Source: a plasmid
Direction: 5' to 3' (one strand)
Sequence record: NZ_CP088248.1
Length of the DNA stretch: 52,774 nucleotides
Below are positions 1 to 52,774 of the stretch, piece after piece; the first letter of the stretch is position 1; every line of letters begins with the position of its first letter. The translations under genes were made by a program, and so were the position numbers. The notes under the pieces were generated by a model. That model had not been told where the DNA came from. It made no database searches and worked only from the letters and a program-made list of their open reading frames with translations.

Positions 1-200
1 ATCTTTTTGTGATCGACGCTCGTGAACCACTCACGCCAGAGATAGCCCCATTGGCCGTACCAAGTGACGGCGCCAACGAGAGCCAAGCCGCCCAGCGCAA
101 CAGCTGCAAAGGTCACGAGCAGGATCGGCTCATGATAGGGGATAGCTTCGAGCGTCAGGCGCCCGAAGACAAGCTGCTGGAGATCGATGTTCGAGAACAT
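1..200 (-). CDS. cyoB: Cytochrome bo3 ubiquinol oxidase subunit I, N-terminal 66 codons (ATG at 200..198). The frame continues across the window junction into 52774..50971.
   Basis: Reverse-strand translation gives [66 protein letters not shown](I). This aligns with the E. coli CyoB N-terminus. The stop of cyoA lies 24 nt upstream. Confidence 0.85.
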
Positions 201-223
201 GGGAATGCCCGTATCGGTCGATG

Positions 224-1402
224 CTAGCGGCCCTGGGGGGGCGCAGTGTTGAGCTGGGCCGGCGCAGGTGTCCGGTCGGCGCCCGGCAGGGCGTTGCCCT
301 GGCCCTGATCAGGCTCGGTTTTTGGCTTGTTGACCCCGTCCCGGCTCAGGGTCTGGTCGCGGGGATCCATGCCTTCCGGCTGGACTGAGCCTTGCGGCGG
401 ACGACCCGAGGCCGGGAAGGTGGCGCCCGAAGGCTCGGTGCCGGACTCCAGGCGACGGTTGTCGTAGTCGAGCCGCTTGCGGTTCTCTTCGCTGGCTCGC
501 CCCCCACCTCCAGCTCGGTCGATCTGGTGCATCTCGGTGACGCACATCAGGCCGGGTTCGGGGCACATGCCAAGGATGACGTCATAGATGCCGGCCTGCA
601 CGCTGCTGAAGAACCGAACCGGATCAGCCTCGCTCGGCTTCTCAAGCGCCAGGTAAGCCTCGCGGTTGAGGTTTGTGCCGGACGCTTTGGCCTTCGCAAC
701 CCACTCGTCGAAGCCTGCGGCCGGCAGGCTGCGGAAGCCGAAGTTCATCCGGGAGAACCCGGGTCCGCTGTAGTGAGCCGATAGCCCCCGAAACGTTCCT
801 TCCTTGTTCATGACAGCGTGGAGCTTCGTCTCCATGCCGGGCATGGCGTAGATCATACCGGCGAGCGCTGGGACGTAGAACGTGTTCCAGACAGAGGACG
901 ACGTGATCCTGAACGTGATCGGCCGGTCGACCGGCGCCGCCATCTCGTTGACGCTTGCAACCCCGTACTCGGGGTAGATGAACAGCCATTTCCAATCGAG
1001 GGCGACGACCTGCACCTCGAGTGGCTTGGTGTCGGCCGGGATCGGGCGGTTAGGGCCGAGGCGCGACAACGGCTTGAATGGGTCGAGTGTGTGTGTGGAG
1101 ATCCAGGTGATCGCGCCGAGTGCCATGATGATCAACAGCGGCACCGTCCAGATCACAACCTCGAGCTGGGTCGAGTGGTGCCAATCCGGATCGTAGGTCG
1201 CGTCTGGGTTCGAGGCACGATACCGGCGCGCGAAGATGAAGGTGAGCGCAATCACCGGCACAATCACCAGCAGCATGAGCGCGGTGGACACGATAATGAG
1301 GTTGCGCTGCTGTGTTGCGATGTCCCCGGACGGGTTCATGACAACCATGTTGCACCCGGCCAGCAGACTAGAGGCGGCTAGCACGGCTAGGCTTCGCAGC
1401 AT
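224..1402 (-). CDS. cyoA: Cytochrome bo3 ubiquinol oxidase subunit II (lipoprotein signal peptide, CyoA/COX2-like fold, C-terminal low-complexity tail)
   Basis: Strong similarity to E. coli CyoA throughout ([18 protein letters not shown] signal peptide with lipobox, [34 protein letters not shown]). The start was moved to the ATG at 1402, immediately before the signal peptide. The 1540 start would add 46 non-conserved residues. Confidence 0.9.
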
Positions 1403-1543
1403 GCTGCTCACCCGCGGGCCTTGCGAGCGGCGGAGAGCAAAGGAAGGGCGAGACGGTGAGACCATGGGGCTTGCTTCATCATCTCTCGCCGGCGCGCGGG
1501 CTGGACGCGGCCGGATGGCGCGAGGGTGACCAGGGAGCACGGT

Positions 1544-2887
1544 TCAGACCTGCCGGATTTCTGAGCGCGAGCTGCCAAGCGCCAGCAAGGTCGTGATTGC
1601 ACCGGACAGCAGGTACAGACCCACGCAGGCGAGGCCGTAGCGGGCTGACAGAAACAGCACGATCAGGGGAGCGAACCCCGCTCCCAGCAGCCAAGCCAGG
1701 TCGCTTGTGAGAGCCGCTCCGGTGTAGCGGAAGCGCTGTTCAAGCCGGGACGTGACCGCTCCGGAGGACTGGCCGTAGGACAGCCCAAGCAGGGCAAAAC
1801 CCGCGTTGACATAGATCGTCTGCCCAATCGCGTTCTCTTCGACGAGCAGCGGCGCGATGATGCTGCCGAGAGCGAAGACCGCGATCAGGCCTGCCGTGAT
1901 CATCAGCAGCATGCGGCGACCGATCTGATCGGCGATGAGCCCAGAGGCCATGACCGCACCCGCGCAGATAAAGGCGCCCGAGCACTGGATCATGAGAAAC
2001 TCGCCCGGCGAGCGCTCTGTGAAGAGGTTGATCCAGCTGATCGGGAACACGGTCACGAGATGAAACAGGGCAAAGCTCGCCAGCGGTATCAGCGCGCCGA
2101 TGAGAAGCTCTCGTGAGTGGTTGCGGATCAGCGGGATGATGGGCGAAGGCTCAAGCCGCCGCTGCTCAAGGAGGCGGGAAAACTCGTCCGTCGCAACGAG
2201 CCGCAGGCGTGAGAACAAAGCCACAACATTGACGGCAAAGGCGCAGAAGAAGGGGTAACGCCAGCCCCAATCCAAAAACTCGCCATCTGTCAGGTTGAGC
2301 AGGAGGTATGAGAACATGACGGCGGCCACGATGAAGCCGAACGGCGCACCGAGCTGAGGGATAGCTGCATAGAAGCCGCGTCGTTCGATGGGCGCATTCA
2401 GCGCTAGCAGCGAGGCAAGGCCGTCCCAGGCGCCACCCAGCGCCAGGCCCTGCCCAATCCGCAGTCCAGCCAAGAGGTAAAGCGACCAAACCCCGATCTG
2501 CGCGTAGCCGGGCAGGAAGGAGATCGCCATCGTAGAAAAGCCGAGCAGAAACAGCGCCGTGGTTAGCTTTACGCCCCGGCCATGCCGACGATCGATGGCT
2601 GTGAAGACGGCTGTTCCAAGGGGCCTCGCGATGAAGGCGAGCGCGAAAATCGCGAAGGAATAAAGCGTTGCGGTCAGGGGCTCCAAAAAAGGCAGGAACA
2701 CCTTTGGAAACACCACCACAGATGCAATCGCGAACACAAAGAAATCGAAATACTCTGCCGTCCGGCCGATAATCACGCCGATCGCAATCTCACTAGGTGC
2801 GACCTTGTGATCAGTGTTCGCTAAACGGGCGTCGCGCTCCAGCGGATTGGAGGATGGATAAGGCCCTTCAACGTGATCGATCGCCAT
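1544..2887 (-). CDS. MFS transporter, metabolite:H+ symporter (MHS) family (ProP/KgtP-like)
   Basis: Twelve TM-like hydrophobic segments. The EYFDFFVFAIASVVVFPKVF motif aligns with ProP EWFDFGVYGFVAYALGKVF. Start placed at the internal ATG (MAIDHVEG...), which gives a ProP-like N-terminal length. Confidence 0.8.
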   Translation of the reverse strand: MAIDHVEGPYPSSNPLERDARLANTDHKVAPSEIAIGVIIGRTAEYFDFFVFAIASVVVFPKVFLPFLEPLTATLYSFAIFALAFIARPLGTAVFTAIDRRHGRGVKLTTALFLLGFSTMAISFLPGYAQIGVWSLYLLAGLRIGQGLALGGAWDGLASLLALNAPIERRGFYAAIPQLGAPFGFIVAAVMFSYLLLNLTDGEFLDWGWRYPFFCAFAVNVVALFSRLRLVATDEFSRLLEQRRLEPSPIIPLIRNHSRELLIGALIPLASFALFHLVTVFPISWINLFTERSPGEFLMIQCSGAFICAGAVMASGLIADQIGRRMLLMITAGLIAVFALGSIIAPLLVEENAIGQTIYVNAGFALLGLSYGQSSGAVTSRLEQRFRYTGAALTSDLAWLLGAGFAPLIVLFLSARYGLACVGLYLLSGAITTLLALGSSRSEIRQV

Positions 2888-3307
2888 CCGAAGTGTAGCC
2901 TGGGATAAGGGTTTCTTAGGGAATTTCGTCCAGAAACTGATTGCGCGCATAGGAGCGCACAGTGGCGTTCGCAGACGTGATGGAGCGGATGTCTATCCTT
3001 CGGCCTGATCTGCTCTTGCTGATGTTCGGCCTGCTTGGTGCGCTATCTTGCCGAGCGTGAACAGATGGCCGCCGTATCAACGGTAGTGTTCTGATGCAGC
3101 AAGCATGGTGATCCCCCTTAATCTGGCACCATGATCCTGCGAGCCAATGCGCGCATTGATCTGAGTCAAACGGGGCGGAAAACCTGCTGTTAGAGCAGCA
3201 GTTTCGGGGCAGCCAACCGCAAGCCGGCAGCGCGGCAGGCCTGCTCACCCACCTCATGCTGCCTTGCCAGTGCGGCGTAGCGCTTCTTCACAAAGATTGT
3301 TTTTTGG

Positions 3308-4063
3308 CTACCCGCCTTCGCTGATCGCCAGAAGACCCGGTCGATCCTGGAGAGTGACCGATCTTGCCGTCTTGTAGTCGATGAGCCCCTTCCGGCGCAG
3401 CCTTGTGAAGACACGGCTCACGGTCTCGATGGTCAGACCAAGATAGTCGGCGATGTCAGAGCGCGTCATCGGCAGCTCGAGATCCTTGCTAGAGCCCCCC
3501 AGCCGTTGAGATGCTTCCGCTCGCGCCAGGAGGAAGCGGGCAACCCGCTCGTCCGCCGTCAGACGGCCAAGCAGAGTCATGTGCTCCTGACCAGCTGCAA
3601 CCTCGTCAGATGCTACAGCGAGGAGACGACGCTCGAGCTTTGGATAGGTCTCCAGGAGGACGCGGAACTTGCCGCGCTCAAACCGGCACAGCCGAACGTT
3701 CGTAAGGGCTTCGGCACTGCAGGGCACGGCATCAGGGCGGCCAAAACCGATGAAATCGCCCACCGTCAGGAACCCAATGACCGCGCGACGACCATCAGCC
3801 AGGAGCTTGAACAGTTTCACCGACCCCGAGATGATGTTGAACAGGTACTCCGGTGAAGCACCCTCGTTCCGGAAGACCTCACCTGGCGCGAGCTCGACCA
3901 CCGTGGTTGCCCGGGCCAGTTCGCTGAGCTGATCCTCCTCGATTGCGTTGCAGATGCTGACTGCACGAGCTTCGCAGAGCCCACAGCGCTCAACGCCACA
4001 CCCCTGACCGCGCTCGATGCGAGCGCACGGTTCGGCTTTTGTGCCAGGAGGAACGGTGGTCAC
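3308..4063 (-). CDS. FNR-type (Crp/Fnr family) transcriptional regulator with N-terminal Cys cluster (probable O2-sensing [4Fe-4S] type)
   Basis: cNMP-binding-like domain plus C-terminal HTH (SRVFTRLRRKGLI). N-terminal CARIERGQGCGVERCGLC cysteine cluster as in FNR/FnrN. The GTG at 4063, preceded by AGGAA, gives 251 aa. The long-frame start at 4246 would add 61 non-conserved residues. Confidence 0.75.
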   Translation of the reverse strand: MTTVPPGTKAEPCARIERGQGCGVERCGLCEARAVSICNAIEEDQLSELARATTVVELAPGEVFRNEGASPEYLFNIISGSVKLFKLLADGRRAVIGFLTVGDFIGFGRPDAVPCSAEALTNVRLCRFERGKFRVLLETYPKLERRLLAVASDEVAAGQEHMTLLGRLTADERVARFLLARAEASQRLGGSSKDLELPMTRSDIADYLGLTIETVSRVFTRLRRKGLIDYKTARSVTLQDRPGLLAISEGG

Positions 4064-4504
4064 AGTCGTGTTCCTGATGAGACGGTGAAGGCTGAAGGGC
4101 GACCCATAGCCTTCCTGGATGTTTCCAAGCCCAACGGTAATCTGCGTTTCTGCGTTCAAGAAGGCTCGGTTTATGCACGCAACCGCCGAGCTAGCGTGCC
4201 TGCCTCCAGCAAGACGTGTGCGCCTCGGTTGAGAGCGAGCGGTCAAGAAGCCGCTGAGTCTACGCCGTCAGTCGGTTCGGGCCGGAAAACCGCCTTGTGA
4301 TCAGCCTTGCACACATTAGGCTGCGCAAGGATCGCCTGCAGCCTGTCGCTTTCATGCACGGGGAGGCAAGTACAATTCTAACCAGCGTGCCCTTCCGCAA
4401 ATGCCAGGCTCGGGTGCCGCGCGCGAGATTTCGCCACGAGACATTCCGTTCTGACTTGGGTAAGTAGGGCGGAGTCAGACATCGAGATACCAGGGGTAAT
4501 CATC

Positions 4505-4954
4505 TTGGAGAGCAATACGATCGGCGCCCTCTCTCGTGAGGATCTGCTCGAGCGCGCCGCCGAAATCGTCACCTCATATGTCGCCAACAATCGAGTTCCC
4601 GCAGCCGAGTTGCCCGGACTCATCCCAGCAGTCTATGCCAAACTTGCATCTCTAAGCATCACAGGCTCGGCATCTGCAGCCGAAGCCGATGTTAAGCAGG
4701 CGACCGCGGCGCAAATCCGCAAGTCGATCACGCCAGATGCCTTGATCTCGTTCATCGATGGCAAGCCCTACAAGACGCTGAAGCGGCACCTTGGAGTGCA
4801 TGGCCTCGATCCTTTCTCCTACCGTGAGCGCTATGGCCTTCCCTCGGACTACCCGATGACTGCTCCTGGTTATTCAACCATGCGATCTGCGCTGGCGAAA
4901 GAACTGGGTCTAGGTCGTACCGGCGGACGAGCGGAGAGGCAGGCAGCTGAGTAG
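4505..4954 (+). CDS. Ros/MucR family transcriptional regulator, with the zinc-coordinating cysteines replaced (Ser/Asp)
   Basis: Clear Ros/MucR similarity (ELPGLIPAVYAKL, KSLKRHL-like KTLKRHLGVHGL, DYPMTAPGY, LAKELGLG). In place of the CxxC of the C2H2 site it reads ISFIDGK. Confidence 0.85.
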   Translation: MESNTIGALSREDLLERAAEIVTSYVANNRVPAAELPGLIPAVYAKLASLSITGSASAAEADVKQATAAQIRKSITPDALISFIDGKPYKTLKRHLGVHGLDPFSYRERYGLPSDYPMTAPGYSTMRSALAKELGLGRTGGRAERQAAE

Positions 4955-5022
4955 CGAATTCGACTTGATCATAGGCTACGAGCTTGTCGTGTAGAGCGTA
5001 CCGAACTTCCAGCTCTCGCGTT

Positions 5023-5841
5023 TCAGAAGGTACGAGGTTGGGCTTCTGAAACGTGAGGGTGGGGACCAATGGCACGCAGCTGTTGCGAAGTGCTACGATC
5101 CCGTTCAGAGGCCATCTCGTCCAGTTGCAGGTAATTTGCCTTGAACTCAGCGATTTCCGCAAGGCGTGGCAAGTCAAGGATTGTAAAATGTCTACCTTTA
5201 CGCTCAATAAGGCCCGCACGCCTGAGTGTACCTAAGGAGCGATTGACGTGTACCGGTGTTATGCCGGCAGTGTCCGCCAGATCAACCTGCGTAATTGGCA
5301 GCAGGAACGTCTGGTCCTTGGTCAGCCCGACCGCGCGCAATCGCACGTACAGCTCGCAGAAAAGATGGGCGAGGCGCTCTACGGCTGAGCGGCAGCCGAT
5401 GTTTACAAGCCACGCACGTAAAGTCGCCTCATTGACGCGCGCTGCTGTTTGTAGCGCCTGCATCACGGCGGGCCGCCGCTGGAGATCTGCGACTATCCAA
5501 GGAGCAACCCACACGGCCCGGCATGTGGAAAGAGTGCCAATAGCATAATCCATTCTGTCGAGCCGCGACGTGGCGAGGTCACAGACATCGCCCGGTAAAA
5601 GGTAGGCGAGGATCTGACGCGTTCCATTCTCCCGCAACTTGTATTGACAGGCAAAGCCTTGTCCAATCACAAGCATGCCTTGTGGCCGGTCGCCCTCGCA
5701 GATGAGATCTTTACCTGCCGGGAAGAACTGTCCTGCGGTCTCGATCGCGGTGAGCGCAACCCTATCAGTTACCTGTAAAGGCGCAAAAGCCTCAAGCTTG
5801 CGTACGAGCGGCCCGTGCGCTCCCTGTCGCAGCAACTGCAT
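5023..5841 (-). CDS. Crp/Fnr family transcriptional regulator (no Cys cluster; FixK/Crp-like)
   Basis: cNMP-binding-like domain plus HTH (ADTAGITPVHVNRSLGTLRRAGLI). Start placed at the internal ATG 5841 (MQLLRQ...), which is preceded by GGGAGG at -7. The long-frame start at 6078 has no RBS. Confidence 0.75.
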   Translation of the reverse strand: MQLLRQGAHGPLVRKLEAFAPLQVTDRVALTAIETAGQFFPAGKDLICEGDRPQGMLVIGQGFACQYKLRENGTRQILAYLLPGDVCDLATSRLDRMDYAIGTLSTCRAVWVAPWIVADLQRRPAVMQALQTAARVNEATLRAWLVNIGCRSAVERLAHLFCELYVRLRAVGLTKDQTFLLPITQVDLADTAGITPVHVNRSLGTLRRAGLIERKGRHFTILDLPRLAEIAEFKANYLQLDEMASERDRSTSQQLRAIGPHPHVSEAQPRTF

Positions 5842-6123
5842 TTCGCGTCCTCCCTGCCCTTTAGGGACCGCGACCACGCGTACCAATTGAGCAGCACTAA
5901 CATAGGCGTAGGTTGTGACCTTCAAGCCGCTACGCCGCTTATCAACCTTTAAATTACAAGCGACGGAATCTGTTAGGGTAAGCCTTTCCTCCTCGGTTCG
6001 CGATGGAAGGCAATTCGAGCAGTTCCTTAGCCGTAGTGGAACAGTGCACAATCGAATCAGATAGGTTAACGACAACATTCGAAGTAAATGGCAGCGTGGC
6101 TATCTGGTTGTATGAGGCTGCCT

Positions 6124-6396
6124 ATGCTCTTCCACATTGATGTCGCAGATGGTGATATTATCACACGCGACGATGATGGTCTTGAGTTCTTCGATCTGAA
6201 TGAGGCCTGTGCGGCTGCTGTGTCGCTATTGCCCGAGATCGCGCGTGAAGCGCTGCATGGTCCTCGTCGCCGAGCTGCGATGATGCAGGCGCAGGAGCGG
6301 TATATCGCAGCGCTGGTCCGCGACGAGGCTGGCCATGTCCTGTTCCGCACACGGCTGAGGCTCGACATGGAGTGGCCGAAAAAACCTGAACTATGA
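6124..6396 (+). CDS. DUF6894-like small protein
   Basis: MLFHIDVADGDIITRDDDGLEFFDLNEACAAA... matches the DUF6894 pattern (MPxYYFxVxDG...DDEGxELPDLEAAR). GAGG lies 9 nt upstream of the ATG. Confidence 0.5.
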   Translation: MLFHIDVADGDIITRDDDGLEFFDLNEACAAAVSLLPEIAREALHGPRRRAAMMQAQERYIAALVRDEAGHVLFRTRLRLDMEWPKKPEL

Positions 6397-6401
6397 GGCT
6401 T

Positions 6402-6415
6402 TTGTTCGAGATCAA
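6402..6415 (+). promoter_or_regulatory. FNR/FixK-type box TTGTTCGAGATCAA (one mismatch to TTGATC-N2-GATCAA), about 80 nt upstream of the DUF2934 gene
   Basis: Dyad TTGTTC-GA-GATCAA read directly. Two Crp/Fnr-family regulators are encoded within 3 kb. Confidence 0.4.
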
Positions 6416-6497
6416 TAATTCGATCCAGACCGCTGCCGTATGCCTCGCCGCAGACATGGGATAAATGTTTCCGGTCGATGTTATAGAGCTCGTACCA

Positions 6498-6695
6498 ATG
6501 TCACAGGACGAACGTCCGATCACACCAGCTGAAATCCGGCAGCGCGCCTATGAGCTATGGGAGCGCAACCATCGTCCGGATGGTTTTGAAATCGAGTTCT
6601 GGCTCTTGGCTGAGCGCGAGTTGCGTGCCGAGCGTGGAGCCCAACGGCGCGATCAGGCCATGTCCCAAGATCTTGAAGTGTTCGAGATAGGCTAA
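6498..6695 (+). CDS. DUF2934 domain protein
   Basis: IRQRAYELWERNHRPDGFEIEFWLLAEREL matches the DUF2934 signature (RAYxxWEx-GRPxGxDxxDWLxAEREL). Confidence 0.6.
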   Translation: MSQDERPITPAEIRQRAYELWERNHRPDGFEIEFWLLAERELRAERGAQRRDQAMSQDLEVFEIG

Positions 6696-7207
6696 ATTGC
6701 CGCTGTCGGATCGTCCGTTTCGACCTGTAGTCCAGACGTTCATCTCATAACCGCTAAACTGCCGCTACTCACCCCATGAGGTCCTATATTTGTGCAATCA
6801 TGTATGTATGAAAAACAACCGTTTTCCAACCACTGTATTGGCACATAGGCTGAGAAACACGGTTCCGAGTACGCAGGCCTTCTGCCATCAAGCCGCGTAG
6901 ATATCCTTAGAGTAAGCGCGATGCTCCGCCACAGCTCCACGGCCGCGCCGGCGTCAGCGCGGCCGTGGAGCTGGGACTTGGATCGTAACCATCTGGCCGC
7001 GGATGGGGTCGAAGACGGTGATGGTCATCGTATGGGCTCCGCATCTGCGTGGGGGTGATCGTCCGGCTAACGCGTCTTAGCGTAACGGTTTCCGCGTCCT
7101 GTTCGGATGTGGTTGGCCCTTCGTTAAGTTTGACGGATCGGGTAGGTGGCGGCGCCGGCCCTCGGTCCTGGGATTGCCGGGGGAGAGGTCGGCGCCGCCT
7201 TGCCGGA

Positions 7208-7384
7208 TTACTCAGCGTCCGCGTCGTCAGCGTCCAGGATCGTCTCCAGATCACCCGTGAGCGCGTCGAGCTGATCCGCGGTCGCCCGGATCTTGAACTT
7301 CGTCCCGTCCTCTGCCTCCACGGCGATCTCGATGTGGTCCTCAACCTTTGCGGCGAGGGCTTGCTTGAGGGTGTAGGTGGTCAC
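7208..7384 (-). CDS. Possible small acidic protein (58 aa, GTG start), not in the supplied ORF track
   Basis: Reverse-strand ORF VTTYTLKQALAAKVEDHIEIAVEAEDGTKFKIRATADQLDALTGDLETILDADDADAE with coding-like GC3 bias. Lies just outside the ISL3 left end. No homolog recognised. Confidence 0.25.
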   Translation of the reverse strand: MTTYTLKQALAAKVEDHIEIAVEAEDGTKFKIRATADQLDALTGDLETILDADDADAE

Positions 7385-7394
7385 GTCTGGGTAT

Positions 7395-9046
7395 CGGCGT
7401 GGAAAAAGGGGTCTGGCGCACTCCTGATGCAGCCGGCGTCACCCAACGCCGATCAGCCGCGCTTCGAGCAGATCGAGCTTGGCCCGACCGAACATCTGTC
7501 GCTTCACGAGCTTGAGGCGAGTGATCTGCCCCTCGGTCTGGCCATTCGACCAGGGCTCGGCCAGCGCCGCGGCGACAGCCTTTCTGTCTCGCGACAGGCC
7601 GTTCGCGAAGGACGCGAGGAGGCTGCGAGCCGCCGTGTCGATCCAGGTGTCGAGGTCGTGTGTTCTCCGCTCGCGGATCATGGCCTGGAAGCCGGCCAGG
7701 AGAGAGCGCGCCTCGTCGAGCGCCGGTACCGCTGCCTCGATCGTCGTCACCGTCACGGCCTCGGCCTTGCTCAGGCCATCCCGCCCGGTCGTCATCAGTC
7801 GCGCGAGGAGGCGTGCAGAGGGTACCTTGCCGGGAGCACCCGCGGGGGACTGCTCATGGCGCCGACGGCGGGTCGCCCACTCTCCAACGACGCGGAGGCT
7901 GCCGGTGAACCCGCCGGCGCGCAGGCGTCGCCAGAGTTCGGCACCGTTGCGGCAGCCGGCCGCCCACTCGTCGTCGAGCCGGGGCAGGTAGGACTCCAGG
8001 CTGCTCTGGCGCGCCCGGAACACGTCACCGGTCAGGCCGCGCAACACGTGGCGCACGAGCCTGCGGCTGTGGCCGGTCGTGCAGACGATCTGCCGGATCG
8101 GCATGCCCTGTCGCGACAGCGTCAGTATCGCCTCGGCAGTCGCCGTGCGCCGACGGTAGCCCTCGTATTGCAGGCGCTCGGCGCAGGTCAGCCGATTGGG
8201 GTCGATCGTGGCGGCGCCCACCGCGACTCGGATGGCGTTCATCGACTTGCGCACGGCATCGAGGAAGGCGGCGCTGGCGTTCTCCATCAGATGCCAGCGG
8301 TCGGCGACCTGGATCGTCGTGGGCAACGCCCGCGCCGCGGCCTCGCCGTAGCCGCCGCCGCGGTCACGGGCGAGGACGGCGATCTCGGGATGGGCGGTGA
8401 GCCATGCCTCGACGGTGCCGCTCTCGCGATCCGGCAGGAGGGCGACGACGCGCCGCCGCTCCAGGTCGCAGATCAGCGTGCCGTAGCGTTGCCCACGGCG
8501 GAAGGCCCAATCGTCGATGCCGATCACGGTCAGGGTCTCGGCCGGCCTCTGGGCGCGGCGGCGCACGGTTCGCAGCATCGTGTCCCGGCTCGCCGGCACC
8601 ATCAGTCGGCGGGCGAAGCTCTCCGCCGGCCTGCCACCGAGTGCGAGGCCGAGATGATGGACGATGGTCTCCAGCCGTCCTGTTCGTCGGGCGTAGGCGG
8701 CGGCGAGGTCCGGTTCGAGCCGCTCGGCGAAGACCTTCGTCCGGCATTCCGTTCCGACGCACCGGAAGCGGCGGACGCTGATCGTGATGACGACGCGTCG
8801 GCCAGCGACCGGCAGATCCGATAGGGTGCGGATGTACCGGCTGTGCACACGGGACGAGATCCCGTCACACCTCGGACATCGGGCCGACGCGGCGGTCGGC
8901 CGAGCGGTGATGGTCAGACCCGCCCCCACCTCGATGTGATCGACGACAAGGCCGGGCGGAACGACAGAACCGAGATGAAGGCTGCGGGGCATGGCCGGAT
9001 CTCCGACGGCTGAAGCCGAGATCCATCAACCCGCCTGCACCGAAAG
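7395..9046. mobile_element. ISL3-family insertion sequence (boundaries approximate)
   Basis: Single transposase ORF with short non-coding flanks. The right flank abuts IS21 copy 1. Exact IRs not resolved. Confidence 0.6.
7439..8992 (-). CDS. ISL3 family transposase
   Basis: N-terminal zinc finger CPRC...C, DDE region, and the C-terminal motif NGQTEGQITRLKLVKRQMFGRAKLDLLEARL typical of ISL3 transposases. Confidence 0.85.
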   Translation of the reverse strand: MPRSLHLGSVVPPGLVVDHIEVGAGLTITARPTAASARCPRCDGISSRVHSRYIRTLSDLPVAGRRVVITISVRRFRCVGTECRTKVFAERLEPDLAAAYARRTGRLETIVHHLGLALGGRPAESFARRLMVPASRDTMLRTVRRRAQRPAETLTVIGIDDWAFRRGQRYGTLICDLERRRVVALLPDRESGTVEAWLTAHPEIAVLARDRGGGYGEAAARALPTTIQVADRWHLMENASAAFLDAVRKSMNAIRVAVGAATIDPNRLTCAERLQYEGYRRRTATAEAILTLSRQGMPIRQIVCTTGHSRRLVRHVLRGLTGDVFRARQSSLESYLPRLDDEWAAGCRNGAELWRRLRAGGFTGSLRVVGEWATRRRRHEQSPAGAPGKVPSARLLARLMTTGRDGLSKAEAVTVTTIEAAVPALDEARSLLAGFQAMIRERRTHDLDTWIDTAARSLLASFANGLSRDRKAVAAALAEPWSNGQTEGQITRLKLVKRQMFGRAKLDLLEARLIGVG

Positions 9047-9162
9047 TGAGTCAGAGCCGAAAAAGGACCCGGCTGAGGGGCTGATCGGCGTCCAATAGGG
9101 ACCCACCCCGCCCCCGTGCATCTCTTGCTCTCTACCGCTCACGGTCAGGGAGCCAGCCGGGG

Positions 9163-10668
9163 ATGTTGATCGTGGAGACCATCGCCAAGATCCGGCGCCT
9201 GTTTCGCGAGCACCGGAGCATCCGGGAGATCTCGCGCGAGCTGCGCCTGTCCCGCAAGGTCGTGCGCAAGGCGCTGCGCTCAGACAAGACCGCTTTCGCC
9301 TACAAGCGTCAGCACCAGCCCCGGCCGCAACTGGACGGGCACATCGCGCGCCTCGACGCCTTGCTGGCCGAGGAGCTAGCCAAGCCCAAGCGCGAGCGTC
9401 TCAGTCTCACGCGCCTGTTCGAGGGGCTGCGGGTGGAGGGCTATGCCGGCGGCTACGACGCGGTGCGCCGCTACGCGCAACGCTGGTTCGCGGAGCATAC
9501 CGCCACCGCTGCGGGCGTATTCGTGCCACTCGCCTTCGCCCCGGGTGAGGCCTACCAGTTCGACTGGAGCCACGAGACCGTTCGGCTCGCCGGTGTCACC
9601 ACGCAGGTCAAGGTCGCTCATATCAGGCTCTGCCACAGCCGGCTCTTCCTGCTGCGAGCCTATCCGCGCGAGACGCAGGAGATGGTCTTCGACGCTCACG
9701 AGCACGCCTTCCGGTTCTTCGGCGGCTCCTGCCGACGCGGCATCTACGACAACATGCGCACGGCCGTCTCGGCGATCTTCGTAGGACGCCAGCGCACCTT
9801 CAACCGCCGCTTCCTGCAGCTCTGCTCGCATCACCTCGTCGAGCCCACCGCCTGCAATCCCAGCGCGGGCTGGGAGAAGGGGCAGGTCGAGAACCAGGTG
9901 CGCACAGCGCGCAACCGCTTCTTCAAGCCGGTCCTGCGCTTCGAGACGCTGGCCGACCTCAATCACTGGCTGGAGGAGCAGTGCCGGCTTTGGGCAGGCA
10001 CCGCGGCGCATCCGGTGCAGCGCGACCGCACCGTCCAAGCCGTCTTCGAGGCCGAGGACCGGTCGGCTCTGATCCCCTACCGTGGCGCGTTCGACGGCTT
10101 CCACGAGGTCGAGGTGGTCGCCTCCAAGACCTGCCTCGTGCGCTACGACTACAACCGCTACTCGGTGGCCGCCCGCGCCGCCGGGCGACACGTGCAGCTG
10201 CGTGCCTATGCCGACCGGATTGCCGTCTTCCTCAACGGCCAGATCGTGGCCGAGCATGCGCGCTGCTTCGGCCGCTACCAGACCGTCTACGATCCCTGGC
10301 ACTACCTGCCCGTGCTGGCCCGCAAACCCGGAGCCTTGCGCAATGGCGAGCCCTTCCGTGACTGGGATCTGCCCGACGGCTTGGCTCAGATCCGTGAGCG
10401 GCTGTGCGCTCATGCCGACGGCGATCGGCAGTTCGTCGCGATCCTCTCGGCCGTGCCCGAGGCAGGCCTGGAGGCGGTCGAGGCCGCATGCACCGCTGCC
10501 TTGGCCACACGCCTGTTTAGCGCCGATGCGGTGCTCAACCTACTCGCGCGCAGCCGCGAGAGCCTCCCGCCTGCACCGGTGCCGACGCCGGCAGGTCTGA
10601 CGCTCGGGATCGAGCCTGCAGCCGATTGCGCACGCTACGACTGTCTGCGACCTCTGGAGGCGATCTGA
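9163..10668 (+). CDS. istA: IS21 family transposase IstA
   Basis: HTH N-terminus ([32 protein letters not shown]), DDE core (QFDWSH..., YDNMRTAV). Confidence 0.9.
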
Positions 10669-11399
10669 TGGAGCGACACACCGTCGTCGACCTGATGGTC
10701 AAGCTCAAGCTGCGCGGCATGCGCGCCGCCTACGACGAGATCATCACGCAGGCCGGCAAGCGTGGGCACGCTCCAGAGCGGGTGGTGGGGGATCTGCTGG
10801 CCGCGCAACTGGCCGACGTGGAGAGCCGGGCTACGGCCTACCGCATGGGCAACGCCAAGTTCCCAGTCCTGAAGACGCTGACCGAGTTCGACCTAATCGC
10901 CTCGCCCGTGAACGCGGCGATGGTGCGCGATCTGCACCAGGGCAACTTCCTCACCGACAGCCGGAACGCGGTGCTGATCGGCGGCACGGGCTCGGGCAAG
11001 ACGCATCTGGCCATCGCGATCGGGGCGAACTGCGTGCGGGAGCGCGAGGCACGGGTGCGCTTCTTCAACACGGTCGATCTGGTCAACCAGCTGGAATCGG
11101 AAGCGCGGGCAGGCAAGGCAGGTCGGCTGGCTTCGCAACTCGCACGGATGGACCTCGTGATCCTGGACGAGCTTGGCTACCTGCCGTTCCCGCGCGCCGG
11201 TGGACAGATGCTGTTCCATTTGGTCAGCCGGCTCTACGAGCGGACCTCGGTGATCGTGACGACGAACCTGCCGTTTGGCGAGTGGCCGAGTGTGTTCGGG
11301 GACGCGAAGATGACGACGGCGTTGCTCGACCGGCTGACGCACCACTGCGACATCCTGGAGACCGGCAACGCTAGCTGGCGGCTGAAGACGCGCAGCTGA
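10668..11399 (+). CDS. istB: IS21 family helper ATPase IstB
   Basis: Walker [24 protein letters not shown] Walker B. The start overlaps the istA stop (ATGA). Confidence 0.9.
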
Positions 11400-11931
11400 G
11401 CGTCGAAAAGCCGAGAGCCGGTCCGGCGTCAGGCTGGAGACGAGGCCGATGCCGCTCCGCTGACCCGACCGGCTGCGCGGCATTGGCCTCTGCGTCGGCA
11501 CTCTGCGCGGCGGCTGGTGGGTCCTTTTTGGACGCCGATCCTGGGTCCCTTTTGGACGCCGATTGACAGTCACGTCCTTAGCCATTCGACTCTCCCGGCT
11601 TACGACGCCTATGACAGGCCGGATGAGAAGTGTGCTCAGGCGAAGTCGTTCCCCGGCCCAACCGCGCCCGCTGCATCGCGCTCTGCTGGCTCACTAAGGC
11701 AGGAAGCCATCCCAAACCGGTCGCTCCTGAACGTAACGGAGAGCTGCTGGCCGCTAGTAGGCGGCTAAGCGAATTGGGACGTGATGAACCAGAACACGGC
11801 CGCCACAAGCGCGCCGATACCAGCAAGCACCAAGGCTGCGTGTCGGTCGAAACGTCTTCGTCGCCCACCCGGCATCGGCATGCTTCCCGCGTGATGCGAT
11901 GATGCTCAAGCGTACACGGCCTGGCAACTCC

Positions 11932-12093
11932 TCATGCCGCCTCCCTGTAGGTGACAACAGCAATCCCAGTAAGAGGTTTCAAGCACACTTCGCAGCACAC
12001 CCGCTGCGCCACCACAACCACATCATCATCCAACGTGGCGCCTAACTCCTCCCAACTGCTGCGCGTCTCCTGCCCGCATTCGGGGCAGCACAT
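11932..12093 (-). CDS. Possible small zinc-ribbon protein (53 aa)
   Basis: MCCPECGQE...CCEVCLKP gives two CxxC pairs. Start chosen at the internal ATG. No homolog recognised. Confidence 0.25.
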   Translation of the reverse strand: MCCPECGQETRSSWEELGATLDDDVVVVAQRVCCEVCLKPLTGIAVVTYREAA

Positions 12094-13033
12094 GACACGC
12101 AGACCGCGATAACCTTGCGCGCACCACTCCGCCACTGTCTGCACTGGGCTCACCCAACATCCTGTTGTCGATAGTTGCAGCTCATAGGCGTGGCTTGTGA
12201 CGGATCGACGGTGTCCGCACTGCCGAATGCGTGGCTGCACGCCCATCCTACTTAGCGCATTACGGGCTCAACGCGGATCATCTGCGGTCAGACTGGATGC
12301 GTGCGGACATCAGCATCGTAAGACCCGAGCTAGAGAGAAGAATGAGCGCGGCGAGCAAAGCCAGCTCAGGGTTCAGAGCTGATGGTAGCTGGCGTCCTGT
12401 AACTAACGGCCATGCGTACATCCAAGCAGCCCCGACGGGTGCTGAGAAAGCCGCAACGCAGAGCATTTCGAAAAGCCAGCGAGGCATCGCTTAAATTCCA
12501 GCGTTGATTATCTAGGCCGGTTCAAGTGGCAGTCTCGTCAGTACGGTTGCTAGCTGTCCCATGACATCTCGCATCAGGGCAGCTTTTATCCGGCACGCAA
12601 CCACCTTGGCGCGGAGCGCGGCGACGCCCTCGTTGTTCTCAGTGATCTCGGTCATTTCTGCGCACCACATCGCATCCTCGACAAACTCCTCACGTGCCAC
12701 GATTTGGCGCGTAGCCTTCAGCATCATCCCAACAACGCGGGACCGATCAGACATACGTAACTCGCTGCGTATGGTGCCTTCCGAGTGGATCGGCTCTGCC
12801 GGAGGCGCAGTAACATTGATCAAGCGAAGGTAACTTCCGTTTTAGAGACAGACATTGGCTCAGCGATCGCGCGGGTCCAGTCCTAATTTGAGGATCGGCA
12901 GTGAATGGGCAGAGTCGACGAAGCTTGAGATGCGCACGCGCTACACGACACAGGCCAGCGAACGGCTCGTCGCATTCGCATGAAAAGTTGGCTTGCGATC
13001 ACGAGCGTCCTCTAGTTGTGCGATCACATGTGT

Positions 13034-13057
13034 GCAGAAAACGTTCGTTTTTCTAAC
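13034..13057. other. Candidate crossover site (hix/gix-like imperfect palindrome) about 110 bp upstream of the serine recombinase gene
   Basis: GCAGAAAACG-TT-CGTTTTTCTAAC. The AAAAC(G)-TT-(C)GTTTT architecture resembles hixL half-sites AAAAACC-TT-GGTTTTC. Confidence 0.4.
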
Positions 13058-13164
13058 ACTCAGTCGGAGCGGCTGGCCAAAACCCTGAAACAGCCCCGTT
13101 TGTGTAACGAAAATATGGTAGCAAATCTATTGCCAGAAAAACCCTCTTGTGGGACTATCGTGAC

Positions 13165-13749
13165 ATGCTTGTTGGCTATGCGCGTGTCTCGACCCAGGAC
13201 CAAAACCTCAACCTTCAGCGCGATGCGCTTCTGAAGGCAGGTTGCGAAAAAATTTTTGAAGAGAAGAAGAGCGGTAAGGCTGGGACCAAGCGCCCGGAGT
13301 TCGAAGCCGCCCTCGCCTACCTGCGCCCGACCGACGTCCTGGTGGTGTGGAAGCTGGATCGCCTAGGCCGTTCCCTCGTCGAGATGATGCGCACCATTGA
13401 TGGCCTGCGGCTCAAGGAGATCCACTTCCGCTCCCTGACCGAGCAGTTCGACAGCGCTACCGCCCACGGACGCTTTGCCCTGCAGATGCATGGCGCCATG
13501 GCCGAGTACTTCCTCGACCTCAACCGCGAGCGCACCATGGAGGGCTTGAAGGCCGCTCTGGCCCGTGGGCGAAAAGGGGGGCGACCCAAAATGCTGAGCG
13601 AGGCTGATCTAGAAGTAGCCCGGGCTCTGCTCGCTGCTGGCAACATCTCGGTGGCTGCGATCGCCAAGCGCCTGGGGGTGAGCCGCTTCACCTTCTACCG
13701 GTACTTCCCGCAGGCGCGCACGCGCAGCCAAGCGCGTGCAGGGGGCTAA
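13165..13749 (+). CDS. Serine recombinase, Hin/Gin DNA-invertase-like (resolvase/invertase family)
   Basis: VGYARVSTQDQNLNLQRDAL with catalytic Ser, VLVVWKLDRLGRS (Hin motif), C-terminal HTH (ISVAAIAKRLGVSRFTFYRY). Confidence 0.9.
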   Translation: MLVGYARVSTQDQNLNLQRDALLKAGCEKIFEEKKSGKAGTKRPEFEAALAYLRPTDVLVVWKLDRLGRSLVEMMRTIDGLRLKEIHFRSLTEQFDSATAHGRFALQMHGAMAEYFLDLNRERTMEGLKAALARGRKGGRPKMLSEADLEVARALLAAGNISVAAIAKRLGVSRFTFYRYFPQARTRSQARAGG

Positions 13750-13754
13750 CCGCC

Positions 13755-14195
13755 GTGCCCATTCGCCCGGAAAATCGCTTCTTCTATCCTATCGATTGGT
13801 CACAGCTATCTGAGGTGATCCGCTTCGGGCGCGCCAAAGGCTGCTGTGAGGAGTGTGGTCGACCGCATGGGCAATTGGTTTTCCACCTTGGCGACGGACG
13901 CTGGTGGGATGCTGCGACGCAGACTTGGCGCAGCGGAAAGGGGCGCCCGCTTAAGCTGACACCCGTGGAGTCCATGCCGGCAGGTACAGCGCTACGGACC
14001 ACCCGCGTCTATCTGGCCTGCGCTCACCTGGACCATGATCCAGGCAACAACGATCCCAAGAACCTACGGGCGCTCTGCCAGCGCTGCCACATCCTACACG
14101 ATCGGGCGGAACACCTGCGTCAGCGCTGGTTCACCTACAGATACCGGAAGGCCCTCGGTGACCTGTTCCTCGGCCCTTACCCGTTCCGGTACTGA
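13755..14195 (+). CDS. HNH endonuclease domain protein
   Basis: CCEECGRP...CAHLDHDPGNNDPKNLRALCQRCH (HNH motif with zinc-ligand Cys pairs). Lies 5 nt downstream of the recombinase. Confidence 0.7.
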   Translation: MPIRPENRFFYPIDWSQLSEVIRFGRAKGCCEECGRPHGQLVFHLGDGRWWDAATQTWRSGKGRPLKLTPVESMPAGTALRTTRVYLACAHLDHDPGNNDPKNLRALCQRCHILHDRAEHLRQRWFTYRYRKALGDLFLGPYPFRY

Positions 14196-14342
14196 CCTTG
14201 GGGCGCACACCGGAAGCTGCCCTGCTGGCTGTAAGGAGGGCTGCAGTTCGTGAGATGACTCTCGTCGAGCTTCTAGGAAAGTGGCACCGTTGGGATCGGG
14301 GGCAGCTTTTGTGGTCAGCAGCCCCCACGCAGAGCGCAGCTC

Positions 14343-15140
14343 TTAACGCGAGCGGCATTTGCCCGTGCGCGTGCGCTCACGGTCACCGTCATCGTAGTCA
14401 ATGTTCAGCATATCACCGTTCAATGATGTGATGCGACCTGAATGCCAAGTTCCACTGCCCTTCCAGTTGCACTCGATCCGCGTACCAACAGACCACGTGT
14501 AAGAGCGGACGCGGCTGACGTGCGCGGTTTCTCGATCGCCGTCATCATAACGGATGGTCACTGTAGCGCGTGCGGCACTCTCGACGATGCCAGGGTACCA
14601 ATGCTCGCCGTTCCGCCATCTGCCGAGAACCCAGTCGCCAGGCCGGTATGGCTCGCTTACAGGTTCAAATTCAGCCTGCCGATTTGGCACACGCGGTACA
14701 TATTGAGGCGCACCCGTGTCACTTTCAAGCCTAAGTCTATCGTTCAGGACGTTGATTACTGCAAGTCCGCAGAAGTTGACCGGTTCTTCGATAACCCTCT
14801 CGTTTGACATGCCGCGGGAGCCAAAATCAATGATGACACGGGCTGTCATCATGCAATTCGAGGGGCGGTCGGCATTGAATGCGAGGTTCCGGCCCCCTCG
14901 CCCTGGGATCGGTATCTTTAGCCAGTTCTCACTCCAGCGCCTGCCAGGTGCCAGAACACGGAAGTCGATGATTGCACCAGGCGTGTGGTTAGTGACCACA
15001 AAGCGCTTATCGGCGACAGTCTGTGCTTGAACGGGCTGAACCAGTGCAGATGTAATTCCACATCCTGCGAAGACCGCTGCCCCTGACAATCTGATTAATG
15101 GCGCCACTATGCCCCGCCGACAAGTGCCGAGACTGCCCAT
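14343..15140 (-). CDS. Secreted protein with two tandem Tudor/SH3-like barrel repeats
   Basis: Signal-peptide-like N-terminus. Two C-terminal repeats (PGDWVLGRWRNGEHWYPGIVESA...VTIRYDDGDRETAHVSRV and TRIECNWKGSGTWHSGRITSL...LNIDYDDGDRERTRT) follow the Tudor/agenet pattern W..G..W..DG.WY.G.I....v.Y.DG..E.v. Confidence 0.6.
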   Translation of the reverse strand: MGSLGTCRRGIVAPLIRLSGAAVFAGCGITSALVQPVQAQTVADKRFVVTNHTPGAIIDFRVLAPGRRWSENWLKIPIPGRGGRNLAFNADRPSNCMMTARVIIDFGSRGMSNERVIEEPVNFCGLAVINVLNDRLRLESDTGAPQYVPRVPNRQAEFEPVSEPYRPGDWVLGRWRNGEHWYPGIVESAARATVTIRYDDGDRETAHVSRVRSYTWSVGTRIECNWKGSGTWHSGRITSLNGDMLNIDYDDGDRERTRTGKCRSR

Positions 15141-15483
15141 ACCACGCTCCCTCGATCCACGAGGAGACGTCTGATGCTTCATCGGGCCAGCGTCTCACTC
15201 GAGCAGCTCTTCGTTCTGCCGATCGCCGCGGTAGCACGCATCTCTCAGACCGGTCTTGAACGCATGTACCACCGGCTTGAACATGTGTATCAAGCCCGGA
15301 ACAAAGTGGAACGCACGTGCAGAAGCGCATCAAGAGCTGGAGAGCGCGTTAGACCTGCAGTGCAACTAGACGTCATTGTAAACAACGTTTCCATGGATTT
15401 AGCCTGCCGAGCCTGTCGCGACTACAAAGCCTATCTGGAACGCCTGTTTTTACAATTTATGTCGTTGCCTATGGGGAAAGGCG

Positions 15484-16482
15484 ATGCTGAAAGATAAACC
15501 AGAAACGGGGGTGCTCAAACTGGAATTGCAGCGATTTTCTACCACTGCCCTACCGGTTCGGGACCGGCATGAGGCATGGCTGCATCAGGATTGGCCAAGC
15601 TTCGCGCCGTTCTACCGTTGTGTTCCGCTAGAGCCATTCGACGTCACTGCGGATCGCCTCTATCTCGATAATATATTAATCATATACTCCAAGATCACGT
15701 CGCAGGAGTGGGCGCGCGACGTCGGCTTGATAAAGTCCTGGAGCTCGGACTCTCTTGTTGTTGCTTTGACAATCCAGGGAGAGGCAAAGGGAACATGGGG
15801 CGACATCCACGTTAAAACCCGCCCGGGAAGTCTTCACCTGGCTGATCTTGCAAAAGCCTCGTCCCACGTTTCAAGCGCAAGTCAGACAATTATCCTGATC
15901 GTGCCTCGCGCCCTTGCTGCTAGTCGTGGTCTTGACGTTGCCGCACTCCATGGAGTTGCCATTGCCTCGCATACAGCATCGTTCCTGACCACGCATCTGC
16001 TCAGCCTTCGGAGTGCCGTGCCGGAGCTCCCGAGGAGTAGTGGGATGATGCTGGCACGTGGAGTCATCGATCTCCTTGTTCTGGCACTTGCAGGAACAGG
16101 AAGGGCATCCCAAGCCGTCGTTGGCCGACGCGGCCTCGCACTGCTGGCACGGGGTGCAATCGATGAAGGACTCGGCTCTCCCTCTCTCAATACGGCAAGG
16201 CTCTGCCGTACTCTGGCAGTTTCGCGCGCTACACTCTATCGCCTGTTTGAGGAAGAAGGCGGCGTTCAATACTATATCCGTCGCCGCCGTCTTGAAGTCG
16301 CACGAGCAACTCTTGAGGATGCGACTTCCGCAGAGCCAATCTGTGCGATTGCGGAGCGGTTCGGCTTCAGCGATGCTGCCCACCTCAGTCGGCTGTTCCG
16401 TAGACAATATGGCATGACGCCAAGCGATTGCCGTGCGGAAGCTCAACGAATTGCCAAGCAGAAGGACGCGCAGCTGCGATGA
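15484..16482 (+). CDS. AraC/XylS family transcriptional regulator
   Basis: C-terminal double HTH (LCRTLAVSRATLYRLFEEEGG...IAERFGFSDAAHLSRLFRRQYGMTPSDCR). Confidence 0.85.
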   Translation: MLKDKPETGVLKLELQRFSTTALPVRDRHEAWLHQDWPSFAPFYRCVPLEPFDVTADRLYLDNILIIYSKITSQEWARDVGLIKSWSSDSLVVALTIQGEAKGTWGDIHVKTRPGSLHLADLAKASSHVSSASQTIILIVPRALAASRGLDVAALHGVAIASHTASFLTTHLLSLRSAVPELPRSSGMMLARGVIDLLVLALAGTGRASQAVVGRRGLALLARGAIDEGLGSPSLNTARLCRTLAVSRATLYRLFEEEGGVQYYIRRRRLEVARATLEDATSAEPICAIAERFGFSDAAHLSRLFRRQYGMTPSDCRAEAQRIAKQKDAQLR

Positions 16483-16739
16483 TCATATCGGCAGTGGTAC
16501 TGGCCAGCTTCGTCTGCGCTTTTCTCCTGACGATGCTGATGCGTCTTCCTGCTCTCGGCGTCGCTTGCGGGGTTCCGCTAGCGGGAGCGGCATGCGCTTT
16601 TCTCGCGATCACGCTTTTCCCGTCAGGAGGATCAACTGAGCCTGTTGTCGTCCCGCTGCTTTTGATCATTGTCGCGCTCGGGGCTGTTCCCGGCGCAGTG
16701 TTAGCTGCCCTACGCCGGCGGGGTCATACCGAGGTCTAA
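16479..16739 (+). CDS. Small integral membrane protein (3 predicted TM helices)
   Basis: MIISAVVLASFVCAFLLTMLM... hydrophobic throughout. The ATG overlaps the araC-family stop (ATGA). Confidence 0.45.
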   Translation: MIISAVVLASFVCAFLLTMLMRLPALGVACGVPLAGAACAFLAITLFPSGGSTEPVVVPLLLIIVALGAVPGAVLAALRRRGHTEV

Positions 16740-16746
16740 TGGGCCA

Positions 16747-17067
16747 CTACCTGCAACGCGTTAGGTCGAAGGGTCCATCCGCCGTGTTGAGCCTCATCCG
16801 GTTCCGTCCCAGCCGTTCGACGACGCTCTCCGTCCGCGTGCCCTCTGCGACGACCACAAGCTGACCGCCTTTAAGGCTCCATCGAGCAGAGCCTTCATCC
16901 GTTGTCCCGTCCTGCGAATAAACAACAGCGGGAGGCTTGCAGCCGTCCGTACCCCAGCTGCCTACAAGATATTCACGAGTGACCGGCGAGGATCTATCTT
17001 TGGCGTTGACTGGCGTGTGGTAAGCTGTTGACAGCAACAGCATGACCAAGGCTGCGATTGAATTCAT
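16747..17067 (-). CDS. Secreted hypothetical protein
   Basis: Signal peptide MNSIAALVMLLLSTAYHTPVNA, then a Cys-containing soluble domain. Internal ATG start chosen. Confidence 0.45.
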   Translation of the reverse strand: MNSIAALVMLLLSTAYHTPVNAKDRSSPVTREYLVGSWGTDGCKPPAVVYSQDGTTDEGSARWSLKGGQLVVVAEGTRTESVVERLGRNRMRLNTADGPFDLTRCR

Positions 17068-17535
17068 TATCAATGGATTGGATTTTTTCTGCTGTAGGCT
17101 GAGCGGCACTTGATCACCAACGTTTTGTGCCACCAGGTTGCGCTTGTGCGGATGATATCGCGCCATAAGGTGGGCTTAGCCTGACTTCGTGGATGACCTA
17201 ACCATCAGGATGTCCACTGTCGGCTGAACGGGTAGCACGTTGCGGAGCCGCCGTGCTTGTACACATGTCTCAGCAGCTTGTCTGGGCGCCTCATACTGCG
17301 CCTTTCGCTCGTCGAGCCCACGTGGCCACGATAGCGGATGCGCCCTGATTTTGGTTGTCAATGGCGGCTTCCGTTCAGCGGCTCAAGGCCCGGGTTGTGC
17401 CCAGATGACCACCACTGCAGCTAGGCCGGGATCTTCACGGAGTCCGGCTCAAGTTCGCACCTCCCTCTTCTCGCTTCGGATGAAAGGCGCCGTCTCAGCA
17501 AAGCTTAGCCAATGTGATCGGCTTTAACATTCTGC

Positions 17536-17561
17536 GGAACTGCCTCAGGGCATGGACCGTT
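17536..17561 (+). promoter_or_regulatory. sigma-EcfG (general stress response) type promoter GGAAC-N17-CGTT, 29 nt upstream of the DUF2382 gene
   Basis: GGAAC (17536..17540), 17-nt spacer, CGTT (17558..17561). This matches the alphaproteobacterial EcfG consensus GGAAC-N16/17-CGTT. Confidence 0.6.
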
Positions 17562-17589
17562 CTCGTGCTGCAGAACAGGTCAGGCCACA

Positions 17590-18138
17590 ATGATCAAAAC
17601 ACCTCCTGTGGCAAGTGACGACGGTGCTTCCACGCAAGTGCCGTCGCAAAACGGCGGTACAGACGAAGATCTAACCCCGCTCGAGCTGCGAGCAGAGGAG
17701 GAGCTTGTTCTTCCTGTCGTCGAGGAAACTGCTCACATCGAGAAGCGGCTACGCGAAAAAGGTCGCGTCCGCGTCAGCACACAAACAGAAACCATCGAAA
17801 AGGTGCTCCGCGAGTCGCTGCACGGCAACACCGTGGGCGTCAGTCGGCTGCCCATCGACCGCGTCATCAAGGAAGGCGAGCCTGTTCCTCAGACGCGCAC
17901 GGAAGGCAGCGTCACCATCATCCCAATCCTCGAAGAGGTCCTCGTCGTCGAGAAGCGCCTGATCCTCAAGGAGGAGGTGCACATCCGCGAGACGAGCACG
18001 AACGAGGACGTCGAGGTTCCGGTCACCCTGCGCAAGCAGCGCGCGGTGATCGAACGCATAGGTCCGGAGGGGGCTGAACCCACCACACCTACGGAGGAAA
18101 CAGACCATGACCCAGACGATCACAGCCCTGTACGATAA
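17590..18138 (+). CDS. DUF2382 (YsnF/AvaK C-terminal repeat, PRC-barrel-like) stress protein
   Basis: Repeats of the type EETAHIEKRLREKGRVRVSTQTETIEK... and EEVLVVEKRLILKEEVHIRETSTNEDVEVPVTLRKQRAVIER, characteristic of DUF2382. Confidence 0.7.
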   Translation: MIKTPPVASDDGASTQVPSQNGGTDEDLTPLELRAEEELVLPVVEETAHIEKRLREKGRVRVSTQTETIEKVLRESLHGNTVGVSRLPIDRVIKEGEPVPQTRTEGSVTIIPILEEVLVVEKRLILKEEVHIRETSTNEDVEVPVTLRKQRAVIERIGPEGAEPTTPTEETDHDPDDHSPVR

Positions 18139-19051
18139 CCGGCAGGACGCTCAGAACGCGCTCAGCAAACTCGTCGCCGCCGGCATTCCCGAGTCCTCGG
18201 TCCGCCTCGTTCAGGGCCGCGAGGGCAGCACTGCTCAGAGCACCGGAGCTTACGACCACACCCGGGACGAAGGCGGCTTCTGGGGTTCGCTTAAAGACCT
18301 CTTCCTGCCGGAGGAGGACCGCTACTCCTACAGCGAGGGGCTGAACCGCGGCGGCACGATGCTGACGGTCTCTGCCGACGACAGCAAGATCCGTGCAGTC
18401 GCCGATATCCTTGAGCAGACCAACGCGGTCGACCTGGACGAGCGCGAGTCGTCCTGGCGGCAGGAGGGCTGGAGCGGCTACACCGCAGGTGCAACGGGTG
18501 CCGAGGCTGCGGGCGGTATTCCGGCAACCGGAGCGTCGGCCGGCACCACCGGTCTGCATGCCGCGGGTGGGGCCAGTTCCGCAGGTTCCTATGCTAGTGG
18601 GGTATCTGGTGTCACTGGCGCGGCACATGATGCGCAAGTCGGCAGCCGGGAGACTATCCCCGTCGTTGAGGAGCGTCTGAACGTCGGCAAGCGGGTCACC
18701 GAGCAGGGCCGGGTGCGGCTGCGCTCTTACGCCGTCGAGACGCCGGTAAACGAGCAGGTGAGCCTCCGTGAGGAGACGGTCCACGTCGACCGGCAAAGGG
18801 TTGATCGTCCGGTAACGGCCGCCGACGAGGCACTGTTTGCCGAGAAGACCATCGAAGCGACTGAGCGTGTCGAGGAGGCGGTGGTCTCCAAGGACGCCCG
18901 CGTCGTCGAGGAGGTGGGCCTGCGCAAGGATGCGACCCAGCACACCGAAACCATCACCGACAAGGTGCGGCGCACCGAGGTCGAGGTGGAAGACGAGCGT
19001 GGGAACGTCACACGTACCGGCACCGGCGGGACGACAACCGACAAGCGCTAA
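18107..19051 (+). CDS. YsnF/AvaK domain general stress protein (N-terminal GSP-17M-like domain plus DUF2382 repeats)
   Basis: N-terminus ITALYDNRQDAQNALSKLVAAGIP. C-terminus IPVVEERLNVGKRVTEQGRVRLRSYAVETPVNEQVSLREETVHVDRQRVDR. Overlaps the upstream gene by 32 nt (operon). Confidence 0.75.
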   Translation: MTQTITALYDNRQDAQNALSKLVAAGIPESSVRLVQGREGSTAQSTGAYDHTRDEGGFWGSLKDLFLPEEDRYSYSEGLNRGGTMLTVSADDSKIRAVADILEQTNAVDLDERESSWRQEGWSGYTAGATGAEAAGGIPATGASAGTTGLHAAGGASSAGSYASGVSGVTGAAHDAQVGSRETIPVVEERLNVGKRVTEQGRVRLRSYAVETPVNEQVSLREETVHVDRQRVDRPVTAADEALFAEKTIEATERVEEAVVSKDARVVEEVGLRKDATQHTETITDKVRRTEVEVEDERGNVTRTGTGGTTTDKR

Positions 19052-19168
19052 GCGCTTGTCGCGGCTGATATACCACAGCTCTTAAGCATCCTGCAGCTCG
19101 CTTGTGGGATGCTAGGAAATCCTTAACCATGAGCGCGTTGCGATGCAGCCTTTCGAGGTTGTGTCGCA

Positions 19169-19471
19169 ATGCGCTTCATCCATGTTGAGGACGGCCTACG
19201 TCTCCGCTTTCCCGGACGCGATGCAGCGTTCAACGAGGGTGTCGAGATCGGTATCCTGGCCGTCAACTTGGCCAGCGGACGTGGCGAGTTCACGCTGCAG
19301 CTCTCCAGCGGCACACTTGAGCAGGCTCGAGCCCTCGCCGCGCAGATGGGCTACCGGGTGCATGTCGTCCGGAGCGACGAAGCCTGGGCAGGAGTGACGT
19401 TTCTGACCGGCCGTAGGCGACCCAAGCTGACGCTGATCCACAATCCGCCAGAGGCTCAGGCTGCAGGCTGA
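19169..19471 (+). CDS. Hypothetical protein
   Basis: ORF only. No recognisable family. Confidence 0.3.
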   Translation: MRFIHVEDGLRLRFPGRDAAFNEGVEIGILAVNLASGRGEFTLQLSSGTLEQARALAAQMGYRVHVVRSDEAWAGVTFLTGRRRPKLTLIHNPPEAQAAG

Positions 19472-19910
19472 CCAACGGAACGCCCGCTGCCGTGTGGTTC
19501 AACCATTCGGAACAGTGGCGATCTGCTTCTCGGTGACATTCAGAACGAGGTCGGCAACCACAGCCGATCGTGGCGGTTGACCCAAGCAGCTAAAGCCACG
19601 GAGAGCGTTGTGGCCGTTATTACGATCACGATCGGACTGCGCACCGGCACCCGGCTTCTCGCAGCCAACTCAGAACGCAGTGCCGCTAGCTACGCCGAGG
19701 CGGTTGTCTACGCCATACCGCGCGAAGCTCTCCCGGTGCCTCTGGCTGTCTCTTGCCTCGATACAGGCGTCCGCAACCGGCTGACCGAGTATCTGCTCGA
19801 TCTGCAGACCGAATGCCTGCGTATGCCTCTGCCAAACCAGAACGCGTCTGGGGCTTTGGGCTGATTGAAGGGCTTTCCATGCCGCTTCAGTCCTGCCTAC
19901 ATCTCACCCC

Positions 19911-20120
19911 ATGCTTCTGATGAGCGCCAACTCGAATACGCCGCTGTCAGCGGACTCTGCGCCTGACCATGGGCCAATCCTGGACGCCCGCACACGCCTG
20001 CGGCTCGGGCTGCAGCTGCAGGCCATCTACGAGCCGGTGCTGAATGACGTTCTAGATCCACGTCTGGCCGAGCTGCTGCGGCAACTTGAGTGCGATCGGG
20101 ATCAGACACAAGCCGGCTAG
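19911..20120 (+). CDS. NepR-like anti-sigma factor (orphan; no ecfG downstream)
   Basis: LGLQLQAIYEPVLNDVLDPRLAELLRQLE resembles the NepR core LGxxLRxxYxxVxxEPxPDRFxxLLxxL. No ECF sigma gene follows and no phyR precedes it. Confidence 0.45.
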   Translation: MLLMSANSNTPLSADSAPDHGPILDARTRLRLGLQLQAIYEPVLNDVLDPRLAELLRQLECDRDQTQAG

Positions 20121-20297
20121 CTACCTGGGCTGTGGTGTGCCCACGCACTTGAAGTACAAGCTATGCCGTACACGCAACGTCGCAAACCCTTCGAAGGGGG
20201 TTGCCTTGTGCGACGCACCATCTAATTTTGGATTATGCGCAACCGCGATGGCGTCGCGGTCATGCTGCTCTTCTTGAGCGTTTCCTCCCAAGACTTC

Positions 20298-20330
20298 GGG
20301 CCGTCCCCTCACCGGGGCGGCCTTTTTTGT
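20298..20330 (+). terminator. Intrinsic terminator (GC hairpin plus T6)
   Basis: GGGCCGTCCCC-TCACC-GGGGCGGCC followed by TTTTTT. Confidence 0.55.
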
Positions 20331-20709
20331 GTCTTGTAAGTGATCATCTATCCATCTCCGCCGAGCGCAGCAAGCAAGATTTTTCTTAAACGGCCTTCAC
20401 CCATGTGGAATTTTTTATCCAGTTTGAACTTGGCAGCAAAAAACTGGCGATTTGACCGAGCGCGGCAGCGTTCAGCGATCATAGACTGAAGGCACGTACG
20501 GCTGCGGCCAGAGCAGCAAGTCCGCCAAGGGCGACAGCCGAAATCAGCCGGGCACGCGCCCAGGGCCTGAAAGGATTATCGTTACAGGGCTTTGGCGCGC
20601 GACCGGGCCACCTCCGCCATTTACGCTCCGCATTATGAGCATCGAGCATGGCCTGAAGACCTTGCCTATCAGGCTGAAGGAGGCATGACATGAATGACGT
20701 CCTTGGCGG

Positions 20710-21120
20710 CTATTCGCCGTTGGAGCTCTGGACGAGTTGAGCTGTGCTGCGGACGATCGCCAGAACCTCACGACGCACCTGGTCGTCTTCGATCTCGGCG
20801 TAAGCACGCAGCAGCTCAACAGCCCCCTTGGCATGCAGGAAGCCGAGCAGCTCGGTTTGCTCCCGAGCAGTGGGGTTATCGCTATCCTCGAAGAAGGTGG
20901 AGACCGGCACTTCGAGCAACCGGGCGATCTCGCGCAGGCGTCCCGCGCCAACGCGGTTCTGGCCCTTTTCGTACTTTTGAACCTGCTGGAAGGTCACGCC
21001 TACTGCAAGTCCGAGAGCGGTCTGACTCAATCCACGTGCCTTACGCAGCGCTGCAATCCGAAGCCCGACAAGCCGGTCTGCCTCCGTAACCCGCTTCGGC
21101 GGCCCGCTGGAGATGTCCAT
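20710..21120 (-). CDS. XRE family (Cro/C1-type HTH) transcriptional regulator
   Basis: LRIAALRKARGLSQTALGLAVGVTFQQVQKYEKGQNRV is a classic HTH_3. Confidence 0.8.
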   Translation of the reverse strand: MDISSGPPKRVTEADRLVGLRIAALRKARGLSQTALGLAVGVTFQQVQKYEKGQNRVGAGRLREIARLLEVPVSTFFEDSDNPTAREQTELLGFLHAKGAVELLRAYAEIEDDQVRREVLAIVRSTAQLVQSSNGE

Positions 21121-21665
21121 CCTGCTAATCCTAAAATCTTAAATTCACGCTTGTTGTCGAATGTTGATTACAGCTTAATGGCGCTGCAATTTCAAGCGGT
21201 CGCCTTAGCTGCAATAAGGCCATCGGTAGCTCGAAGCTCGTAGATTACTCTCAGTGCGAACTTCCTTTGACTTCGGCATAAGGAACAGCAACGGCCTTCT
21301 TGCCCTCAATCCGCAAATAATGAAATACGATTTTACAGAAATGCGGGTTTGCAGCCTCTCACTAGGGTGCAGCCGCAGAAAGCAGCGTTCCACCATGTCG
21401 TCACAGGGCTGGAGGCGCCCTTGTCGGCCTAGCCGCCGAAAAAATGTAAGATGGCCAGTGGTTTGAGTCCCGACCATTCTGCCAGTTGCGCTGCTGCGAC
21501 TGATGGCACAGCAAAAAGGCCGCCGAGCAGGTGCTCTAGGCGGTCTAATAGGAAAGCGGTCCAGAAAAAGCTTGCCCCGGCGGTATGCTAGGCAGGGACC
21601 GACCGGGGGTTACGTGATAAGTTATGGGGCAACCGACCGAAAAATTCAAGTGAAATCCGCTTTTC

Positions 21666-22340
21666 GTGCCCACCTTCGTTGACGTCCTTTCCAGCGACCG
21701 CTTCGCCACCTACCAGCACTGGGCCGACGGTGATGATGCTCTGGCGCTCCGGCTCTACACCTTCAACGTCCAGCTCTCGGCGGCCCTCTATGGGCCGCTG
21801 CACATGCTCGAGGTGACACTGCGCAACCGGGCTGATGCCCAACTGATGACGGTGTATGGCCCGGACTGGCTCGACGACCCAGTCGCCCTTCCCGGCCGCT
21901 ATCAGCGTGACTGCGTGATCAAGGCCCGCGCCACGCTGCTGGGCGAGCGCAAAGCCGCCAGCCACGGGCAGATGGTGGCCGAGCTGACGTTCGGATTTTG
22001 GACTTCGCTGTTTGGCCGTGACGGGACGCACCTGTGGCAGCATCTTCGGCCTATCTTCCAGGCCAAGGGCATTCAGCGAGGCCTGATCGCCGGGCAGCTG
22101 CGCGACCTCCGGCACCTGCGCAACCGGGTCGCCCACTACGAGCCGATCCTCACCCAGCCCCTCGCCCAGCGCTACGGCAATCTCACCACCCTCACCGGCT
22201 GGCTCTCGCCGACCGCCGCGGCCTGGATCGCCCAGACGTCCGCCTGGGGAGCGCTCTACCCGGCTGTACCGGTGCTTGTGCCGAACGCTGCCGGTGACCT
22301 GCGCGTCGAGCCAGCTGTCATTCCCTTCCTGCCAGCCTGA
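21666..22340 (+). CDS. Abi family protein (Abi_2/AbiD-AbiF-like abortive-infection protein)
   Basis: TFGFWTSLFGRDGTHLWQHL...LRHLRNRVAHYEPIL resembles the Abi_2 signature (FGxW...RNRxAHHE). Confidence 0.55.
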   Translation: MPTFVDVLSSDRFATYQHWADGDDALALRLYTFNVQLSAALYGPLHMLEVTLRNRADAQLMTVYGPDWLDDPVALPGRYQRDCVIKARATLLGERKAASHGQMVAELTFGFWTSLFGRDGTHLWQHLRPIFQAKGIQRGLIAGQLRDLRHLRNRVAHYEPILTQPLAQRYGNLTTLTGWLSPTAAAWIAQTSAWGALYPAVPVLVPNAAGDLRVEPAVIPFLPA

Positions 22341-22954
22341 TATCCGGAAATACGATTTTCCTGTTTTGCGGCGACTGGCTCTATCCTGATGCCGCATGGG
22401 CCAGTCGGCCGTGCCGGCGTCAAGGCACGCTGCGCTCTCCGGCCTTGACCCCATCCCGTCCGACCGGCGGTGGGCTGCCAGTGGGGCAAAGCCCCAAACT
22501 GACCAGCAGAGCTGATCCGCTTCTGCAGAAATCCGCTTTTACGACGGATTGGAGTGGCTTGGGACTAGGCTGCAACCCGTGCCCAGTGCGGAGCGGACGA
22601 ACGCGGCCTTAGGCGGCGTCATGATCGCGGCTGAAACCATCGCCGTCCCGGGCCTGGCAGGAGCCTGATCGGGTCCGGGGGCGCCCTCCCCTACACAATG
22701 GCCGGCGGCTGTGGCGGCACTGTGTGTGAGCGGGCTGGTGTGCCTCTCCCGGCAAGCCAGCCTCTCCCCTGCGGCCAGGCGGTTCGGGAGATGCGCCGGA
22801 GGCTGTCCCGGTCAAGCGGCTGCCCGCTCCGTTCGCGTGCGCTCCCGTGTTGCCGATGACCAGGACCGGCCGGAGGCCTCAGCCCCGCGGCGCAGCAGAA
22901 CTCCCGACCGGCCGCGATGGGCGTGGCCGGTACCAGCAAAGGGAGATCCACACC

Positions 22955-23164
22955 ATGACCCGCACCACCACCAACAACCGTCCGAGCCACGCCGTCTACG
23001 TGGTCGAGGGAGAGGGCGAGAACGCCTTCTGGACCCGGATCGGCGCCGCCTGGGCACATGAGGATGGCGACGGCTTCAACCTTCAGCTCAGCTGCCTGCC
23101 GCTCACTGGCCGCCTGGTCATCCGCAAGCCGCGACCGAAGACTGACGGGGAGCTGGCCCAATGA
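22955..23164 (+). CDS. DUF736 domain protein
   Basis: NAFWTRIGAAWAHEDGDGFNLQLSCLPLTGRLVIRK matches DUF736 (FWTRIGAAW...G.GFSv.LDALPLNGRlV). RBS AAGGGAG upstream. Confidence 0.6.
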   Translation: MTRTTTNNRPSHAVYVVEGEGENAFWTRIGAAWAHEDGDGFNLQLSCLPLTGRLVIRKPRPKTDGELAQ

Positions 23165-23487
23165 GCCGCACCACCGCGATCCAGCGTCTCAACGACGCCC
23201 TACGCTCTCAGCTGACCGGCGGTCGGCTGATGCTCACCCCAGGAGTCAGCCAACTGGCTCCGCTCGACCGGCTGGCGGTGCTGAACCTGATGCGCGATTT
23301 TAGCGCGTTCACGCCGGACAACGATCCTCACGGCGAGCACGACTTCGGCAGCGTCGAGCACAAGGGCACGCGCTACTTCTGGAAGATCGACTACTACGAC
23401 CTCCAGTTGGCGATGCACTCGCCGGACCCGGCCGATCCGGCGGTGACCGTCCGGGTCCTCACGCTGATGCGCGCCGACGAGTACTAA
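23161..23487 (+). CDS. DUF3768 domain protein
   Basis: TPDNDPHGEHDFG...YFWKIDYYD...DPADPAVTVRVLTLM, as in DUF3768. The start overlaps the DUF736 gene stop. Confidence 0.6.
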   Translation: MSRTTAIQRLNDALRSQLTGGRLMLTPGVSQLAPLDRLAVLNLMRDFSAFTPDNDPHGEHDFGSVEHKGTRYFWKIDYYDLQLAMHSPDPADPAVTVRVLTLMRADEY

Positions 23488-24044
23488 CCGGCTGCGCTGC
23501 CCGAACCGCCCTCCGGGGCGGTTTCAGCTTTGGCCATCATGTGGGCCTTCACCCGATTGATCGCCTTACGGTTCTTCCGTGCAAACCGCTGCAGGTGCTC
23601 GAATGCTGTCGCGCTCGATTTCGCTTCGATAAAGCGCTGCTGCCACTCCGGCATACCCTCAATCACAGCCAGAGAGTCGATAATTTTTTCGCGGAGGATC
23701 TTTTTGGGATAGCGCCCCAATAGGCCTCCATTCAAGGCAACTGTCCGCAGCTCAAGAAAATTCATAAACTCCAGGAAGGCAGCATCCTGCTCGTCCGGCT
23801 TGTCACGAGAACGAAGTAGCGCCTGCTCACGCTCAGTCACAGCATTGAACAGCTCTTGCAGGGCCTGCAAATCACCTGCCTTGCGGCCCGCTCGTAGTTG
23901 AGCACCGACGTAGAAGAGGGCTGCAAGAGCGATAAGCGCTTGTAGTGCAGTGCCAGCAGCCGACAGTGCAGCCCACTGTTTTTCATCGAGCAGAGCGTAG
24001 ACTGCGCTTGCGCCCTGGCTGAGCAGCGATAGTGCCGAGTCCAA
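23484..24044 (-). CDS. Hypothetical protein, first of three small minus-strand ORFs (23484..24469)
   Basis: ORF only. One hydrophobic segment. Confidence 0.4.
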   Translation of the reverse strand: MDSALSLLSQGASAVYALLDEKQWAALSAAGTALQALIALAALFYVGAQLRAGRKAGDLQALQELFNAVTEREQALLRSRDKPDEQDAAFLEFMNFLELRTVALNGGLLGRYPKKILREKIIDSLAVIEGMPEWQQRFIEAKSSATAFEHLQRFARKNRKAINRVKAHMMAKAETAPEGGSGSAAG

Positions 24045-24592
24045 TCTCAGGACTTCCCTGTTGCCAAGGGACGCTGAACCACTGGCGGCGGTGCCGGTTG
24101 CGCAGGCTGTGCCTGCTGGGGCAGCGCCGATTGCAGCAAGCGCTGTGGCAAGCGCTGTGGCAAGCTGCGGCGCAGGTTATCGGATGTCATGCCACCATAG
24201 AAACTCATATGCTGATCGAGCAGATCGTCGACGTGCAGGGGGGCAAGCCTGGGCAGTTTAGGGATCATAGCGTCGGCTTAGTCCTTCTTTTGAGGAGGGG
24301 GTGGTGCGGCCGGAGGAGCTGCGGGGGCTGCGGGAGCCGGTGGCGTAGGACGCAATGCGCCGCTGAGGTTGGCTGAAGTCAGCCCACGCTGCAGCAACGT
24401 CGACGATAAGCCATCATTGGCTTGCGTCGGACGACTCGGTTGAGGTCGATCGGGACGGCGAGCTGTCAAATGTAACTCCTAAAGGTTTGATACGCTTGAA
24501 TTAAGCGGTGAATGTAGCCCGAAACCACTTGCGGAACAAACAGGAAACGCACTAGCTTGTGTTGCAAGTGGAACGTGCAGGGGGGTGAATCA

Positions 24593-25081
24593 GTGAGGGT
24601 CGGAGTCAGCGGGCATCAGGCACGGCCAGGCATCGACTGGAACTGGGTAGCTGATGCAGTTCGAGCAGAGTTGGCTCAGTGCTCGACCATCACTCAGGCG
24701 CTTACCTCACTCGCTGTCGGAAGTGACCAGATATTTGCACAATGCGCACTAGAGATGAATGTGCCTGTTCTCGCTGTGATCCCTATCCACAACTATGAGA
24801 GTTTCTTCGAAGGGGACGGACTCGCCCGTTACCGCGAGCTTCTCGCCGCTAGTGAGCGGCTCGATCTTAACACCACCGACGAGCCCGAACCGGCCTTCTA
24901 TGCAGCTGGGCGTTATATCGTTGAGCGTTGCGATCTCCTGTTGGCTATTTGGGACGGTAAGCCTGCTGCTGGTTTGGGTGGAACCGGTGATGCTGTTGAG
25001 TACGCTCTTCAGCAGGGTAGATCCTGCATTATAATTGATCCAATCCAGAAGACCGTTAGCCGCATCAACCGTGGAGAATGA
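24593..25081 (+). CDS. SLOG/LOG/DprA-like Rossmann-fold protein (candidate nucleotide-signal sensor)
   Basis: VGVSGHQARPGIDW...SLAVGSDQIFAQCALEMNVPVLAVIPI...CDLLLAIWDGKPAAGLGGTGDAVEYALQQGRSCIIID follows the G-rich P-loop-like plus xxGxD pattern of the SLOG/LOG/DprA superfamily. GTG at 24593 with GGGGGTGA RBS. The alternative TTG at 24557 lies inside an inverted repeat. Confidence 0.5.
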   Translation: MRVGVSGHQARPGIDWNWVADAVRAELAQCSTITQALTSLAVGSDQIFAQCALEMNVPVLAVIPIHNYESFFEGDGLARYRELLAASERLDLNTTDEPEPAFYAAGRYIVERCDLLLAIWDGKPAAGLGGTGDAVEYALQQGRSCIIIDPIQKTVSRINRGE

Positions 25082-25087
25082 GACCTG

Positions 25088-25477
25088 ATGGCCAAAAAAC
25101 GTGTGTTTGTCAGCTTCGATTACGATCACGATCAATTTCTGAAAACCGCTATCGTCGGTCAGGCGAAGCTGGCGGACAGTCCTTTCGAACTGGCCGACTG
25201 GTCAATCAAGGAGCATCTGACGGGTGACTGGAAGGCTAAGGCCCGCACACGGATCAGGAGCGTCGACATCGTCATCATCATGTGTGGCCAGCACACCCAC
25301 ACAGCTGCTGGTGTAAATGCAGAAATGAAAATCGCGCAGGAGGAAGGGGTGACCTACTTCCTACTCAAAGGGTACGCCGACAAGACATGTACAAAGCCTT
25401 TGAGCGCAACGAGCCGGGACAATCTCTACGCATGGACTTGGGATAATCTGAAGAAGCTCATCGGTGGAGCTCGCTAG
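25088..25477 (+). CDS. TIR-like domain protein (ThsB-like/DUF1863)
   Basis: MAKKRVFVSFDYDHDQFLK... matches the ThsB/DUF1863 N-terminal motif (MAKRVFFSFHYQD). 129 aa. Lies 6 nt downstream of the SLOG-like gene. Confidence 0.65.
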   Translation: MAKKRVFVSFDYDHDQFLKTAIVGQAKLADSPFELADWSIKEHLTGDWKAKARTRIRSVDIVIIMCGQHTHTAAGVNAEMKIAQEEGVTYFLLKGYADKTCTKPLSATSRDNLYAWTWDNLKKLIGGAR

Positions 25478-25479
25478 CC

Positions 25480-26475
25480 ATGAAGAAGGCCCTGGTTGTC
25501 GGGATTGACGACTACCATTCCGCACCTTTGCAAGGGTGCGTGAACGATGCATCTTCCGTAGCGCAGCTTCTCGAGCGCAATGGTGACGGTTCCCCGAACT
25601 TCTCCGTCAGGCTGCTCACCAGTGACAAGCTTGAGGTCAATGCACAGGTTCTGCTGCAGGCCATCACTGAGCTTTTCAGCGGCGATGCCGATACGGCTCT
25701 GCTGTTTTTTGCTGGGCATGGGATCATCAACCCGGAAACGAATGCCGGCTATATCGTCAGTCAGGACGGGCGGAAGCCCAGTTGGGGAGTCACGCTATCT
25801 GACATCCTCCATCTGGCCAACCAAGCGTACCCGCGCGTGAAGTCGAGCGTGATCATCCTAGACAGCTGTCAATCCGGCTATGCTGGTGAAATCCAAGGAC
25901 TTGGTTCGGCAGCGAACCAACCGTCGGTGATCGGTAACGGAGTAACAATCCTGACCGCTTCACATCGGGAGGGTACTGCCGCCGAAGAGGATGGGCATGG
26001 ACTCTTCACTAGCATCCTCCTTGATGGTTTGAGCGGTAGCTCGGCTGATGTAATCGGCCGGATTACGCCGGCATCCGTGTACTCCCATATCGATCAGACG
26101 CTTGGGCCTTGGAAACAGCGTCCTGTTTACAAGGCGAACGTGCAAACCTTTGTAACGCTACGCAATGTGGCTCCAAAGATCCCCCACGAGGTGCTGCGAC
26201 GACTGCCAGAGTACTTTCCAGACCCGGCGCACGTGTTTCAACTGGATCCATCCTACGAGCCTGACCGTGAGAATGTGCCGGAGCGCGTTAAGCACATCCC
26301 GGTCGACGAAGATCACAAGCGTATCTTCAAGGAGCTACAGCTTTGTAATCGGCATGGTCTCATCGTGCCCGTCGATGCTGAGCACATGTACTATGCTGCG
26401 ATAGACTCCAAAGGATGTCGTCTTTCTGCGCTTGGTGCCCACTACAGAAAGCTCGCGATCCTTGGGCGTATATAG
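25480..26475 (+). CDS. Caspase-like (peptidase C14/metacaspase family) protein with an uncharacterised C-terminal domain
   Basis: KKALVVGIDDYHSAPLQGCVNDASSVAQLL...LLFFAGHGI...IILDSCQSG gives the His (AGHG) and Cys (DSCQSG) catalytic dyad context of caspase/metacaspase. Confidence 0.8.
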   Translation: MKKALVVGIDDYHSAPLQGCVNDASSVAQLLERNGDGSPNFSVRLLTSDKLEVNAQVLLQAITELFSGDADTALLFFAGHGIINPETNAGYIVSQDGRKPSWGVTLSDILHLANQAYPRVKSSVIILDSCQSGYAGEIQGLGSAANQPSVIGNGVTILTASHREGTAAEEDGHGLFTSILLDGLSGSSADVIGRITPASVYSHIDQTLGPWKQRPVYKANVQTFVTLRNVAPKIPHEVLRRLPEYFPDPAHVFQLDPSYEPDRENVPERVKHIPVDEDHKRIFKELQLCNRHGLIVPVDAEHMYYAAIDSKGCRLSALGAHYRKLAILGRI

Positions 26476-26489
26476 ATAAGTGAGGGGAT

Positions 26490-26966
26490 ATGAAGGTCTT
26501 CCTTTCTCATCAAAAGGCCGACTCTGAGACTGCAGGGATTATCGCAACTAGATTGAAGCTTTATCACCAAATTGACGTCTATCTGGACGTTGTTGATCCA
26601 AACGCGTCAACAACGGGAGACGATCTAGGAGAGTACTTGCGCCAGCAGCTCTCAATTTGCACCCAGCTGATGGCAGTTGTGTCCGCTGCAACGAAAACCT
26701 CGTGGTGGGTACCGTGGGAAATTGGTGTTGCTACCGAGAAGGATTATCCGATCGCCACCTTTGCGGGAGGCTACACGACGCTGCCCGAATATCTGCGCAA
26801 GTGGCCTTACCTTCAGTCCATGAGTGATGTCGATGCTTATGCTGAGGCAAGCAAGATGGCACAGCGCGAGTTCAAGAACCGGAGAACCTATCAAACGGAT
26901 AGCTTAGCGCGGCGTAGCTCTACAAAAGACTTTTATCGCGTGTTGCGCTCAAGCCTACGTCAGTGA
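26490..26966 (+). CDS. TIR domain protein (TIR_2-like)
   Basis: MKVFLSHQKADSETA...SWWVPWEIGVA matches bacterial TIR motifs (vFiSh..D, S.WC..El). Confidence 0.7.
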   Translation: MKVFLSHQKADSETAGIIATRLKLYHQIDVYLDVVDPNASTTGDDLGEYLRQQLSICTQLMAVVSAATKTSWWVPWEIGVATEKDYPIATFAGGYTTLPEYLRKWPYLQSMSDVDAYAEASKMAQREFKNRRTYQTDSLARRSSTKDFYRVLRSSLRQ

Positions 26967-27559
26967 CTTTGGTTAAGGCATATCCGTGGTCCTCGGCAAG
27001 CCTACTGAGACGTGTGGCCGCCCTGTCCTCTGCTGCGCAGCGCCTCGTTTCGCTAGTGGGCAGACCGTCAGGATGCGGACTGACGCTACAAGGACAAAGC
27101 GTCTAGGATCCAGATAACGACAATGCCCCTCCCCGGTAACACCCGGAGATGGAGGAACCTACACAGAACATCGCCTGAAAGCTGCCCACCCGTTCCTTAT
27201 CTGGTTCCCGGCCGGGCTTTTGCGTTGAGGCCCGGTGGCGGGCGCGGCATACGCCAGCCGCGCCCCTGCCTCGCTGGAGTGGGATCAAGACCAGTGCTTT
27301 GCGATTGAGCCACTGCCAGGGCGCAACACTGCCTTTCCGGAAATCCGCTTTTACGATTATACGCTGATGAGCAGCTGTCAGGTGCGCCAGGTGCTGGCGA
27401 TCATACAGGGGCAGAGACAGGTGGCCCCGGCTCATCCCCGGACGACGTCGCTACGGAACCAGGCCCTACGGGTACGGCCGCCGGCATCCCAGAGGGACCC
27501 TGCCTCAGCGGTTCGGCCGCGATGATGATCCCGCTTCTGTGCGCCGCCTCGAGGGCGGC

Positions 27560-27745
27560 GCTGCTGTATGTTTAAATACGATTTTGCGACTCTGCGGTTT
27601 TCTGGAAATGTGTCCCAGAGGTAACAGGCATCGTGCGCAGCGTTAACGAACCGTTGGCAGAGGCGTGTTTGTGTGAAATCGTGAACCTACAGAAACGGGT
27701 TTGCAGAAAATCGTAAATCCGACGATACGCAAATCCAGAAAGGCG
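27560..27745. repeat. Candidate parC-like centromere/operator region upstream of parA, containing several copies of the TACGATTTT/AAAATCGTA and TGCAGAAA motifs
   Basis: AAATACGATTTTGCGAC (27574..27590), GAAATCGTGAAC, CAGAAACGGGTTTGCAGAAAATCGTAAATCCGACGATACGCAAATCC (27680..27727). Confidence 0.5.
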
Positions 27746-27749
27746 GCGC

Positions 27750-28412
27750 ATGATCATCGGGGTGCTCAACCAGAAAGGCGGAGTCGGTAAAACGACCCTC
27801 GCCACCAACCTGGCGGCGGTCATCGCCAAGGCCGGCTACCGTGTGCTGCTGGTCGACGCCGACCCGCAGGGCAGCTCTATGGCTTGGTCGTCCGTGCGCG
27901 AGGCCGAGCCGCTGTTCCCGGTGATCAGCATGGCCAAGCCAACCCTGCACCGCGACCTGCCGGAGATCGCGGCCGACTACGATGTGGTGATTATCGACGG
28001 CGCACCCAGGGTCAACGACCTCGGCCGCGCTGCGATCCTGGCCAGCGATGTGGTGCTCATGCCGGTGCAGCCGTCGCCCTACGACGTATGGGCCTCGGCC
28101 GACACGGTGCAACTGGTCAAGGAGGCCCAGCAGTTTAAGGAAAACATCAAACCCGTTTTTGTGGTGAACCGCAAAATCGTAAATACGGCGATCGGGCGCG
28201 ATGTGCATAATGCCCTGTCCCAGTTCGAATTTCCGATCCTGCCGGTGGAGATTTGCCAGCGCGTCGGCTTCGCCGAGAGCGCCAGCCAAGGCATGTCCGT
28301 GATCGAGACGGACCCCAAGAGCGATGCCGCACAGGAAATCAGCCAGCTGGCCGCCCAGCTTGTCGACATGAAAGCCAAACCCAAGACCAAGAAGGAAAGG
28401 AAGGCCGCATGA
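27750..28412 (+). CDS. parA: ParA family partition ATPase (small type Ib)
   Basis: Deviant Walker A KGGVGKTT, and VLLVDADPQGS. Confidence 0.9.
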   Translation: MIIGVLNQKGGVGKTTLATNLAAVIAKAGYRVLLVDADPQGSSMAWSSVREAEPLFPVISMAKPTLHRDLPEIAADYDVVIIDGAPRVNDLGRAAILASDVVLMPVQPSPYDVWASADTVQLVKEAQQFKENIKPVFVVNRKIVNTAIGRDVHNALSQFEFPILPVEICQRVGFAESASQGMSVIETDPKSDAAQEISQLAAQLVDMKAKPKTKKERKAA

Positions 28413-28714
28413 GCAAGGGAGCCAAGCAGGTCTCGTTCAAGGTGCCCGCATCCAAGCTGGCGCCGGCTGCCGACGCCTGGATCGCCAACCGCGGTGCCGA
28501 GCCCACGACTACGGATAGGGAAGGGGGCTCCGTGACCGCCCTCAAGGCTGTTGAAGCCGCTCCGGCGCCGGAGCCGAAGGAGAAGATGTCCCGCTTCACC
28601 ATCGACGTGCCGGAAAGCCTGCACCGCCGTGTGAAGATGCAGTGCGCGGCACGCGGTCAGAAGATGGCCGACATGATGCGGGATCTGCTCGAGCGCGAGT
28701 TCCCGACATCGTAA
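28409..28714 (+). CDS. Ribbon-helix-helix (ParG/CopG-like) partner protein of ParA
   Basis: C-terminal RHH (SRFTIDVPESLHRRVKMQCAARGQKMADMMRDLLERE). ATG at 28409 overlaps the parA stop (ATGA). The longer 28253 frame is an artefact. Confidence 0.7.
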   Translation: MSKGAKQVSFKVPASKLAPAADAWIANRGAEPTTTDREGGSVTALKAVEAAPAPEPKEKMSRFTIDVPESLHRRVKMQCAARGQKMADMMRDLLEREFPTS

Positions 28715-28765
28715 ATCCGCTGATGCAGAATTCCGCTTTTACGATCTTCCGGAAATCCTGGTGTG
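28708..28765. repeat. Motif cluster between parG-like and repA: ATCGTAAATCCGCTGATGCAGAATTCCGCTTTTACGATCTTCCGGAAATCC
   Basis: Contains both orientations of the (T)ACGAT core plus TGCAGAA and CCGGAAATCC, all shared with copies at 22341..22547 and 27337..27358. Confidence 0.5.
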
Positions 28766-29995
28766 AGTGATCCCGTCCGTCTCGACCTGATGCCCCTCGA
28801 CGCGTTCGGGGCCCTCGGGCTGCATGAGAAGAACGCCTACCTGCAGGCGCTGGCGGACACGTTCTGCGCCAGGACCGGCCGCGAGACCCTTGTCCTCAAC
28901 AAGGACGCGCTGAGCCGCCTCCGGCGCTTCTACAGCCGGCGCAGCCTGGCTGACCTCAAGGTCGGGCCTGAGCCGACAGACCCGATCGGCATCGCCCTCA
29001 AAGCGCTCGGTGATGCGGTCAAGCTCAACGAGCGCCAACCCGATATCGTCGGCGCGCTGGTCTCTGAGCTGCCGGCGCCGGTGATGCGTGAGGCGCCCGA
29101 CGACGACGCCCAGCTCGCGTTCTTCGTGCCCAACATCTACGACGCGCCGCTCAAGGACGACGTCAACCTGATGGATGTCGCGCCATTCTCGCTCGGCAAG
29201 GCCAAGCGGGAAGGGGTCATCCGTTACGAGCTGAAGGACTGCATCATCACGATCGATGGCAGCGCCTCAGCCGGCCTCGCCACCGTGTTCGACTACGACA
29301 TCTTCCTGCACATGGTTTCGAGCCTCGCCGATGAGGCCAACCGGTACCGCCGAGCGTTGGAGAAAGGACTTCGTATCGATGTACCGGCGCGGGTCTACCG
29401 ACCTAATGCTGCGCACATCCTCAAGTTCTGCCGTCGCTCCAACGGCGGCAAACAGTACAAGGACCTCGAGGCCGCGCTGGACCGACTCAAGGGCACCAGC
29501 GTCAAGGTGGTCAATCTCGGCAACGGCAATCGCCGTGAGATGATCTCGATGTCGCTGATCCAGGACTACCGGACAGTCAGCCGCACCACGACAGGCAACG
29601 TCGACCAGGTCGAAATCGAGATCCCCGATTGGGTCTACGATGGCGTGGTGCGCCAGAAGGGAAACCCGCAGATCCTGACCTTGAACGCCGACTACTTCCT
29701 GATTTCACAGGGGCTTGGCCGCTACCTTTATCGGCTGTCCAAGCGTGCTGCCGGCAAAACCGTCGCCCGCTACGGAATGACCGAAATCCACAAGCGCAGC
29801 GGCTCCAAACAAGCTCTGCCGCAGTTTGCCCATCAGGTGCGCAAATTCGTTGAAAGCACCAAGATCGCGCCGTTGCCCGAATACGACCTAGAGATCATCC
29901 CCGGCAAACGCGAAGACGTGCTTATCATGCGGGCGCGCGGCACCGAAACCTTGCACGCAGGTGCCGTGGTCGCCCCCGAGCTTCCGTTCGACTGA
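28763..29995 (+). CDS. repA: Plasmid replication initiator RepA (Replication initiator protein A/RPA family)
   Basis: FFVPNIYDAPLKDDVNLMDVAPFSLGKAKREGVIRYELKDCIITIDGSASAGLATVFDYDIFLHMVSSL matches the RPA-family N-terminal domain. GTG start. Iteron-containing oriV lies immediately downstream. Confidence 0.8.
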   Translation: MSDPVRLDLMPLDAFGALGLHEKNAYLQALADTFCARTGRETLVLNKDALSRLRRFYSRRSLADLKVGPEPTDPIGIALKALGDAVKLNERQPDIVGALVSELPAPVMREAPDDDAQLAFFVPNIYDAPLKDDVNLMDVAPFSLGKAKREGVIRYELKDCIITIDGSASAGLATVFDYDIFLHMVSSLADEANRYRRALEKGLRIDVPARVYRPNAAHILKFCRRSNGGKQYKDLEAALDRLKGTSVKVVNLGNGNRREMISMSLIQDYRTVSRTTTGNVDQVEIEIPDWVYDGVVRQKGNPQILTLNADYFLISQGLGRYLYRLSKRAAGKTVARYGMTEIHKRSGSKQALPQFAHQVRKFVESTKIAPLPEYDLEIIPGKREDVLIMRARGTETLHAGAVVAPELPFD

Positions 29996-30019
29996 CTCCG
30001 TTTTTGTCAGCGATTTTTG

Positions 30020-30330
30020 TCAAAACCGTACTTCGCCAATCGGGGCAGCAGCGGGCCGAAGGCCACAGCCGCGCTGTGGATAATTCTTGTCAATGCCGTA
30101 CTTCATCAACCAAAAACCGTACATCATAAATGTCAAACCGTACTTCGCCTATGACAAGCCGTACATCATAAATCTGAGGGCCGTACTTCGCCAATCAAGG
30201 ATGGCCTCAAGTCACTGATTTTAACCAATGTTTTTTGTCAGAGGGGCAGGTCGCTAATGCCTAAAACTCTTAAAGTCTTTTAAAACACTCTAAAACACCG
30301 GTTCTGTGGATAACTTCGGGGTTGCACCGT
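30020..30330. other. oriV: six iterons, two perfect DnaA boxes (TGTGGATAA at 30075..30083 and 30305..30313) and an AT-rich stretch (30200..30300)
   Basis: Read directly. See the iteron feature. DnaA box TTATCCACA on the reverse strand, twice. Confidence 0.8.
30026..30195 (+). repeat. Iterons, core CCGTAC(T/A)TC(G/A)(C/T)C(A/T)A(T/A), six copies. Starts at 30026, 30096, 30117, 30138, 30159, 30181, each preceded by GTCAA(A/T). The last four are tandem at 21-22-bp spacing.
   Basis: CCGTACTTCGCCAAT, CCGTACTTCATCAAC, CCGTACATCATAAAT, CCGTACTTCGCCTAT, CCGTACATCATAAAT, CCGTACTTCGCCAAT. Confidence 0.85.
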
Positions 30331-30758
30331 TACGAAAACTGGTGCAGCAGCCCGATTCGACCTATCTGGCAAATCCAGTGCAACGGAAAGCCCGCCCCTT
30401 TTTGGCTCCGCCAAAAACCCGCTCCCCCACCCAATGCGGAAGCCGCCTCCGGCGGCTGATTCCAAAATGGGTCCTCCTAACGGCGAACAAGAGGGGCTGC
30501 CGGGACTGTGGGTGGCAGATCGACCTCAGTGGCCCCTGGAGACGTTTTGGGCTGCTCAGCCGACAGAGAGCGGCAAGAGGCTTGAAAAACCCGCTACAGC
30601 CCTCCTGAGAGGCTTTGTCCCGCGCCTTGCGCGGGGAGGATGATGGTGCGGTCGCTCTGCGACCGCTGAACCAGCCTGACTCGAGATGGAGGAAGCTGGA
30701 GACATCGGCGCAGGACCGGACCAGGGGGCCCATGTTCTGGCAGCCGGTTTTGTCAAAA

Positions 30759-30773
30759 CCGTACATCATCAAT
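30759..30773 (+). repeat. Distal seventh iteron CCGTACATCATCAAT (preceded by TTTTGTCAAAA)
   Basis: Same core, about 560 bp from the array. Confidence 0.6.
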
Positions 30774-30984
30774 GCGCTTGGCCGATAGGTTGGGGAGGTC
30801 AGACCAACCAACCGGGTGCCACCTAAGGTTCTACATGGGCGCCCGCAAAATCGTATTTCTGTAAATCCGATTTGCAGGATTTGCAGAATTATGTGTGCGA
30901 GATGGCTAATGGGGTAGAGGTTGAGCGGTGCCGATTGGCCGCTAAGGACCATACGCGCGTGCGGTAATCACGGATGGCGTGGAT

Positions 30985-31221
30985 ATAATGGCATCAACGG
31001 TGACAGCCATCCCACAGGTGAAATGGCTGCCGATCCCTTCACGGTCATCGCCATCCCTGGCTGTACCGTGAGATCATGCTGACACAAAAAACCGATCCCT
31101 TCGAGAAAATCCTAGCGGGGGTACGGGGGCCGGTAATGAGGCCCCCGCGCGCGTAGCGCGTGGAAAGGCTCGCGCCGTAGGCGCGACCGCATCGCCCCGC
31201 GCAGCGGGGCGATCGTTTTTT
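30985..31221 (+). ncRNA. Candidate small structured RNA: TATAAT-like -10 (30985..30990), three consecutive GC hairpins, the last an intrinsic terminator
   Basis: Hairpins GGGGGCC-N9-GGCCCCC (31124..31146), TCGCGCC-GTA-GGCGCGA (31170..31186), ATCGCCCCGC-GCA-GCGGGGCGAT plus T6 (31191..31221). No convincing ORF on this strand. Confidence 0.3.
31191..31221 (+). terminator. Intrinsic terminator (10-bp perfect stem, 3-nt loop, T6)
   Basis: ATCGCCCCGC GCA GCGGGGCGAT CG TTTTTT. Confidence 0.6.
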
Positions 31222-31576
31222 AGGGCGTGAAACCAACGGCGCCCGTGAAACCGCAGTAACCCCCTGCAGTGTCCGTCCACACCTGCACGGCAACCATGCC
31301 GCCGATTCCGCCGAAGATCAGGCCCACTCCGGTCGGCCGCGTCCACGGGAAAATGGCGAGGAAGACTCCAAGCACCATCAACAGCTGGCTCAGCCCCGGC
31401 CCGAGGCTGTTGATGATCGGGTGCCCAATCGAGCAGGCGAGCCAACGCGGGACCCCGGTGTCGAACCCGAGCCAGTGCAGTCCGGCAACCGTACCCCCAG
31501 CGATCACAAACAGGGCCAAGCCACTGACCAGATCATCGTCGAGGGAACGGCTGCGCATGAGGTGAGCCTTCTGCAT
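31220..31576 (-). CDS. Small membrane protein (3 TM), divergent from the relaxase gene
   Basis: Hydrophobic helices (LALFVIAGGTVAGL, LLMVLGVFLAIF, LIFGGIGGMVAV). Confidence 0.45.
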   Translation of the reverse strand: MQKAHLMRSRSLDDDLVSGLALFVIAGGTVAGLHWLGFDTGVPRWLACSIGHPIINSLGPGLSQLLMVLGVFLAIFPWTRPTGVGLIFGGIGGMVAVQVWTDTAGGYCGFTGAVGFTP

Positions 31577-31641
31577 GGGTGTTGGCTGAATGGGTGCTGC
31601 GGACACAGGCAGCTGCAAAAGAAGGTCTAGCGTTTTGTAAT

Positions 31642-31684
31642 GGCGCACTTATACATTGGGTATCCAACATAGGTGCGCCCCGGC
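31642..31684 (+). other. Candidate oriT: inverted repeat GGCGCAC...GTGCGCC followed by an RSF1010-like nic-region core ATAGGTGCGCCCC
   Basis: Lies in the divergent intergenic region immediately upstream of the MOBQ relaxase. GGTGCGCC resembles the RSF1010 nic core TAAGTGCGCCCT. Confidence 0.4.
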
Positions 31685-31722
31685 CACAGGCCGTGGGCGT
31701 TGCGGTGGCAACGGAGGGCGCA

Positions 31723-32973
31723 GTGGCATCTTTCCACTTCTCGGCCCAGGTCATCGGAAGGGCGAAGGGGCGGTCGGCAATCGCCGCTGCGGCGTACCGT
31801 GCTGGCGAACGGCTGAGAGACGATCAGACCGGCGCGGAACACGACTTCACTCGCCGTCAGGGCGTCGTGCACACCGAGATCATGCTGCCAGACGGGGCTG
31901 CACCCTGGCTGGCCGACCGACAGAACCTCTGGAACCACGTCCACCAGATCGAGACTCGCCGCGACGCTCAACTCGCCCGCGAGATCAATCTGGCCCTGCC
32001 GCATGAACTCCCAGCCGAGGAGCGGCTGGCCTTGTTGCGTAACTTCATCCGCACCGCGTTCACCGACCGCGGCATGGTCGCGGACTTCGCCATCCACGCA
32101 CCGACCGATAACGATCCGCGCAACCATCACGCCCACGTGATGCTCACCCTGCGGAAGGCCACGCCGACGGGTCTGTACCGGGTCAAAACCCGGGAGTGGA
32201 ACTCGGACGCTCTGCTCAACACCTGGCGTGAAAGCTGGGCGACTTGGCAGAACCACTACCTTGCCCGTGGCCAGCATGAAGCGCGGGTTGATCACCGCAC
32301 ACTTGCGGTTCAGCAGGCGGATGCCCGGAACCGCGGCGACCGACTGGCTGCCGCAAGTCTTGACCGGCCGCCGGAAATCCACGTAGGCCCGCGGGCGCAG
32401 AACGCGGCGAGGCGTGGGGCTAAGCCGAAGAGCCTGCCGCGGACTGATCTGACCGCCCGCCCCCAAGGCGGCGCCTGGCGCTCCGCGAAGGCTGGCGGGA
32501 ACCGGCAGCGCGATATCACCTACCCACAGATCGATCGAGGCTCCCGGGCTGCCTACAACGCGCGCCGCGGCGCCCTTGCCGCGGCCGCAGTCTCCCGCCA
32601 CGTCGAAACCGTCCGGGCGCGCACGGCGCGGCTGAGGCTGATTGAAGGGCGCTACCTCAAGGCACTGCGGGCAACCAAGGAAGGCCTGCGCGACCTGCCG
32701 CGCGAACGTGGAGGCTTCCGGCGCTCGGGTGATCCGGCGCAACGCGCCAATCGCCTGGCCCTCATGTTGAATCGTCGTGCCCATCTACTGCGTCGGCTCC
32801 AGCTGCTGCGGTTGCTGTTGGGGCGGACCGACACGATCCTTAGCGGCCTGTTTCAGGTGCAGGATCGCGCGTTTGGACGAAGCCGCATCCTCACGGATCG
32901 GCTGTTGCCGCGGGCTAACGCGAGCGTGCGCGTGAACCTCCGGCCCGGGCGTAGCCGGGACCTGCTGTGGTAG
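31723..32973 (+). CDS. MobA/MobL family (MOBQ) conjugative relaxase
   Basis: ASFHFSAQVIGRAKGRSAIAAAAYRAGERL (catalytic Tyr motif I), HHAHVMLTLR (3-His motif III). GTG start with GGAGGG RBS. Confidence 0.85.
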   Translation: MASFHFSAQVIGRAKGRSAIAAAAYRAGERLRDDQTGAEHDFTRRQGVVHTEIMLPDGAAPWLADRQNLWNHVHQIETRRDAQLAREINLALPHELPAEERLALLRNFIRTAFTDRGMVADFAIHAPTDNDPRNHHAHVMLTLRKATPTGLYRVKTREWNSDALLNTWRESWATWQNHYLARGQHEARVDHRTLAVQQADARNRGDRLAAASLDRPPEIHVGPRAQNAARRGAKPKSLPRTDLTARPQGGAWRSAKAGGNRQRDITYPQIDRGSRAAYNARRGALAAAAVSRHVETVRARTARLRLIEGRYLKALRATKEGLRDLPRERGGFRRSGDPAQRANRLALMLNRRAHLLRRLQLLRLLLGRTDTILSGLFQVQDRAFGRSRILTDRLLPRANASVRVNLRPGRSRDLLW

Positions 32974-34522
32974 GTGCGTCCGGCATGTCGTCGTCATCAC
33001 CGAACCACCTGCTGGTGGGCAGAGTCACCACCACACCTTCAGCCTGCCGCCACGCATCGTAGAGGCCACGCCAGCGCCACTCCTTGTAGTAGCGGACCTT
33101 GGTGCCCTTGATCGGCGCACCGACCTGGTCGGGCATCATAATGATGCACTGGTTCGGGTTCATGAACCGCACCTCAGCAGCATCCAGCAGATCCCGGCCG
33201 GTTTCCGACTGGCCGTCCTGATGCTGCGCCCGGACCAGGCTCAAATTGCCGGCGGCAGTGCCGTAGGAGCTCGACATCACCGTCTGACGGCCGATGCCTT
33301 CGGCTACCTCACGGGCCGTCCGCGTGTCGGACACCCCGAACATCACCTGGGCGCCGGATCCGGCGATGAACGTGGTCGCGGTCTCCTGACCATAGAGCGC
33401 GCGCAGCTGGCCGAGGTCCTGAAAAATGATGACCGTCTGGCAGTAAGCCCTGAGCATGCCCATACCGGTGGCCAGAATGTCGAGGCGACCGAGGGCCTTG
33501 GCCTCATCGATCAGCAGCATCGGCTTGTGTGCCGGCGGCGGGCGGTCCTTGCTGCGCATCAGCGCGGCGACGGCACAGCCCATCATCACCCGCAGGAACG
33601 GCGTGAAGATATCGATCTTGTCGTCCGGCACCATCAGGTAGACGGACATCCCTTCCCGGCTGAGATCCTCCATCCGGAAGTCCGAGGCCTGGGTGATCCA
33701 TCCCCCGACCCGGTCCTTGCTCCAGAACGCCATGCCCTTGGCCGTGTTGTTCAGCACCGACTGGGTTTCCGGGTGTTCCAGGCCGTTGAGCGTGATGCGG
33801 CCCTGCTCGGCAATCGAAGGAATCCGGCTGCTGGCCATCTCCTCGAACAGCCCGCGCAGGGTCTCGCCCTCGGCGGCGATCAACTCGCGCACTAATGAGA
33901 GCGTCTGCTGCTCCTCGGGGTACGCGTGCAGGACGTGGCGGATCACCGCCGTGAGGACGTTCTTGGCGCTGGTGTCCCAGTGCCCCTCCCGGCTTTCCGG
34001 GATGACCAGAAAGCTGGCCAGCTGCGCCGTGTCGGTGTCCTCGTGGAAGGTGCCCTTGCGGATCATGGAGAGCGGGTTGAAGAAGTCGCTCTCCTCGGGA
34101 TGGATCGCGTCCAGGCGCCAGACCGGGCCCAGGGTTGAGCGATGCCGCTGCGTCACTGCGAAGTTTTCACCCTTCGGGTCAGTGACGATCACCGAACCCT
34201 TGTGGTCCAGGAGATTGGGCACGACCACGCCGACGCCCTTCCCCTTGCCCTGAGGAGCTACGCACAGCACCGCACCGTCGCCCTTGAAGCGGATGAACTG
34301 GCCGTAGGCCATGCCGACGATCAGCCCCTTGCTGCCGCCTAAGGCGTCGCCGCGCACCAGGTCATAGAAGCCGGCCCAGCGTGCCGACCCATGCGACGTC
34401 GGCCGTGACCGCAAGGCCTTCCGGCCCTGGCGGAACCCGTGCTTGAGCAGGAAAGCCAGCAGCCAAGCGGCCCACCTGAGCACGCGGAACACAACACGGA
34501 CGAGCAGCCAAAGCACGCGCAT
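32915..34522 (-). CDS. traG: Type IV coupling protein TraG/VirD4 family
   Basis: Walker A APQGKGKGVGVVVPN, TraG/VirD4 core (VIVTDPKGE, MLLIDEA Walker B). Confidence 0.85.
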   Translation of the reverse strand: MRVLWLLVRVVFRVLRWAAWLLAFLLKHGFRQGRKALRSRPTSHGSARWAGFYDLVRGDALGGSKGLIVGMAYGQFIRFKGDGAVLCVAPQGKGKGVGVVVPNLLDHKGSVIVTDPKGENFAVTQRHRSTLGPVWRLDAIHPEESDFFNPLSMIRKGTFHEDTDTAQLASFLVIPESREGHWDTSAKNVLTAVIRHVLHAYPEEQQTLSLVRELIAAEGETLRGLFEEMASSRIPSIAEQGRITLNGLEHPETQSVLNNTAKGMAFWSKDRVGGWITQASDFRMEDLSREGMSVYLMVPDDKIDIFTPFLRVMMGCAVAALMRSKDRPPPAHKPMLLIDEAKALGRLDILATGMGMLRAYCQTVIIFQDLGQLRALYGQETATTFIAGSGAQVMFGVSDTRTAREVAEGIGRQTVMSSSYGTAAGNLSLVRAQHQDGQSETGRDLLDAAEVRFMNPNQCIIMMPDQVGAPIKGTKVRYYKEWRWRGLYDAWRQAEGVVVTLPTSRWFGDDDDMPDAPTTAGPGYARAGGSRARSR

Positions 34523-34583
34523 AGCCTACTCCAAAGTGGGTTTAATCAGAAGCTAAGTGACTGTTGTTGCATCACAAATGTGC

Positions 34584-35039
34584 TCAGCGTCCGCGCCCCT
34601 GCGTCCGCGTCTGAATGCGGATTTCACGCTCGGGAGGGGGAAGACGGTGCTGCTGCGCCAGGTGGGCACGAGCGTTCCGCACATCGCCAAGCCGCTCACT
34701 GAGGTGCTTCAGGTCACGCAGGGCCTCTGGCAGTTCACCGACTGCCGCAGCGACCGCCCGGCGGCGCCAGCCCAGGAACCCCGTGCGGAACACACCGAAC
34801 GTTAGCTCGCGGCGAAGGACTGTCTCCTCAAACACCGCAATCGCATGGACGAACCCGCGCCGGCGGCTCAGCTTACGGAACGCCTGCGCAGCCAGATGCG
34901 GGTAAACGAAAATCTCGCCCATCAGCCGCTGAGCACGGGCCTCCGCCAGGCCGATGCCGAGACGCAGATCACGCTCGAGGACATCGTAGTCATGCGGGAT
35001 GCCACCAGGCGGGGCCGATGCGGTTTCAGCTGCGGACAT
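34584..35039 (-). CDS. Hypothetical protein upstream of traG (possible transfer accessory protein). Start uncertain.
   Basis: ORF only. Its annotated start overlaps a divergent ORF start (CATG), so an internal start (MGEIF...) is possible. Confidence 0.35.
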   Translation of the reverse strand: MSAAETASAPPGGIPHDYDVLERDLRLGIGLAEARAQRLMGEIFVYPHLAAQAFRKLSRRRGFVHAIAVFEETVLRRELTFGVFRTGFLGWRRRAVAAAVGELPEALRDLKHLSERLGDVRNARAHLAQQHRLPPPEREIRIQTRTQGRGR

Positions 35040-35250
35040 GAATGATCTGCCCTATACTGTTGGGATGTTGAGTTTTATTTATGACCTATGGATTGTTTGG
35101 TTCAGCCGTGAGCCGGTGCCACAGAGCTGGTCAGAGCTCATCAAAGATGTGGAGCGACTTCACCCCAACGACCGCTATATTCAGCAATGGAATGCCGAGT
35201 ACGAGCTCATTCGGCGTCAGGAGCAAGGACAGCGCGGTCACGACGCCTGA
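35038..35250 (+). CDS. Small hypothetical protein in a low-GC pocket
   Basis: MNDLPYTVGMLSFIYDLWIVWFSREPVPQSWSELIKDVERLHPNDRYIQQWNAEYELIRRQEQ. Markedly lower GC than its surroundings. Confidence 0.35.
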   Translation: MNDLPYTVGMLSFIYDLWIVWFSREPVPQSWSELIKDVERLHPNDRYIQQWNAEYELIRRQEQGQRGHDA

Positions 35251-35256
35251 CTTAAA

Positions 35257-35286
35257 GGCGTAAAATCGTAAAACCGTATTTACGCC
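35257..35286. repeat. 30-bp palindromic element GGCGTAAAATCGTAAAACCGTATTTACGCC carrying the AAAATCGTA core
   Basis: Outer arms GGCGTAAA / TTTACGCC are perfect inverted repeats. Lies between convergent ORFs. Confidence 0.5.
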
Positions 35287-35287
35287 A

Positions 35288-36070
35288 CTATTGAGGCAGG
35301 CCTACGTAGTAGAGCTCTTCCGGCAGGAAGGGGCGGGGAGCCGTGTCCGAGGGCGTCTTGAGCATCACCTTGAAGCGGTTCTTCTTCCAGTACGGCAGCC
35401 ACTGGTCGAACACGGCGAGGTTCTTCTCCTGCGTCATTCCGCAGTCGACCTTGAACTCGACCCGGTGGGTTCCAGGCGTCAGCCGCACCGAGCCAAAGTA
35501 GCTCTGTGAGCGATACACATCCCGTTCCGGGCGGCGGTCCGAACCGAACGCCGTAGTGCCCGTGATCAGCCGGTTGCCGCCGACGTAGAACGACCCGGAG
35601 CAGTTGAACCAAAGGGCGCCATACAGGAACAGCGGATCGATGGTCAGCACCGGGTCCAGGACCATCGAGAAGACGTAGATCCCGTCCTCCTTGGCATTCA
35701 GAATGCTGACGCCGTTGTAGATGAAGCGGTTCTGGCCCGTGATGTAGCGTGAGTGCATGTCGAAATTGAAGTCGAACATGGGCCCGGGAAAGCCGGCAAC
35801 GGCCTCGCTGTTGCCGTCCTGGCTCCAGGGAATGAGCCGAACAAACCAACCCGGGACGGCCTTGCCCTTGGGGGCGGCGGGCTTCGCGGCCGGCAGCGCA
35901 GCCACGCTGGTGTTCGGGCTCTTCCGCTCCTTGCTCTCCAGCTGATCCAGGCGGCGGTTCAGGGCCTCGAGTGCACGCATGATCGCAGCGTTATCAGGCT
36001 GTGCCGCTGGTGCCTCGGCCGTGGCTGAGGTGGCGGACATCAACGCGAGTCCAAGGCTCGCGACACGCAT
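35288..36070 (-). CDS. Secreted hypothetical protein (signal peptide MRVASLGLALMSATSATAEA)
   Basis: Signal peptide, then a coiled-coil-like segment, then a beta-rich domain. No family recognised. Confidence 0.55.
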   Translation of the reverse strand: MRVASLGLALMSATSATAEAPAAQPDNAAIMRALEALNRRLDQLESKERKSPNTSVAALPAAKPAAPKGKAVPGWFVRLIPWSQDGNSEAVAGFPGPMFDFNFDMHSRYITGQNRFIYNGVSILNAKEDGIYVFSMVLDPVLTIDPLFLYGALWFNCSGSFYVGGNRLITGTTAFGSDRRPERDVYRSQSYFGSVRLTPGTHRVEFKVDCGMTQEKNLAVFDQWLPYWKKNRFKVMLKTPSDTAPRPFLPEELYYVGLPQ

Positions 36071-36087
36071 CGTGATACCGTTCATGG

Positions 36088-36471
36088 TTAGCGATCCATT
36101 AATGGCGGCCGGTAGCCCCGCACGGTAGCGAAGGGCGGCGTGGCGAGGGGAGGGGGGCCTGGAGGTGGCGGCTTGAGACCGTCCAGCTCCGGGAAGGTCT
36201 CAGGCTGAATGACCCGGATCCTGTCCGGCGGACGTTGAGGTGGCAGGGAGGGGGAGGGAGCCCGCCTGGGAGGCAGTTGCGCGGTTGGGGGATTGCTGCT
36301 GGCTGGAGGCGCCGGGGGCGGGCCTGTCTGGTATTGCCCCTGGCTTGGCGAGGGGCCCGGCTTGGGGAACCAGAGGACGTAGACGAGTCCCGCGACGACC
36401 AGTGCCGTGATGTACCACCAGCGGTTCAGGACGCTGAAGGCTTTCAGCAGGCGGCTGTGGGCTGCACTCAT
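36088..36471 (-). CDS. Membrane-anchored proline-rich protein
   Basis: One TM helix (WWYITALVVAGLVYVLWF) followed by PPAPPASSNPPTAQLPPRRAPSPSLPPQRPP. Internal ATG chosen. The longer frame runs into the IS21 terminus. Confidence 0.5.
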   Translation of the reverse strand: MSAAHSRLLKAFSVLNRWWYITALVVAGLVYVLWFPKPGPSPSQGQYQTGPPPAPPASSNPPTAQLPPRRAPSPSLPPQRPPDRIRVIQPETFPELDGLKPPPPGPPPLATPPFATVRGYRPPLMDR

Positions 36472-36598
36472 CGCGACGGTCGCCTCGCGGATGTGTAGGG
36501 CGGTGACAAAACCATCCACTGGAGCGTCGGCTTTGTGCTGATGCGGGCGGTGTAAAAGCCGGCCAGTGGAGAGGCTTCTCTTTCGAGAGGAGCCGAGG

Positions 36599-38098
36599 AT
36601 GTTCGTCGTGGAAGTCTACGCAGCCGTTCGGCAGTTCGTGTTCATCGAGGGCCAGTCCCGGCGTGAGGCGGCTCGGGTCTTCGGGTTGAGCCGAGAGACG
36701 ATCGCCAAGATGTGTCGGTTCTCGTTGCCGCCGGGCTACACACGCTCGAAGCCGGTCGAGAAGCCGAAGCTCGGGCCTCTTCTGCCAGTGATCGCGGCGA
36801 TCCTTGAGGCGGACCGGACTGCACCGCTCAAGCAACGCCATACGGCCAAGCGGATCTTCGAGCGCCTACGCGACGAGCACGGCTATGCCGGTGGCTATAC
36901 CGTGGTGAAGGACCACGTACGGATCTGCCGAGCACGGGGGCAGGAGACTTTCGTGCCGCTCGCCCACCCGCCCGGCCATGCCCAGGTCGATTTTGGCGAG
37001 GCGGTCGCCACCATCGCTGGCGTGCGCCGCAAGATCCATTTCTTCTGCATGGATCTGCCGCACTCCGACGCCTGCTTCGTGAAGGCGTATCCGCGGGAGA
37101 CCACCGAAGCTTTTCTCGACGGGCATGTCGCCGCCTTCGCCTTCTTCGGCGGCGTGCCTCTGTCGATCCTGTACGACAACACCAAAATCGCAGTGGCCAA
37201 GATCTGCGGCGACGGACAGCGTGAGCGTACGCGCGCCTTCACCGAGTTGGTGAGCCACTGCCTGTTCCGGGATCGCTTCGGCCGTCCGGGCAGGGGCAAC
37301 GACAAGGGCAAGGTCGAGGGGCTGGTCAAGTTCGCCCGGTCCCACTTCATGACCCCGGCTCCGGAGGCGGCCTCGTTCGAGGCGCTGAACGCTGACCTGG
37401 AGCGCCGCTGCCGAGCTCGGCAGAACGAGTGCGCCGGGCGGCATCCCGAGAGCATCGGAACGCGGCTCATGGCCGATCGAGTGGTTCTGCGAGCCCTGCC
37501 GGCGGTGCCGCTGGAGCCGTGCGAGAAGAGGGCCGGGCGCGTCTCGTCGACCGCGCTGGTGCGCTATCGCGGCAACGACTACTCGGTGCCGACCACCTAC
37601 GGCTTCCGGGACGTGCTGGTGAAGGGCTTCGTCGAGGAAGTCGTGATCCTGTGTGCGGGGGTCGAGATCGCCCGGCACCCGCGCAGCTACGGCAGCGGCG
37701 TTTTCGTCGCCGAACCTCTGCACTACCTCGCGCTGATCGAGACCAAGCCGAACGCCCTCGACCAAGCCGCGGCACTCCAGGGCTGGGATCTGCCCGAGGC
37801 GTTCCAGCACCTGCGCCACCTTCTGGAGGCGCGCATGGGCAACCGCGGCAAGCGCGAGTTCATCCAGGTGCTGCGCCTGATGGAGGCGATGCCGAAGGAC
37901 CTCGTGGCCTGGGCCGTCACCGAGGCGATCCGGCTCGGGGCGATTGGCTTCGATGCGGTCAAGTTGATCGCGCTGGCCCGTCTCGAACGGCGGCCGCCTC
38001 GGCTCGACTTGTCGGCCTACCCGCATCTGCCCCGGCCTGCGGTGCGCGCGACGATGGCCGCCGACTACACGGTGCTGGTGCCGGAGGTGGCGGCATGA
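36599..38098 (+). CDS. istA: IS21 family transposase IstA
   Basis: HTH (VYAAVRQFVFIEGQSRREAARVFGLSRETIAKM), DDE core. Confidence 0.9.
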   Translation: MFVVEVYAAVRQFVFIEGQSRREAARVFGLSRETIAKMCRFSLPPGYTRSKPVEKPKLGPLLPVIAAILEADRTAPLKQRHTAKRIFERLRDEHGYAGGYTVVKDHVRICRARGQETFVPLAHPPGHAQVDFGEAVATIAGVRRKIHFFCMDLPHSDACFVKAYPRETTEAFLDGHVAAFAFFGGVPLSILYDNTKIAVAKICGDGQRERTRAFTELVSHCLFRDRFGRPGRGNDKGKVEGLVKFARSHFMTPAPEAASFEALNADLERRCRARQNECAGRHPESIGTRLMADRVVLRALPAVPLEPCEKRAGRVSSTALVRYRGNDYSVPTTYGFRDVLVKGFVEEVVILCAGVEIARHPRSYGSGVFVAEPLHYLALIETKPNALDQAAALQGWDLPEAFQHLRHLLEARMGNRGKREFIQVLRLMEAMPKDLVAWAVTEAIRLGAIGFDAVKLIALARLERRPPRLDLSAYPHLPRPAVRATMAADYTVLVPEVAA

Positions 38099-38937
38099 GC
38101 GTGAGCGGCGATGAGACGACACCGGGCGTCCTGCTCGCCCATCACCTCAAGCAGTTGAAGTTGCCGACGGTCCTGCGCGAGTACGACAAGGTCGCCCGGG
38201 ACTGCGCCCGGAGCGGCCTCGACCACCCCCGCTATCTGCTGCGGCTGGTTGAGCTGGAACTGATCGACCGCGAACGGCGCATGGTCGAGCGCCGGATCCG
38301 GGCGGCACGCTTCCCGGCGGTGAAGAGCCTCGACACCTTCGACTTCGCCGCCATCCCGAGCCTGAACAAGATGCTCGTGCTGGAGCTGGCGCGCTGCGGC
38401 TACGTCCTCGGTCGGGAGAACGTCATCGCGCTCGGCAACTCCGGCACCGGCAAGACGCACATCGCCCTGGCTCTCGGACTGGCAGCCTGCCAGAAGGGCT
38501 TCTCGGTCACGTTCACCACGGCGGCCTCGCTGGTCAACCAGCTCATGGAGGCGCGTGACGAGCGCCGCCTGCTCCGGCTTCAGAGGGAGCTGGCCGCGGT
38601 GAAGTTGCTGATTGTCGATGAACTCGGCTACGTGCCGCTGTCGCCGACGGGGGCCGAGCTTTTGTTCGAGGTCCTGTCCCAGCGCTACGAGCGCGGCTCG
38701 ACGGTGGTGACCTCGAACCTTCCGTTCGAGGACTGGACCTCGGTCCTGGGCTCGGAGCGGCTGACCGGTGCGCTGCTGGATCGGCTGACCCATCACGTCA
38801 GCATCCTGAGCCTGAACGGAGACAGCTACCGCCTCAGATCCTCCCGCAGCCGGCGGGGCCGCACAGACAGGGCGGAGCAAAACCAGGCCACCCTTGATGA
38901 CCCTGATCCCGCGACGGGCGAGATCCGGCCAGCCTGA
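38095..38937 (+). CDS. istB: IS21 family helper ATPase IstB
   Basis: Walker A GNSGTGKTHIALALG, DELGYVPL. ATGA overlap with istA. Confidence 0.9.
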   Translation: MSVSGDETTPGVLLAHHLKQLKLPTVLREYDKVARDCARSGLDHPRYLLRLVELELIDRERRMVERRIRAARFPAVKSLDTFDFAAIPSLNKMLVLELARCGYVLGRENVIALGNSGTGKTHIALALGLAACQKGFSVTFTTAASLVNQLMEARDERRLLRLQRELAAVKLLIVDELGYVPLSPTGAELLFEVLSQRYERGSTVVTSNLPFEDWTSVLGSERLTGALLDRLTHHVSILSLNGDSYRLRSSRSRRGRTDRAEQNQATLDDPDPATGEIRPA

Positions 38938-39082
38938 CCTCACGATCCGCGACAAACGATGAAGAGGCCCGATCGGGCCCCTTCATCGTTCAGGCTGTCC
39001 GCAGTCCGTGGCCTGGTTTTACTCCGCCACGGCGGCCTAAAATTGGTCCGCCCTTTACAGGTTCTGGGCGACCGGTGAGCTG

Positions 39083-40936
39083 ATGCCTCTCAAAGCCGAG
39101 AACGGCACCGTGCAGGGCTTTCTCAAGATCCTGCGCGATCGCACCCAACAGCGCGTCGAAGCAGCAGAGCGTAACGCCAGCGAGCTGCGCTTCCGCTCGC
39201 TCGTCGAGGTCAGCCCTCAGGTGGTCTGGTTCGGTGATGCCGCCGGCAACATCACCTACTGCAACCCGATCTGGTACGAGTTCACGGGGCTACCGTCAGG
39301 TGACACAAACTGGGCCAGCGTGATCCACCCAGACCACCAGGAACGTGTGCTGGAGGTCTGGAGGCATGCGGTTGAGACCGAGGGACCCTACGAGGTCGAG
39401 ATCCCGTTCCGCCGAGCCAGCGATGGCCAGTACCGCTGGTTCCTGGCGCGCGGCAAACCCATAAGCGATGCTGCCGGCGTACCGGATTGCTGGATCGGCA
39501 TCGCCATCGACATCCACGACCGCAAGGAGGCTGAGATTGCCCTCCGCAGCGCGCAGGAGCAGTTGCGCCTTGCCGTCGAGGCGACCGAGACGGGCGTGTT
39601 CGACTATGACCTCGTCTCGGACGAGCTGAAGTGGGACAACCGCATCCGTTCGTTCTACGGCCTAGCGCCGGACGCTCCCGTCAACCTGGCCGTGCACCTG
39701 GCTCGCGTGCACCCGGACGACCATGCCAAGGCGGATGAAGCGGTGCGCGCCGCGATCGATCCGGCCGGCGACGGCATCTACGACATCACCTATCGCACGG
39801 TGGCCCCGGAGGACGGGACCGAGCGCTGGGTGTCTGCCAAGGGTCAGACCCTCTTTGAGGGCGGACGACCGGTGCGTCTCATCGGCACCGCGCGCGATGT
39901 CACCGGGAGCCGGCGCGCGGAGCAGGTTCTGCGCGAAACCGAGGAGCGCTACCGCCTCGCCTCGCGCGCCACCAACGATGCGATCTGGGACTGGAACCTC
40001 GCCACCAACCACGTGCTCTGGAACGAGGCGCTGCAGGTTGCCCACGGCTACGCGCCTGATGCGGTCGAGCCGACCGGTGACTGGTGGATCAGCCACATCC
40101 ATCCCGACGACCGCGCCCGCATCGATGCCTCCATCCATGCTGTTATCGATGGGACGGGTACTGTCTGGAGCGACGAGTACCGCTTCCTGCGGGCCGACGG
40201 CTCCTATGCCGACATCCTCGACCGCGGTTCCGTCATCCGCGACGCGCAGGGAAAAGCGACGCGCATGATTGGGGCGATGCTGGACATCACCGAGCGCAAG
40301 CAGGCGGAAGAGCAGCAGCGCCTGCTGACGGGTGAGCTGCAGCACCGGGTCAAGAACACGCTGGCGATGGTGCAGGCGATTGCCAGTCAGACGCTGCGAG
40401 GGGCGGCGGACATCGACGAAGCGCGTGAGGCTTTTGCCGCCCGCCTAATCTCACTCGGCCGCGCGCATGACATTCTCACGCAGGCCAGCTGGAAGGCTGC
40501 CCCGATCATGGAGGTGGTCCAGGGGGCCCTGAGTGTGCATGCCCAGGCCGGACCTGCACGGATCCGGGTTAGCGGCCCGAACGTGCTGCTCGGTGCGAAA
40601 TCAGCCCTCTCACTGGCTCTGGCTCTGCACGAGCTGGCCACCAACGCGGCCAAGTACGGCGCTCTTTCGAACGAAAGCGGGATCGTGGAGCTGCGCTGGC
40701 ACATTGTGCACGAGGGCGAAGCGCCCCGGTTCTGCCTTACCTGGTCCGAGCAGGGTGGGCCGCCCATTCTCGCCCAGCCTGCGCGGCGCGGGTTCGGCTC
40801 ACGCCTGATCGAGCGCAGCTTCGCCGCCGAGGTCGGTGGTGAGGTTAGGCAGACCTATGCACCGACCGGGCTAATCTGCCGCCTGGAGGCGCCCCTTGCC
40901 TCGATGCAGGAGCAGCGTAGCGAAATCGCAGCATAG
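39083..40936 (+). CDS. Multi-PAS HWE-family sensor histidine kinase, apparently 5'-truncated by the adjacent IS21 insertion
   Basis: Three PAS-like segments, then LLTGELQHRVKNTLAMVQAI (HisKA_2 H-box) and HELATNAAKYGALS (HWE_HK). The ORF begins with the tail of a PAS domain (GTVQGFLKILRDRT) only 24 nt from the IS21 end. Confidence 0.8.
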   Translation: MPLKAENGTVQGFLKILRDRTQQRVEAAERNASELRFRSLVEVSPQVVWFGDAAGNITYCNPIWYEFTGLPSGDTNWASVIHPDHQERVLEVWRHAVETEGPYEVEIPFRRASDGQYRWFLARGKPISDAAGVPDCWIGIAIDIHDRKEAEIALRSAQEQLRLAVEATETGVFDYDLVSDELKWDNRIRSFYGLAPDAPVNLAVHLARVHPDDHAKADEAVRAAIDPAGDGIYDITYRTVAPEDGTERWVSAKGQTLFEGGRPVRLIGTARDVTGSRRAEQVLRETEERYRLASRATNDAIWDWNLATNHVLWNEALQVAHGYAPDAVEPTGDWWISHIHPDDRARIDASIHAVIDGTGTVWSDEYRFLRADGSYADILDRGSVIRDAQGKATRMIGAMLDITERKQAEEQQRLLTGELQHRVKNTLAMVQAIASQTLRGAADIDEAREAFAARLISLGRAHDILTQASWKAAPIMEVVQGALSVHAQAGPARIRVSGPNVLLGAKSALSLALALHELATNAAKYGALSNESGIVELRWHIVHEGEAPRFCLTWSEQGGPPILAQPARRGFGSRLIERSFAAEVGGEVRQTYAPTGLICRLEAPLASMQEQRSEIAA

Positions 40937-41004
40937 CGGTAGGTTTTGGTGATTAGGCTTCAGCCAAGCTGAAACCTTTCCCGCAGCTTCCCCCTTCTGT
41001 TTGA

Positions 41005-41385
41005 ATGGAATTGCATACTGCGTCGCCTCCCGCTGTCGCCTTGGTTGCCGAGGATGAATTTATTCTACGTATGGAGGCGGCCGACACCCTGGCCGATGCC
41101 GGGTTCAAGGTCTTGGAGGTCGCCACCGCTGACGCAGCGCTGCGCTACCTCCAGGAGAAGGACGGTGTCGACTTGCTGTTCACCGATGTGAACATGCCGG
41201 GTGACCTCAATGGTTTCGACTTGGCCCGTGAAGTTGCTGCCCGCTGGCCAGAGATCCTGATTGTTGTCTGCTCGGGTGCGACCAAGCCAGGACCCGGGGA
41301 CCTACCTGCCAAAGCCCGCTTCATCGACAAACCCTACTCCTCAGGGCTGGTCGAGCAGATCCTGCGCGAGCTGCGGGCCGCATAA
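41005..41385 (+). CDS. Single-domain response regulator (CheY-like receiver)
   Basis: VALVAEDEFILRMEAADTLADAGF...LLFTDVNMPG...KPY matches the receiver consensus (DD...D...K). Confidence 0.85.
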   Translation: MELHTASPPAVALVAEDEFILRMEAADTLADAGFKVLEVATADAALRYLQEKDGVDLLFTDVNMPGDLNGFDLAREVAARWPEILIVVCSGATKPGPGDLPAKARFIDKPYSSGLVEQILRELRAA

Positions 41386-41541
41386 GGTTCCTTGAACGAA
41401 GACGTCTTCCCCACCATGCACAGGAATTTTTAACAGATCAATTTATGGACCCGCCTCCCACGCGGCACGTTCTTACGAAAACGCAGGGAGCTGCCACGCT
41501 GCCGGCGAGCCGATTAAATAGCACACGGGAGACAGGACTAC

Positions 41542-42087
41542 ATGGCCACCAAGCAGAAAACCTTGCAGGATGCGTTCTACGAAACCCTCAAGGACGTCTA
41601 TTACGCGGAAAAGCAGTCTGTCCGGGCTTTGAAGAAGTCGGCCAAGGCGGCCGAGCACGATGAGCTGCGCCAAGCCTTCGAGACCCATGCCGAGGAAAGC
41701 GCCAATCAGGTCGAGCGCCTGCAGCAGGTGTTCGAGATCATCGGTAAGCCGGCGCGTGCCAAGACCTGCGAGGCGATGCAGGGCCTGACCTCGGAAATGG
41801 AAGAAGATCTTGAGGACTTCGAGGATAGCCCGGCGGCGGACGCTGTGCTGGCGGCCTGTGCGCAGGCGGTCGAGCACTACGAGATCGCCCGCTACGGCAC
41901 GCTGAAGACCTGGGCGAGCCAGCTCGGCTACGCGGACGCCGCCAAGCTGCTGGATGAGACCCTGCAGGAAGAAAAGAAGACCGATCAGCTGCTTTCCGAG
42001 ATCGCCGAGCGGATCAACGTCGAAGGTTCAGAGACGGACGCTGAGGAAGGCACCACCAAAGGCAAGGGCGGGCGCAAGGCTACCTGA
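41542..42087 (+). CDS. Ferritin-like domain stress protein, YciE/YciF (DUF892) family
   Basis: DAFYETLKDVYYAEKQSVRALKK...EHYEIARYGTL matches DUF892. Confidence 0.75.
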   Translation: MATKQKTLQDAFYETLKDVYYAEKQSVRALKKSAKAAEHDELRQAFETHAEESANQVERLQQVFEIIGKPARAKTCEAMQGLTSEMEEDLEDFEDSPAADAVLAACAQAVEHYEIARYGTLKTWASQLGYADAAKLLDETLQEEKKTDQLLSEIAERINVEGSETDAEEGTTKGKGGRKAT

Positions 42088-42301
42088 GCCCTGAAGAATC
42101 TGAGGATGCGGAAAGGGCGCCATGGAGCGCCCTTTCTGCTGTCCGCGCCGAGCAGCATGCCGTCGGTGAGGTCAAGGAGCTCGGCGCGCATCAGTATCAG
42201 ATGGGTCTTTGGGCGTTTTCCGGCAACTCCATATGAGCATCCGGCAGCCAGCGGTTCCAAGTCAACCGGCAGGGCTCATAAGAAGTTGACAGTCACCTGC
42301 T

Positions 42302-43480
42302 TTATACAATGCTGAGGCGTGGTCTCGAAGGGTTGGCACGTATTTGGCGCAGCTGCCCTTTCCGCTTGTACATGGCCGTATCAGCCACCTCGAGGAGGCG
42401 TGCAGTCGAGGAAGCATCCTCCGCGCTGTGGGCTATCCCAACGCTTCCGCCAATTCGACGACTGCTCAGTTCAGGTAGCTGGATCTCTTCAAGAGCAACC
42501 TCCACACGCCTTGCCAGGGTAAGCAGGAACGATGGTGAGGAGCACTGTTCTACCACCACTACGAACTCGTCACCGCCGATGCGTGCGATCGCATCGACCG
42601 GACGCAACGTCTCCCGGAGGCACTGTGCGGCTGCAACCAAAAGGCGATCACCGACAGCGTGGCCTAAGCTGTCGTTGACAGCTTTGAAGTCGTTCAAATC
42701 TAGGTAGAGCAGCCCAACTTCGGAAGGCCGGCGGAGCAGTGCAGCGTCTAGCTGATCGATCAGTGCCGAGCGGTTGAGCAAGCCTGTCAGTGGGTCGTGG
42801 CTTGATGCGTGGGCTAGACGCGCGCCCTCACGCCGACCTCGCCGCGCGTCACGAAAAGCAAGCAGCAAGCAGGAGGCAACCGGTAGCAAAATCATCGGGG
42901 CCATCCAAACCCAAAACGTGGCGTCGCGTTTCGCGGCGTCGCGCTGCCACAGAGCGCTGCGATTAATCGCAGTTCTCTCGGCCTCAAGGAGGTGACCCAC
43001 ATCAGTGTGGACAGCATCCATGAGGCGCTTACCCGTATCTTGCTGCACAATTGAGAGGGCGGCTTCTAATCCATCTCGTTGTCGCGCCTCGATCGTAGAT
43101 TTCATCTCGGAAAACTTGGCGCGAACCTGCTGATCGATGCTGATTATGACCTGCTTCGCGAGATCGTTGTGGGTGTAATCTTTCTGCAGTGTGAGAAGGC
43201 TCTGATCAATCTGTGAGATCGCCTGAACATAAGGTTGCAGATATTCATCTCGACCCGTCAGAAGGTAACCGCGTTGTCCAGTTTCAGCATTTTGCACAAG
43301 CGTGAGTAGCTGCACGAGGTGTCGCGCGCGGAGATTGCTGGCGATGAGGTTATCGGTTCCAGCGCGAACGGTGTTCACGTGCTGATAGAACCCTAGCGTG
43401 GCTGCAATGCAGAGGCATGCGATTAGCGCTGCCAGGAAGACCAACTTGGTCTCAATGTAACCGGTGAGGCGATGTATCAT
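42302..43480 (-). CDS. CHASE3-GGDEF diguanylate cyclase (membrane-anchored)
   Basis: N-terminal TM plus CHASE3-like (LRARHLVQLLTLVQNAETGQRGYLLTG). C-terminal GGDEF domain with RIGGDEFVVVV. Start at internal ATG 43480. Confidence 0.85.
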   Translation of the reverse strand: MIHRLTGYIETKLVFLAALIACLCIAATLGFYQHVNTVRAGTDNLIASNLRARHLVQLLTLVQNAETGQRGYLLTGRDEYLQPYVQAISQIDQSLLTLQKDYTHNDLAKQVIISIDQQVRAKFSEMKSTIEARQRDGLEAALSIVQQDTGKRLMDAVHTDVGHLLEAERTAINRSALWQRDAAKRDATFWVWMAPMILLPVASCLLLAFRDARRGRREGARLAHASSHDPLTGLLNRSALIDQLDAALLRRPSEVGLLYLDLNDFKAVNDSLGHAVGDRLLVAAAQCLRETLRPVDAIARIGGDEFVVVVEQCSSPSFLLTLARRVEVALEEIQLPELSSRRIGGSVGIAHSAEDASSTARLLEVADTAMYKRKGQLRQIRANPSRPRLSIV

Positions 43481-44033
43481 GAGTCGTATGCCCGCTATCG
43501 CGCGGTCATACCTTGTGCGCCTAAAATGTTGCCTTACAGCATCGAGCTGTAGAGAGGGTCGTGGACTTTCTATCGCGTATGGAGAACTGCGAATTAACAG
43601 GCTCAGCCGGTCGCGGTTCAACTTAGAGTGATAATGCTGCGGCGATTGCTTCCTTTTTCTACCGTTGTTAGATGGGAAGCTTCAAACAGGTGTTTCCGGA
43701 GAAGGCCACAAAGCCTTTTCATCAAAGCTCCATGGTGCAACAGGGATACTTTCCACGAGCAGGCGGATCATCTCGGATCGACTCTCCAGCATAAGAGCTG
43801 GGGGCTCACCTACGATGGCGCACCAAGCCAAGGTAAAATCCGCGTGCGAAATGTGAGCGAGTGTGTCCGAACCTAACGGCTCCATATGCTGTGGCATGTC
43901 CCGTCTCCCGATTGGCGTAGAGATAGTGAACCGATCGGGGGTTTGGTTCGATAACCTATTGGTAAGGTAAACAGAAGCTTAATCGAACGACCTCCCGAGC
44001 GCGCCAGGGCGCCCGGGCAGGCTGGTTCTCAGA

Positions 44034-45719
44034 TCAGGCCGCGCGGACCGTCGTCAGAAACCGGTTCACTTCGGTTGAGAGGTGCTCAGACTGTCGCGAC
44101 AATTCGGAGGCTGCGCCAAGCACTTGGCTCGCCGCTGCACCTGTCTCCTCGGAAGCCTGAGCTACGCCAGCGATGTTAGCTGTGACCTCGCCCGTGCCGG
44201 TTGCCGCCTGGGCCACGTTGCGCACGATCTCCTGCGTGGCTGCGCCCTGCTCCTCCACCGCCGCTGCGATGCTGGTCGCAACCCCGCTGATTTCCTTGAT
44301 GCGTTCGGCGATGCCAGCAATGGCTGCTACGGCCTGACCGGTCGACCCTTGGATCCGCGCAATGTGACCGGAAATTTCGTCGGTGGCTTTAGCGGTCTGG
44401 CTGGCAAGCTCCTTTACCTCGGTTGCAACGACTGCGAAGCCACGGCCAGCTTCGCCAGCACGGGCTGCCTCGATCGTAGCGTTCAGGGCGAGCAGGTTAG
44501 TCTGACCGGCGATTGTCGAGATCATTGTCACCACGTCGCCGATCTGGGCCACGGCACCGCTCAGTTCTTGTACGAGAGCTGCGCTGTGATCAGCCTCGCT
44601 TACCGCGACCTGCGCAAGGCTGGCCGACCCGTCAACTTGCCGGCCGATTTCATGCACCGATGAGCTAAGCTCCTCGGCGGCCGCTGCCACTGTGCTGACA
44701 TTGCTTGCTGCTTCCTCGGCCGCGGTCGCGACAGTGATGGACTGGTTGGCGGTCTCGGTTGCGGTGCCAGCCATGCTCTGAGCAGTCGCCTGCAACTCGG
44801 TCGCGGCCGCAGTGACTGTCCCGATGATGCCGCCTACGGCACGCTCGAAATCATCAGCCATCTGGCGCATCCCAAGCTTGCGCTGCTCCTCGGCTGCGAG
44901 CCGGGCCTGGGCTGTTTCCTGCTCCAGCTCACGGGTGCGGATCAGGTTGTCCTTGAACACCTGAACGGCCGCAGCCATCGCACCGATTTCATCCTGCCTG
45001 TCGGTGCTCGGCACGGTCGTTGCCGCGTCACCGGCAGCAAGTCTGCCCATGGCAGCCGTCATACGCTCGATTGGACGTGCGACTCCAAACAGGCTGAACA
45101 GGATGGCACAAAGACCGATCACCAATGAGATCGCTGTCATCACGTAGGCTGTGAGGATGGCCTCTGCCGCACTCTCAGCAGCGGCAGTTCCGCTTGCATT
45201 TGCCCCACGCTTATTGAGCTCAACGCCTTTTGTGAGGGCTTGCATGGCAGCTCGGTTGAGGCTTCCCATTTCCTCGCTGGTAAGCAGGGCAAGCGCTTCC
45301 GCCTTGTTCCCCTGCTTCATGAGCGTGCGAACATGTTCCTCCTGCTCGATATAGCGAAGCCAGGTCGAAGAAAAAGCATCATAGAGCGCCTTCTCCTCGG
45401 CCGAGCTGATCAGCGGCTCATAGCGGCGCTTCAACGCCTCGAGGTTGTGATTAGCCTCAATTAAACCGGCTTCATTCTTGGAAAATCCTTCCACCGTGTT
45501 GGACGCGACAACGAAGCGGTAGAGCTTAACTCTTACATCGCGCGTTGAGGTATTTATCTCGTTGATTATGCTTACTGAAGGGAGCCAATTTTTTGTTACG
45601 GCTGATGAGCTTTGCTCTACAGATGTGATTTTGCTGATGCTGGCTGCACCTTGGCCGACGGCGGCCAGGGCCAGAAGGCCAATGGAGCCAATTAGAACTG
45701 TTTTGAGGGTCAGACGCAT
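44034..45719 (-). CDS. Methyl-accepting chemotaxis protein
   Basis: TM1, periplasmic 4HB-like region, TM2, HAMP, and an MA domain with [31 protein letters not shown]. Confidence 0.9.
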
Positions 45720-46350
45720 TGTCGGCTTCCGTACAAAATCTCCTGCTCGCAAAAACGTGATCGAGGCCTAACTAATGGTTAATGGTGTAAGCCATGCGGT
45801 TGTGGCGGCATCGATTTTGTCGCAGGCATCCGAACTCATGCGCGGGCACCGTACTCTCATTGGGCAATGCCCATGGCTGGCGCCGGCGTGCACCGAGTAC
45901 CAGGATGTGTCGGCGGTGCAGTCAGGACTACGTTACCGTCCCGAAGTTCAATCTTGGGTTTAATTCTTGATGCGCGGCATGCACGCTATGCCCGCGATCG
46001 TGTCTACAGGAACCTGCCCTTCGTCACAGTGCTTCGCAGGGGATAGCACCTCGATCAACATAAGTACGATGCACACACCAATGGCTGCCATGATCAGCTT
46101 GGCTCCCAGACCCACGTCATCCTCTTTCTGAGCCGCGTCGGACCATGCGCTTGTCCGGAAGCGAAGTTAGAGCGTGAGCGGTTGAAGGCACCCCCGGGCT
46201 GAGCACCCCTTATCTGTCGCCCACGCGAGCTATCATCCCGCGTCACCCGCTAGCGGAGCAGCCCGGCGCGCGGATGCTTGAGACGCTGATCGCTTTGGCG
46301 TTAGCGGGTCTTGGCGGGGACCTTGACAGGCGGAGTGCCCGCAACTTCGC

Positions 46351-46935
46351 TCACTGAAGCGGTACGCGAGCGCGAACGCGGATCCCGTCCGGTTCGAAGG
46401 CAACCTCGACCTCAGCCTTTGTCTGTGCGGCCAGGACCTTGTTCAGGAGGCGGTGTCCGAACCCCTCCCGGGTAGGATGCCCGACCGGAGGGCCGTCATG
46501 CTCGTCCCAGTTCCATCGCAGGCACTGTCCGCTGGAGCCGTCCTCAATCCACCAAGTGACCTCGACCCGACCTTTAGGATCGGCGAGAGCGCCGTGTTGC
46601 AGGGCGTTGGTCGTCAACTCGTGCAGAGCCATGCTTACCGGCACGGCAAGGTTGGACGGCAGCATGACCCTGGGACCTTCCAAGGTAATCCGCCCATGAT
46701 CGTTGTACGGATCGAGTTCCGACCGCAGCAATCCCTCAAACGAAGCCGCTTGTGAGAGATCCTCCGTGATCAGCGCGTGAGTCCGCGCCAGCGAGCTGAT
46801 CCGAGCGGTCAATGCACGAGTGAACTCTGAGATCGAGAGGGAAGAGCGAACGGTGGCGTTCATCACCGCCTGCACGGTCGCGAGCGTATTTTTGACGCGA
46901 TGGTGCAACTCGCGCACCATGAGCTTCTGGCGCTC
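46351..46935 (-). pseudogene. C-terminal (HisKA_2 + HWE_HK) fragment of a PAS-HWE histidine kinase gene split by IS21 copy 3
   Basis: ...ERQKLMVRELHHRVKNTLATV...HELTTNALQHGAL. The reading frame runs without a stop to the IS end at 46935. Confidence 0.8.
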
Positions 46936-47052
46936 TGTCAGCGGGCGTTGAATACTCCCTGATTGTGGGCATCGAAAATTCCCTGGTCGGTGCCCTGGCC
47001 CGTAGGGTCGCGACGCCCCGCGCCCTCTCGGGCTTTTCCATCCTCAGCCACC

Positions 47053-48354
47053 ATGCCTGCCGATACCGATCGGCTGGGAGCGACGAGGATGGTTCTGCTG
47101 GGAGAACTCGTCATGATCTTGGACCTGCACCGACAGGGCCTGTCCGTCTCCGCCATCGCCCGCCGGACCGGCCGCGATCCGAAGACGATCCGCAAGTACA
47201 TCGAGCGCGGCCTCGAGCCGCCGGCCTACGGCCCGCGTCAGCCCGGCCGCCCGAGCAAGCTCGCGCCCTATCTCGATTATCTGCGCGAGCGGATCACCGC
47301 CTTCCCCGACCTGAGTGCCGTGCGCCTGACCCGCGAGTTGCGCGAGCGCGGCTACACCGGTGCCTACACCGCGGTGAAGCGGTTCGCCGCCGCGATCCGG
47401 CCGCCCGAGGCCAAGCCCTACGAGGTCCGCTTCGAGACCCCGGCCGGCCAGCAGGCGCAGGTCGACTTCGCCCGCTTCCTCGTCACCTTCACGGATGCGC
47501 CGGACACGACCTGCATCGTCTGGCTGTTCTCGCTGGTGCTCGGCCATTCCCGGCACATCGAGGCGCGCTTCGTCCTGCATCAGGACCTGCAAACGCTGCT
47601 GCGCTGTCACATGCAGGCCTTCACCGCGATCGGCGGCGTGCCGATCGAGATCCTCTACGATCGCATGAAGACGGCGGTCACCGGCGAGGATGCGGACGGC
47701 CACATCGTCTACAACCGATCCCTGCTGGCACTCGCCCAGCACTACGGATTCCTGCCGCGCGCCTGCCGCCCGTACCGGGCCAAGACCAAGGGGAAGGTCG
47801 AGCGACCGTTCTCCTACATCCGCCAGGACTTCTTCCTCGCACGTTCCTTCCGCGACCTCGACGACCTCAACCGCCAGCTTCGGAGCTGGCTCGATACCGT
47901 CGCCAACGTCCGCTTGCACGGCACCACGCAGCGGATCGTCTCGGAAGCCTTCGCCGCCGAGCGGCCCGAGTTGCAGCCCTTGCCGGCTCTGCCCTTCGAC
48001 GCTCTGCTCACGCTGGAGCGGCGCGTCAGCCACGATGGCCTCGTCTCGATCGGTGGCAACTATTACAGCGTACCGGATCGGACCCGGCGCGTCGTCGAGG
48101 TGCATCAGTTGCCCGACACGATCCGCATCCTCGATGGTGGCCGGCTCGTCGCGAGCCATCCGATCCTGGAGGGACGACGGCAGTACCGCATCGACCCCGA
48201 CCATCGGCAAGGCACGGCCGCTCGGGCCATGCGCCGCGGCCATCCCGACGGTCTGCCGATCGGCCGCCATGGCGATCACGTCGCCCGGCGCTCGCTGGCT
48301 GTCTACCAGGCAGTCGGCGAACGGCTCGCCGGCGGGATCGGAGGCCAGCGATGA
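47053..48354 (+). CDS. istA: IS21 family transposase IstA
   Basis: HTH (ILDLHRQGLSVSAIARRTGRDPKTIRKYI), DDE core. Confidence 0.9.
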   Translation: MPADTDRLGATRMVLLGELVMILDLHRQGLSVSAIARRTGRDPKTIRKYIERGLEPPAYGPRQPGRPSKLAPYLDYLRERITAFPDLSAVRLTRELRERGYTGAYTAVKRFAAAIRPPEAKPYEVRFETPAGQQAQVDFARFLVTFTDAPDTTCIVWLFSLVLGHSRHIEARFVLHQDLQTLLRCHMQAFTAIGGVPIEILYDRMKTAVTGEDADGHIVYNRSLLALAQHYGFLPRACRPYRAKTKGKVERPFSYIRQDFFLARSFRDLDDLNRQLRSWLDTVANVRLHGTTQRIVSEAFAAERPELQPLPALPFDALLTLERRVSHDGLVSIGGNYYSVPDRTRRVVEVHQLPDTIRILDGGRLVASHPILEGRRQYRIDPDHRQGTAARAMRRGHPDGLPIGRHGDHVARRSLAVYQAVGERLAGGIGGQR

Positions 48355-49217
48355 GCCGCGCCGCCCCCTGTGTCGCCACGACCCTCGACAGCATCAAGCG
48401 CAGCTTGGTCGGCCTGCGCATGCCGCGCGCCCTGGAGGTGCTCGACGCGACGGTCCGGCGCATCGAGCAGGGCGAGATCGACGGCTTGGCCGCCCTCGAC
48501 GTGATCCTGACCGAGGAACTGACGCTGCGCGAGAACCGCCGCGTGAAGACCGCCCTGCTGGTCGCGCGCCTGACCACGATCAAGACGCTGTCCGGGTTCG
48601 ACTTTGCCTTCCAGCCCTCGCTCGACCGCGAGCGCGTCCTGGCGCTGGCGGAACTGACCTTCATCGACCGGGCCGAGGTCGTCCATCTGCTCGGACCACC
48701 CGGCACCGGCAAGAGCCATCTGGCGATCGCGCTCGCCGTCGAGGCGGTCAAGGCCGGGCGCAGCGTCGTGTTCTCGACGCTGGCCGACCTCGTGACCTCG
48801 CTGGCCAAGGCCGAGCGCGACGGCTCCCTGCGCGAGCGCATCCGCTATCTCTGCCGGGCCTCGCTGCTGGTCGTGGACGAGATCGGCTACCTCCCCGTCG
48901 TCCCCGGTGGCGGCAACCTGTTCTTCCAACTCGTCAACGCGCGCTACGAGCGCGGGGCGATGATCCTGACTTCGAACCGCGGCTTCGCCGAGTGGGGCGA
49001 AGTGTTCGGTGATCCGGTCGTGGCGACAGCCCTGCTCGACCGACTCCTCCACCATGCCGTGGTGATCCAGATCGAGGGGGCGAGCTACCGCCTGCGCCAG
49101 CACGCCGACCTCGTCCCCGAGCACGTCCGCTCCAAGGCCCTGATCGTTCCGCCGCCCGCACCCAGGCGTCGCGGTCGTCCACCCGGAAAGGCTGCCTCCG
49201 ATCACACGGCCGGCTGA
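48351..49217 (+). CDS. istB: IS21 family helper ATPase IstB
   Basis: Walker A GPPGTGKSHLAIALA, DEIGYLPV. ATGA overlap with istA. Confidence 0.9.
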   Translation: MSRAAPCVATTLDSIKRSLVGLRMPRALEVLDATVRRIEQGEIDGLAALDVILTEELTLRENRRVKTALLVARLTTIKTLSGFDFAFQPSLDRERVLALAELTFIDRAEVVHLLGPPGTGKSHLAIALAVEAVKAGRSVVFSTLADLVTSLAKAERDGSLRERIRYLCRASLLVVDEIGYLPVVPGGGNLFFQLVNARYERGAMILTSNRGFAEWGEVFGDPVVATALLDRLLHHAVVIQIEGASYRLRQHADLVPEHVRSKALIVPPPAPRRRGRPPGKAASDHTAG

Positions 49218-49294
49218 TCACCGATCCGCACCGAACCCGCCGGCCAGGGAATTTTGAAAGCCCACAATTGCGGAGACTTCGGTGCCCGTTGACA

Positions 49295-49725
49295 CGCTCC
49301 TCGTAAGCATGACGCTCTGTTACGTCACGCTGCGCCGAGACCCAGTGCGTGATGGAGCCGTTCTTCTCACGCACTGGCGTGATGAGCCACTCTACCACGT
49401 AGGTTGATCCGTCCTTGCGGTAGTTGATGGTCTCGCCTTGGAAGGGGTTACCAGCCCCAAGAGCCATGCGCATCCGGTGCAGGACCCCACCGTCGGTCTC
49501 CGGCCCCTGCAGCAGCCGCGGTGATCGCCCGAGGACCTCGTGCGCTTCGTAGCCGGTCATGCGGGTGAAGGCCGAATTGGTGTACTCGATGCGTGGTCCG
49601 GGCTCATCGAGATCGGCCGAGGTGATGAGGATGGCTTCCCCGGCCGCTTCGACGGCAGCAAGAAGCACATCCAGATCGGGACGAACCTGCGCCGCTCCGT
49701 GATCCTCGCGCAAGTCCTCCTCCAT
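49295..49725 (-). pseudogene. N-terminal PAS-domain fragment of the same histidine kinase gene (other side of IS21 copy 3)
   Basis: ILITSADLDEPGPRIEYTNSAFTRMTGYEAHEVLGRSPRLLQG...INYRKDGSTYVVEWLITPVREKNGSITHWVSAQRDVTERHAYEER is a PAS fold ending exactly at the TSD. Confidence 0.8.
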
Positions 49726-49948
49726 CCAAGCCGCCGCTCTAGACGTCTCCCATCAACCCCCACACCATTTGTTGGTTTCCTACTGTTGCGCTTTCCACCG
49801 TGCCTGGTGTGGTCATGATGAGGGGGCTGGCCCCCAATCAAACCGACACTGCAAAGCTTGGATAGGCGATAGCACTCATGTCAAATTCACACCCATGCGC
49901 TGCATCACATAGGGCGTCTTGCGTCTTGCTTGCTTCGGAAGCACGCGA

Positions 49949-50344
49949 TCATGGCTTGTGCAGAGCCTCGTTGGGCGACATGGGCATCATGTTCTGATCC
50001 ATGTGATACATCACCCATATCGATCCAACCAAGGTAATCAGCACAAGCGTCAGCGTGAAAACGAGGGCGAGAAAGGTCCATCCGCCCTCGGATTTCATGT
50101 TTAAGTGCAAGAAATAGATCATGTGGACGAAAATCTGCACGACGGCAAAGCCCATGATGACGATATCGGTCTTAAGCTTGCTGTCGAGAACATCGCCCAT
50201 CACGAGCCAGAACGGTATTGCCGTGAGGATGACTGAGAGGATGAACCCCGTCATGTAGCCCGACCGGGTGCCATGAGCAGGGCCGTGGCCGGTCCCATGC
50301 ATATGTGGACCAGTGCCGTGTACAGGGTGAGCCGGAGCACTCAT
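49949..50344 (-). CDS. cyoD: Cytochrome bo3 ubiquinol oxidase subunit IV
   Basis: Three TM helices. Similarity to CyoD (GFILSVILTAIPFWLV). ATGA overlap with the cyoC stop. His/Gly-rich N-terminus. Confidence 0.8.
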   Translation of the reverse strand: MSAPAHPVHGTGPHMHGTGHGPAHGTRSGYMTGFILSVILTAIPFWLVMGDVLDSKLKTDIVIMGFAVVQIFVHMIYFLHLNMKSEGGWTFLALVFTLTLVLITLVGSIWVMYHMDQNMMPMSPNEALHKP

Positions 50345-50967
50345 CGCGTCGCTCCCATCAGGTACACAAAGGTGAAGACGCCGATCCACACCACGTCGAG
50401 GAAATGCCAGAACATCGAGAGGCATAGGAGGCGACGCTGGTTGTCAGCGATCAGCCCGTGCTGCCGCACCTGGAACATCAGCGTCACGAGCCAGATGATC
50501 CCGAATGTCACGTGGAGCCCGTGCGTCCCGACCAGGAGGAAGAACGAAGAGAGAAAGGCGCTCCGCTGGGGCGTGGCGCCCTCATGGATCAGGTGCGCGA
50601 ACTCATAGAACTCGATGGCGAGGAACCCAGCTCCGAGCACGCCTGTCGCGGCGAGCCAGCGCAGGACCGCGTCCACCTGCTCCTCCTCCATCTTCAGCAT
50701 GGCAAAGCCATAGGTGATGGAGGACAGGAGCAGGAGGCTGGTGTTGAGAGCAACGAGCTTGAGGTCGAACAGCTCGGCGCCGGATGGGCCTGCCGCGTAG
50801 TTCCGGCCGAGCACGCCGTAGCAGGCGAAGAGCACCGCAAAAATGAGGCAGTCGCTCATCAGGTAGAGCCAGAAGCCCAGGAGCGTGCCCCCGTCACCGT
50901 GGGCATGCTCCTCCTGCTCGTAGAAGACCGGAGCCGTAGCGCCGGGTGGGGCGGTCACTTCATGCAT
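50341..50967 (-). CDS. cyoC: Cytochrome bo3 ubiquinol oxidase subunit III
   Basis: Near-collinear with E. coli CyoC (FGFWLYLMSDCLIFAVLFA, GTHGLHVTFGIIWL, SMFWHFLDVVWIGVFT). Confidence 0.9.
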   Translation of the reverse strand: MHEVTAPPGATAPVFYEQEEHAHGDGGTLLGFWLYLMSDCLIFAVLFACYGVLGRNYAAGPSGAELFDLKLVALNTSLLLLSSITYGFAMLKMEEEQVDAVLRWLAATGVLGAGFLAIEFYEFAHLIHEGATPQRSAFLSSFFLLVGTHGLHVTFGIIWLVTLMFQVRQHGLIADNQRRLLCLSMFWHFLDVVWIGVFTFVYLMGATR

Positions 50968-50970
50968 GGC

Positions 50971-52774
50971 TCAGACCCGTCCCACCAGTTGCGCCGCTCT
51001 CTGGGCTTCGAGCCGGTTCACTTCCGCGGCCGGGATATAGAAGCTCGTGTGGTAGTTGAACGTGTGCCTGATCGAGACCGCAATCAGGGCAATGAGCGAC
51101 AGGGCGGCGAGCCACCACACGTACCAGACCAAGGCAAACCCAAGCACAGTGCTCAGAGCGGCCAGTGTCATGCCCATCGCCGTGTTGCAGGGCATGTGAA
51201 TGGGTCTGAAGCCTCCTGCTGGCCGCTCATGGCCGCGCTTCTTCATGTCCCACCAGGCGTCGAGATCGTGCACCACGGGTGTGAACGCGAAGTTGTAGGG
51301 GGGTGGGGGTGAGGAGGTGGACCACTCAAGCGTCCGTCCACCCCAGGGATCACCGGTAAGGTCACGCAGCTGCTCGCGTCGCAGGATGCTCACGAGAAGC
51401 TGCACGACAAAGGCCAGGATGCCAGCCATGATGATGAAGGCGCCGAACGCCGCAACCATCAGGTAGGGCTGCACCGACGGATCGTCGAAATGCTGGGTCC
51501 GACGCGTCTCGCCCATTAGACCGAGGGCATAGATCGGCGTGAACACGACCCAGAAGCCAACCAGCCAGCACCAGAAGCTGACCTTTCCCCAGAAGGGGTC
51601 GAGACGGAAGCCGAAGGCTTTCGGGAACCAGTACTGCACGCCGGCGAGCAGCCCGAACACGACGCCGCCGATGATGACGTTGTGGAAATGCGCAACCAGG
51701 AACAGGCTGTTGTGGAGGACAAAGTCGGCCGGCGGCACGGCAAGCAGCACGCCGGTCAGGCCACCCAGCACGAAGGTCGGGATGAAACCCATGACCCAAA
51801 TGAAGGGGCCCTCGAAGCGGATCTTGCCCCGGTACATGGTGAACAGCCAGTTGAACACCTTGGCCCCGGTCGGGATCGAGATGATCATGGTCGTGATGCC
51901 GAAGAAGGCGTTGACGTTGGCGCCGGCACCCATCGTGAAGAAGTGGTGGAGCCAGGTCAGCCATGACACGAGCGCGATGACAGCGGTGGCGTAGACCATC
52001 GACGTATAGCCAAACAGCCGCTTTCCGCAGAACGTCGAGACGATCTCCGAGTAGATGCCGAAGGCAGGTAGGACGAGTACGTAAACCTCCGGATGCCCCC
52101 AGATCCAGATGAGGTTCATGTACAGCATCGAGTTGCCGCCGTAATCGTTCGTGAAGAAGTGTGTCCCCACGTAACGATCACAGGCCAGAAGAGCCAACGT
52201 GGCGGTCAGAACCGGAAAAATCGTGACGATGATTGCATTGCTAGCGAGCGTGGTCCAGCAGAACACCGGCAGCTTCATCATAGTCATGCCGGGCGCGCGC
52301 ATCTTCACGATGGTCGCGATCAAATTGATCGCAGACAGCGTCGTGCCGACGCCGGCGATCTGTAGGCTCCAGATGTAGTAATCGACACCGACGCCCGGGC
52401 TGTAGGCTGCTCCGGAGAGCGGCGGGTAGGCAAGCCAACCCGTACGGGCAAACTCGCCCACAAACAGCGACAGCATCGTCAGGATGGCGCCGCCTGCCGT
52501 CATCCAGAAGCTGAAGTTGTTGAGAAATGGAAAGGCCACATCGCGCGCTCCGATCTGGAGCGGCATGATGTAATTCATCACCCCGGTCACGAATGGCATC
52601 GCCATGAAGAAGATCATGATCGTGCCGTGGGCGGTGAAGATCTGATCGTAGTGATGCGGTGGCAGGTAACCCTGTGCCTCTCCGACCGAGAGAGCCTTTT
52701 GTGTGACCATCATGATTGCGTCGGCAAAGCCGCGCAGCAGCATTACGATGGCGAGGATGATGTACATGATGCCG
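50971..52774 (-). CDS. cyoB: Cytochrome bo3 ubiquinol oxidase subunit I, C-terminal 601 codons. Continues from 200..1 across the window junction.
   Basis: Heme-copper oxidase subunit I with CyoB-specific stretches ([29 protein letters not shown]). The reading frame enters from the right edge with ...GIMYII. Confidence 0.9.

Follow-up and report, generated by a model that had tools for sequence, protein, structure and literature searches.

The locus raises the question of how a histidine kinase gene came to lie in two pieces on either side of an insertion sequence, and of what this has done to the kinase. The stretch analysed here (the window) covers the whole of a mobilisable plasmid from Methylorubrum sp. 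B1-46, 52,774 bp long and recorded as a closed circle with contiguous ends. The original prediction held that an IS21-family element precisely splits a single PAS-HWE histidine kinase gene. Both fragments were found on the minus strand with the ends it had given, the first ending ...RDVTERHAYEE(R) and the second beginning (E)RQKLMVRELHHRVKNTL... (Table 1). Excision in silico of the IS with one copy of the duplicated CGCTC restored, as had been claimed, an intact frame of 1,011 nt (336 codons) that runs through the join without a frameshift. Residues 1-144 mapped to positions 49725-49294 at 100% identity in tblastn, and the nucleotides of the 3' fragment were 100% identical to those of intact alleles. 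Pfam matches to PAS_9, PAS, PAS_4 and PAS_3 covered residues 40-140 of the 5' fragment. The 3' fragment, whose H-box region is the dimerisation-phosphotransfer region, matched HWE_HK (PF07536) over residues 151-230 at 81 bits (cutoff 22.8). The insertion point falls at codons 143/144 (E143 and the CG of R144); the predicted phospho-acceptor, His154, comes 10 codons further on. The IS genes are antisense to the kinase gene.

Table 1. Features of the interrupted kinase locus (window positions).
Feature	Position	Strand	Basis or remark
5' kinase fragment, codons 1-143 + 2 nt, LOV-like PAS sensor domain	49295..49725	-	tblastn, Pfam
3' kinase fragment, codons 143-336 + stop, H-box/HWE_HK and ATP-binding domain	46351..46935	-	PF07536
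Chimeric 263-aa ORF	48934..49725	-	ORF list; 144 native residues + 119-residue tail read from the IS
189-aa ORF from internal Met148	46351..46920	-	GenBank 'sensor histidine kinase', UGB28600.1 / WP_231347159.1
ISMex13, IS21-family, complete, 2,359 bp	46936..49294	+	matches to AM1 / DM1 copies
istA, DDE transposase, 421 aa from the AM1-annotated start	47089..48354	+	NCBIfam NF033546, Pfam domains
istB, AAA+ helper ATPase, 288 aa	48351..49217	+	NF038214, PF01695
IRL, begins TGTCAGCGGGC	46936..46990	+	pairs with reverse complement of right end, ~50 nt
IRR, ends ...CCCGTTGACA	49240..49294	+	pairs with left end
Target-site duplication CGCTC, left copy	46931..46935	.	single copy in empty sites
Target-site duplication CGCTC, right copy	49295..49299	.	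direct repeat of left copy

The tail of the chimeric ORF is antisense to istB and reads as Arg/Gly/Ser/Pro-rich nonsense; the exact 263-aa sequence was not found in a collection of 15 billion proteins. The 189-aa ORF on the far side of the element is best read as a fragment of the 336-aa gene and not as a gene by itself. It keeps the H-box and the catalytic domain together with an in-frame ATG, and low-level expression of a sensor-less kinase from it might occur.

A search with the reconstructed ORF recovered the uninterrupted allele: the reconstructed protein was residue-for-residue identical to P0123, which is encoded without interruption on 22 public contigs, including named Methylorubrum genomes. 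The two fragments thus belong to one gene on all of these contigs and not to different genes. Another candidate for the exact allele, P0001, was set aside; although scored as "100%", it differs by V25A, arising from one nucleotide at window position 49652. The cyo genes lay directly upstream of the P0123 gene in all eight of the places shown, and the order cyoABCD-kinase-MCP-GGDEF was complete on the four long P0123 contigs. At the DNA level, nine contigs (L001 and L011-L018) matched both flanks of the insertion at 99.9-100% and carried a single CGCTC, the left- and right-flank alignments overlapping by exactly 5 bp. The predicted 5-bp duplication was thereby borne out, and CGCTC is not a chance repeat, because nine independent contigs carry it once at the empty site.

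The homologue search found 3,218 matches, among them orthologues at 66-88% identity; the 120 listed were mostly of 320-345 aa with the same domain architecture. An 85% orthologue from Methylobacterium sp. R2-1 (L002) was continuous across the site at the DNA level. That the empty sites are products of precise excision was considered and rejected, since orthologues in other species share the ~336-aa length and the architecture, and the R2-1 gene is continuous. It is therefore very unlikely, judging from these alignments, that the IS-bearing state was ancestral to the uninterrupted alleles. Megablast of the reconstructed locus against the PLSDB plasmids gave no match, so the plasmid lineage is absent from PLSDB. 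When a chromosomal paralogue in B1-46 was sought by cluster look-ups, the strain was not among the listed members; paralogues at 69-79% identity were present on chromosome-sized contigs in other Methylorubrum genomes. Solely from these paralogues, we infer that the B1-46 kinase may be redundant.

The interrupting element is ISMex13, an IS21-family element already named in Methylorubrum and Methylobacterium. Two copies in M. extorquens AM1, on p1META1 (NC_012807) and on the megaplasmid (NC_012811), are annotated 'IS21-like element ISMex13' and were 99.9% identical to the B1-46 copy (2 of 2,359 nt differ). They share its 2,359-bp length, istA/istB organisation, termini and 5-bp target duplication; beyond the 2 nt, the insertion site alone differs, being inside the kinase gene in B1-46. 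A plasmid copy in Methylobacterium sp. DM1 was 100% identical, but is interrupted by another element. Public records give the exact IstB sequence the name ISMex13 IstB, and it occurs on 93 contigs. A literature search for "ISMex13" or "Methylorubrum B1-46" found no papers.

IstA scored 319 bits against the IS21 family transposase model NF033546 (cutoff 160) and carried HTH (HTH_38/HTH_29), rve and Mu-transpos_C_2 domains. IstB scored 266 bits against NF038214, IS21-like helper ATPase IstB (cutoff 200), and 251 bits against PF01695. The istB gene lies immediately downstream on the same strand, its start overlapping the istA stop by 4 nt (ATGA, 48351-48354). An alternative in-frame ATG for istA is present at 47053. 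No second identical copy of ISMex13 with which to set the boundaries was found in the window, and the boundaries were therefore taken from the AM1 copies, where full-length matches in differing flanking contexts fix the exact ends. So delimited, the element starts TGTCAGCGGGC and ends GCCCGTTGACA, with the 5'-TG ... CA-3' termini of the IS21 family and imperfect terminal inverted repeats of ~50 bp; the left and right repeats were 76% identical over 55 nt in blastn. IS21-family elements duplicate 4-8 bp of target. The duplication is 5 bp here and likewise 5 bp at other ISMex13 copies (GCAGG, CCTGC), both AM1 copies included. The element had been called the third copy of an IS21; the window does contain three IS21-family elements, of which it is the third, but they are not repeats of one IS, their IstA proteins being 30-31% and their IstB proteins 37-39% identical.

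We conclude, with a probability of about 0.92, that ISMex13 interrupted a kinase gene of 336 codons by transposing into it at codon 143/144, leaving an allele that is most likely null and a change that was probably near-neutral. Insertion produced the CGCTC duplication by a 5-bp staggered cut, as the element does elsewhere. The description of the event as recent and clean proved apt: it is judged recent because neither half shows a nucleotide difference from intact alleles in other strains and the copies of the IS found elsewhere are all but identical to this one. Some 2.36 kb of DNA now lie between the sensor domain on one side and the H-box (His154) and ATP-binding domain on the other. From the native promoter, the PAS domain would be made fused to the 119-residue nonsense tail and nothing else, while the kinase core would have lost its promoter, ribosome-binding context and sensor. 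Since the core is left without these, the allele is most likely null. As to the predicted inactivation of a sensor kinase, the gene is physically split, and loss of function is what its sequence most likely implies. We assume that the insertion was neutral, and it most likely was so or nearly so.

Other accounts of the locus were also weighed. Loss may itself have been selected, if inactivating a Cys-less LOV-like HWE kinase is advantageous (for example, through less stress-response input in culture or in a given niche) and lesions hence recur. In M. suomiense DSM 14458, a 98%-identical replicon carries the same gene independently destroyed by an IS3-family element with an 884-bp deletion, its breakpoint 15 bp from the ISMex13 site and lacking a target duplication. 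A related gene in M. terrae bears a nonsense change, CAG>TAG, 11 codons upstream of the point where ISMex13 inserted, and a second HWE kinase on the B1-46 plasmid is likewise truncated by an IS. These three lesions, however, stand against thousands of homologues, and identical intact alleles are far commoner. Moreover, the plasmid as a whole is heavily loaded with IS (four elements), and in relatives hits extend to neighbouring genes, an IS3-like element lying inside the response-regulator gene on L011 and L014. Selected loss is accordingly unlikely. Whether the linker might be a hot spot for insertion was also considered; proximity within 15 bp has a ~3% probability by coincidence in a 1-kb gene, yet the hot spot is unsupported. 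It was rejected because the M. suomiense lesion is a deletion without target duplication, which leaves its original insertion point uncertain, and because the M. terrae lesion is a point nonsense mutation involving no IS. Distinctly improbable is a broader proposal, that the LOV-derived HWE kinases of Methylobacterium and Methylorubrum in which Cys has become Pro sense a cue other than blue light, that repeated loss of the gene on this plasmid lineage reflects an advantage or a linker hot spot, and that the 189-aa core is perhaps deregulated.

The split might instead be tolerated, the PAS fragment, the 189-aa core or both being expressed separately so that signalling is rewired and not abolished. 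The PAS fragment keeps the native promoter and start codon, but it carries the nonsense tail. The 189-aa fragment, a GenBank CDS, has an in-frame start at Met148, six codons ahead of His154, but it lacks most of the linker and the first helix preceding the H-box. Both ends of the element show the outward -35-like hexamers of the IS21 family (TTGACA at the terminus of IRR, and CTGACA). A consensus scan, which is weak for a high-GC alphaproteobacterium, found no sigma-70-like promoter reading out of either IS end, and the flanks held no -10 box at usable spacing from the terminal hexamers. Only 16-18 nt separate the IS end from the start codon of the 189-aa ORF, which places this ATG within the spacer of any such promoter; transcripts from a hybrid promoter built on the terminal -35 would begin downstream of the ATG. 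IS-borne outward and hybrid promoters were thus set aside, none being detected at the IS ends, and rewired signalling is most improbable. Hardly credible is an error of assembly, with the IS misplaced and the kinase gene intact in B1-46: ISMex13 is multi-copy in these bacteria and repeats are well known to mislead assemblers, but a misjoin would not yield a perfect 5-bp target duplication of the element's usual length. Both junctions are also base-exact in a record that closes as a circle.

The reconstructed protein is predicted to be a cytoplasmic sensor kinase in which a linker helix joins a LOV-like PAS domain to an HWE-type kinase core. The H-box of this family, a conserved His within E-L-x-H-R-x-K-N, is present as RELHHRVKN (residues 150-158), with H154, R155 and N158 invariant in alignment A1. 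The N-box, with its conserved His, and the W-x-E motif of the ATP-binding domain, H247-E248-L249...N252 and W285-D-E287...G290-P-P, were invariant in the same alignment. At the loci examined, no response-regulator gene adjoined this kinase gene. The best match of known structure was 6PH4 (E=4.7e-59), and 4R3A aligned over residues 33-335; the top PDB matches were LOV kinases or LOV domains, consistent with a LOV-clade PAS domain N-terminal to an HWE/HisKA_2 core. Brucella abortus LOV-HK (PDB 6PH4, 5EPV) has the same order of LOV-type PAS, linker helix and HWE core, as does Erythrobacter litoralis EL346 (PDB 4R3A), of 352 aa as compared with 336 aa here.

LOV-HK and EL346 are LOV-HWE/HisKA_2 blue-light histidine kinases whose photoactive Cys lies in a GRNCRFLQ/GXNCRFLQ motif. 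In the B1-46 protein, GRSPRLLQ stands in place of GRNCRFLQ, with Pro69 at the position of the adduct-forming Cys, and at least 100 of the 120 homologues listed as closest likewise have Pro for Cys. In the structure-match alignment, two flavin-contacting Asn positions appeared to be occupied by Ser and Val, and the score against the NCBIfam blue-light kinase equivalog NF052306 (231.7 bits) fell below its cutoff of 450. Because of the Cys to Pro change, the substituted Asn contacts and the low equivalog score, light sensing by this kinase is doubtful; whether its PAS domain would bind flavin is uncertain. The automatic family name "blue-light-activated histidine kinase" in Methylobacterium and Methylorubrum is probably wrong, the photoactive cysteine being absent. 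Two papers (PMC4438053, PMC11580852) describe alphaproteobacterial LOV-HWE kinases as feeding the general stress response.

The plasmid is rich in IS elements and bears several lesions caused by them, the ISMex13 insertion being one. Plasmids of M. extorquens are dense in IS elements (Vuilleumier et al., 2009; PMC2680597), and the Methylobacterium plasmids and genomic islands of that report share with the B1-46 plasmid a high IS density, genes interrupted or truncated by IS, and IS-mediated deletions. The present case differs from those in strain and gene, and in that an empty site at 100% identity allows reconstruction to the base. It is an ordinary IS knockout of a known kind and raises no new biological question alone. 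Its main value lies in annotation and bookkeeping: the 189-aa "sensor histidine kinase" of the GenBank record for the B1-46 plasmid ought to be labelled a piece of a pseudogene disrupted by an IS, and one further target site is added for ISMex13. The locus also makes a clean teaching case of IS21-family transposition, with filled site, empty site and target duplication all at 100% identity.

The reconstructed join had further been likened to that of an intact paralogue at 39083. That 617-aa ORF is not intact but a 5'-truncated remnant of an 869-aa GAF-PAS-HWE kinase, and it ends at another IS21-family element. The likeness itself holds, the PAS-linker-H-box arrangement being similar in the two proteins, with 38% identity across the join.

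On the minus strand of the plasmid, a PAS-HWE histidine kinase gene is split by the IS21-family element ISMex13. Read on the plus strand, the left junction runs ...TTCTGG CGCTC and then TGTCAGCGGGCG... (CGCTC at 46931-46935, element from 46936), and the right junction ...CCCGTTGACA and then CGCTC CTCGTAAG... (element end at 49294, CGCTC at 49295-49299). The termini are imperfect inverted repeats of ~50 nt (TGTCAGCGGGC... and ...GCCCGTTGACA), and 2,359 bp separate the two CGCTC copies. Deletion of the element and one CGCTC in silico yielded an open frame (1,011 nt, 336 codons) that encodes a PAS domain at residues 40-140 and an HWE_HK domain at residues 151-230 (81 bits). The duplicated pentamer corresponds to gene nt 427-431 (E143 and the CG of R144), 10 codons ahead of His154 in the H-box ELHHRVKN. 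Junctions and open frame agree with the original prediction of an IS21 insertion with a 5-bp target-site duplication (TSD), excision of which restores the kinase frame.

A protein search with the reconstruction found 3,218 homologues, of which those listed (120) share its architecture and are mostly 320-345 aa long. A 336-aa protein (P0123) from records of M. aminovorans and other Methylorubrum (e.g. GJE67649.1, GMA80075.1) equals the reconstruction at every residue, and another homologue (P0001) differs by one residue (V25A), owing to a single nucleotide at window position 49652. The uninterrupted P0123 gene is found on 22 contigs, with cyo genes directly upstream in all eight places shown; the order cyoABCD, kinase, MCP, GGDEF, DUF892 is complete on the four long ones. 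In nine contigs with an empty site (L001 and L011-L018), the DNA is 99.9-100% identical to the window on both sides, and the two flank alignments overlap by exactly 5 bp in each, so that a single CGCTC stands where the window has CGCTC-IS-CGCTC. There are no mismatches across the kinase gene in L013 and L016. An orthologue in Methylobacterium sp. R2-1 (85%) is likewise unbroken across the insertion site. The uninterrupted allele sought in relatives with the reconstructed frame thus exists. Because intact alleles match the whole reconstruction, the fragments do not come from different genes and their join carries no frameshift, and the reading as an insertional inactivation therefore stands. 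These comparisons indicate that the uninterrupted gene is the ancestral state and that the insertion is recent, since gene halves, TSD and IS are all free of accumulated substitutions. Overall, the analysis confirms the observation and supports its interpretation; two side claims, on the copy number of the element and on an intact paralogue, had to be corrected.

The istA and istB genes of ISMex13 overlap and lie on the plus strand. Its full-length sequence recurs without any difference on a Methylobacterium sp. DM1 plasmid (CP029174.1 190473-194234), where an IS110-family element in turn interrupts that copy. Two M. extorquens AM1 copies, for which RefSeq gives the name 'IS21-like element ISMex13', each show 2 differences in 2,359 positions. 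The AM1 copies lie in unrelated flanks with 5-bp duplications, GCAGG and CCTGC, showing that the ends and the TSD length are properties of the element. These two duplications are reverse complements of each other; the pair may hint at a target preference, one not common to the CGCTC site. ISMex13 had been called copy 3 of an IS21 element. It is the third IS21-family member in the window and not a third copy of the same element, as elements #1 and #2 share with it only 30-31% (IstA) and 37-39% (IstB) protein identity.

From the arrangement of the frames, the native promoter would now yield only the PAS domain with a 119-residue tail from the istB antisense strand. The kinase core fragment lies upstream of istA and divergent from it. 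In IS21-type elements, terminal -35-like hexamers can make a junction promoter where two ends abut, and the ISMex13 termini carry such hexamers facing outward, TTGACA on the right (49289-49294) and CTGACA on the left (46936-46941). No sigma-70-like promoter was detected at either end in a scan whose evidential weight is low given the high GC content of the genome, and at 15-19 nt spacing from the hexamers the flanks offer at best 2/6 matches to a -10 box. The ATG of the 189-aa fragment is just 16-18 nt from the IS end, within any such promoter spacer. Together, these features suggest that the allele is most likely null. ISMex13 is a known element that has acted here in a known way on a kinase whose family is also known; the main practical value of the case is annotation correction, in that the 189-aa 'sensor histidine kinase' of GenBank and RefSeq ought to be marked as one piece of a pseudogene disrupted by an IS.

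The same kinase gene has been independently destroyed in M. suomiense DSM 14458 (NZ_BPRE01000025.1), which is 98% identical on both sides. There, an IS3-family element of ~1,240 bp (6412-7651; inverted repeats TGGCCTGCTGCCGGTTT; NF033516 at 436 bits) borders directly on window positions 49315 and 46066, and no TSD is present. Native DNA is missing over 884 bp, which takes away the gene from about codon 139 onward (~197 codons) and a further 285 bp beyond its end; the remaining product carries the annotation 'PAS domain-containing protein' (149 aa, P0124). A distance of 15 bp separates the breakpoint from the ISMex13 insertion point, a closeness that we treat as coincidence. In M. terrae (CP029553.1, 4572-5576), a related PAS-HWE kinase gene is broken into annotated 127-aa and 191-aa genes where the CAG codon for the conserved Gln of SAQRDVT has become a TAG stop; this may reflect a genuine pseudogene or an error in sequencing. 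Together with the truncation of the second HWE kinase at 39083, these lesions suggest that the gene family is dispensable and decays sporadically, rather than that the site is a hot spot, and selection for loss of the gene is a conceivable alternative.

The best solved-structure matches of the reconstructed kinase were Brucella LOV-HK (6PH4, E=4.7e-59), EL346 (4R3A), which aligns over residues 33-335, and CagFbFP (6RHF), all LOV histidine kinases or LOV domains. Many homologues are named 'blue-light-activated histidine kinase' in the databases. However, the LOV signature GXNCRFLQ is replaced by GR(S/T)PR(L/F)LQ at residues 66-73 (window about 49507-49530, minus strand): photoreceptors have GRNCRFLQ and the reconstruction GRSPRLLQ, with Pro at the position of the adduct-forming Cys. 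Among the 120 closest Methylobacterium/Methylorubrum homologues, at least 100 read likewise, with Pro at this position. Two positions held by flavin-contacting Asn in LOV photoreceptors align to Ser and Val, and the NCBIfam blue-light kinase equivalog scored 232 bits, under its cutoff of 450. For these reasons we call it a PAS-HWE kinase that is LOV-like and Cys-less. Published work connects LOV-HK, LovK and Pak kinases with the alphaproteobacterial general stress response (PMC4438053, PMC5898713, PMC11580852), and by likeness to them the reconstructed kinase may feed this response. No response-regulator gene adjoins the kinase gene.

The second HWE kinase, at 39083, had been taken for an intact paralogue. 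Its 617-aa ORF (39083-40936, plus strand) starts at an internal Met and is what remains, after 5' truncation, of a GAF-PAS-PAS-PAS-HWE kinase of 869 aa. Contig L013 matches the window at 100% from 46935 down to 39060 and then runs on into the 869-aa kinase; identity ends right after the ...CCCTTTACA terminus (...TTTACA) of element #2. The 245 codons lost from the 5' end do not occur anywhere else in the window, and element #2 is flanked by no matching TSD (GGATG versus GGTTC), so a deletion or rearrangement accompanied this element. The resemblance of the PAS-linker-H-box joins holds (DITERKQAEEQQRLLTGELQHRVKN versus DVTERHAYEERQKLMVRELHHRVKN; 38% identity over 251 residues).

Features of the plasmid and of the disrupted kinase locus
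Feature	Position	Strand	Remarks
cyoA	224-1540	-	part of cyoABCD
ISL3-family transposase	7439-8992	-	517 aa
IS21-family element #1	about 9050-11570	+	IstA 9163-10668, IstB 10626-11399; repeated terminal motifs 9083-9107, 11516-11563
RepA-type initiator	28763-29995		
MobA/MobL relaxase	31579-32973		
TraG/VirD4 coupling protein	32915-34522		
Resolvase			on plasmid
IS21-family element #2	about 36492-39059		
3' kinase fragment	46935-46351	-	(E)RQKLMVRELHHRVKNTL... up to stop codon
189-aa ORF	46920-46351	-	from internal Met148; UGB28600.1 / WP_231347159.1, 'sensor histidine kinase (plasmid) [Methylorubrum sp. B1-46]'
IstA (ISMex13)	47089-48354	+	NCBIfam NF033546 'IS21 family transposase', 319 bits (cutoff 160); also Pfam
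IstB (ISMex13)	48351-49217	+	NF038214 'IS21-like element helper ATPase IstB', 266 bits (cutoff 200); also Pfam
Chimeric 263-aa ORF	49725-48934	-	PAS fragment + 119 residues antisense to istB
PAS-domain fragment	49725-49295	-	ends ...RDVTERHAYEE(R)
cyoB	50971..52774 then 1..~220	-	cut by record origin

The cyoB frame runs from 52774 into 1, and L004 (the M. suomiense contig) and L011-L017 join these positions; the window, with contiguous ends, is thus the whole circular plasmid. This mobilisable plasmid carries all of cyoABCD, the operon for a cytochrome bo3-type ubiquinol oxidase. An IS load of the kind seen here is known from M. extorquens plasmids (PMC2680597). In two M. aminovorans-group contigs, L011 (14115-15307) and L014, an IS3-like element of ~1.2 kb (370-aa transposase) lies at the point matching window about 41248-41258, without counterpart in the window or L013; owing to it, the single-domain response-regulator gene beside the GAF-HWE kinase encodes 92 aa instead of 126. 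A gene for a caspase-like (Peptidase_C14/CHAT) protein (25480-26475, plus strand) adjoins ORFs without a Pfam match.
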